This document shows positions 1 through 55,383 of a DNA stretch of 55,383 nucleotides, one piece after another (the first letter of the stretch is position 1; every line of letters begins with the position of its first letter). Origin of the DNA: Macrostomum lignano (Eukaryota); NCBI GenBank assembly GCA_002269645.1, contig NIVC01001729.1:1-55383 (forward strand). The letters are read 5' to 3'. Made by a program: the position numbers and the translations under genes. The notes under the pieces were generated by a model that worked only from the letters and a program-made list of their open reading frames with translations, made no database searches and had not been told where the DNA came from.

Positions 1-157
1 ACAAAATAAGAGCGTTTAAAAGTTATTAGATATTTTAATTTTAATGTTGGCTAGTAGAGTGTAGGCCTGGACTGTACGCATTTGTTTCCCGCATTGATAT
101 TCGCATTGATATTCGAATTTTAACAAAAGCAAAATACTAAAAGCAACCCGTAGCATG

Positions 158-2583
158 AAACTTTACACAGAGTAAACTGCAACCGCGAAACGACTATTGG
201 TCAAGTTTCAGCTCGATATGTAACTTTGGCTCTGAGCAGGAGCGATTTTCGATGTGTTCCATTTAAAATACATGTGATTCCAAAATTCGTATTGATATTC
301 GAGTACAGGTACTTCTGCTTCACTGATCTTGACGAAACTTTACACAGAGTAAACTGCAACCGTGAAACGACTATTGGTCAAGTTTCAGCTCGATATGTAA
401 CTTTGGCTCTGAGCAGGAGCGATTTTCGATGTGTTCCATTTAAAATACATGTGATTCCAAAATTCGTATTGATATTCGAGTACAGGTACTTCTGCTTCAC
501 TGATCTTGACGAAACTTTACACAGAGTAAACTGCAACCGTGAAACGACTATTGGTCAAGTTTCAGCTCGATATGTAACTTTGGCTCTGAGCAGGAGCGAT
601 TTTCGATGTGTTCCATTTAAAATACATGTGATTCCAAAATTCATATTGATATTCGAGTACAGGTACTTCTGCTTCACTGATCTTGACGAAACTTTACACA
701 GAGTAAACTGCAACCGTGAAACGACTATTGGTCAAGTTTCAGCTCGATATGTAACTTTGGCTCTGAGCAGGAGCGATTTTCGATGTGTTCCATTTAAAAT
801 ACATGTGATTCCAAAATTCGTATTGATATTCGAGTACAGGTACTTCTGCTTCACTGATCTTGACGAAACTTTACACAGAGTAAACTGCAACCGTGAAACG
901 ACTATTGGTCAAGTTTCAGCTCGATATGTAACTTTGGCTCTGAGCAGGAGCGATTTTCGATGTGTTCCATTTAAAATACATGTGATTCCAAAATTCGTAT
1001 TGATATTCGAGTACAGGTACTTCTGCTTCACTGATCTTGACGAAACTTTACACAGAGTAAACTGCAACCGTGAAACGACTATTGGTCAAGTTTCAGCTCG
1101 ATATGTAACTTTGGCTCTGAGTAGGAGCGATTTTCGATGTGTTCCATTTAAAATACATGTGATTCCAAAATTCGTATTGATATTCGAGTACAGGTACTTC
1201 TGCTTCACTGATCTTGACGAAACTTTACACAGAGTAAACTGCAACCGTGAAACGACTATTGGTCAAGTTTCAGCTCGATATGTAACTTTGGCTCTGAGCA
1301 GGAGCGATTTTCGATGTGTTCCATTTAAAATACATGTGATTCCAAAATTCGTATTGATATTCGAGTACAGGTACTTCTGCTTCACTGATCTTGACGAAAC
1401 TTTACACAGAGTAAACTGCAACCGTGAAACGACTATTGGTCAAGTTTCAGCTCGATATGTAACTTTGGCTCTGAGCAGGAGCGATTTTCGATGTGTTCCA
1501 TTTAAAATACATGTGATTCCAAAATTCGTATTGATATTCGAGTACAGGTACTTCTGCTTCACTGATCTTGACGAAACTTTACACAGAGTAAACTGCAACC
1601 GTGAAACGACTATTGGTCAAGTTTCAGCTCGATATGTAACTTTGGCTCTGAGCAGGAGCGATTTTCGATGTGTTCCATTTAAAATACATGTGATTCCAAA
1701 ATTCATATTGATATTCGAGTACAGGTACTTCTGCTTCACTGATCTTGACGAAACTTTACACAGAGTAAACTGCAACCGTGAAACGACTATTGGTCAAGTT
1801 TCAGCTCGATATGTAACTTTGGCTCTGAGTAGGAGCGATTTTCGATGTGTTCCATTTAAAATACATGTGATTCCAAAATTCGTATTGATATTCGAGTACA
1901 GGTACTTCTGCTTCACTGATCTTGACGAAACTTTACACAGAGTAAACTGCAACCGCGAAACGACTATTGGTCAAGTTTCAGCTCGATATGTAACTTTGGC
2001 TCTGAGCAGGAGCGATTTTCGATGTGTTCCATTTAAAATACATGTGATTCCAAAATTCGTATTGATATTCGAGTACAGGTACTTCTGCTTCACTGATCTT
2101 GACGAAACTTTACACAGAGTAAACTGCAACCGTGAAACGACTATTGGTCAAGTTTCAGCTCGATATGTAACTTTGGCTCTGAGCAGGAGCGATTTTCGAT
2201 GTGTTCCATTTAAAATACATGTGATTCCAAAATTCATATTGATATTCGAGTACAGGTACTTCTGCTTCACTGATCTTGACGAAACTTTACACAGAGTAAA
2301 CTGCAACCGTGAAACGACTATTGGTCAAGTTTCAGCTCGATATGTAACTTTGGCTCTGAGCAGGAGCGATTTTCGATGTGTTCCATTTAAAATACATGTG
2401 ATTCCAAAATTCGTATTGATATTCGAGTACAGGTACTTCTGCTTCACTGATCTTGACGAAACTTTACACAGAGTAAACTGCAACCGTGAAACGACTATTG
2501 GTCAAGTTTCAGCTCGATATGTAACTTTGGCTCTGAGCAGGAGCGATTTTCGATGTGTTCCATTTAAAATACATGTGATTCCA
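158..2583 (+). repeat. 174-bp tandem array, ~14 copies (left arm)
   Basis: The unit AAACTTTACACAGAGTAAACTGCAACCG...CTTGACG recurs every 174 bp with near identity; 58-aa periodicity in the ORF track. Confidence 0.97.
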
Positions 2584-5093
2584 AACAACAACAACAACAA
2601 CAGAGTACGCTGCCAGTTCGCAAAAGCAGCGTCAGATGGCGCGCTTCGAAGCTTGGGCGCGAACAAAGGCCGCACCGCCGGCAGAGTCCGGGGTGCCGGC
2701 GTAAGCCAGCAGACAGTCGACGTAGCGCCGAGTCCTCGCCTGTCCCCGCCGGTAGGGTGCCTGCAACGTAAGTAGCAGCACCTCCTGCACCGGCTCCGGA
2801 CAGTAGGCCTCGGTGCGGATGACGTGGCCTGCTAGCTGGAGTCGCCGACGGCGCAGCAGATCGCTAGGACGGGCCAGGCCGGCGCGATGATAGAGCGCCG
2901 TGTTGGTGACTCGCTCGTTGCCGATCTTGAAGGCGGCGCGCAGCAGGCCAGCGTGCGCCGCGTCGACTTGAGCCTCGAGCGAGTCTATCAGCGTCCAGGT
3001 CTCGGCGTTGTATAACAGGACGGTCTCGATCACCGCCTGGAACAGCGCCGCCCTCTGGCGGTCCGGTAGGGCCTCGGACTGCAGGACTGACCTTATAGAA
3101 CGAAAGGCAGCCCAGGCAAGTCCTCGGCGACGCCGCAGATCCTCGCGGACGTCGGGAACCAGACCGCCGAGGTAGACGAACTGCTGACATCTTGGAAGCT
3201 CACTCGCCTGTCCATCAGCGCCTCGGCAGAAGATTGCAGCCTCGGTGTCGTCCGGCACGCATAGCACGACGGTCTTCTGCGTGTTGACCACCAGGCCGAC
3301 GCTCGCCGCAACGGCAACCAGTCTATCCAGCTGTCGTTGGGCGCCCTCGAGGGCGAGGTCATCGGCGTAGCCAAGCACGCTGAGCCGTCTCTCCGGTTGG
3401 CGTCGACCCACGCGTCGCCGCAGCAGGAAGCCGTCGTCGTTGGAAGGCAGAGCAGTCCGTAGCACCCAGTCAAGCACCAGAATAAATAGGAACGGCGCTA
3501 GCGTATCTCCCTGGAGCACCCCGGAGGATGTCTCGAAGAAATCCGATAGGCCGTCCGGTGTTTAGACAGCAGCCGTCGTGCCGTGATATAGCGCCATGAC
3601 AGCAGAAATCAGCAGGTCTGGCACGTTGTACGCACGGAGCACCTCTGGGAGCGCGTCCCTCACGACCGAGTCGAAGGCCTTCCTGAAATCGACGAAGATC
3701 AGGATCAGGGTCAACTGGCGGATGCGCGCCTCCTCGATGACTCGCCGAAGAGCCAGGATCTGCGTCACTGTGCCGCGATGGGGCCGGAATCCGTTCTGCT
3801 CAGGCCACAGGTACGGGTCCAGCACAGTCTGTAACCGCGATAGCAGCATGCGGTTGAACAGCTTCGCGGCGCAGGACTGTAGGCAGATGCCTCGATGCTC
3901 CTCGAGCTTGGTGGTGCCCGGCTTCTTTGGAATGGCGACGATGTGCGCCGTGGTCCATTCGTTTGGCGCCACCTCACCGGAAAGCACGCGGTTCATCACT
4001 CTGGCGACCTGAGTGGCCACGCAGTGGATCCGCAGCGCCTCGGTGGGCACCTCGTCTGGACCAAGCGCTTTGCCGCCCGGCGACTGCCGAGCGAACTTCA
4101 CAACGTCGGCTGTGCTGACTGGGGCAACGTTGAAGCTCTCCTCCGCCGGCAACGGCGTCTCCGGCGGCAGCCTCAGATTTTCTGGAAGCGGAGGGGGCGG
4201 CGCGTTGACAATGGCGGCGAAGAACTCGCGCAGCTCGTTCCTGCGCTCATCCGGAATGTCGCCTGCTTGGTTGAGCGCGATGCGCCGCTTTCGCCCCGTC
4301 AGAGTGTTGATGACGGACCAGGCCACGCGCCCTCTGGCATCGGGCCCTGCGGCAGAGACGGCTTGGATGGCGTCATCGACAGCGGACTGCTGCCGCTGCA
4401 GGTAGACAGCCGCCAGAGCCTCCTCCGCCTCACGAGTTTGCCGCCCACTCAGACGGAGCCTCTCCAGATCTTCCCTCGCTTCGTCGATCGCGGGGTCGTC
4501 CTGCCAGACCGGCTGCCCGCGCTGGGCCGGTCGCATCAGCGGGACTGCTTGCTCCGCAGCGGCTCGAACTGCAGCGCTCACCTCCGCGTACTCGGCTCCT
4601 CCACGCTTGTCGCCCAGCGCAGTGACAAAGACACCGGCAAAGCGACGCCGCGTCTCGGCGTCCCTGAGCGCGCGTAGCAGCGCCGCGGTGGCCGCTTTGG
4701 CGGACGGTAGAGCGGGTCCCGAAGCGAAGGTCGCAGATGAGCAGCCGATGGTCGGACAGCAGAGCCAGCGGCGTAATGGTGCGGCAGTTGGTGACGCGGC
4801 GGCACTCACGAAAGCGCATAAGCACGTGGTCGAGCTGTGCCAGCCTCCGCGTAGCGTTCCGGCCGCGCGCGTTCCGCCGCCTCTGCTTGCAGCCGACGAA
4901 GGTCGCGAGCCTGCCCGGTGACTTGCGGAATCTGGTGTTGGCCGACACCATGTCCTGTCTCTCCAGGAAGTCCTCTAGCGCTCCGGTAATGCCGTTCTCG
5001 CGAGCTGTCACAAACAGCGATCGCTCGGACCTACGCAGAACTGCGTTCAGGTCTCCGAGAATGACCACTGTGTTACGTTGCGCCATCTCCTCC
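2584..5093 (-). mobile_element. 5'-truncated, decayed non-LTR retrotransposon (RTE-like; APE endonuclease + reverse transcriptase)
   Basis: APE motifs GDLNA, LDHVL and SDH (4430-5095 frame). RT motifs QNGFRP, FVDFRKAFDSV, LQGDTLAP, YADD and LAGH..R. Frameshift near 4700, in-frame TAA at 3562-3564, and an apparent small deletion after YADD. (GTT)n tail at ~2585-2601. No C-terminal CCHC knuckle. Confidence 0.92.
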
Positions 5094-6484
5094 ACCTGTA
5101 CTCGAATATCAATATGAATTTTGGAATCACATGTATTTTAAATGGAACACATCGAAAATCGCTCCTGCTCAGAGCCAAAGTTACATATCGAGCTGAAACT
5201 TGACCAATAGTCGTTTCACGGTTGCAGTTTACTCTGTGTAAAGTTTCGTCAAGATCAGTGAAGCAGAAGTACCTGTACTCGAATATCAATATGAATTTTG
5301 GAATCACATGTAATTTAAATAGAACACATCGAAAATCGCTCCTGCTCAGAGCCAAAGTTACATATCGAGCTGAAACTTGACCAATAGTCGTTTCACGGTT
5401 GCAGTTTACTCTGTGTAAATTTTCGTCAAGATCAGTGAAGCAGAAGTACCTGTACTCGAATATCAATATGAATTTTGGAATCACATGTATTTTAAATGGA
5501 ACACATCGAAAATCGCTCCTGCTCAGAGCCAAAGTTACATATCGAGCTGAAACTTGACCAATAGTCGTTTCACGGTTGCAGTTTACTCTGTGTAAAGTTT
5601 CGTCAAGATCAGTGAAGCAGAAGTACCTGTACTCGAATATCAATATGAATTTCGGAATCACATGTATTTTAAATGGAACACATCGAAAATCGCTCCTGCT
5701 CAGAGCCAAAGTTACATATCGAGCTGAAACTTGACCAATAGTCGTTTCACGGTTGCAGTTTACTCTGTGTAAAGTTTCGTCAAGATCAGTGAAGCAGAAG
5801 TACCTGTACTCGAATATCAATACGAATTTTGGAATCACATGTATTTTAAATGGAACACATCGAAAATCGCTCCTGCTCAGAGCCAAAGTTACATATCGAG
5901 CTGAAACTTGACCAATAGTCGTTTCACGGTTGCAGTTTACTCTGTGTAAAGTTTCGTCAAGATCAGTGAAGCAGAAGTACCTGTACTCGAATATCAATAT
6001 TAATTTTGGAATCACATGTATTTTAAATGGAACACATCGAAAATCGCTCCTGCTCAAGCCAAAGTTACATATCGAGCTGAAACTTGACCAATAGTCGTTT
6101 CACGGTTGCAGTTTACTCTGTGTAAAGTTTCGTCAAGATCAGTGAAGCAGAAGTACCTGTACTCGAATATCAATACGAATTTTGGAATCACATGTATTTT
6201 AAATGGAACACATCGAAAATCGCTCCTGCTCAGAGCCAAAGTTACATATCGAGCTGAAACTTGACCAATAGTCGTTTCACGGTTGCAGTTTACTCTGTGT
6301 AAAGTTTCGTCAAGATCAGTGAAGCAGAAGTACCTGTACTCGAATATCAATACGAATTTTGGAATCACATGTATTTTAAATGGAACACATCGAAAATCGC
6401 TCCTGCTCAGAGCCAAAGTTACATATCGAGCTGAAACTTGACCAATAGTCGTTTCGCGGTTGCAGTTTACTCTGTGTAAAGTTT
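5094..6484 (-). repeat. 174-bp tandem array, ~8 copies, inverted (right arm)
   Basis: Reverse complement of the same unit, with several private substitutions and a small deletion near 6056. Confidence 0.97.
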
Positions 6485-7979
6485 CATGCTACGGGTTGCT
6501 TTTAGTATTTTGCTTTTGTTAAAATTCGAATATCAATGCGAATATCAATGGGGAAACAAATGCGTTGGACTGTAGGCTAGGCTGTAGCCTCAACTAGTTG
6601 GTTTAATGAATATTCAAATTCAATTGTTCACGTTTAACTTTATATATTGTATATATATAGTGTATACATCTATATTTGACTTGTTGATATACTGTCAGTT
6701 TGTATTTGCACGCCAAGGTTACACGCCAAGTAAAAAACTTATACGCTGAAAATTTAGGCGTGGCTTGAGACCCCTATTTGCACGCCAACTTTGCACACCA
6801 AAATTTTAGCGTGGCTTGTGCACGCGGGAAAATTCCCGCGTGCAGGCCACCTTCCTGAGTATGAAGTGGATTCCATATTTGATTTTGTATTTTACCATTC
6901 TGCTGCTAATTCTACGTTTTACTATGCTATTCCATTCTGATTCCCCTGTGGATTCCACATTTTACCGGGTACCATATATTAGGCCTAGCAAATACAGATA
7001 ATTTGTTCAAAACTTTAGAGCAATGCTAGACCTGTGCCATGGAGGATTTAGTAAAAAAAATTCACATTTTAAGCAATTTTTGCACTTTGGATAGAAAGAC
7101 TTGGATTTAGAAAATTTTAAAATAGCCTATGTTAGATGTCACTTTCTATATATGTTCATTTTTATGCTTAGTATATCATGGCCATAAGATAAAGATAGTC
7201 TCGACTCTCTTACTAGGCCAGCCCTAGGCTTACTATAAATGTAAATTTTGAATTTTATAATTTAAGCATATTTGAATGGCAATAAGGCAGGACTACTAGC
7301 TATATAGTAACAAGCTTATTTGACTAAAGGCAAGCTAGTGCTAGCTAAATAGTAGAAAAATTTTATGGGCAATAGGCCCAGCTGGCTAGCTAGAGTTTTG
7401 GCACCACAACACAACTCATTTTCTAAGTTCTAATGGCTATGGATCTGGCAGTGCTATATAGAACTTAAAAAATATTTTAAAAGATTAAAAAGACTAGGCC
7501 TAATAAGAATATGGCTTATATCTATTTAAAATTCAACATTAAAAGTATCTCCTTTCAAATCTTGAGACTCATCATCTAGTCTTAAATCTTATCTAGAACA
7601 AAGTCTCAATTTCTGCCACTTATAGAAAAACTATACTCCAGAAGGCATAGATCATGCTGAAAAATTCTGGCATGCATTTAGTTTAGCCTAAAATTGTAGC
7701 ATGCATTGGCATATATTTGGGTATTGTATGCCAAAAGTGGCATGTTGGCATGCTATGGCATAGAAATAGCAGGCATAATAATAGTGAGGCATATTTTTTA
7801 AGACAAAAGTTCATGAAAAGACTTTGTATTGTGAAATGAAGACAAGAATTCATACTTATTTTTATTGCAAAATAACAAGTAAATTTTATTGTGCCAAAAA
7901 AAGTTATTTACTTAGTATATTTATTATTTGCATGCTACAATAGTTTTAAAAAATGTTGAAGACTCAATAACATGATCTA

Positions 7980-8151
7980 CATACATGTGCAAATTTGGGA
8001 ATCACCCGGCCATTTCTATTGGCAACATACACATGTAAGTCGCTATTGGCTGAGAGCAGTCACGTGACTACTATTCCGTCCAATAGCAACTTACATGTGT
8101 GTGTTGCCAATAGAAATGGCCGGGTGAATCCCAACGTTGCGCCCAAGCATG
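7980..8151. mobile_element. Palindromic MITE (hAT-like), copy 1
   Basis: CATACATG...AAGCATG ends, long internal palindrome centred on CACGTG, 8-bp TSD ATGATCTA (7972-7979 / 8152-8159). Confidence 0.88.
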
Positions 8152-9119
8152 ATGATCTAGACTATAGTAGAAAAACAATATTGAAGAATGTTCCTAATAT
8201 TATAATAGCCTTGCCAGATCTATAGCTATTAGAAAATGAGTTCTAGTGCCAGAACTCTAGCCAGTGCCATTATTTTTACTAGTATAGCTATATGGGCTAA
8301 ATAAACACTGTTATTTATACTAAACTATATAATTTTTTAATATATAGCCTCCAAGCTAAAATATAAATTTTCACATTTGAAGCTAGCTAGGACCAATCTC
8401 AAATGGGATTAGCCTAAGTCTAAGAAGCATAGCATAATAATCTATAAAGTACTACTACTGACAGTAGGCACAAGCGCTATAAATAGGCCATGAAAGATGA
8501 GGCCCCTACTGCAAGTCCCTAAAGTAGAGTAGAAATGTTTGTATTTTGATTGATTTTAATGCAATGAAATAGTTTCTCCTATATTAGATATATATTACCT
8601 TGTATGCTTATGACTATGTTCTAATAAATATAAAATGCTAGTACTAGTCATAATGATTATATTGGCTATTGAATGCTTAAAAATCTAGCTCTTTTACTTT
8701 GAGTAGACTAGTGTAGTGAAAGTCCTTTTACTTGTCAATATTAATTATTATATATAGCTAGAAGTAAATTTTATTAAAAGTAGTTTTGCAAATAAATAGG
8801 AGCCTAACTTTGCAATGCAATTACATATATTAGAAGCCTGCTTAGACCTGAAAGCCATATTTAATTTGGTAATTGTGATTTTGGTTTTAACATTTTACTG
8901 TAAGCATAGCCTTGCAACTTAGTATATAAAACGAGTCCATTACTAAAATTTGTTTGAATGAAGGGCTATTGCTATGCTTCCAGATTTATACTTCTACACA
9001 CATTTAAAGTACACTATTATGTGCCAGTGCATAACAACTTTTTAATGCATTTCAATGTCTTGTTTATATTCATGTAACAACCAACTGTCCAGCCAACCAG
9101 ACAGAGCCCAGTCATCTCC

Positions 9120-9461
9120 ATGGCAACCAGAGCTGGTGGTGATGCCACCTACTCGGTGAATGACAAGGCTAAGCCAGGCTTCATTCGGGTCTCCTTTGAC
9201 CTGCCAGGTCTGAAGAAGGGCCTGCTAGATGGCAGCAAAAATGCCAAGAAGACTAGCAATTCAACCCTGAATGTGTCAATCGCGCCTGGCTCAGCTCACT
9301 TTGGCAGCGTGTCAATCAAAGGCCAGACGAAAGGTCACGTGATTGAGTACCAGCTACGCGCTGATCCCTCCGAGCTGCTCGGCGCGTGGCTTGGCTCCCC
9401 GCCCAGCTACTATGAGGTTGAGCAGGGAGTCCTGAGGGTCTTTCTCAAGCTAGCTGATTGA
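9120..9461 (+). CDS. GC-richer 113-aa ORF or exon, weak HSP20/CS-like beta-sandwich resemblance
   Basis: An open GC-richer island in AT-rich DNA with an ATG in CCATGG context. FIRVSFDLPGLKK resembles the small-heat-shock 'DLPG' strand. No other support. Confidence 0.35.
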   Translation: MATRAGGDATYSVNDKAKPGFIRVSFDLPGLKKGLLDGSKNAKKTSNSTLNVSIAPGSAHFGSVSIKGQTKGHVIEYQLRADPSELLGAWLGSPPSYYEVEQGVLRVFLKLAD

Positions 9462-9980
9462 TTGGATTTTTAATGATAGGATGTGCAATTGTGTCTTTGA
9501 AATTAGCAGTTAGAAATTGCAAGCTAGCTAGACATTTATTGACCATATTCGTCGCTAGTAGATTTATGTTATTATTTCTGCTATTAAGCGTCCATGAATA
9601 TTATTGTATTTGTCATGCTTATCGGTTTATTAAAATATAAAGTTATTTTACTATGATCTATATTTATAAAATTTTGTTTGTCTGCTGTTTTGCCGCTAAT
9701 AAAAATCAGTTGTTGCTGTATAATCGGCAAGTGATTTGCTTTTGTTTATTTATCCCAAACAAGCAAGGCTCGCTTCCACCGCCATGCCATCAGATGCAGT
9801 CAGGTCAGATTTTGTGTGATTTCGCAGAATTTCTAAATTGAAGTTCAAGATTTATTTCTACATTTAGTCGTGTGATTTGATGGCAGTGTGAATCAACTTT
9901 TAATGTGTCGCTTTCACTAGCTGGCAATTTGACAGCAGGATAAATTTGTTCAAGTTGTGAGCTAGGGGAAGCGCCTGTAG

Positions 9981-10795
9981 CAGCGGTCGGCAAACCTTTT
10001 TTACCTCAAGGGTTAGATTAAGACAGGTGAGAGAGGAAAGGAGAGGGGAGCGGCTGGAGAGGAGCTCGAGGGAGACGCTAGAGAAGAGGGAGACGCTAGA
10101 GAAGAGGAGGAGGCTAGAGAAGAGGGAGACGCTAGAGAAGAGGGAGACGCTAGAGAAGAGGAGGAGGCTAGAGAAGAGGGAGACGCTAGAGAAGAGTGGA
10201 AGGCTAGAGAAGAGGGAGACGCTAGAGAAGAGGGAGACGCTAGAGAAGAGTGGAAGGCTAGAGAAGAGTGGAAGGCTAGATAAGAGGGAGACGCTAGAGA
10301 AGAGGGAGACGCTAGAGAAGAGTGGAAGGCTAGAGAAGAGGGAGACGCTAGAGAAGAGTGGAAGGCTAGAGAAGAGGGAGACGCTAGAGAAGAGGGAGAC
10401 TCTAGAGAAGAGGGGAGGCTAGGGAAGAGTGGAGATGCTAGATAAAAAACGAAGGCTAGTGAGGCTAGTGAGGCGGGAGAAAAAAAGAGGAGACTATAGA
10501 ACGGAAAAGGGGGCGAGGTGAGAGAGAAAAGCGGTGGGGAGAGGCGATAGAGAAGAGAGGTGAGGGTACAGAAATGAGAGAAGACAATACAACATGTAAG
10601 AGGATAAGTAAGATGGGAAATGAAATTAAAGCAGAGAATTGTGAAGAGAGAGAAAAGAAAGAAGCTGATGAGATGGATCAGAGAAGAGCTAAGAAGAGAC
10701 ACGTCAAACCTTGAGCGAGCGAATTGCTATTGTGGAGTTTCAATAAAGTACCCGAGGGCCGGATAGAGAGGCTTCGTGGGCCGCATGTGGTCTAT
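9981..10795. mobile_element. Possible hAT-like non-autonomous element with internal GA-rich minisatellite; right end truncated
   Basis: The left end CAGCGGTCGGCAAAC and the right subterminal GAGGGCCGGAT...GGGCCGCATGTGG resemble common hAT MITE ends. No right TIR or TSD found. Confidence 0.4.
10027..10470 (+). repeat. 18-bp purine-rich minisatellite (GAGAAGAGGGAGACGCTA variants)
   Basis: Direct tandem units visible in the sequence. Confidence 0.9.
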
Positions 10796-11608
10796 AGCAA
10801 CTCCTAATCAAGGACTTCTAGACTAGCAGGACGTAAAACTCAAAGATCGTGTAAATTTTTAGGAGGACGATTTCCTGGAAAAAATACACTGCGGAGATAG
10901 GAGCAAATCATTTTTTCATCACAAAATCAATGATTGCATTTGATCTAAGGCAGCTAAGATAACCATTCTTTTTATTTAGCACGCACAACATGTTACTCTA
11001 TTATATTTTAATGTAGTTGTGTCTTGAAAGTTTCATCTTCATATTATTTTCTTTTTATTTCATAAGCCCCAAGTTGCAAAATACTCACAAGTGGCATTAG
11101 CCGAACTTTGTATTTTTCCTTTTTAAAATCAAGTATATTTGCAATAAAAATGCTGCATTACGGTACTATTAAGCCATTATTGTAGGTATAATTCCATTTC
11201 AATGTAGTAACTATACTAATAGACCTGTCTATGTAGTTAAATATATAAGGACAATATTTACAATATGCCCCCACCATTTTCATTTTTCTTGTTTTACCTA
11301 GGCCTCAAGTCTTTAGAAAGCTATCAGTTTTTACCTGAAAGCCAGACAGAAAAAAATGGTTAGGGCCTAGGCCTAGTCACAAAAATGGGCACTAACCTTT
11401 TTTCTAGGTTTTTACACTTTTAATTAGGCTTAGATTTTTAATTTTTTATTGCAAATTTGAATACACTATACTATATAAACTAGGCCTAGCACCCAGCTGG
11501 TTTAGGTTTACCTTCCTTGAATTATATATTTTGTTGAATATAATACCTTTAAAATTGCAATTTTAGTTTGTAATGGTATATTTCATATCATATTTGAATC
11601 ATAGGCCT

Positions 11609-11787
11609 CATACATGCGCAACCTTGGGAATCACTCGGCCATTTCTATTGGCAACACAGAACACACACATGTAAGTTGCTATTGGATGGAATAGTAGTCA
11701 CGTGATTGCTCTCAGCCAATAGCAACTTATATATGTGTGTTGCCAATAGAAATGGCCGGGTGAATCCCTAGGTTGCACCCAAGCATG
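11609..11787. mobile_element. Palindromic MITE, copy 2 (core inverted)
   Basis: Same family as 7980-8151; TSD ATAGGCCT (11601-11608 / 11788-11795). Confidence 0.9.
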
Positions 11788-13552
11788 ATAGGCCTAATTA
11801 TTAGATTATTATGATAGGTCTTTTATTATAAACTAAAAAATGGGTAATACAATACTGCATGCCCACATTTATCTTAACTTTAGCATTTATTTACTATTGA
11901 AACTAGGCCTAGGCCTTATTGCACTCATAAAGCTTTGAAACTAGGAATATTTAGGCCTATTCATTTTACTACCTTATATCTATTTATAAAACTAAGCTGG
12001 CTCTAATAATTGACAATGAAAATCTAGTTTTTAGTATTAATTTAAAATTTGTTTATTAATTTAGTTATCTATATTCAGTTTTAATTTTATTTTTCATAGG
12101 TAAATATGATTTTTTAATTAGTATTATTTAATAACTTAGATTTTGGCTATTAGGGTCTAATCCAAATACTAAATAGTACTTAGATGTCTAATTGTTACAT
12201 TTTTATTCAATAATCTTTAATTTTACTATAAGTATTTTGTACCAATATATTATCCTATCATCTATCTTAATAGATAGATAGTTATCATGCCAATTAAATT
12301 TTTGGTAGTAACTTACACTAGCAACCATTTTAGACAAAAGGCTGCAAAATCTAATCTTGTTAGATTTCAAACAGATTTCCTTATGATATAAATTATGTCT
12401 AGCATTGTATTTGACATACTTAATCCTTTGATCTTTCATGTGCCTATCTGACTTCAGTGGAAATTTTTGCAAAGCATCAACCTGCTAAAATGCCATTGCA
12501 CAAGATGATATACTTTTGGATACCAATTAAAGTGATCCACAAAGTGTCTTTCCTGACACCACAAGGTCTTCATTACATTTGACTTTAGCAAGTGAGTAAA
12601 TTTTCTAAATGTTGTTTTTTTTAATATATGGATAAGGGTTAGTAAAAAGCAAGGGTCAATGTGGTTGGGGCAAAAGATGATATATCCTTACCTTTTACAT
12701 GGCTAGTTTCCCTAAATTTATGATGGCATAGTTTGTAGCAAAATTTATGGTATAACCTTTTAGGAAAGTTCATTCCAATAAAAAGACAAAATTTCTCATT
12801 TTACCATTGCCCATACCTACCAACATTTTAGTGTGGTGGATGGACTCCAGCACTAGGCCTATTGCTCATCATTGCAGCACTCAAGTCAAAGTTTTGCATT
12901 TTTGGGCTTCCAATATCAACTAGAGCGATAGTCTCAATTGGAGGCCATGGAAAGCAATCTCAAGCATGCTGGTAGAGCCTGGTGCCAACCTTGGAAAGAA
13001 TTTGGAGCCCACCTGATTGTTAATCATTTTTCATCTGGCAGCTGCAACTGAGCATTGGAAATGGAATTCACTATATCTATAACTGGCCAGCGGGAACTGC
13101 ACACTGAGAAGCAATGCCCATGTCCTTCACCCCACATAACATTGAGGTCTCACTTTAGTGGTCTTAGCGATGTAGGATGCGATCTTCATAGACATGCCAT
13201 TGAACCTGATCTGCTATGCCACATCTCAAGAAAGCTGACTAATGTTTTAAGGGTATAGTGCGGCAAGACTGAGTCTGATAGATAGTCCAATTTCAGCCAC
13301 TGTAGGCCGACTGTGCAAAATTAATTGAAGCAAATAAGCTTCATGGTACTTGCTAATTTGCCAATTTTTTCTCTTTTTAAATACTGATATCTGCTTTTCT
13401 GTTTAGTTTAGCTACAAGTTGCGCAGCCATTGGAGCTAAGGCCGCCCACGCATTGCCTGGATGTAGTGCTCCTCACTAACCCCGTGCATAAAACTCCACA
13501 TGGCCATGACAATCCAACTGCACTGTTAGTTCCACAAAAAAATTCTATGCCG

Positions 13553-13722
13553 CATACATGCGCAACCTGGGGAATCACTCGGCCGTTTCTATTGGCAACA
13601 CACATGTAAGTCGCTATTGGCTGAGAATAGTCACGTGACTACTATTCCATCCAATAGCAACTTACATGTGTGTGTTGCCAATAGAAACGGCCGGGTGAAT
13701 CCCTAGGTTGCGCCCAGGCATG
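13553..13722. mobile_element. Palindromic MITE, copy 3
   Basis: Same family; TSD CTATGCCG / CTATGCCT (7 of 8 match). Confidence 0.85.
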
Positions 13723-16700
13723 CTATGCCTGGTAAACACTTAACACTACACTGCTGGTTATTATACTCATATTTCGACCTCCAAATTAAGCCAAGCCTTT
13801 ACAGTATTTAAATTTACTTTTCTGATTTACTTTTGATTTACTTCATAGATACAAGTACCATGTCATACAAAATATTTACTCAATTTTGCCCTTGCAGTTG
13901 CATATTATGAGCTGTGCATCTTTGTGCCTGGTTTATTTTTCCATTTCTGAAACATCAAACATTGCAAAAAACCAATTCAAAAACAAAGAACATTTTCTAT
14001 TTTCTACATCAGTATGTATAAAGAATGTATCTATACATTGCTCTTTTAATGTTTCAATGCACTGTATATATATTATAAATTACATCTTACATTCTTTGCA
14101 AGTCAAAACAGTTGAAAGTTCACATTTCAGATCTGTGAAACAAAATAAAATTCATTTGAAATGAAAAAAAGTCTTGTCTTTTTTATTTACTAAGGTGAAA
14201 GAGAAGTTATTAACTTTGAGTTATTTATAAGAAAGACATCACCAGCAAAAATTAAGGTAGTGCCAATGAGTCTTGAAGTGCTAGTGTCAGCCAGCAAGCA
14301 GTTAAAGAACTGCAGTTGCTCATCTTGAATGCAGTGCACAGTAGAATAGCCTCAAAGCTTGATGTTGTCTGGTTACTAGAGCACAGCAATCTTCTGTATG
14401 TTGACAACCAAACCAATTGCCAGCACAAAACCAACCAGCCTGCCTAGCTTTTTGGGTGGCAGGCTAGGTCACTGAGTTGTGACAAGTGAGCAGGACATGG
14501 AATGCCATAATGCAATCATTAGGTTGATCAAACATGAAGCATTGGCCAATACACAGCTAGTAGATAAGCTCAGAATGTAGGCTGAAAATCAGGCAGTGGC
14601 AATTGAGGCTTGTTGCTGGCAGCTGAAACAAAATATGTTGAAATATAAAGAATTTAATTGTTCAGGGTTAATGCAAAAATAAATATTATCAAAGGTTGTC
14701 AATTGTATTTTAATATATAAGTCAACATAAAAAAAAAGCTAATACATAAGCAAAAGGTACAAAAATTCAATTAGAAGTTTTACTACTATATGATGTAAAT
14801 TTTTAGCTAAAAAAGTAATTTAAACTTAAAATAGTACACATATAAAACTATTTTAACAAATTCCTTTTTCTTAAACTATTATTTAACATTTACCTTTTCT
14901 AACGACTAGCCTAATCTATTTATTTTGTTAATTATTAATGCAAATATATTTCTTATTAACACATTTTAACCTATAAAACTTGCAATTTAATAATAATAAT
15001 AATAATAATATTAAAAGTTAAATACTAAAAAAATCTAGAATATTTCTTATAGATAGGCCTACTTAGTAAAAATGGTTAGAGCTTGTTTTTGTGCCTAGGT
15101 CTATATGACTATATTCTTGCTCCTATATATGCAGGTCTAGCTTAAAAAACTGATAGCTTTCTAAAGACTTGAGGCCTAGGTAAAACAAGAAAAATGAAAA
15201 TGGTGGGGGCATATTGTAAATATTGTCCTTATATATTTAACTACATAGACAGGTCTATTAGTATAGTTACTACATTGAAATGGAATTATACCTACAATAA
15301 TGGCTTAATAGTACCGTAATGCAGCATTTTTATTGCAAATATACTTGATTTTAAAAAGGAAAAATACAAAGTTCGGCTAATGCCACTTGTGAGTATTTTG
15401 CAACTTGGGGCTTATGAAATAAAAAGAAAATAATATGAAGATGAAACTTTCAAGACACAACTACATTAAAATATAATAGAGTAACATGTTGTGCGTGCTA
15501 AATAAAAAGAATGGTTATCTTAGCTGCCTTAGATCAAATGCAATCATTGATTTTGTGATGAAAAAATGATTTGCTCCTATCTCCGCAGTGTATTTTTTCC
15601 AGGAAATCGTCCTCCTAAAAATTTACACGATCTTTGAGTTTTACGTCCTGCTAGTCTAGAAGTCCTTGCTCCTAATTACTCTTGCGGCACTCTGAGGCAC
15701 CGCGCCCTGTGGCATTGTCTCAACGCCTTACTGGCTGAAAATGTGAAAGGCTTTTAATTGTTGTTTAAGTCAGCCCGATCACTCTGAAGCTCTGGCTTGA
15801 AATTGAGGCATTGTCATGGCTTCAACGCTTGAAATTGTTGTTTCTTCTCCAAGGTGTACAGGATGACATGCAGCGTCACAGGGCCAAATATTGCGGCAGC
15901 AACGCCAATTACAAGAAACTACTGCATGGAAATTTAATGTTTCAGCCATGCTTTCAAGCAGCTGCGAGCGCGCTACTGTACATGCAGCTGTGACTGCAGT
16001 TCAGACTTATGGCAGCGACTCTCTGGAAGGAGCTGGTGCCAATCCGACGGGTGGGTCAGGGCGTCGACATGCATGGGTTTATTAGTGATGGGGGGACGTG
16101 CCACAAATTGCATAAGGTTAGCCAAAAATGATCTACATGTACATGTACACATGTAAATTACTATAAATTCTTGCATATAATTTACATGTACACTTTTTCA
16201 GAATCGCAGTGTTGTCACTTGAATAGCAATTGTTTAGTGTCGCAGACAGATCTAGGCGCTATTTTGTCGCCCTGAAGCAATCATCACCGCGGTCACACAA
16301 ATATGTGGGGTACGTGGGCCGTAGTCAACTTTCAACTTTTCTTGTTTATTTTTTCAGCATCAAACCGTCCAGGCCAACCCCTTAATAAATTTCTGGGTGC
16401 GCCACTGGGTGTAAAGTGGAAACTAAGGAACGGCGGAGCGAAGGACGTGCAGTGGAATTTTTGATTGTATAATACTTGGAGCTAAATAAACCTCCCAAGT
16501 TCGGCAAAAATTATGATTTTTTACTTAATATTTTAATACTTCTGCAAAATTGTCAATAAATTTTAATTTCAATAACTACTTTACGATTCATTAGTAGAAA
16601 TGTTTGTATAAGATTTTGTTTTAACTGGTATATTTGCATTTAAATTTGCTTCTCAACAACAGATTTTTTGTCATGAAGTCTAGCTAGCGTTATGCGCTGA

Positions 16701-19700
16701 GGGGCAGAGACGATAAATTCTCATAGTAATACAGCTTCAATACAGGGTATAGTATATGCGCTGAGTGTTGGGTCAGGACGATTATTCCTACAGCTTCAGC
16801 AGTCAGTTAAGCTTGTGTCCATTGAATGCTATCATTTTATTAGGATTTATAAAATGCACCATCAAGATGTATGCAGATTTTCTTTTAACATAGGTAAGTG
16901 CAAATATAATCCATTCAAATTCAAAATAGCAACTGTCTACTGTTTTTTGTCTAAATTTATATGACTAGGCCTAAGCTTAACCAGGCTCTAGGCATTAAGA
17001 GAACCAGTACAGTAGAGTAGGTTTAAATTTTCAAGTTAAAAGCTATAAATTGCTCATTGATAGGTTCCAGTTCCTATGGTTCTTTTCAGAAAATTGAAAT
17101 AAAGCCTATCAACATCCACATAAATGCATGGCAATAATTTCCAATTTAATCTACCTGGTATGTCCGTGTGGTCATAATTTGTAATGGAAGTGCTTCTCCC
17201 CACAGTCCCATGCCAATTGCAATAATTCCAATTTTATCCACACGGATCCATGTCAATAATTTCCAGCTTATCCCCATGGTAGCTTATTGAAATAGCTGCC
17301 ACCATTCAAGTCTATAGGCCGTGTCAATAATTCCAATTTTATCCATATAGATCTGTGTCAATAATTTCCAGCTAATCCCCATAGCAGCTAATTAGAATAA
17401 AGAACCTTAAAATGAATCTGTTCAAAAACTGTCTTTTTGTTTTTATTGTTTTACAAATCTTCCAAATAAACTACATATATATTGAATAGTATCAAGTACT
17501 TTGTTAAAACTTTTTGTCATTAAAAGGGTTAATTTTAAATATTTGCATGGCTGCTAGCTTTAATTAAAACAACCAAATGACCCAAAGATCAAAGTAAATG
17601 AGACTTGCAAAATCTAACTTTCAATATATAATAAGAATGATAATAGTACTAATAATAATAACAATATTGATTTAATGTCAGTACACAAAACTAAACATAA
17701 ACAACTGCACAATCTTAGCCATCGAAATAAGCTAAAAATTATTGACATGGATCCGTGTGGGTAAAATTTGAATTATTGGCATGGGACCATGGGGATAAGC
17801 ACTTCCACTTATAATATTTATTTTGGAATATTTTGTATGTAATAAAGTCTATTGGCACATATTAGCATACATGAGCTTATGAGCTAAAGAAGCAATTTTC
17901 ATTCCAGCATACACTAGTACATGATCTTGACCCTGGCCCCTAGCAAACTTAAAAATTTACACTTCTCTAATGTGTACCAAGAAAAGACAATTATAAAATA
18001 ATACTTTAAATACTTTTTATTTGCTAAAATTGATTTAAAAAAGGCAAAAACCAAAAATCAGGTGCAAGTTTTATGAAAACCCTTTATTAGCAATTTGAAA
18101 GCAATAAAAGTATAAAATTAAATTATTTGAATTTTTTAAATTTAGAAACATTTATAAAAGCATAATTATTTCACATATAGATTTATTTTTAATAAAATTA
18201 TTTGTTAAAATGGTAAATTAAATTACGACTAATATGTCTCTAATAAAAATGATAGAAAATCTAATAATATATTTATTAACTTCAAGTATCTTATAATAGT
18301 AGATTCTATAATGCTACAACATATTTAATATTCTTTTCAAGGGTTTATTTGTTTATCACTTGTTATTATTGACAATGTAATTTCATTGGTATTTGTTGCT
18401 TAATAAGCATACAGTAAGCATCTAATTTGGAAGCCAGGTAACACATTAGAATTCCCATAGGTATTGGAAAATTGCATTTTATTTAGCTTTTATTGAAAAG
18501 TTTTAGAAAATTCCTTTTTTCTTGCATACGCGTTGCAATGATACATATTTTTGTATAATTTCATTGTTCTTTGTCACCTCATAAGCCTACATAAATCATT
18601 TGATTTGAATGCCAGGTTCATATTTTTGGTACCATTTTTTACCCAAAAATGTTAAGTCTAAATGCAGGCATAATACATATACCAATACTATGCAAGTTGA
18701 TATTTAAAGAAAAGAAAACAACTTAAATTGTGTAGATTGATTGGGACTTGGAACTATTGGTACTACCTGCTGTCTCGGCAATCTCTATATGCTAAGCTGT
18801 ATGCCAAGACTGAGGGCACACCAGACCCCTTTGTACACCAAGCTGTATGCCCATGGTGTACTCTAGGTTCCTCTATACGCCAGAATTTCCAAGTGGACCA
18901 AGCGGAATTTCTGGCGTACAATATACCATCTGGAGTCTGGGTCATATATACTAGAATATATGCTAATGTATGCTAAAAATGGCAATTAGCCTCATTGTAT
19001 GCTAGGAAATCTTAGCATATATGTTGCCTTCTGGACTATGGCCTAGGGGTAGGGTAATCTTGTAGTTTTGTACATTTAATTATTTATGTTGAAAAAATAA
19101 CTTTGAAGTAACTTTAAACTTAGTAAATGATAGAATAAATAATTGGGAACAAATTTAACATATTATTGAATGCCTACTTTTGTTTAAACACTATAAACAA
19201 TGTTAGTGTCCAATATTAAAGTGGATAATAATGTGACATCCAATATAAGAATTTCCAATATAAGACTCTAATGAGTCTAAGATCTTCAAGATCAAGAACA
19301 AGACCTATATATTATTTATACATTTATACATATATCTACATATTTATATACATTGTTTTGCATTTGAGTTGCCAGCTATCTAGGGAAAGATTAACACATT
19401 AAAATTGGCCTATTGATTGATCAATCGAATGATTAGTCCACTCAGTTTTAGATATAAAAGAAGAAAGAAGAGAGAGAAGATATAGTATATAATATTCTAG
19501 GTAATTTTATAGAACTTATTATTTGCTAATCTAATTAGCTAATTAGCAAATTAGCATAATTCTCTAGTTTTTTATAGTTTTATAGGTGAAATTTGCAGTT
19601 TTCTCATATAAGTTTCAACATTGAATCACAAATAGTCTAGTGGGAATTATCAAACATACAAAAATACACACACATACACATAGAAACATGTCAGTTTTAG

Positions 19701-19966
19701 TATATTGAGTGGGTATAGAAACAGTATATAAATTGCATATAGATTGTGTATATATTGTCTTTCAAAATTTCTTCTAGTGCATACTGTCCCACTTTCCTAC
19801 CTATGGTTGCCTATTTGTATCCTTATTGTAGACATTTTTAACCAAGCCAGGAATGTTTACTTCTATAAAATGCAATCCCATAGGACAAAGCATAAAAGAA
19901 CTATTTTTGTGAAATATTTGCTAAGATTTCTTCTAACTCTTAACTTGTTTTTAAATCAAATTTTAG

Positions 19967-22900
19967 ATGCAGCCAAGAAAGGTTATCAAGATTTCATTGC
20001 GACCAGGTAAGTATATTTATTGTTCTCTAACAAAATTCTCATTTCTATAAGATAGGTACTTTGTCTTTCTTGAGAAAGAAGAAAGTTTATCCAACTTTAA
20101 GTAATTTGTTCACCTATTTCCTAAGAGATAGTGTACTTTTCTTCTTATAAAAATCTTTGAATGCTGTCTATATGTGCATTTTTTTAAATTGGAAGCAGAT
20201 AGAAAGCAAATGTTTGCTAATGTGGTATATGGGTTTCTTGTTAAATTTGATTAACTTGAGAGAAGCAATATTGCGCCATTGGAGAAGTTGATGGCTTAGT
20301 GAAGCTAGCCTTCATAAAGATTTTCTAAGAAACAAAGCGTCATCATTGATCTCCCAATTGGACTTCCATCTGTCGTCCATCTCTTCAAGAGGCAGTATTT
20401 ACTTTGAACAGGCCCCCAGCCCGCTGCCCCTACGACAGCCGCCTGTTTCGCTCCATTATCAATCGCCACTTCGAGTCCAGCGACTCTCTGCCGCAGTCAT
20501 CATCGCAGCAGCAGCAGCAGCGGCGGCAAAGCTCTGGAAGCAGCTGTCGGAGCCGTCGAAGTCAGGCACCAGCTGACCGACTCAGCGGCGGCAGCGGCGG
20601 ACTTGCCGACGTCAGCAACGGCTCCATCTCAAGCTCGTTGCATCGTCGGGAATCGTCGCGCAGCGCTATGCTAGTCCAGCGAAGCCTTCGCGAGCTGATG
20701 CGCCAGCAGTCGCTGAGCCAGCAACAGCAGCAACAGTCCTTGGCTTCCAATCCAGTGTCTCGACGTGAATCCTCGCTGTCCATGGCTCCGCTTGATTCGG
20801 CGCCCAGATCGCCCTGTTTCACCAGTCAGGATGAGCTGATTGAGCATCTGGGCGGCTTGCTGACTGACCGCTGCCAGCAGCGACAGGTGCCCCAGGTCAA
20901 GACCGAAGATGATGCTGAGGAGGGGGTCAGGTTTTTTATTGGCTCCGATCGGACATCCTCGGCCGCTGCCGGCGACGCAGCAGCGCTGGCGAACTCCGCC
21001 CAGGCCGTGGCCGACTGCCTGCTGGGCCTGCCGCCGATGCCGCAGACTGAGCTGTCGCTAAGCGACATCACCGAGCATCAGAGAATTATTAAACGAAGCA
21101 GCGAATTAATCAATTTTGCTGTGCAGTGCCTTGATCAGGTCCAGCCGGCGGATTTAGGAGACGACGAGAAATGGACTATGTAAGATCCCTTAGCGCTGGA
21201 TGCTGACCTTTAATACCATTGTCCATGTAGGAATCTCTTTTGAATACAATATATTTATATCGTTTCTATTTGTGTACAGGAGCCAGCTCAAAGTGTTCGG
21301 TCTCCTCACGGCTCTGGACCAAGCTGGCTGCGCTGACGATATCGACTCGACAGACGGCGAGGCGTTGGTTAAATGGGTAAGCAAATTGTTGAAGACTTGG
21401 ATTAATGTATTCGCCAACAGGCTGGGTCGATGTATTGTCAGTTGGGTCACATAGATCAATCTAGGCCAATAAAGGCTATTAGGTCAAATAAGATCATTGG
21501 TTAAATTTTAGTCTTAGGGTCAATTTTATGTCTTTGTGGCATTTATTTCGGTCCTCTGGTCAATATAGGCCATCGTGTCAATGCGGGTCATCAGGTCAAT
21601 CTAGGTCATCATGTCAATCTAGGTCATCAGGTCAATCTAGGTCATCAGGTCAATCTAGGTCATCAGGTCAATCTAGGTCATCAGGTCAATGTAGGTCATC
21701 AGGTCAATCTAGGTCATCAGGTCAATCTAGGTCATCAGGTCAATGTAGGTCATCAGGTCAGTGTAAGTCAATCTAGGTCATCATGTCAATCTAGGTCATC
21801 ATGTCAATCTTTGTCATCAGGTCAATCTAGGTCAATCTGGGTCATCGGGTCAATCTAGGTCAATCTGGGTCATCAGGTCAATTTAGGTCAATCTGGGTCA
21901 TCAGGTCAATCTAGGTCAATCTGGGTCATCGGGTCAATCTAGGTCAATCTGGGTCATCGGGTCAATCTAGGTCAATCTGGGTCATCAGGTCAATCTAGGT
22001 CAATCTGGGTCATCAGGTCAATCTAGGTCAATCTGGGTCATCGGGTCAATCTAGGTCAATCTGGGTCATCGGGTCAATCTAGGTCAATCTGGGTCATCAG
22101 GTCAATCTAGGTCAATCTGGGTCATCGGGTCAATCTAGGTCAATCTGGGTCATCAGGTCAATCTAGGTCAATCTGGGTCATCAGGTAAATCTAGGTCAAT
22201 CTGGGTCATCAGGTCAATCTGGGTCATCAGGTCAATCTGGGTCATCAGGTCAATCTAGGTCATTCAGTTTAACCTAGGTCATCAAGTCAATCTAGGTCAT
22301 TCAAGTTAATCTAGGTCATTCAGGTTAATCTAGGTCATCAAGTCAATCTAGGTCATCAGGTCAATCTAGGTCATTCAGGTTAATCTAAGTCATCAAGTCA
22401 ATCTAGGTCATTCAGGTCAATCTAGGTCATTCAGGTTAATCTATGTCATTCAGTTCATCAGGTCAATCCTGGTCATTCAGATCAATGTAGGTCATTCGGG
22501 TCAATCTAGGTCATTCAGGTCAATCTAGGTCATTCAGGTCAAAGGTCAATCTTATCCCTCCAGCCCCCGCCAGTCGTTAACCGCCCGGCCCCGCTCTCAT
22601 CTTCCGCAGAGCTTTAACCAGCTGCGCAGTCATTTATTCTTCCCGGACGGCCGAGTGTCCAGCTTTCTGTCCGAGCGGCTGGCCTCCGTCTGGCCGAGCC
22701 GTCAGTCCGGCATTGGCCGGCTTGTCCGAGACATTCGTCTGGAGATGGCGCTGCCTGTCAGCGACGACGAAGACGAAGACAGCGACGCTCCGCAGGACGG
22801 CGAGCCTCTGTTGAACAGCTTGAACGCCAGCCAGCACGACATCGCCAGCGGCAGCGGCCTTCTCGATGCCACCATCGAGGACGCCAATGCCGAGTTTCCC

Positions 22901-24292
22901 GACTTGTCGGCCGCTCCGGCCATACCGGCTTTCTATTGCGGAGTTGAACCGCCGGTGCTGTGCGACACCGGCCGCGACGGTGGACTCGGCCGGTCCGGAC
23001 TGCCACGGTGCGGCAGCGCCTCCTCCACAGTGCTGCGCGGAATGACCAGTGAGGAGACTGCTGCTTTGTTTTACTGCTGTCGTTTGGCTAAAAGCTTTAA
23101 GCTCGAGACTTCTCAGGCTCGAAGTTTCTCCGACTCGAAACTTCTCAAACTCGAAACTTCTCAAACTCGAAACTTCTCAAACTCGAAACTTCTCAAACTC
23201 GAAACTTCTCAAACTCGAAAATTCTTAAACTCGAAAATTCTTAAACTCGAAACTTCTCAAACTCAAAACATCTTAAACTCGAAATCTCTTAAGCTCGAAA
23301 CGTCTTTAAGCTCAAGACTCTCAAACTTGAAACTTCTCAAGCTTGAAACTACTTTAACTCGAAGCTTCTCCATCTCAAAGTTTGAATTTGTCCCATTTAT
23401 TTTTTAGTAGGAATTCATCAATATAAAGTTTAGAGCTTATGAAAGCGAGTCGCAACCCTCCTCTTGACCTTGGAAAGCAACATAAATAATTACTGTCACT
23501 TTTGTTATCCAAGAAAGTTTTTTTTGAAAATTCAGACAGATAAACCGCGAACGCTGCAGAGGTTAAGCAGTGACGGCCGTGGTTAGACTACGCAATTTGG
23601 TAATCTCCAAATTGAAATTGAAAATTTTCTTTATCTATTCGCCCGCAAACACAGACCAGCGCCAGCTCTTTGTCCCGGCTGCCACGGTGGCCGCCACCTC
23701 CATTGTTGGCGCCGGCCGCCTGGCATCGTCAGCGTCGTTTGCCGGCGCGCCTGGGACGCCGCCTTCGCCCGGGCAGCAGGCGGATAAGAAGAATAAACGA
23801 AAGAACAACTCGTCTAAAAGGCGCAGCTCCCGAGTTCGAGTGTTGGAGACGCCGACACCGAAGCGGAGCCGCCTCCGGCTGCAGCGACTGGCCTCGGAGC
23901 GGACCCGGCACTGTCCCATCGTCATCGGCGAGTCGCCGCCGGGGTCGCCGAGCTCGCCGAGTCCGTCGGCCTCCTTGCTGATGCTGCGTGCTGCCGCCGC
24001 CGACAAGGAGAATCAGCAGCCAGCCAGAGCGCGCAGCTGCCGAGCCGCCGCCCTCGCCGACGCCTGGGTGCAGCGGCAGCGGGACCGCGAGGCCGAACTG
24101 ACCCGCTTTGACGATCTGAGCGTCGGCGGCGGGCTGTACGAAGATGACGACTTGAATTCGCGCGGCTCGCAGCATTCGGTGGCCAGCAGCAGCGCCTGTC
24201 GGCGGATCTCCTTCCAGCCCGACGGCGGCAGCAGCGGCAGCGGCCTCGTCCGGCGGGCGTCTCAGCTGTTTGCCAATCTGGTCAGCCCCTGA
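19967..24292 (+). CDS. TICRR: Treslin/TICRR (Sld3-like) replication initiation factor, 5'-incomplete
   Basis: Phase-consistent GT-AG exons 19967-20006, 20412-21179, 21280-21376, 22610-23048, 23655-24292. FTSQDELIEHL, EKWTMSQLKVFGLL, VSSFLSERL and IGRLVRDIRLEMALP match the recalled Sld3-Treslin domain (human FKTEEELLSYI, DKVRECQLQVFLRL, LAEFLEEIL, LGNLYNSLGFVIP). VLETPTPK...VIGESP matches the paired CDK sites (human VAETP / VVEESP). Confidence 0.75.
21590..22545 (+). repeat. Intronic minisatellite, 18/27-bp (GTCAATCTAGGTCATCAG)
   Basis: Tandem units inside Treslin intron 21377-22609. Confidence 0.93.
23100..23390 (+). repeat. Intronic ~16-bp degenerate repeat (CTCGAAACTTCTCAAA)
   Basis: Tandem units inside Treslin intron 23049-23654. 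Confidence 0.85.
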
Positions 24293-25476
24293 GTTGCACT
24301 GTTTATTTCACTGTCTGACCCCCTGAGTTGCACTGTTTATCTCACTGTCTGACCCCTGAGTTGCACTGTTTATCTCACTGTCTGACCCCTGAGTTGCACT
24401 GTTTATCTCACTGTCTGACCCCCTGAGTTGCACTGTTTATCTCACTGTCTGACCCCTGAGTTGCACTGTTTATCTCACTGTCTGACCCCTGAGTTGCACT
24501 GTTTATCTCACTGTCTGACCCCTGAGTTGCACTGTTTATCTCACTGTCTGACCCCTGAGTTGCACTGTTTATCTCACAGTCTGACCCCTGAGTTGCACTG
24601 TTTATCTCACAGTCTGACCCCTGAGTTGCACTGTTTATCTCACAGTCTGACCCCCTGAGTTGCACTGTTTATCTCACTGTCTGACCCCTGAGTTGCACTG
24701 TTTATCTCACAGTCTGACCCCTGAGTTGCACTGTTTATCTCACTGTCTGACCCCTGAGTTGCACTGTTTATCTCACAGTCTGACCCCTGAGTTGCACTGT
24801 TTATCTCACAGTCTGACCCCCTGAGTTGCACTGTTTATCTCACTGTCTGACCCCTGAGTTGCACTGTTTATCTCACAGTCTGACCCCTGAGTTGCACTGT
24901 TTATCTCACTGTCTGACCCCTGAGTTGCACTGTTTATCTCACTGTCTGACCCCTGAGTTGCACTGTTTATCTCACAGTCTGACCCCTGAGTTGCACTGTT
25001 TATCTCACAGTCTGACCCCTGAGTTGCACTGTTTATCTCACTGTCTGACCCCTGAGTTGCACTGTTTATCTCACAGTCTGACCCCTGAGTTGCACTGTTT
25101 ATCTCACTGTCTGACCCCTGAGTTGCACTGTTTATCTCACTGTCTGACCCCCCTGAGTTGCACTGTTTATCTCACAGTCTGACCCCTGAGTTGCACTGTT
25201 TATCTCACTGTCTGACCCCTGAGTTGCACTGTTTATCTCACTGTCTGACCCCCTGAGTTGCACTGTTTATCTCACTGTCTGACCCCTGAGTTGCACTGTT
25301 TATCTCACAGTCTGACCCCTGAGTTGCACTGTTTATCTCACTGTCTGACCCCTGAGTTGCACTGTTTATCTCACTGTCTGACCCCCCTGAGTTGCACTGT
25401 TTATCTCACAGTCTGACCCCTGAGTTGCACTGTTTATCTCACTGTCTGACCCCCCTGAGTTGCACTGTTTATCTCA
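24287..25476 (+). repeat. 32-bp minisatellite (CCCTGAGTTGCACTGTTTATCTCACTGTCTGA), ~36 copies
   Basis: Directly adjacent units with no spacers; the first unit supplies the TGA ending the Treslin frame. Confidence 0.95.
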
Positions 25477-25837
25477 GTGTTCACTCTACTTTATCTGGTG
25501 CTTAAATCAGTTTTTGGCTTGAAAACAAATTATCGATAATGGGTCAAATTAATTACTATGCATTACAGAAATAGTTTGCAATAATTTAATGACTTTCGAT
25601 AAAACGAACTTGTAGTTTGGTATAGCAAAAAGTCTCACAAAATCACCTTATTTATTATCAGCTTTGAACAAAATTGCATTTCTTCAGCTTTAAAATCTGC
25701 ATGTCAACATTAAAACCGTGTGCAGTTATATTTAACTTAATCAATCTACTCTTTACAATTTACCAGCATATGCTTTCAATTTCTTTGTGCATTGCTTTTA
25801 AATTTTTTGTATGAATGTACATTTGTTCATTCACTGG

Positions 25838-26085
25838 ATTCACAGGTGGTTAGATAACCGATTCACATTCACAGGTGGTTAGATAACCGATTCACAGGTG
25901 GTTAGATAACCGGTTCACATTCACAGGTGGTTAGATAACCGATTCACAGGTGGTTAGATAACCAGTTCACAGGTGGTTAGATAACTGTTTCACAGATGGT
26001 TAGATAACCGATTCACAGGTGGTCAGATAACCGGTTCACAGGTGGTTAGATAACTGTTTCACAAGTGGTTAGATAACCAGTTCTC
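25838..26085 (+). repeat. ~23-bp minisatellite (CACAGGTGGTTAGATAACCGATT)
   Basis: About 9 degenerate tandem copies. Confidence 0.88.
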
Positions 26086-27284
26086 ATGTGATTCCCTGCT
26101 GTGTGAGACTACCCAGTGAAACTTAGCCGCCGCAAAGCGGCGCAAGTTTTAATTGCTTCATTTTTTAGCCATTTGGCTCCACTTAATTAATACGAGTAGT
26201 AAACTGCTGTGCTAATCTCTAATCTCTTTCATCCATGTCCCGCTGGTTTATTTTGTATTCCCGTTTTATTATTTTATTATAATATGTACTTTATATGTAC
26301 GCTTTGCTGCTCTGTTGTACAAAGTTATCTGATTACAAAAAATAACAGAAAAAGACTATAAATATCTAAAAAAGTTTTACGAGTAATATTACTCTGAGCG
26401 TTGGCTGCATAAGCATACTGCTAGCTATGCTATTCTTACAAATCTGCTATCTAGATGGTGTTTTCTTATGTTGCTTATTTATGTACGTTAGTGTTACTTC
26501 CCGTACTGATCTGCACCTGTGCAGGCTCCCAATTTATTAAATAAATGACGGTTTGCATTGGTACGTGTCTTCGACGCTGGTTGTGTGGAAATGTTGCACT
26601 GGGGTGTTAAATAATTGATGTCAAACCATAACAGTTCAATCGACAATTTCTTGACTAACATTGAGCCCAAGGCAACAGCTCCACTGTCTACTTCATGCAG
26701 TTGTTTAACAACAGCAAAAGTACAAGGCGCTGTGTTTGCGGAATAAAACATTTAAGTTGGCGATTACATATAGTCTGATTAAATTTCAGTGACTTCATTA
26801 GGGCATCAGAGTACGCAAAAGAACGGGGTAAATAAATTACTGCAATTATTGATTAGCACACGGATAATGGAGTGGCACAGTCGCGAGGCTAAACAGTTAA
26901 ACAAAAGTTTGTGTTAATTAATCGTATCTTCTCATACGATTCCAACAATTCTAAAAAATTTAACGATGTTTAATAACACCGGAAAACGGCATAACGACAA
27001 CACCGGAAATATTTCCAAGAATCTGAGAACATAATTTTTGGAAATATTTCCAAAACAGATGGAAGAACAGTGTTTTTTTATTTCCGGAAAGACTTGGACA
27101 ACAGTGTTTCACGGAAATATTTCCGGTGTTTTTTTAACTTAACGAGCTCGTATCATTAGAGAAAATCTGTATATAGCTAGCAATATTGAACGAAGCGACT
27201 ATAATTAAAACTACGACGATTTCAAATCGATTCCACACTATCAGAAGTTTCACACAAATACACACAAAGAGTCAGAATGAAGCT

Positions 27285-30200
27285 TCATTCCTGCAGCCGG
27301 CCGTCCTCGATCAGGCGATCCAGGAAGTAGCGCACCCGGTCCATCTCCTCCACCCTGTTGGTCATCCGGACAACGTCGAGCAGCTCCTTGATGCCGACAT
27401 TCAAATGCCGATTCTGCGTCTCCTTCTTGATCCTGTCCAGCTCCTCTTTGGTGAACTCGGCGCTGTCAACTTTTTTCAGCGCCTCCAACAGTTCGTCAGA
27501 ATTGGTGAGATTGCTGACGTGAATCTTGCCGGCTGTGAAGCACTGGACAAGGCCGAGTTCGAGCAGCGCCTCCCGGCAGCTCGTGGTGCCCAGCAGCAGC
27601 AGGCTGCGATTCTTCGGCAGCGGCGCAGTGATCAAATCGCGGAGCGCCTGCAGCACGTAGTTCGAATACCTGGCATTGGGATCGGGGGCGGTTGCTTTGT
27701 CATAGTTTATTACAAAACACTCGCTATACTTCTTCAGTGAGCACCCCTGTCTCTTGGTGTGGGCGCCCCCTGTCTCTTGGTGGGTGCCCCTGTCTCTTGA
27801 TGGGTGCCCCTGTCTCTTGGTGGGTGCCCCTGTCTCTTGGTGGGTGCCCCTGTCTCTTGGTGGGTGCCCCTGTCTCTTGGTGGGCGCCCCTGTCTCTTGG
27901 TCTGGGCGCCCCCTGTCTTTTGGTGTGGGCGCCCCCTGTCTCTTGGTGGGCCAGGGGTCCGGAGCGAGAGCCAGTCGCAGTTTACCGCTGTTCTTGCTAC
28001 TCTGCCCCTAAGTAATATGTAGGTAGCATTTAATCAGTAATACTCGTACATTGTCACTGATGGTAGTAGTATATGTGTAGTCTTTTGCAAGACATGTATC
28101 ACGCAATTAAAATATTTATTTCTACAATACAAGTAGAAGACTCATGACGCTACTGTCAGTAGCCTTAGAAAAAGCTATTTAGGTCACCAAAACTGCATTT
28201 AGCTCACCTGGGCCCAACAGGGCTGTAGTCAATAAGGCCTTCTAACCCATCCAAAATAATCACGGCCTGTTTGGCTTTGTGCGCATCGTCAAAGTGCTGC
28301 TTAATAGCCTGGCATTTGGCCACCTCGCTGTAGCCAATCATGCGCTTGCTGGTGCACAGCCGGACATAGGAGAATCCCGATTGGCGGGCGATGTGCACCG
28401 CCAGGGCGGTTTTGCCTGCGGCGAGAAAGGGGAGATAAGACTGATAGCTTGACAATTAACCTCAGACAGATGGCACCCACCGATCTTAGGATTTGGGTAA
28501 ACAAAGACCATCTTGATTGAAGTGTACAAAGACACCATCCACGGCATCCAGGTGACACCAAGACAGACACCATCCAGGTGACAGCAAGACAGACACCATC
28601 CAGGTGACACCAAGACAGACACCATCCAGGTGACACCAAGACAGACACCATCCAGGTGACACCAAGACAGACACCATCCAGGTGACACCAAGACAGACAC
28701 CATCCAGGTGACATCAAGACAGACACCATCCAGGTGACATCAAGACAGAATCCAGGTGACACCGAGACACCATCCAGGTGACACCGAGACACCATCCAGG
28801 TGACACCAAGACACCATCCAGGTGACATCAAGACAGAATCCAGGTGACACCGAGACACCATCCAGGTGACACCGAGACACCATCCAGGTGACACCAAGAC
28901 ACCATCCAGGTGACATCAAGACAGAATCCAGGTGACACCGAGACACCATCCAGGTGACACCGAGACACCATCCAGGTGACACCAAGACACCATCTAGGTG
29001 ACATCAAGACAGACACCATCCAGGTGACACCAAGACAGACACCATCCAGGTGACACCAAGACAGACACCATCCAGGTGACATCAAGACAGACACCATCCA
29101 GGTGACATCAAGACAGACACCATCCAGGTGACACCAAGACAGACACCATCCAGGTGACATCAAGACAGAATCCAGTTGACACCGAGACACCATCCAGGTG
29201 ACACCGAGACACCATCCAGGTGACACCAAGACACCATCCAGGTGACACCAAGACAGACACCATCCAGGTGACACCAAGACACCATCCAGGTGACACCAAG
29301 ACAGACACCATCCAGGTGACATCAAGACAGACACCATCCAGGTGACATCAAGACAGACACCATCCAGGTGACACCGAGACACCATCCAGGTGACACCGAG
29401 ACACCATCCAGGTGACACCAAGACAGACACCATCCAGGTGACACCGAGACACTATCCAGGTGACACCGAGACACCATCCAGGTGACACCAAGACAGACAC
29501 CATCCAGGTGACACCGAGACACCATCCAGGTGACACCGTCGAGATACCATCCAGGTGACACCAAGACAGACACCATCCAGGTGACACCGAGACACCATCC
29601 AGGTGACACCGAGACACCATCCAGGTGACACCGAGACACCATCCAGGTGACACCGAGACACCATCCAGGTGACACCGTCGAGATACCATCCAGGTGACAC
29701 CAAGACAGACACCATCCAGGTGACACCGAGACACCATCCAGGTGACACCGAGACACCATCCAGGTGACACCGAGACACCATCCAGGTGACACCGAGACAC
29801 CATCCAGGTGACACCGAGACACCATCCAGGTGACACCGAGACACCATCCAGGTGACACCAAGACAGACACCATCCAGGTGACACCGAGACACCATCCAGG
29901 TGACACCGAGACACCATCCAGGTGACACCAAGACAGACACCATCCAGGTGACAGCAAGACAGACACCATCCAGGTGACACCAAGACAGACACCATCCAGG
30001 TGACACCAAGACAGACACCATCCAGGTGACACCAAGACAGACACCATCCAGGTGACACCAAGACAGACACCATCCAGGTGACACCAAGACAGACACCATC
30101 CAGGTGACACCAAGACAGACACCATCCAGGTGACACCAAGACAGACACCATCCAGGTGACACCAAGACACGCCAGTCACTCACCGCTATTAGGCGGCCCC

Positions 30201-31314
30201 TCGAGCAGCAGGGCCACAGGCCGGCCGCTGTCCAGGCTCTGCTCGGCCTCGGCGCGGGCGGCCCTGGTGGCCAGACTGCCGTTCTGCACGATGTGCTGCA
30301 CCGGCTCGCCCCAGTCGATGATGCCGCCAGTGATGTAGCGGTCCAGCTCCTCTTCCTGGGTGCCGAACGCCGGCTTGACGTCGTGCTCGAGCGCGTGCAT
30401 GAAATCGCCGCGCTGTACAAGGAGGCGATCTACGGCGTCCGGATCCAGCCGGACAGTGTCCGAGGCCTGCAAATGTAATTAGCCGGTGATCGACTGTATA
30501 GCCTTTTTAAATCAGCTTCCGGTCTATCGGGTATTTAGCTTCCGGTATGTCGGGTATTCAGCTTCCGCTATGTCGGGTATTAATCTTCCGGTCTATAGGG
30601 TATTTAGCTTCCGGTCTATCGGTTTTCAGTTTCCGGTAGGTCGGGTATTTAGCTTCCGGTCTATCGGTTTTCAGTTTCCGGTAGGTCGGGTATTTAGCTT
30701 CCGGTCTATCGGTTTTCAGTTTCCGGTAGGTCGGGTATTTAGCTTCCGGTCTATCGGTTTTCAGTTTCCGGTAGGTCAAGTATTTAGCTTCCGGTCTATC
30801 GGTTTTCAGTTTCCGGTAGGTCGGGTATTTAGCTTCCGGTCTATAGGGTATTTAGCTTCCGATACGTCGGGTATTCAGCTTCCGGTCAATCGGGAATTCA
30901 GCTTCCGGTGGCTATGATAATCAAAATATGATCTGATCAAAACGGCCCTGGCAGGGGACTCACCTGCACCAATCGGTTCATGGCAGTCACTGTGGCGGCC
31001 CGAACCAGGCCAGCCAGTTCGGCGCCAGAAAAATTTTTTGTCTCCTTGGCCAGCTCCTGAACGTCAACGTCCTGCGCCAGTTTGCCGTTCTTGCGCAGCT
31101 GCCCCGTGTGGATCTCCAGGATCTGAAGCCGGCCGTGCTGATCCGGCAGGCTGATCTCCATTTGAACCTCGAAGCGGCCCGGGCGGAGTAGCGCCTCGTC
31201 TATCATGTCCTTGCGGTTGGTCATGCCGATCACCAGGATGTTGTTCAGGGGCTCCACGCCTTCCATCTTGGTTAGCAGCTGGTTCACCACTGTGTCGTGC
31301 ACCTGGGAAGATAA

Positions 31315-31373
<59 letters not shown>

Positions 31374-31374
31374 T

Positions 31375-31417
<43 letters not shown>

Positions 31418-31441
31418 TATGGATAGATAGATAAATAGATG

Positions 31442-31501
<60 letters not shown>

Positions 31502-31557
31502 TATGGATAGATAGATAAATAGATGGATAGATAGATAGAGAGATAGATAGATCGATC

Positions 31558-31611
<54 letters not shown>

Positions 31612-32173
31612 CCCTCCCTACCTGCGTGCCACCGCCAACCGAGCCACGAGTTTTGCAGATGGCGTCAATCTCATCAAAGATAATGATGTGCAGGGCGGAG
31701 TTGTTGCCAACCCGTTTGTACTCTTCCTCGGCCTCGGCAAATAATTGTCGAATTTTCGACTCGCTCTCGCCGACATATTTATCCAGGATGGACGGTCCGT
31801 TGACGATTTTTGGTTCGCGGGCGTTTAGCATCTTGCCGATCTGGCGGGCCATGAGGGTCTTGCCGGTGCCCGGCGGCCCGTACAGCAGCAGGCCGCGCAC
31901 GTGATTCATGCCCAGCTGCTCCACCAGGTCCGGCGGGAAGATCCTTGAGGCGAATGTTCGACGAAATATGTCGCTGAATTCTCTGTCTAGGCCGCCGATG
32001 CCCATCATGCTGAAGTTCCAGTCCGGATTGATGATGGACTGGTACACCTGGGAGTGGCGGCGGGGCGGGCGGCGCTGAGAGACAGACAGTCAGACAGACA
32101 GACAGACAGACAGGCAGACAGACAGACAGACAGACAGGCAGACAGACAGACAGACAGACACAGACAGACAGAT

Positions 32174-32210
<37 letters not shown>

Positions 32211-33417
32211 CTTGTAGTGTGAGCATCTTTTGCGATAGCCTTGTATTCTATTAGTTAGGTTTTGCATTATTGTTATTGAATTATTATTTTGCTCTAGTTT
32301 AGTCATGCGTTTTTGGTGTACTTTTCTTGTTAGTTAAAATCTAAATTTGTAAACAGGTTAGAAGTCAGACGCCAATTGTGACTCAGCGGAGGGTTGAGTT
32401 TTCTGCGAACCCCAGCTTTGCGCGGCCAGCCAATCAGAACTGGCCTGGACCCTGGCACGCGGCAAGTTCCAGTTCTACCCGGCGCCGCGGGCACAGTGCA
32501 AATCAGCTTAACGGGCGGCCGGCCAGACGACCACCACCCGGCTTGAGGGGGGGTTGTGAGGGTTTGACTCTGACTATATACGAAAGTGTATTTGGCAATC
32601 GGATCTCGCCCTTCTTTCCCCGGTTTTGATTTTGTCCCGGTTCCCCGGCTGTTCGCCCGATCTTTTTGGTTCGCGCTTTGAGGCGTTTGAATTCGTCACC
32701 CCCGGTCCATATTTTGTTCCCCGCCCGACCGCCTCAGTCTTGTAGCGTAACGATTCGGCATCCTTGTCTGACGTCGTCGCTATCAAGCGCGGTTTAGATA
32801 GAGACTGTCGGATCTGATCAAGTACGCGGCCTCGACCCCGAGGGCCTCAGTGTCACACTGAAGGGCAGTGCTGATAGAACTTAGTCAGTGCTCCGTTGAA
32901 CGGTCGATTCGGCAGGGCTCTCGTTTGAGTGTAGGTTCTGGTTTAGGCCAGGGGTTAGGAGTATTCTCCGTGGTCGTGTTCGGTTCTTCTTCCTCTTCTT
33001 CTTCAGCTGAGATCTGCTTGCCAGTTGCGTTATTAATTTATTATCGCTAATCGTTATTACTCATTATCATCTGTGTCAATTTATCTGCGCCGTGAATCGT
33101 ATTGAGAATCTTGTAACTTTACTGATCAAATTAAACCGTCAATAAGATTTAGCTATTCTCATTAGGATTATCACTCTCTAAATCTTTCGGTTCGTGTTCC
33201 CTCGTGTTCTTTCTTTTCTTGTACTGTACCTGCGGCTATTGGAGAAAGACTGGTAGGACTCGCCGACCGGCGATAGGCAATTAGGGTCAATAGCTTTAAA
33301 ATCTCCGAACGCTCCAAGTAGGTTTGTCTACTAGGGCCTAATAATTGCTTACCGTGCATGCTATTTATCTAATTGCCTTTTTATCACACACTAAGACAGA
33401 CAGACAGACAGACACTA

Positions 33418-33458
<41 letters not shown>

Positions 33459-33467
33459 CAGACAGAT

Positions 33468-33548
<81 letters not shown>

Positions 33549-33625
33549 CAGACAGACAGACAGGCAGACAGACAGACAGGCAGACAGACACAGACAGACA
33601 GACAGACACAGACAGACAGACAGAT

Positions 33626-33670
<45 letters not shown>

Positions 33671-33863
33671 CAGACAGACAGACACTAAGACAGACAGACA
33701 GGCAGGCAGACAGACAGGCAGACACACAGACAGACAGACACACACAGACAGACAGACAGACACAGACAGGCAGATAGACAAACAGACACAGACAGACAGA
33801 CACTAAGACAGACAGACAGGCAGACAGACAGACAGGCAGACAGACACAGACAGACAGACAGAT

Positions 33864-33900
<37 letters not shown>

Positions 33901-33955
33901 CAGACAGACAGACACTAAGACAGACAGACAGGCAGGCAGACAGACAGGCAGACAC

Positions 33956-34010
<55 letters not shown>

Positions 34011-34083
34011 CAGACAGACAGACACTAAGACAGACAGACAGGCAGACAGACAGACAGGCAGACAGACAGACAGGCAGACAGAT

Positions 34084-34120
<37 letters not shown>

Positions 34121-34822
34121 CAGACAGACAGACACTAAGACAGACAGACAGGCAGGCAGACAGACAGGCAGACAGACACAGACAGACAGACACACAGACA
34201 GACAGACAGACAGACACAGGCAGCGTGCCAAGCGAGCAGCAATATCATTCCAATCAGCCCCACCTGCTTGCCCTTAGCCTTGCCGGTGAGGGTCAGCGGT
34301 GAGTCGGCGCTCAGCTTCTCAAACGTGACGATGGTGTTGCCAGAGACGATGCCAATCTTAGCCGGCTCTGTGCGGCCGTCGGGCAGCAGGAGCTCCAGCT
34401 CTTTGACACGCAGCAGCAGGTGCCGCTTGTCCTTGTATTTGAAGACCAGCTCCTGGCCGACTGTCAGGGGCATCTGGGGGAAGCACTGGGTGAACTCCAC
34501 CCGCATGTCGTCCGTGTTGTAGGGATCGTTGGTTGCGCTGCAGTGCGTGCGGAGTTTGGATGGAGAGTTGCGATGATTTTGAAAGAGAAAATGTTTAGAC
34601 TGCACTACTCAAAGTAGAGTTAGAGATATTTCACTTCCAATTGTTAAAGTAAAAACCTGTCCCTAAATGTACTTTTGTTCTCAGACTGGTTTGCTTTTAG
34701 CGTCTGTTTATGTGTGTGCATGTCTGTTTTTAGTGTCTGTTTAGTCTACTTTAATGTCTTTCTGTCTGTGTCTGTCAGCCTGTATGTCTCAGTGTCTGCT
34801 TGTGTCTGTCTGCCTGTCTACA

Positions 34823-34860
<38 letters not shown>

Positions 34861-34923
34861 CCTGTCTGTCCGTTTTTCTGTCTGTCTGTCTGTTTGTCTC
34901 AGTGTCTGCTTGTTTCTGTCTGC

Positions 34924-34966
<43 letters not shown>

Positions 34967-35026
34967 CCTGTCTGTCCGTTTGTCTGTCTGTCTGTCTGTT
35001 TGTCTCAGTGTCTGCTTGTGTATGTC

Positions 35027-35066
<40 letters not shown>

Positions 35067-35131
35067 GCTTGTCTGTCTGTCCGTTTGTCTGCCTGTCTGT
35101 CCGTTTGTCTGTCTGTCTGTCCGTTTGTCTC

Positions 35132-35219
<88 letters not shown>

Positions 35220-35945
35220 CCTGTCTGTCCGTTTGTCTGTCTGTCTGTCTGTTTGTCTCAGTGTCTGCTTGTGTATGTCTGCCTGTCTGCCTGTCTACAT
35301 GTCTGTCGGTCTGTCTGTCTGCATGTCTATCTCTCTGTTCAGCCACAGCATCAAAGCGTTTTAAATACACTGAATGTACTCAAATTTCCACTCACTTTTT
35401 CTTCAGCAAAAAATCCGCCTCAACAAGCAGATTAGCAATGGCAGCCTTACGGGGATCAAATTTGTGCGAGAATTTTATGCAAACTCTCTCGCCAATGCTG
35501 ACGTTGGTCCAGCGGCGCTGAAATAGAATAAAAACGGCAGCTGTTATGACCTGAGATACCCCTGTGACTCACTGATAACCCACCAAATCCCTAAGTGACT
35601 AACAGATGACAGATTAGCACAGGTAATTTACCTGAATTAGACTGAATCCAATTTGGCCCTTGGTCATTTTAGGACTAGTTCCCAGCATGAAAATAAAATC
35701 TCCTTTTCCACACTGCAGCACCAGGTGTCTAAAATGATAATTTATATGTTAAGTTAATACAAAAGAAAGTAAAAACACATCAATTAAAAGACAAACACAA
35801 TGAAAATAATCATTAAAAATGAAAGAAACACTTACTGAGTGGTAGAATGTAGAACATCTTCAGGGTGAAAAAACAGCTGGTTTGTCAGAGACAGCTCATC
35901 AGAAGGGCATTTAGCAGCCTCAAATGTTTGTGGTGATTGAGCCAT
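27285..35945 (-). CDS. NSF: Vesicle-fusing ATPase NSF (N-ethylmaleimide-sensitive factor), 747 aa
   Basis: Exons 35945-35836, 35728-35632, 35517-35396, 34537-34264, 32047-31622, 31302-30964, 30466-30184, 28415-28208, 27669-27285 (2244 nt, all GT-AG, in phase). N-terminal [11 protein letters not shown]; D1 [36 protein letters not shown]; D2 GPPNSGKT. Confidence 0.97.
27738..27950 (+). repeat. Intronic 21-bp minisatellite (GTGCCCCTGTCTCTTGGTGG-)
   Basis: Tandem units in the last NSF intron. Confidence 0.9.
28525..30170 (+). repeat. Intronic 22/26-bp minisatellite (GACACCATCCAGGTGACACC[AAGACA/GA])
   Basis: Fills most of NSF intron 28416-30183. Confidence 0.95.
30505..30912 (+). repeat. Intronic ~42-bp repeat of ~21-bp halves (GGTATTTAGCTTCCGGTCTATC...)
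   Basis: Tandem units in NSF intron 30467-30963. Confidence 0.88.
31312..31611 (+). repeat. (GATA)n microsatellite
   Basis: Fills nearly all of NSF intron 31303-31621. Confidence 0.97.
32078..32209 (+). repeat. (GACA)n microsatellite
   Basis: Direct reading. Confidence 0.95.
32377..33350. mobile_element. Unidentified GC-richer intronic insert, possibly solo-LTR-like
   Basis: Compositional shift inside an NSF intron; starts TG, with CCAAT (AGCCAATCAG) and TATA-like motifs. No end or TSD confirmed. Confidence 0.25.
33392..34220 (+). repeat. (GACA)n degenerate microsatellite block
   Basis: Direct reading. Confidence 0.96.
34700..35335 (-). repeat. (TGTC)n block, inverted relative to 33392-34220
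   Basis: Direct reading. Confidence 0.96.
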
Positions 35946-36839
35946 TATCTTTATTGAATATATCTCTGAAAATTAATGGTTAGATGTATTAGTATGGTAT
36001 GACATATAGTAGCCTATAGTATACTAATATGGTATATCCTATAATAATATATAGATTAAGCAAAGCCTACAGTTATTTAATATTATGCATAGTCAAAGTG
36101 ACTCAAAAAATATATTGTAAGTCCTAACTATTAATAAAATAATTTTACATTTTGCCATTTCTTACATTGAATTCTTGATGTTTACCTTTAGAAACTTAAA
36201 TGCATGCATAAAAAACTAATTTATACCAATAATTTTATTTTCTAAAAAACATTTTCATCTTCATAAAAGACTACTATAGTATTAGTAGTAATCATAATAA
36301 AGCAAAAATTGTAATCAAACTTTTAAGCCTTGAGCCTTAATATCAAGCCTAAGTGGTTTAGCCTAAAAGCATTATTATCATTATTTTATTTATTATATAT
36401 ATAGACATGAAAAATAGAAAACTAATTGCATAATAGAAAAAAAATCATACAATAGCAATACTCAATAGCAATCTACAAAACTTAATCCACAAGACTAAAT
36501 ATACATATACTTAAAAACATTATCATTGCCATGTTATTATCATTGAAAACTACCAATCTAGACCTAGCACATAGAGTCTAGACTGAATGGTGTAAGACCA
36601 AGACCGCCACACACCAAGACTGCCACACTTGGGAGCTAGGAGAGGAATTTGGCTCAATGTGTTATTAAATGGTGCGAGAGAGAAGATAAGTAGGTTAGGT
36701 AGGAGAGCCAGCAGGACAAGCCTGTGAGAGAAACTTATGAGGTTATGACTAAGCCTATATAGATTAGTATATATATAGGAAATAGGTTTATGTCATTTAA
36801 CAAAGTTTAAAATTTTAATGCCTTTATGTCAATGATACA

Positions 36840-36931
36840 CTAATAATAATATTAATAATAATAATAATTATATTAATAATTATAATAATAATAATATTAA
36901 TAATAATATTAATAATAATAATAATAATAAC

Positions 36932-36962
<31 letters not shown>

Positions 36963-36975
36963 GCAATAATATTGC
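36840..36975 (+). repeat. (AAT)n microsatellite
   Basis: Direct reading. Confidence 0.9.
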
Positions 36976-38490
36976 TCTATCAAAGGCGTTAAAGTTAGAA
37001 TAATAATGCCAATGACGCCTTCCGTTTGTACTAGAACACAAAAAGGGAACTTCCCTTATTCACTTATCGAGTTTAAGTACGATTTTTTGGTTCCCTGTAA
37101 TACGACACTAAAATTTATAGGCTGTGTGGAACATGTTTAAATCTGTGACACCACGCGAAAACATAAAATTCTGATATTTTTTATTTTACAGAACTTTTAT
37201 ATTATATATTTTTACAGCTTAGCAGAATTTTTAAGTATCTCATAGAAAATTTAAAAAGTGTCTTAATTTATACAGCCAGTTTGTTAAAATTTTTGTAATG
37301 AATAAAAATCGTTTTTCTAGGAAACCTTCATCTTCGCCGAGCAATTATCCTGAGCAAACTGAGCTGGCTTTCAGAATCGTTTGAAGACAATCTATTAGTC
37401 TGCTACTATTTTCATGCGTGCAATGTTAGAGAATTGAAAGGCTGAACTAAACTGAGCCCTTTACAGGCATTTAAATTGTTGCTCAACCGTTGAATCGATC
37501 GCAGTCCATGGCCAAGTTATATTCGCTCACTGTTTAAAGAAGACCGCAAAATTCAATAGCCATCGTACTAAAAATAGACTTTAGAATAGCGTAGCGTGAA
37601 GTAGTAAATACTCTTACCTGGCAATACTATGCATACAGAGTGATTACGATCATAGCTTGTACATGCAAAAAGGGCCGGCTATGCATGTCACAGGCAGCAG
37701 ACATGCAATTAAACGCTTGCGAGGCACGTCTGCACGCAATCGATGTACAGATTGTACAGATCGAGTTGCATAAAAGTGCATCCATGTAACGCACACTCAA
37801 CCTGATCAGCCGGCTAATGCTAAAACTGACTAATACCGGGACGCCGCGATGTTTTACTTATATAGGTAGGATCATGTTTTTTTGAGAGCGTTTATGATGC
37901 AAGATACAATTGCATCCGTAGATGGTTAAATTTAAATAATGCAAGCAAAAACAAGCTAAGCATTAGCTTAAAAGTACAGTGTTTATACATAAAAAGTTAA
38001 TTATTTTAACCCAGAGAATAGTTAATTAAATTGTTGCACTTTTATTTGATGCGAAATGAAATTCAGTGAAACAAACAAGGAAAACTCGTGTGCCGAGCTG
38101 GTATCAAAGGAGAATTTAATGGTTTCAATGAAGCTATAATACAGTTTTCAGATAAGAAAACAAACTGGTTTTAACTACAGTATGTACAAGTCAAGGACGT
38201 ACAAAAGTAGACAACCGGGGAGCCGCTTCTTAAGCTTCTTCACACGCCGTCGAGATTCCAACTTCAAATGCTCTTACATTTTAAAGTGACTTGCCTGCTA
38301 AGCTTTCTTAGAATGAGACTTTAAGCGTAAAATCGGCCTTCAAAAGAATTCTAAGAAACGACTTATACCCCAGGCTTTCTACTTGCAAGTTGCATTTAAT
38401 AGGAATACAATTCAAACGCACAAAGGGGAGATTATTAACTAGAGACGCGGGACAGCAAAGACTGAGGAGCATCAGACATTGGCCGGCCGC

Positions 38491-41278
38491 TCACAGCAGC
38501 GCCTTGTGCCGGGTCTCGAACGCTTCCAGCTCGCGCACAATCTTGGCCCGCTCGCGGAGCGCCTTCCAAGCGGCGTCGCGGTCCTTCTTTAACGGCTGGC
38601 GTCGCTTCTGCCGGTAGGCCTGCAGCCTGGCGTGCGCCTCGACCACGTCGGCGTCGGCCACAGCCAGGCGACGCCGGATGGCCTGCCGCTGGGTGTCCAG
38701 CTTGGCCGCCGCGTACAGCCGCCGCAGCGTGGCCCTGTTGAAGTCGCACAGTCGGCGAAGCTCGCGCTGCCGTCCGCGCAGCGCCGTGGCCACCTCGTCG
38801 TCCGGATCGGCCGAGGCCGAGGATGAGGAAGTCAACTGGGCGGCCGCGGCGGCTGCGGCGGCGGCAGCTTCAGCGGCGGCGGCTGCGGCCACCGCGCCCT
38901 CTGAGTCGCTTTCAGCGCCGGCTCCTCCAGCGCTGGCGGCGCCGCTGGCGGCCCCGGCAGCTGCGAGTCTGCCGGGCGAGACGCCGTGCCGTTCGAGCTG
39001 CTTGCGGAGCCGGCGCTCCAGCTTGCAGCTGTTGGAAACCCCCAGCAGTTTGGCCAGCTGCTTGGTTGGCAGCGCGGCGAGCTGCGCTGTCTGCTGCATC
39101 TGCGGTGCGGCGAGATGAGGCTTTGATGGCCTGAACTCCTTACTGACACAGTCCTGAACTCACTACTGACACAGTCCTGAACTCACTACTGACAGACCAA
39201 ACTCAATACTGACAGCACAGCAGCCGGTCTCACCAGTCCAGGATCGTCAGTGTCGGTCAGGGTCTCCGACTTGCAGACTCCGCTGTCTTCATCGTCATTG
39301 GCCACCAGAGCGGCCACCAGCTGCTGAGCCAGCGGCCCCAAACCGCCCGCATCGGCGCCGGCGCCAGAGTCCGCGCTGCCCAATGGCGTCGAATCGACGC
39401 AAATCTCGGCCTGCAGGCGCATCATGAGAGCGGCGCCATTGTCGCCAGCCGACTGTTGCTGGGAAGAATCGGAGGTTGGCAGCAATCCAGCGTCGATCTC
39501 GCCGCCATGTTCGGCAATGGCGCCGTTACGACCATTTTTGCCGTTGCTGCTGTTGCTGCTGCTGCTGCTAATGCCGTTGAAGCCGCTGGCCGACTTCGAC
39601 TCGCCGTTGCTGGCGACCTCGGCGGCGGCCGAGTTAGGCAGCGGCGGCATCCGGAAAAAGCCGGAGTCTTCGCCGATCTCGTACGATCGAATTAGCAGCT
39701 CCAGCGAGTGCAGATTGTCCTCCGTGATCTCGGCGCAGTACGGCTCCATCAGGGCCCAGAATTTGTTCGGCACCTCGTACAGACCCGGCGGTGCGTCAGC
39801 CTGCTGCTGAGGTGTCGCCGACTCCGCCGCCGAGTCGGAATTAGCCGAAGCTCCAGCAGGTGCAGAAGCAGCAGCCGCAGCGACAGCAGCCGCCTTGTTC
39901 TTCCGCTGCTGATAGACACCGCCTGGTCGGAGCGGCTTGTTGTTTCCTGGAAAAGCGGCCACCGCGGCGGCGGCCGCGGCTCGTTTAGCCGGCGGCGCCA
40001 GAACTTCATCGGCAGACAGAGGACTGGCTGAGGCGTCGGCAGCGGCTGCGGCACCTGCTGAAGTGTTGCGCTTTTTTATCACCTTCAGATCTATCCTTCG
40101 GATCCGTCCTTCGGATCTATCCGTCTATACGTCCTTCGGATCTATCCGTCTATCCGTCCTTCGGATCTATCCGTCTATCCGTCCGTCTATCTATCCGTCC
40201 TTCGGATCTATCCGTCTATCCGTCCTTCGGATCTATCCGTCTATCCGTCCGTCTATCTATCCGTCCTTCGGATCTATCCTTCGGATCTACCCTTTGGATC
40301 TATTCTTCGGATCTACCCTTTGGATCTATCCTTCGGATCTATCCTTCGGATCTATCCTTCGGATCTATCCTTCGGATCTATCCTTCGGATCTATCCTTCG
40401 GATCTATCCTTCGGATCTATCCTTCGGATCTATCCTTCGGATCTATCCTTCGGATCTATCCTTCGGATCTATCCTTCGGATCTATCCTTCGGATCTATCC
40501 TTCGGATCTATCCTTCGGATCTATCCTTCGGATCTATCCTTCGGATCTATCCTTCGGATCTATCCTTCGGATCTATCCTTCGGATCTATCCTTCGGATCT
40601 ATCCTTCGGATCTATCCTTCGGATCTATCCTTCGGATCTATCCTTCGGATCTATCCTTCGGATCTATCCTTCGGATCTATCCTTCGGATCTATCCTTCGG
40701 ATCTATCCTTCGGATCTATCCTTCGGATCTATCCTTCGGATCTATCCTTCGGATCTATCCTTCGGATCTATCCTTCGGATCTATCCTTCGGATCTATCCT
40801 TTAAATCTTTAGCAGTCAGCTAGGACCTGCGGCTTATCATACTAGACTGTATCAGAATTCCCACTTAGGAGTAGAACAATTGGAACATCGTGTCACAGTT
40901 TTTATTTCAAAGCTGGCAACAAAAACTGAGCCCTGAGCTATTTCTCGTTGTCTCACCGTCAGCGCTTGTCGAGTCCTCGCGACGCCGCTTCAAGGAGATG
41001 GTCAGAGCCAACGGCTTGCCGGGAACTGACTTGACCACGGCCGCTCCCGGCAGCCATTCTGATTTGTTCGACCGGGTGATCAGGCCGCCAGGCAGTGGGG
41101 TGCCGCTGATCTCCGCGGCAAGCAGGAAGCTGCGCTTGTTCACATTGGCTAGCAGGGTCTCAGCCTCCCACTGCAGCCGGTCAATGTCCTCCGGCCGGAC
41201 AGCTGGCCGGCTCAGCAGGGCAGCGATGCCCGGACACTCGGACTCCAGCGTCACCGACGGCAGCCACAGCGGGGACAT
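38491..41278 (-). CDS. TADA3: Transcriptional adapter 3 (SAGA/ATAC HAT module)
   Basis: Exons ~41278-40957, ~40054-39234, 39099-38491. ECPGIAALL...DIDRLQWEAETLL, PNKFWALMEPYCAEIT, LGPLAQQLVAALV, and DDEVATALRGRQREL...KKDRDAAWKALRER match the recalled ADA3 blocks. The start codon and the exon-2 acceptor (NAGNAG 40057/40054) are uncertain. Confidence 0.9.
40088..40800 (+). repeat. 13-bp minisatellite (CGGATCTATCCTT)
   Basis: About 40 near-perfect copies plus degenerate flank in a TADA3 intron. Confidence 0.96.
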
Positions 41279-41377
41279 TGTTGAGTCGGCCGCCGTCTGC
41301 CCGCCTCTGTGCGACTGACCGCTCTTGGACTTCGACTGCGGGCATGATGCAGCGATGAAGATGGCAGATATCTCAGA

Positions 41378-42425
41378 GAATTCCCATAGACACTGCCTAA
41401 CAATTCCCATAGACACTGCCTAACAATTCCCATAGACACTGCCTAACAATTCCCATAGACACCACCTAACAATTCCCATAGACACTGCCTAACAATTCCC
41501 ATAGACACTGCCTAACAATTCCCATAGACACTGCTTAACAATTCCCATAGACACTGTCTAACAATTCCCATAGACACTGCCTAACAATTCCCATAGACAC
41601 TGCCTAACAATTCCCATAGACACTGCCTAACAATTCCCATAGACACTGCCTAACAATTCCCATAGACACTGCCTAACAATTCCCATAGACAAATCTTAAC
41701 AATTCCCATAGACACCGCCTAACAATTCCCATAGACACTGCCTAACAATTCCTATAGACACTGCCTAACAATTCCCATAGACACTGCTTAACAATTCCCA
41801 TAGACACTGCCTAACAATTCCCAGAGACATTTCCTAACAATTCCCATAGACACTGCCTAACAATTCCCAGAGACATTGCCTAACAATTCCCATAGACACT
41901 GCCTAACAATTCCTATAGACACTGCCTAACAATTCCCATAGACACTGCTTAACAATTCCCATAGACACTGCCTAACAATTCCCAGAGACATTTCCTAACA
42001 ATTCCCATAGACACTGCCTAACAATTCCTATAGACACTGCCTAACAATTCCCATAGACACTGCCTAACAATTCCCATAGACACTGCTTAACAATTCCCAT
42101 AGACACTGTCTAACAATTCCCATAGACAAATCTTAACAATTCCCATAGACACTGTCTAACAATTCCCATAGACAAATCTTAACAATTCCCATAGACAAAT
42201 CTTAACAATTCCCATAGACAAATCTTAACAATTCCCATAGACAAATCTTAACAATTCCCATAGACACTGACTAACAATTTCCATAGACAAATCTTAACAA
42301 TTCCCATAGACACTGACTACAATTTCCATAGACAAATCTTAACAATTCCCATAGACACTGACTACAATTCCAATAGACATCAACAAGAACTTCCAGAGAC
42401 AATACCAAACATTCCCCATAGACAT
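41378..42425 (+). repeat. 23-bp minisatellite (CCCATAGACACTGCCTAACAATT), block 1
   Basis: Direct tandem units. Confidence 0.95.
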
Positions 42426-43057
42426 CCACTAACTAAATAGCTACACCCAAAGCCCGTTCCTCTAGCTTACTAACAGTAGTGAAATCTAACACTGCAGCAT
42501 TTTTATGACAAAAAACAGCCTGTAGGACGCATTATACATGGCGCAATGAAGCAATCTATGCAGCCGCCACACCTGTATGCGTCCGGCATCTTGAAAACAC
42601 CTGCTATCCATTTTTCAGATAGGTGTTCGCCTACTGTAAGCTGGTTGCCGAGCAGTTCTATAGTCAGTTTCATTGTAAAGTTATAAATGCACTTGACTAT
42701 GAATGCATTTGGCAAACCAGCTATAAAAGACGATAGTTTAAAACAAAAAACTTTCTAAATCACATCATATCTGTTATTAAAGATAATACAATGAAAAAGC
42801 CAAACTATTTTTTCAGGAAAAAGAAGACGAAATAAAATAAATTTAAAATGAAACCGTCTATATTTCTGCTTTAGCAAAAGAAAACAATGCAAAGGTTTGG
42901 TGCAAAAAGTGGTGGGGGGAATTCGATAAATCTTTAAGGCTTAGATAAAAAATACAATATCATTGTGCTACTAACAGTAGCATGTACGGACTTCAAGCCA
43001 GTTTGGAACTAAAACATGCAGTTGGCTTATCAAGTTTCTGATAAGAGATGTTTCTGA

Positions 43058-43790
43058 TATTCCCATAGACACCCATAACAATTCCCATAGACACCCATAA
43101 CAATTCCCATAGACACCCATAACAATTCCCATAGACACTGCCCAACCATTATCATAGACACCCATAACAATTCCCTTAGACACTGCCCAATAATTCCTAT
43201 AGACACTGCCCAATAATTCCTATAGACACTGCCCAATAATTCCTATAGACACTGCCCAATAATTCCTATAGACACTGCCCAATAATTCCTATAGACACTG
43301 CCCAATAATTCCTATAGACACTGCCTAATAATTCCCATAGACACTGCCTAAAAATTCCCATAGACACCGCTTGACAATTCCCATAGACACTGCCTAAAAA
43401 TTCCCATAGACACCGCTTGACAATTCCCATAGACACTGCCTAACAATTCCCAAAGACATTGCCTTACAATTCCCATAGACACTGCCTAACAATTCCCATA
43501 GACACTGTCTAACAATTCCCATAGACACTGCCTAACAATTCCCATAGACACTGTCTAACAATTCCCATAGACACTGCCTAACAATTCCCAGAGACACTGC
43601 CTAACAATTCCCAGAGACACCACCTAACAATTCCCAGAGACACCGCCTAACAATTCCCATAGACACTGCCTAACAATTCCCAACGACAAATCTTAAAAAT
43701 TGCCATAGACAATGTTTCACAATTCCCATAGACACTGCCTAACAATTTCCATAGACACTGCCTAACAATTCCCAGAGACACCGCCTAGAC
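43058..43790 (+). repeat. 23-bp minisatellite, block 2 (same family and orientation)
   Basis: Direct tandem units. Confidence 0.95.
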
Positions 43791-44577
43791 AGATTACAAT
43801 GCGTATTCTGTATTCACTTTCAGCTACTACTGTTAGTAAAGAAAAACTTATGATAACAAGTGGGTACAAACTTACAATCAAAATACATACATAGCTACTG
43901 ATATAAAAGGGCAGTAGTAATTCAAGGTTATTAAACAGCTTTTTGAGGAGCTAGGAAGGCAAAAAAAATTACAAATTATCAGCAGTTAGCACACGAACTC
44001 TAGTATGTGGCAGCATCATCTTGAGCACAGGGTACAAAATCATCCCAAAAAACAACAAAAATTGATTGTAAAAAAAAAGGTCGTCAAGTCAAAAAGTAAA
44101 CCGATTAGGGGAAAAAACTAGAGCATTGAAAAAAGAAGGCACAATATGCATATAGGCTTCAGATAAGGATAAATCTCTATCTATATTCTATATATAGAAA
44201 TCTAAATGGTAAAACAGAGAATAGCAAAGAAAGCTACTGACAGGGTAGATCTGCAGCAATTCTGTCTAGATGACACCCGGTCGTCGCAAGTATGTGACAA
44301 AAACAATTTGAAAATTTAAAAAATAAATCAGAAAGCCGATGATTACCAGCTAAAAAAAAGTTAGCTAAGATACTACATACAAAACATTAAATAATATAAA
44401 AACTCTGATTGATGGCTGCATGTCTATACAGATGATGCAAGGCTTGTGGGCGTGACCGATCCAAATAAGTGCACTGGGTAACTTTTAGTAAGCAACAGAT
44501 GAACTGGTAGATTGATAGCATTCATTTTGGCTGGTTGGGGAGCGGTAGATACAGCATAAAAGGTAGAACAGTTGAGG

Positions 44578-45190
44578 GTAGCTGGGTAGATTAGAAGGTA
44601 GCTGGGTAGATTAGAGAGTAGCTGAGTAGATTAGAAGGTAGCTGGGTAGATTAGAGAGTAGCTGAGTAGATTAGAAAGTAGCTGAGCAGATTAGAGAGTA
44701 GCTGAGTAGATTAGAGAGTAGCTGAGTAGATTAGAAAGTAGCTGAGCAGATTAGAGAGTAGCTGAGTAGATTAGAGAGTAGCTGAGTAGATTAGAGAGTA
44801 GCTAAGTAGATTAGAGAGTAGCTGAGTAGATTAGAGAGTAGCTGAGTAGATTAGAGAGTAGCTAAGTAGATTAGAGAGTAGCTGAGCAGATTAAAGACAT
44901 AAGAATACGCCAGAAAGCAGCTAGGTACAGGCCAGACAGCAGCTGAGTACAGGCCAGATAGCAGCTGAGTACAGGCCAGACAGCAGCTGAGTACAGGATA
45001 GACAGCAGCTGAGTACAGGCCAGACAGCAGCTGAGTACAGGCCAGACAGCAGCTGAGCACAGGCCAGACAGCAGCTGAGCACAGGCCAGACAGCAGCTGA
45101 GTACAGGCCAGACACAAGCTGAGCACAGGCCAGACAGCAGCTGAGCACAGGCCAGACAGCAGCTGAGCACAGGCCAGACAACACCCAGCT
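44578..45190 (+). repeat. Two adjacent related minisatellites (20-bp GTAGCTGAGTAGATTAGAGA; 22-bp GACAGCAGCTGAGTACAGGCCA)
   Basis: Both share an AGCTGAG core; the array abuts the stop codon of the ankyrin-SOCS gene. Confidence 0.9.
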
Positions 45191-46795
45191 ACTCCGGCCA
45201 AGGCCAGGCCGGCAGTCCCAGGCAGAGGAAGTCGCGCAGCCTGCAGGGCAGCCAATTAGCGGTCTGCCTGGCCGCTGTCGGGCCGAGCTGCCGCAGTCGG
45301 CGCCAGACGGCTCGCCTGGCCAACGCAGTCAGCTGCTCCGGCCGCTGCCCCGCAGCCGTGGCGGCCGTCCACGCGGCCAGAGGCGCTTGGCCAGTCGACA
45401 TCGGCCGAGGCGGAGCGGCGCCGAAAGCGAGCAGAACTTCGGCAACTCGGCAGTGGCCGCGAGAGCAGGCAACCGCCAGCGGCGTATCGGCGGCTGGACC
45501 GCAGCGGCAGCGGCAGCGGGCCTCCAGATCGGCGCCGGCGCTGGCCAGCAGGATGGCCGCCTCCGGCTGGTTGTGCGCGGACGCATAGTGCAGCGGCGAG
45601 CCCAACCGGCTGTGGGAATCCAGCAGCGGAGGAAAGGACTATGGCATGTTTTTATAGCCCACTACAAATTATTCTATCAATACGCTTACACTGCCGCTTT
45701 CAGTAGCAAAGAACTCCGATTTCTTGCTCCGAAAACTTGTTCCGATTTCTTTAACGACCGTATGGTTTTTATGTGCAGTTTTTTGGTGATGCACTTTTAC
45801 TGAAAACTCTAGCCGTCAAAAACTTTTCTTAGAAATATCAATAATAATCGCCCGGTTTGGCAAATCACCTGCCCCAAGCCTCACCTGTCCGCTCTTAGGC
45901 CTCACCTGTCCGCCCCTAAGCCTCACCTGTCCGCCCCTAAGCCTCACCTGTCCGCTCTTAGGCCTCACCTGTCCGCCCCTAAGCCTCACCTGTCCGCTCT
46001 TAGGCCTCACCTGTCCGCCTCACCTGCCCACCACCTCAAGCCTCACCTGCCCACCACCTCAAGCCTCACCTGCCCACCACCTCAAGCCTCACCTGCCCAC
46101 CAGCTCAAGCCTCACCTGCCCACCACCTCAAGCCTCACCTGCCCACCATCTCAAGCCTCACCTGCCCACCATCTCAAGCCTCACCTGCCCACCAGCTCAA
46201 GCCTCACCTGCCCACCACCTCAAGCCTCACCTGCCCACCATCTCAAGCCTCACCTGCCCACCAGCTCAAGCCTCACCTGCCCACCACCTCAAGCCTCACC
46301 TGCCCACCACCTCAAGCCTCACCTGCCCACCACTTCAAGCCTCACCTGCCTACCACCTCAAGCCTCAGCTGCCCACCATCTCAAGCCTCACCTGCCCACC
46401 ACCTCAAGCCTCAGCTGCCCACCACCTCAAGCCTCACCTGCCCACCACCTCAAGCCTCACCTGTCCGCCCGATCCAGACAGGCGCCCCGCTCAATCAGCA
46501 AGCGCACCAGTGCCAGATGTCCCGATCCCACTGCCATGTGCAGCGGCGTGGAGCCCCAATCGTTAGCGGCGTCCAACTTGGCGCCACGGCCAATCAGAAA
46601 GGCGGCAACCTCGAAGCAACCGGCTGCGCAGGCCTCGTGCAGGCCGGTGTTGCCGTTTGGGCCGGCGCGCGTGTCGACGCCGAGATCGCCGGCGCCGAGG
46701 CTGCGCGCCACGGCTGAGAGGCGGCCGGCGCGCACGTGACCAAGCCAGCGGGCGGCCTCAGCCTCGCGATGGGCGGCAGTCAATAAGAGCATCAT
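45189..46795 (-). CDS. Ankyrin repeat and SOCS box protein (ASB family), ~251 aa
   Basis: Exons 46795-46461 and 45609-45189 (phase 2, GT-AG). Ankyrin motifs GNTGLHEA, GSTPLHMA, GSPLHYA, DTPLAVA. C-terminal SOCS-like PEQLTALARRAVWRRL...LPCRLRDFL. Confidence 0.85.
45868..46465 (-). repeat. Intronic 21/23-bp minisatellite containing CAG|GTGAGG in each unit
   Basis: GCCTCACCTG recurs in every unit on +; the array starts at the exon-1 donor. Confidence 0.93.
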
Positions 46796-47214
46796 TTGTT
46801 TGCAATATTCAAAATTTTTCCATTGATTTACTTGTACTACCGCTAATAGCAGTGTGAATATATTTTTGAATTATTTTGGCAAATACATCTTTTAAAAACC
46901 CTTAACTGCCCCTATAAGTAGCACGGATCTAAAAAAAGGATAAATTAAAATATGCCAGAAACGCTGCTGTATCCAACCCTACAAGCCGCCCCGCTTTACT
47001 ATCTCGCTCGCTCTGTCTGACCCCCTCTAGCCGCAGGCGCGTCTTTGCAAACACAATGCTGAAATGTTAGCGAAAAATAAAATGAAGTTAAATGAAGGCC
47101 GGAGTACGACTGGAACTGCAGTAGCTGCGGAAAATGTTGAACAAGTTAGTAACGAAAATGGCTAATCGAATAATAGGTGACAGACCTTATGGCTTATAAA
47201 AGGAGGGCGGTAAG

Positions 47215-47740
47215 AGGCGGGTTCAAGGACGGCTCATGGGAGCGGAGGCAGATTCAAGGACTGCTCATGGGAGCGCAGAGGCAGATTCAAGGACGGCTCA
47301 TGGGAGCGCAGAGGCAGATTCAAGGACTGCTCATGGGAGCGCAGAGGCAGATTCAAGGACTGCTCATGGGAGCGCAGAGGCAGATTCAAGGACTGCTCAT
47401 GGGAGCGCAGAGGCAGATTCAAGGACTGCTCATGGGAGCGCAGAGGCAGATTCAAGGACTGCTCAGGGAGAGCGGAGAGAGGCAGATTCAAGGACTGCTC
47501 AGGGAGAGCGGAGAGAGGCAGATTCAAGGACTGCTCAGGGAGAGCGGAGAGAGGCAGATTCAAGGACTGCTCAGGGAGAGCGGAGAGAGGCAGATTCAAG
47601 GACTGCTCAGGGAGAGCGGAGAGAGGCAGATTCAAGGACTGCTCAGGGAGAGCGGAGGCAGATTCAAGGACTGCTCATGGGAGCGCAGAGGCAGATTCAA
47701 GGACTGCTCAGGGAGAGCGCAGAGAGGCGGATTTAAGGAC
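47215..47740 (+). repeat. 33/36-bp minisatellite (GCAGATTCAAGGACTGCTCA...)
   Basis: Two unit variants in successive blocks, between the ASB and AGK genes. Confidence 0.93.
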
Positions 47741-47959
47741 ACACAGAGAGCACAATTAGTTTATTTCACGCAAGTGAAAGGTGAAGCAACGTGACAAATA
47801 AAAGCCTAAATAAAATTTGCAAATGAACTGAACATAAAGACGCAATTAGTAAGAAATGCCAGTCATTTAACAAAGAAATCCAGCAACTCGAAACCAATAT
47901 ATTTTGCTAGCAAATCATCACTTTTCTAAACGCTGCTAAAAGTTCAACCTGCCAAGAAG

Positions 47960-50900
47960 TCAAGCGCACAGAAGCAGCGGCACCTCGCTAAGGCTGACCT
48001 GAACGTCCACCGGGTCAAACAGTTCGTTATCAAGAAAATAAGGCGTCTCTTTTTTCTTTTGCTTCTCCAGCTCTTCCGGCGTAGGCTGCTGGACCGACGC
48101 GGCGGCCTCATTGTTGCGCAACAGGCGGACGGAGACGCCGCCAGCCAGTAGTTGAGTCTCAGAGCAGTCAGTGTAGAACTGATCGATTCGAGCTGCGGCA
48201 GTGGAAGAGTCGCCACCAGACAGTCTGGTGCCGATGGCCCGCCACAGCTGGCCGCCTGATAGGCGAGCTGGGAGCACCTGGCAATGAAATGTTGCGGGCA
48301 GCCTTCGCTTCTGATATCCCAGATCTCAGTCCCTAGAAGTAGTAATAGAAAATTACGTCCATACCCCACTTTTCAATTGCAAAACACGTAATAAGGTACC
48401 TGTCAGAAATTTTATTACGCACATACCTTATTTTTGTATTAAAAATCAAGTAGTAAGGTACCGAACCAAATGGTAGGGTATTCTACGGGAATTCCAACTA
48501 CACTGCACCGCACCCACAAAGAACGAGAAAGAAAAGACCCAACAACACCGATCAACCAAGTTGCTGAAAAACGACAGCTATTTCTGCATTACAAGAATAG
48601 AGGAAACACGCACCCACAAAGAACAAAAGAAAAGATCTTAATAAATTGCAGAAGTCAAAATTGTGCCACAATCCCTCTGCAAGCAAAACCCAGCTCAGAA
48701 CAGGACACAGGCAGTAAATAAGCCACGTGCTGCGCCCAGCCTTTTTTGTAACAGGAGTCATTCAAGACCCCAATTTTTTCATTTTCGAGAAAAGACCATT
48801 GAGACTTACGAAACTAAGTATACTTGAATACAACTTGACTAAAATATAATACGCCAAAAGAAATATGCAGTTTTTAACTCTCAGTCACCGATCGAGAAAC
48901 CGATCAAATCCAAAAAACCAGGTAATTGTAAGTGTTGCTGTGACAAGATCCGCCTGAGTTCGGTACTGACGGCCATGCACAATAATAAACTGAACCATCG
49001 TAGTAAGAAACAGTCTTTCGGTCGAATCAAGTTGACATGTCTATATATTTTAACAGATGAGATACACGATTAGTTAATTCATGACGTTAATTTCTTGATG
49101 CAAATGAACGCAAAAATGCGATTTGACAGTCTTTTAAATAACTTTAAAATTCCCTAACGAATAGTGGATAAATAATTACAATACTAATAATACCAAATTA
49201 TTTACGAGCTTCGTTCCATTGCACAGTCAGGCGTCCGCAGTCAAATCGCAGTAGTCAACCGTAGTGACTCTTCCCGACTCCTTCTCCCTGAAGAAGAAAC
49301 GGAAGCAGCCAGCACCTAGGGCTTGTACAGCCAGGGCGTATTTACCTTCGCAAGCCGTGACATGCTCGGGGTACATATATATCCCGGCGGCGGCCGCGCA
49401 AAGACCCCGTTCTTGAACGCTGCAAAGAGAGAAGACGCAGCCCATTACTACCTCATTAGCCTCTGAATAAACAAAAAGCCCAATGCTTACCATCTCTCAC
49501 ATATCGCTCAGCTAGTTCCTTCTTTTGCGCGGATTTGTCCATATTCGTAGTGAGTGAATGCGTTTAGACAAGACTAGAAAATTTTCCGGACTGCTGTCGG
49601 TAGGATCTTATATTCAGCAAAATTACTCATAGGGACGACTGAGATCTCATGTGGTGGATTAGGGAGGGTCAGGGTTGGTTGAGAGGAAGGGGTGGATCGA
49701 GTTGGGAGCCACCAACGTAAAGGGAGCGAGAAGGGGGGTTCGTTCTACCTAGTCAGCAGAGGGTTTCGCGTTGGCGGCAGCTGCAACCTTTAGATGATAA
49801 AGACTATTTCTTTGTGGCGAATACAGACACTTCGAATCTTCCTGGTAGGCATTGGGTTGTAGTTTGGGTGAGTAGCAGGCGGGTTAGGGGGCGCCGTGGA
49901 CGAAGAGTCGGGGAATATTTTGATACGCTTGGTTTAAATCCATCGGAAAATATTAGACGGTGGTTGAGGCGAGAATGTGGGGATTTTCAAAATTGGTCCT
50001 ACAGCCGATTTGCTATTCAGGATCCTCGGACTGGTCATTGTGGTATTTGGGTGTTGTTTTATTTGTATTTCAAACTGACTGGTGGTGGTAGCCTTCGATT
50101 CTTTTTAACGCGTATTCTTGGTTGTGGGTCTCGTCGAAGGAAATGAATTTCGGCGCACGTATTTTTGCCTACGACGCTTTGCAGCACATGTGTTGCCTCT
50201 GTTCTTGTAATGCAGAAATATACCGAAAGTGCGTTTTTGGACAAGTTGGTTGGTTGGTTGATCGAAATTGAGATCTTTTCTTCTTTTGGATTCTTTGTGG
50301 GTGCGGTGCAGTGCAGTTACAATTCCTGTAGAATACCCTACCCTTTGGTTCGGTACCTTACTACTTGATTTTTAACAGAAAAATAGGGTATGTGCGTAAT
50401 AAAATTTCTGACGGGTACCTTATTACGTGTTTTGCAATTGAAAAGTGAGGTATGGACGTAATTTTCTATTACTACTCCTAGATCCTAGATCCTAGATCCT
50501 AGATCCCAGATCCTAGATCACAGATCCTAGATCACAGATCCTAGATCCCAGATCCTAGATCCCAGATCCTAGATCCCAGATCCTAGATCCCAGATCCCAG
50601 ATCCTAGATCCTAGATCCCAGATCCTAGATCCCAGATCCTAGATCCTAGATCCTAGATCCCAGATCCTAGATCCCAGATCCTAGATCCCAGATCCTAGAT
50701 CCCAGATCCTAGATCCTAGATCCCAGATCCTAGATCCCAGATCCCAGATCCTAGATCCTAGATCCCAGATCCTAGATCCTAGATCCCAGATCCTAGATCC
50801 TAGATCCCAGATCCCAGATCCTAGATCCCAGATCCTAGATCCTAGATCCTAGATCCCAGATCCTAGATCCTAGATCCTAGATCCCAGATCCTAGATCCCA

Positions 50901-53900
50901 GATCCTAGATCCCAGATCCTAGATCCCAGATCCTAGATCCCAGATCCTAGATCCCAGATCCTAGATCCCAGATCCTAGATCCCAGATCCTAGATCCCAGA
51001 TCCTAGATCCCAGATCCTAGATCCCAGATCCTAGATCCTAGATCCCAGATCCTAGATCCCAGATCCTAGATCCCAGATCCTAGATCCCAGATCCTAGATC
51101 CCAGATCCTAGATCCCAGATCCTAGATCCCAGATCCTAGATCCCAGATCCTAGATCCCAGATCCTAGATCCCAGATCCTAGATCCCAGATCCTAGATCCC
51201 AGATCCTAGATCCCAGATCCTAGATCCCAGATCCTAGATCCCAGATCCTAGATCCCAGATCCTAGATCCCAGATCCTAGATCCCAGATCCTAGATCCCAG
51301 ATCCTAGATCCCAGATCCTAGATCCCAGGTCCTAGATCTGAAATCCTAAATCCCAAATCCTAAATTAAAAATGCCAGTTTCTGGACAATAACGGACCCAA
51401 TATCCCAGATCCCCAAACCGCAGCCCGCAACGCCAACCTGCAGCAGTACGCCCCGGCAGTGCCGGTAGGCGTTGGGCTTAGACGAATCCCAAAGTCGCCG
51501 GTACTTCCAGTTGACGCCACTGGCCGCAGTCGGGTTGACGGAGGCGGTCGCCAGCTGCTGCTGCTGCTGTGCTGGCGAGGGTCGCTGGCTGACGCTGAGC
51601 AGGCGGCTGCTCAGACTGCGTGCCGGGGCGGGAGCCACGCAGCGGGCGCAACCGGGACAAGCCGGCGTCCAGTCAATGACGCAGCCGACTGGGACGGCGG
51701 CAGCGGCCGAAGGCGAGGCGGTCTCGGCCAGCCAGTGCAGACAGCGCTGCGCCACTGTAGGCAGGTTGCGCCGAATGGCCGAGGCTTCGGTGGCGCGCTC
51801 GCGCTGTCTAAGACTGGACCTGCCATTGAGTTAATCCACAGTGTACAAATCCTTATTTATTTTTAAATCCAAAACTCCTAATACGCTCGTACCAATAATT
51901 GTCCATCTTTCAGTTCCCATTGTAAAATCCCAATATCCGAATCTCCAAGCTCAAATCCCAATATCCGAATCTCCAAGCTCAAATCCCAATTTCCGAATCT
52001 CCAAGCTCAAATCCCAATATCCGAATCTCCAAGCTCAAATCCCAATATCCGAATCTCCAAGCACAAATCCCAATATCCGAATCTCCAAGCTCAAATCCCA
52101 ATATCCGAATCTCCAAGCTCAAATCCCAATATCCGAATCCCCAAGCTCAAATCCCAATATCCCAATCTCCAAGCTCAAATCCCAATATCCGAATCTCTAA
52201 GCTCAAATCCCAATATCCGAATCCCCATTCTGAAATCCCAATATCCGAATCCTCATTTCCAAATCCCAAAATCCGATTCCCCATTTTAATATCTTAATAT
52301 CTGAATCCCATTCTAAAATCCCAAAAAATTAAAATCCCAATTCTTAAATCCCAATATCCGATTCCCCATTCTCAGATGCCAATATCCAAATCTCCATTCT
52401 GAAATCCCAATATCAGATCCCCCATTCTTAAATCCCAATATCCAAATCCCCATTCTCAAATCCCAATAACCGAATTCTAATTCTAAAATCACAATATCTA
52501 AATCCCATTATCAAATCCCAATATCCAAATCCCCATTATCAAATCCCAATATCCAAATCCCCATTCTCAAATGCCAATATCCAAATCCCCATTCTCAAAT
52601 GCCAATATCCAAATCCCCATTCTCAAATCCCAATATCTGAATTCCCATTCTCAAATTCCAATTTTTAACCTCTTATCTACGAGTGTAGGAATCTTAATAC
52701 GCTGCATATGCAATAAATATGGCCAAAACGCACCACTCGAGCGCGGTCAGGCAGTAGGTGTCCCTCGGCAGCTCAGAATCGCCCCCTAGTCTGACTCGAA
52801 CTCGCATGGGTCGAACAGCAGCTATTCGCTTAGTAGTTGTTGCAGTATTATTGAAATTTGCGGAAGTCGCCTGCAGCAGGGCTTCCACAGTCCGCCGGCA
52901 AGCCTCCGGCAGGCCTTCGGCGGGACTTGCGCCGCCGCCAACGCCAGTCGACACTGTCGACGTCGAATCGCTGCGCCGGCCAAGCGGAGCGGCGGCAACC
53001 GGCAGGCGAGCGGCAACTCGGCGAGAGTCTGGCCGGCGGAGCAGACCGTGACCGCCTGCATCAGGGTGCCATCGCCGCCTGCAACCAGCACAGCGTCAGT
53101 GCTGTTGAGGTCCAGCACCTCCATGAAGCCTTTGTTCTCGTCCTCCGCGTCGCCTTCAACTAGTTGCACCTGCAGCAGGCAGACGACAAGTGAATGATGG
53201 AGCACGGATTAAGGAATTCTGATTAGGAGATTTTCAATAGATCGCAATGTTTTTACCCCAAGTTTCCAGGAAATTGGAATCTTTGAGTTTCCAGGAAATT
53301 GGAATCTTTGAGTTTCCAGGAAATTGGAATCTTTGAGTTTCCAGGAAATTGGAATCTATAAGTTTCTAGGAAATTGGAATGTTTGAGTTTCTAGGAAATT
53401 GGAATCTCTGAGTTTCTAGGAAACTGAAATCTTTAACTTTCTAGGAAATGGAACCCCCACCCCATTTTCCACGAAATTGGAAGCTCTTGGTTTCTAGGAA
53501 ATTAGAACTTCGAGTTTCCAGGAAATTGGAATCTTTCAGTTTCCAGGAAATTGGAATCTTTGAGTTTCCAGGAAATTGGAATCTTTGAGTTTCCAGGAAA
53601 TTGGAATCTTTGAGTTTCCGGGAAATTGGAATCTCTAAGTTTGTAGGAAATTGGAATGTTTGAGTTTCTAGGAAATTGGAATCTCTGAGTTTCTAGGAAA
53701 CTGAAATCTTTAACTTTCTAGGAAATGGGAACCCCCACCCAATTTTCCACGAAATTGGAAGCTCTTGGTTTCTAGGAAATTAAAACTTCGAGCTTTCCAA
53801 GAAAAAATACTAAATTTCTAGGAAATTGGAATCATTTCTTAGTTTCTAGCAAATTTGAACCTCTGCGGCCTTTTCAGAAAATTTGAACCCGCACCTTAGA

Positions 53901-55325
53901 TATCTAGGAAATTATACTATTACAGACCTGGAATTCCTTAATGGAAATTAAAAGTCCAAAACTTTAGATATCAGACCGCTAACCCAAGAGCTCCCAGCCT
54001 ACCCAACCGCAGAGATCCCAGCCCTCCAACCCAAGAGATCCCAGCCCTCCAACACCAGAGATCCCAGCTTACCCAACCCAAGAGATCTCAGCCTACCCAA
54101 CCCAAGAGATCCCAGCCCTCCAACACCAGAGATCTCAGCCTACTTAACCCAAGAGATCTCAGCTCTCCAACCCCAAGAGATACCAGCCTACCCAACCCAA
54201 GAGATCTCAGCTCTCCAACCCAAGAGATCCCAGCCTACCCAACCCAAGAGATCCCAGCCTACCCAACCAAAAGATCCCAGCCCTCCAACCCCAGAGATCC
54301 CAGCCTACCCAACCCCAGAGATCCCTGCCTCCAACCCCAAGAGATGCCAGCCCTCCAACCGCAGAGATCCCAGCCTACCCACTCCAAAGATCCCAGCCCT
54401 CCAACCCAGAGATCTCATCCCTCGAAAACCAGAGATCCCAGCCCTCCAAAACCAGAGATCCCAGCCCTTCAACACCAGAGATCCAGTCCTCCAATACGAG
54501 AGATCCCAGCCTCCAACCCCAGAGATTTCAGCCTACCCAACCCAAAGATCCCAGCCTACCCAACCCCAAAGATCCCAGCCTACCCAACCCCAAAGATCCC
54601 AGTCCTCCAACTCCAGAGATCCCAGTCTCCAACCCCAGAGATCCCAGCCTACCCACTCCAAAGATCCCAGCCCTCCAACCCCAGAGATCTCATCCCTCGA
54701 ACACCAAAGATCCCAGCCCTCCAAAACCAGAGATCCAAGCCCTTCAACACCAGAGATCCCAGTCCTCCAATACGAGAGATCCCAGCCCTCCAACCCCAGA
54801 GATTTCAGCCTACCCAACCCCAAAGATCCCAGCCTACCCAACCCAAAGATCCCAGTCCTCCAACTCCAGAGATCCCAGTCCTCCAACCCCAGAGATCCCA
54901 GCCCTCCAACCCCAGAGATCCCAGTCCTCCAACTCCAGAGATCCCAGCCCTCCAACTCCAGAGATGAAAGTCCAACCTCAAAGCCAGCCAAATGCAGCAT
55001 AGGCGACAGAGCCTTCTCAAACAGGCGCTCTGAGCTGCCCTAGGATTAAACAGCACTGTAACCCGACGCGGCTGCTGTTGCTGCTGTGACTGCGGCCTAC
55101 GCTGGCCCGTCTGCTGCCACTGGCCGCTGACGGCGCATCGCCGAACGCCTTCGCCCATCGACAATGCTGGCGAAGTTCGGCTCGCTCCGCCTGCCGTGTG
55201 TAGAGCCAGTTGGCCAGCCACCCAGCCGCTAGGGCGGCCGCGCACTTCTTCGGGTTCTCGCGGATAACGCGTAGGATAGGCTGGAAAAATAAAATGCGCG
55301 AAAAACATCTGACTAGACTACTCAT
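47960..55325 (-). CDS. AGK: Acylglycerol kinase (mitochondrial), with three apparent frameshifts
   Basis: Exons ~55325-54977, 53169-52734, 51819-51438, 48277-47960. RENPKKCAAAL..WLY, RVTVLFNP, LFEKALSPMLHLAG, VLVAGGDGTL, LTALEW|SSLR and YFLDNELFDPVDVQVSL match the recalled AGK blocks. Frame changes at ~55120, ~55035 and 53046. Confidence 0.85.
48338..50476. mobile_element. Miniature non-autonomous Maverick/Polinton derivative (2139 bp)
   Basis: Termini AGTAGTAATAGAAAATTACG...CGTAATTTTCTATTACTACT; imperfect ~275-bp TIRs; 6-bp TSD CCTAGA (48332-48337 / 50477-50482); internal adenain-like ORF. Confidence 0.88.
49814..50146 (+). pseudogene. Adenovirus-type cysteine protease (adenain, peptidase C5-like) of Maverick origin, no ATG in frame
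   Basis: NTDTSNLPGRHW (His), EYFDTLG (Asp), AIQD (oxyanion Gln), GHCG (Cys). The frame is open upstream to a TAA at 49718 with no ATG. Confidence 0.8.
50477..51365 (+). repeat. 7-bp minisatellite (GATCCTA/GATCCCA)n
   Basis: Direct reading; begins at the Maverick right TSD. Confidence 0.96.
51925..52660 (+). repeat. 28-bp minisatellite (TCAAATCCCAATATCCGAATCTCCAAGC), decaying rightwards
   Basis: AGK intron 51820-52733. Confidence 0.9.
53262..53870 (+). repeat. 25-bp minisatellite (GGAAATTGGAATCTTTGAGTTTCCA)
   Basis: AGK intron 53170-54976. Confidence 0.9.
53990..54965 (+). repeat. ~23-bp minisatellite (AGAGATCCCAGCCCTCCAACCCC)
   Basis: Runs up to ~10 bp from the AGK exon-1 donor. Confidence 0.92.
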
Positions 55326-55383
55326 CTGCTATGAGGTCAGTAGCATGCATTCAATAAATACTGCTTAATTGAAATTTCACGGT

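Follow-up and report, generated by a model that had tools for sequence, protein, structure and literature searches.

A 2,139-bp element in an intron of Macrostomum lignano is clearly derived from a Polinton (Maverick) and keeps, beside one of its terminal inverted repeats (TIRs), the core of an adenain-like protease. The protease gene is not intact. Judged by homology and structure prediction, what is left would be a stub, a core without the start codon, the N-terminal helix and the N-terminal strand. This stub is very probably a dead passenger, a view common to two readings, decay in place and membership of a non-autonomous family. Our tentative preference is for the first, an aged, internally deleted Polinton whose truncated protease decayed where it stands. 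The window, meaning the whole stretch of DNA analysed, covers 55,383 nucleotides, and the features of the element and its surroundings are these:

47963-55280, minus strand: host acylglycerol-kinase-like gene, placed by mapping a named M. lignano protein
48278-51437, minus strand: last intron of this host gene, which holds the element
48332-48337: left target-site duplication, CCTAGA
48338-50476: Polinton-derived element, contig NIVC01001729.1
48338-48609, plus strand: left TIR, 272 bp, starting with (AGT)2
48610-48642, plus strand: 33-bp duplicate of an inner TIR segment, 85% match to 50267-50305 of the right arm
48643-49720: interior without a recognisable gene
49721-50146, plus strand: frame of 141 codons without Met, homologous to Polinton and adenain-like proteases over about 49780-50134
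50148-50207, plus strand: likely C-terminal protease helix, read in another frame, its tail overlapping the right TIR
50190-50476, minus strand: right TIR, 287 bp, finishing with (ACT)2
50477-50482: right target-site duplication, CCTAGA, which doubles as the first satellite unit
50476-51362: 14-bp intronic satellite, about 64 copies, with the element inserted at its edge

The preliminary description had given this element AGTAGT termini, TIRs of about 275 bp and a 6-bp target-site duplication (TSD), and all three were borne out. AGTAGT starts at 48338 and ACTACT finishes at 50476, so the ends have the form (AGT)2…(ACT)2. Between the two TIR arms, 248 aligned positions are identical, 24 mismatched and 15 gapped (blastn E 1.7e-87). 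The repeats and terminal motifs are thus far beyond chance. The terminal 28 bp of the left TIR match the right arm perfectly. No gap interrupts the outer 184 nt, where the arms differ at 10 positions, 7 by transitions; the outermost difference is at position 29. Divergence between the arms is 5.4% (95% interval 2.6-9.8%). The three subgenomes of M. lignano stand closer to one another, at 1.9-2.4% SNPs (PMC10733133). Similarity decreases inward, and the inner 100 nt are gappy. The left TIR contains two sub-repeats at a spacing of 62 bp, at 48392 and 48454; the extra segment copy behind it is possibly a rearrangement scar. Folding of the left TIR is no better than that of shuffles (z -0.80). CCTAGA is found on both flanks, and 6 bp is the only length that matches among duplication lengths 3-10. 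The right copy belongs to the adjoining satellite, in which CCTAGA starts at 7.7% of positions, so the TSD alone is weak evidence.

By protein mapping, some 60 nt separate the end of the element from the 3′ splice site of the host intron. The last host exon, to the left of the element, is a 99% match to the M. lignano protein BOX15_Mlig007375g6, which contains a DAGK_cat domain, and the first part of the host protein resembles human acylglycerol kinase (PDB 7cgp, E 0.0016). PDB searches with three other host frames returned no kinase match; the identity of the gene was settled through the match to the named protein. Compared with that model over 1,444 nt, the reading frame of the host gene in the window is broken 5 times, which may reflect an error in either sequence, assembly indels or a decaying paralogue. 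Because of these breaks, a single frame break anywhere in the window is weak evidence. Three other host genes lie on the minus strand, NSF-like (27285-34608), ADA3-like (38491-40124) and ankyrin-repeat (45189-46870), and nearly every one of their introns has a tandem repeat of its own.

Other repeats populate the window. A 4,860-bp element at 10809-15668 has 524-bp, 100% identical TIRs (CAAGG…CCTTG), an 8-bp TSD (CTCCTAAT) and no frame of at least 120 aa; it is a young non-autonomous DNA transposon, presumably hAT-like by its TSD length. A palindromic, MITE-like repeat of about 190 bp occurs in three copies (11602-11795, 13546-13730 and 7980-8153), two of them nested in that element. At 157-6485, two arrays of one 177-bp satellite, 99% identical and oppositely oriented, enclose a fragmented LINE-like element (RVT_1, minus strand, about 2632-5137).

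It is established that Polintons integrate by means of an integrase and protein-primed replication. They encode pPolB, integrase, ATPase, protease and capsid proteins, and their terminal repeats are thought to serve protein priming, as stated in the accessible text of PMC8097293. The same text gives (AGT)2//(ACT)2 ends with a 6-bp TSD as the commonest Maverick signature and (AG)3//(CT)3 as the alternative. Our element resembles Polintons/Mavericks (adintoviruses) in its ends, its 6-bp TSD, a TIR length within their range of 46-1,447 bp and an adenain-like protease. It differs in size and content, since those described there are 12.7-24.6 kb (about 13-25 kb) long and carry the core genes, while here 2,139 bp hold a truncated protease (PMC8097293, accessible text). 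In vertebrate Polintons, as far as the available sources describe them, the protease is oriented to the centre, whereas here it abuts a TIR. Membership among autonomous Polintons thus fails on size, pPolB, integrase, ATPase and capsids. The element has intact ends and no transposition genes of its own, as expected of a non-autonomous Polinton.

The interior shows no recognisable replication or capsid gene. None of the 55 stop-free frames of at least 28 aa matches a Pfam family for pPolB, integrase, ATPase or capsid, a search through which short, remote capsid remnants could escape. This agrees with the initial account, which had seen no pPolB, integrase, ATPase or major capsid frame. The longest frame in the element is the one of 141 aa. 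A minus-strand frame of 89 aa (49227-49496) has no Pfam, PHROG or Atlas support (best Atlas score 0.76). Also on the minus strand, at 49490-49316, three GT..AG stretches of 28-32 nt follow in a row downstream of an ATG near 49543, a layout that may mark a small spliced accessory gene lying head-to-head with the protease. Pfam matches of TIR frames to Cys_rich_KTR, Methyltransf_4 and Med25 fall below the cut-off and were taken as chance. There was no match to phage DNA and no Rfam family in the window. A sigma-70 promoter scan, inapplicable to animal DNA, gave a result at chance.

By homology and modelling, the coding stretch is the core of a Polinton protease of the adenain-like type (clan CE). 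Its catalytic His, Asp, Gln and Cys, which had been noted from the outset, are all present, at 49850, 49922, 50018 and 50039. A homologue search with the single sequence retained 0 of 124 candidates; later searches did find relatives. Among 1.84 billion representatives there are 439 relatives at E<=0.001, the best being P0001, at 57% identity over the core. In an alignment with 41 relatives all 7 invariant residues are kept in the window frame, as are 12 conserved positions. A profile of this alignment (the window plus the 41 relatives) matches African swine fever virus (ASFV) pS273R (E 1.9e-16) and adenovirus adenain (E 6.9e-12). These two clan CE proteases of solved structure share the His-Asp/Glu-Gln-Cys core. 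Atlas feature matches point to adenovirus-endoprotease clusters (0.96; cluster 62% C5). PHROGs gave E 0.28-0.34 at best. A profile match to peptidase C5, proposed earlier as a check, did not materialise: the window frame has no Pfam Peptidase_C5 match, and its C48 score of 17.5 bits is below the cut-off of 20.7, while 28 of the 42 sequences aligned do match C5 (E<=0.01).

Structure prediction agrees with this assignment. The modelled core folds confidently (mean pLDDT 82.6). Among the viral models of BFVD it fits best the adenain encoded by Terrapene box turtle adintovirus (E 4.9e-5), and Foldseek matches it to ASFV pS273R in the PDB. A quick tree was computed from 56 rows, comprising P0001-P0040 and P0151-P0166 up to 215 aa long together with the window core, and the latter groups with P0001, P0151 and P0152 (SH-aLRT 93). 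A long loop before the catalytic Asp is common to all four. Against these three closest relatives the window core scores 299, whereas none of the 146 more distant relatives listed scores above 213 against them, which makes the window core nearer to the three than any of those.

The front part of the protease is missing. There is no ATG in frame over 49721-50146, and none of the 141 codons encodes Met. Near-cognate start codons are present at codons 21 and 32, but starting at one would still leave out the N-terminal helix and strand. We built a family profile from 133 of the 150 matches listed (Met-started, 130-215 aa). It matches the window frame only at profile positions 33-131 of 169. The conserved N-terminal motif was scored in 1,473 plus-strand windows and reaches 0.5 bits at best; for the relatives the leave-one-out median is 24.6, and only 3 of the 128 relatives alignable there (of 133) score as low. 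A pairwise-score test is softer, with 37 of the 146 distant relatives listed scoring as low as the upstream frames of the window. A frameshift-tolerant search for the N-terminus with the three closest relatives gave chance level (47 of 150 shuffles as high), and none of 46 stop-free GT-AG splice models contains the motif, which leaves a hidden N-terminus reached by frameshift or splicing unsupported. About 400 nt upstream, at 49300-49367, lies a weak N-terminal-like profile match of 16-19 bits, equalled by 2 and 1 of 40 shuffles. With the same 133-sequence profile, real N-termini have a median of 41 bits and a 10th percentile of 24.6, and the upstream match falls below that percentile.

The models point the same way. 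The intact relative P0001 is modelled with an N-terminal helix and strand of high confidence (pLDDT 95-97), while residues 1-20 of the window model are unstructured (pLDDT 42-51). The part of the profile that is absent in the window frame is where the N-terminal helix and strand of adenovirus adenain fall. P0001, P0151 and P0152 (183-190 aa) differ from the window in having a start Met, the N-terminal motif and the C-terminal helix all in one frame. The initial claim of a kept protease holds for the core and its catalytic residues and goes too far for the gene, whose frame has no ATG and covers only part of the profile.

At the 3′ end, the sequence of the C-terminal helix probably continues in another frame. 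The resemblance, at 50148-50195, has a shuffle p of 0.002 for the summed score (one of three frames) and of 0.09 for P0001 alone, and BLASTP did not recover the out-of-frame C-terminus. The frame break near 50125-50147 may be real or an assembly error. The break rate of the host gene implies, with a probability of about 0.8, that the protease region contains one or more artefactual breaks. This break is therefore not counted as decay.

The conservation of the core gives no sign of selection and is no greater than drift could leave. Our estimate assumes that the TIR arms were identical at insertion, which gives about 2.7% decay per arm; the divergence may predate insertion. Under neutrality and 2.7-5.4% decay, the four catalytic residues remain unchanged with a probability of 0.77-0.59 and the twelve conserved residues with one of 0.48-0.22; the probability that the frame stays free of stops is 0.64-0.41. 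At the observed TIR age, chance alone would be expected to leave the catalytic residues intact. In the neighbouring element at 10809-15668, 524 of 524 TIR positions are identical, which shows that such levels of substitution are not general noise.

We favour, still tentatively, an aged Polinton decayed in place, and its history may be sketched as follows. A parent Polinton would have integrated at the edge of the intronic satellite, producing the 6-bp duplication. Most of the interior would then have been lost through one or more deletions. As the protease gene adjoined the right TIR, which its 3′ end overlaps, any deletion sparing the right end would keep the catalytic core automatically. Position next to the right TIR alone suffices to explain the retention of the core. 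The 5′ part of the gene would have gone with the deleted interior, and the stub would not be translated into a working enzyme. The copy would be mobile only if a full-length relative supplied polymerase and integrase, and would not have spread. Polinton or Maverick origin and non-autonomy, both put forward at the start, are supported by the ends, the TSD, the TIRs, the protease clan and the absent replication and capsid genes.

Short non-autonomous Polintons have reportedly been described, by Kapitonov and Jurka in 2006 or in Repbase, and we take the "N1" of Polinton-1N1_DR to mean non-autonomous. That zebrafish family is named in the accessible part of PMC9341505. The accessible texts of other reports describe Polinton remnants with TIRs in C. 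elegans (10.1101/2024.01.15.575659), Polinton fragments of 600-4,500 bp in Mayetiola (PMC8504770) and insect polintons without polB that appear to have remained mobile (10.1101/2025.02.07.637071). The zebrafish family, the C. elegans remnants and the polB-less insect polintons resemble our element in having kept ends and lost core genes, as far as these sources go; the insect polintons differ in being larger than 2.1 kb. Polinton-N1A_NV, in spite of what its name suggests, carries a capsid gene (PMC11296320, accessible text). Of vertebrate Maverick loci, 96% are degraded (PMC8097293, same part). The literature searched, partly available as excerpts, contains no description of a 2-kb Polinton with a protease stub or of a protease-only mini-element, and subscription papers, Repbase and bioRxiv supplements may contain one. 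It likewise contains no description of a Polinton or Maverick in Macrostomum, and neither name is mentioned in the accessible content of three supplementary files of PMC5730564.

These precedents bear on a rival reading, a multi-copy, MITE-like Polinton family whose intact ends would let a full-length helper copy it in trans, the protease stub staying passive. We regard this as possible, if doubtful. The TSD and the two ends are clean, the terminal 28 bp show no mismatch, and the inward fall in TIR similarity could arise over rounds of copying; Polinton-1N1_DR (PMC9341505) and the mobile polB-less insect polintons (10.1101/2025.02.07.637071) are precedents in the text available. However, blastn found no second copy of the element or of its TIR within the 55-kb window, a tiny sample, the arms are 5.4% apart, and no non-autonomous copies were seen in Anolis, according to the accessible portion of PMC3014272.

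An assembly artefact is improbable. It would mean that the assembly, polyploid and rich in repeats, had collapsed a full-length Polinton or joined it chimerically. The region is rich in satellites and shows indel-type discrepancies, and chimeric scaffolds make up 36% of the length of one M. lignano assembly (PMC10733133, accessible text). Yet the TSD matches on both sides, the host exons are continuous on both flanks, there is no N, and the TIR differences are mostly transitions.

That the protease is expressed, through splicing, a non-AUG start or an intact frame masked by assembly errors, and aids or interferes with helper particle maturation is very unlikely. The analysis turned up no evidence of either role. 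In its favour are the catalytic residues and 12 conserved positions, the confident fold of the core, the frequency of assembly indels, the near-cognate starts and the weak upstream match. Nevertheless, there is no start codon and no recognisable N-terminal helix or strand, a near-cognate start omits both, and the conservation lies within neutral expectation. Moreover, Polintons that lose capsids often lack protease and ATPase too (9 elements, in the part of PMC4028283 available). Still less credible is a multi-copy family of 2-kb Polinton satellites in Macrostomum, mobilised in trans, with a complete, expressed protease under purifying selection that tunes or sabotages helper virion maturation, its N-terminus being concealed by splicing or assembly errors. 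If this were true, the element would be defective-interfering towards an animal Polinton and would point indirectly to the existence of particles. Capture of a Polinton protease fragment by a TIR transposon of another superfamily we consider most unlikely of all. It would fit that no parent Polinton with these TIRs is seen in the 55-kb window, but the ends and TSD are the commonest Maverick signature (PMC8097293, accessible text) and the protease end overlaps the TIR.

The element is most likely a fossil, as most Maverick loci are, and of an ordinary kind. It would be a surprise only if the protease were expressed and under selection. Its value is modest: it documents that Macrostomum, an animal ready for transgenesis, has a lineage of Polintons, and full-length relatives could be sought with its TIRs as a probe. 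Should it prove to be multi-copy, the element would offer a compact natural substrate that defines the cis-signals of Polinton mobilisation.
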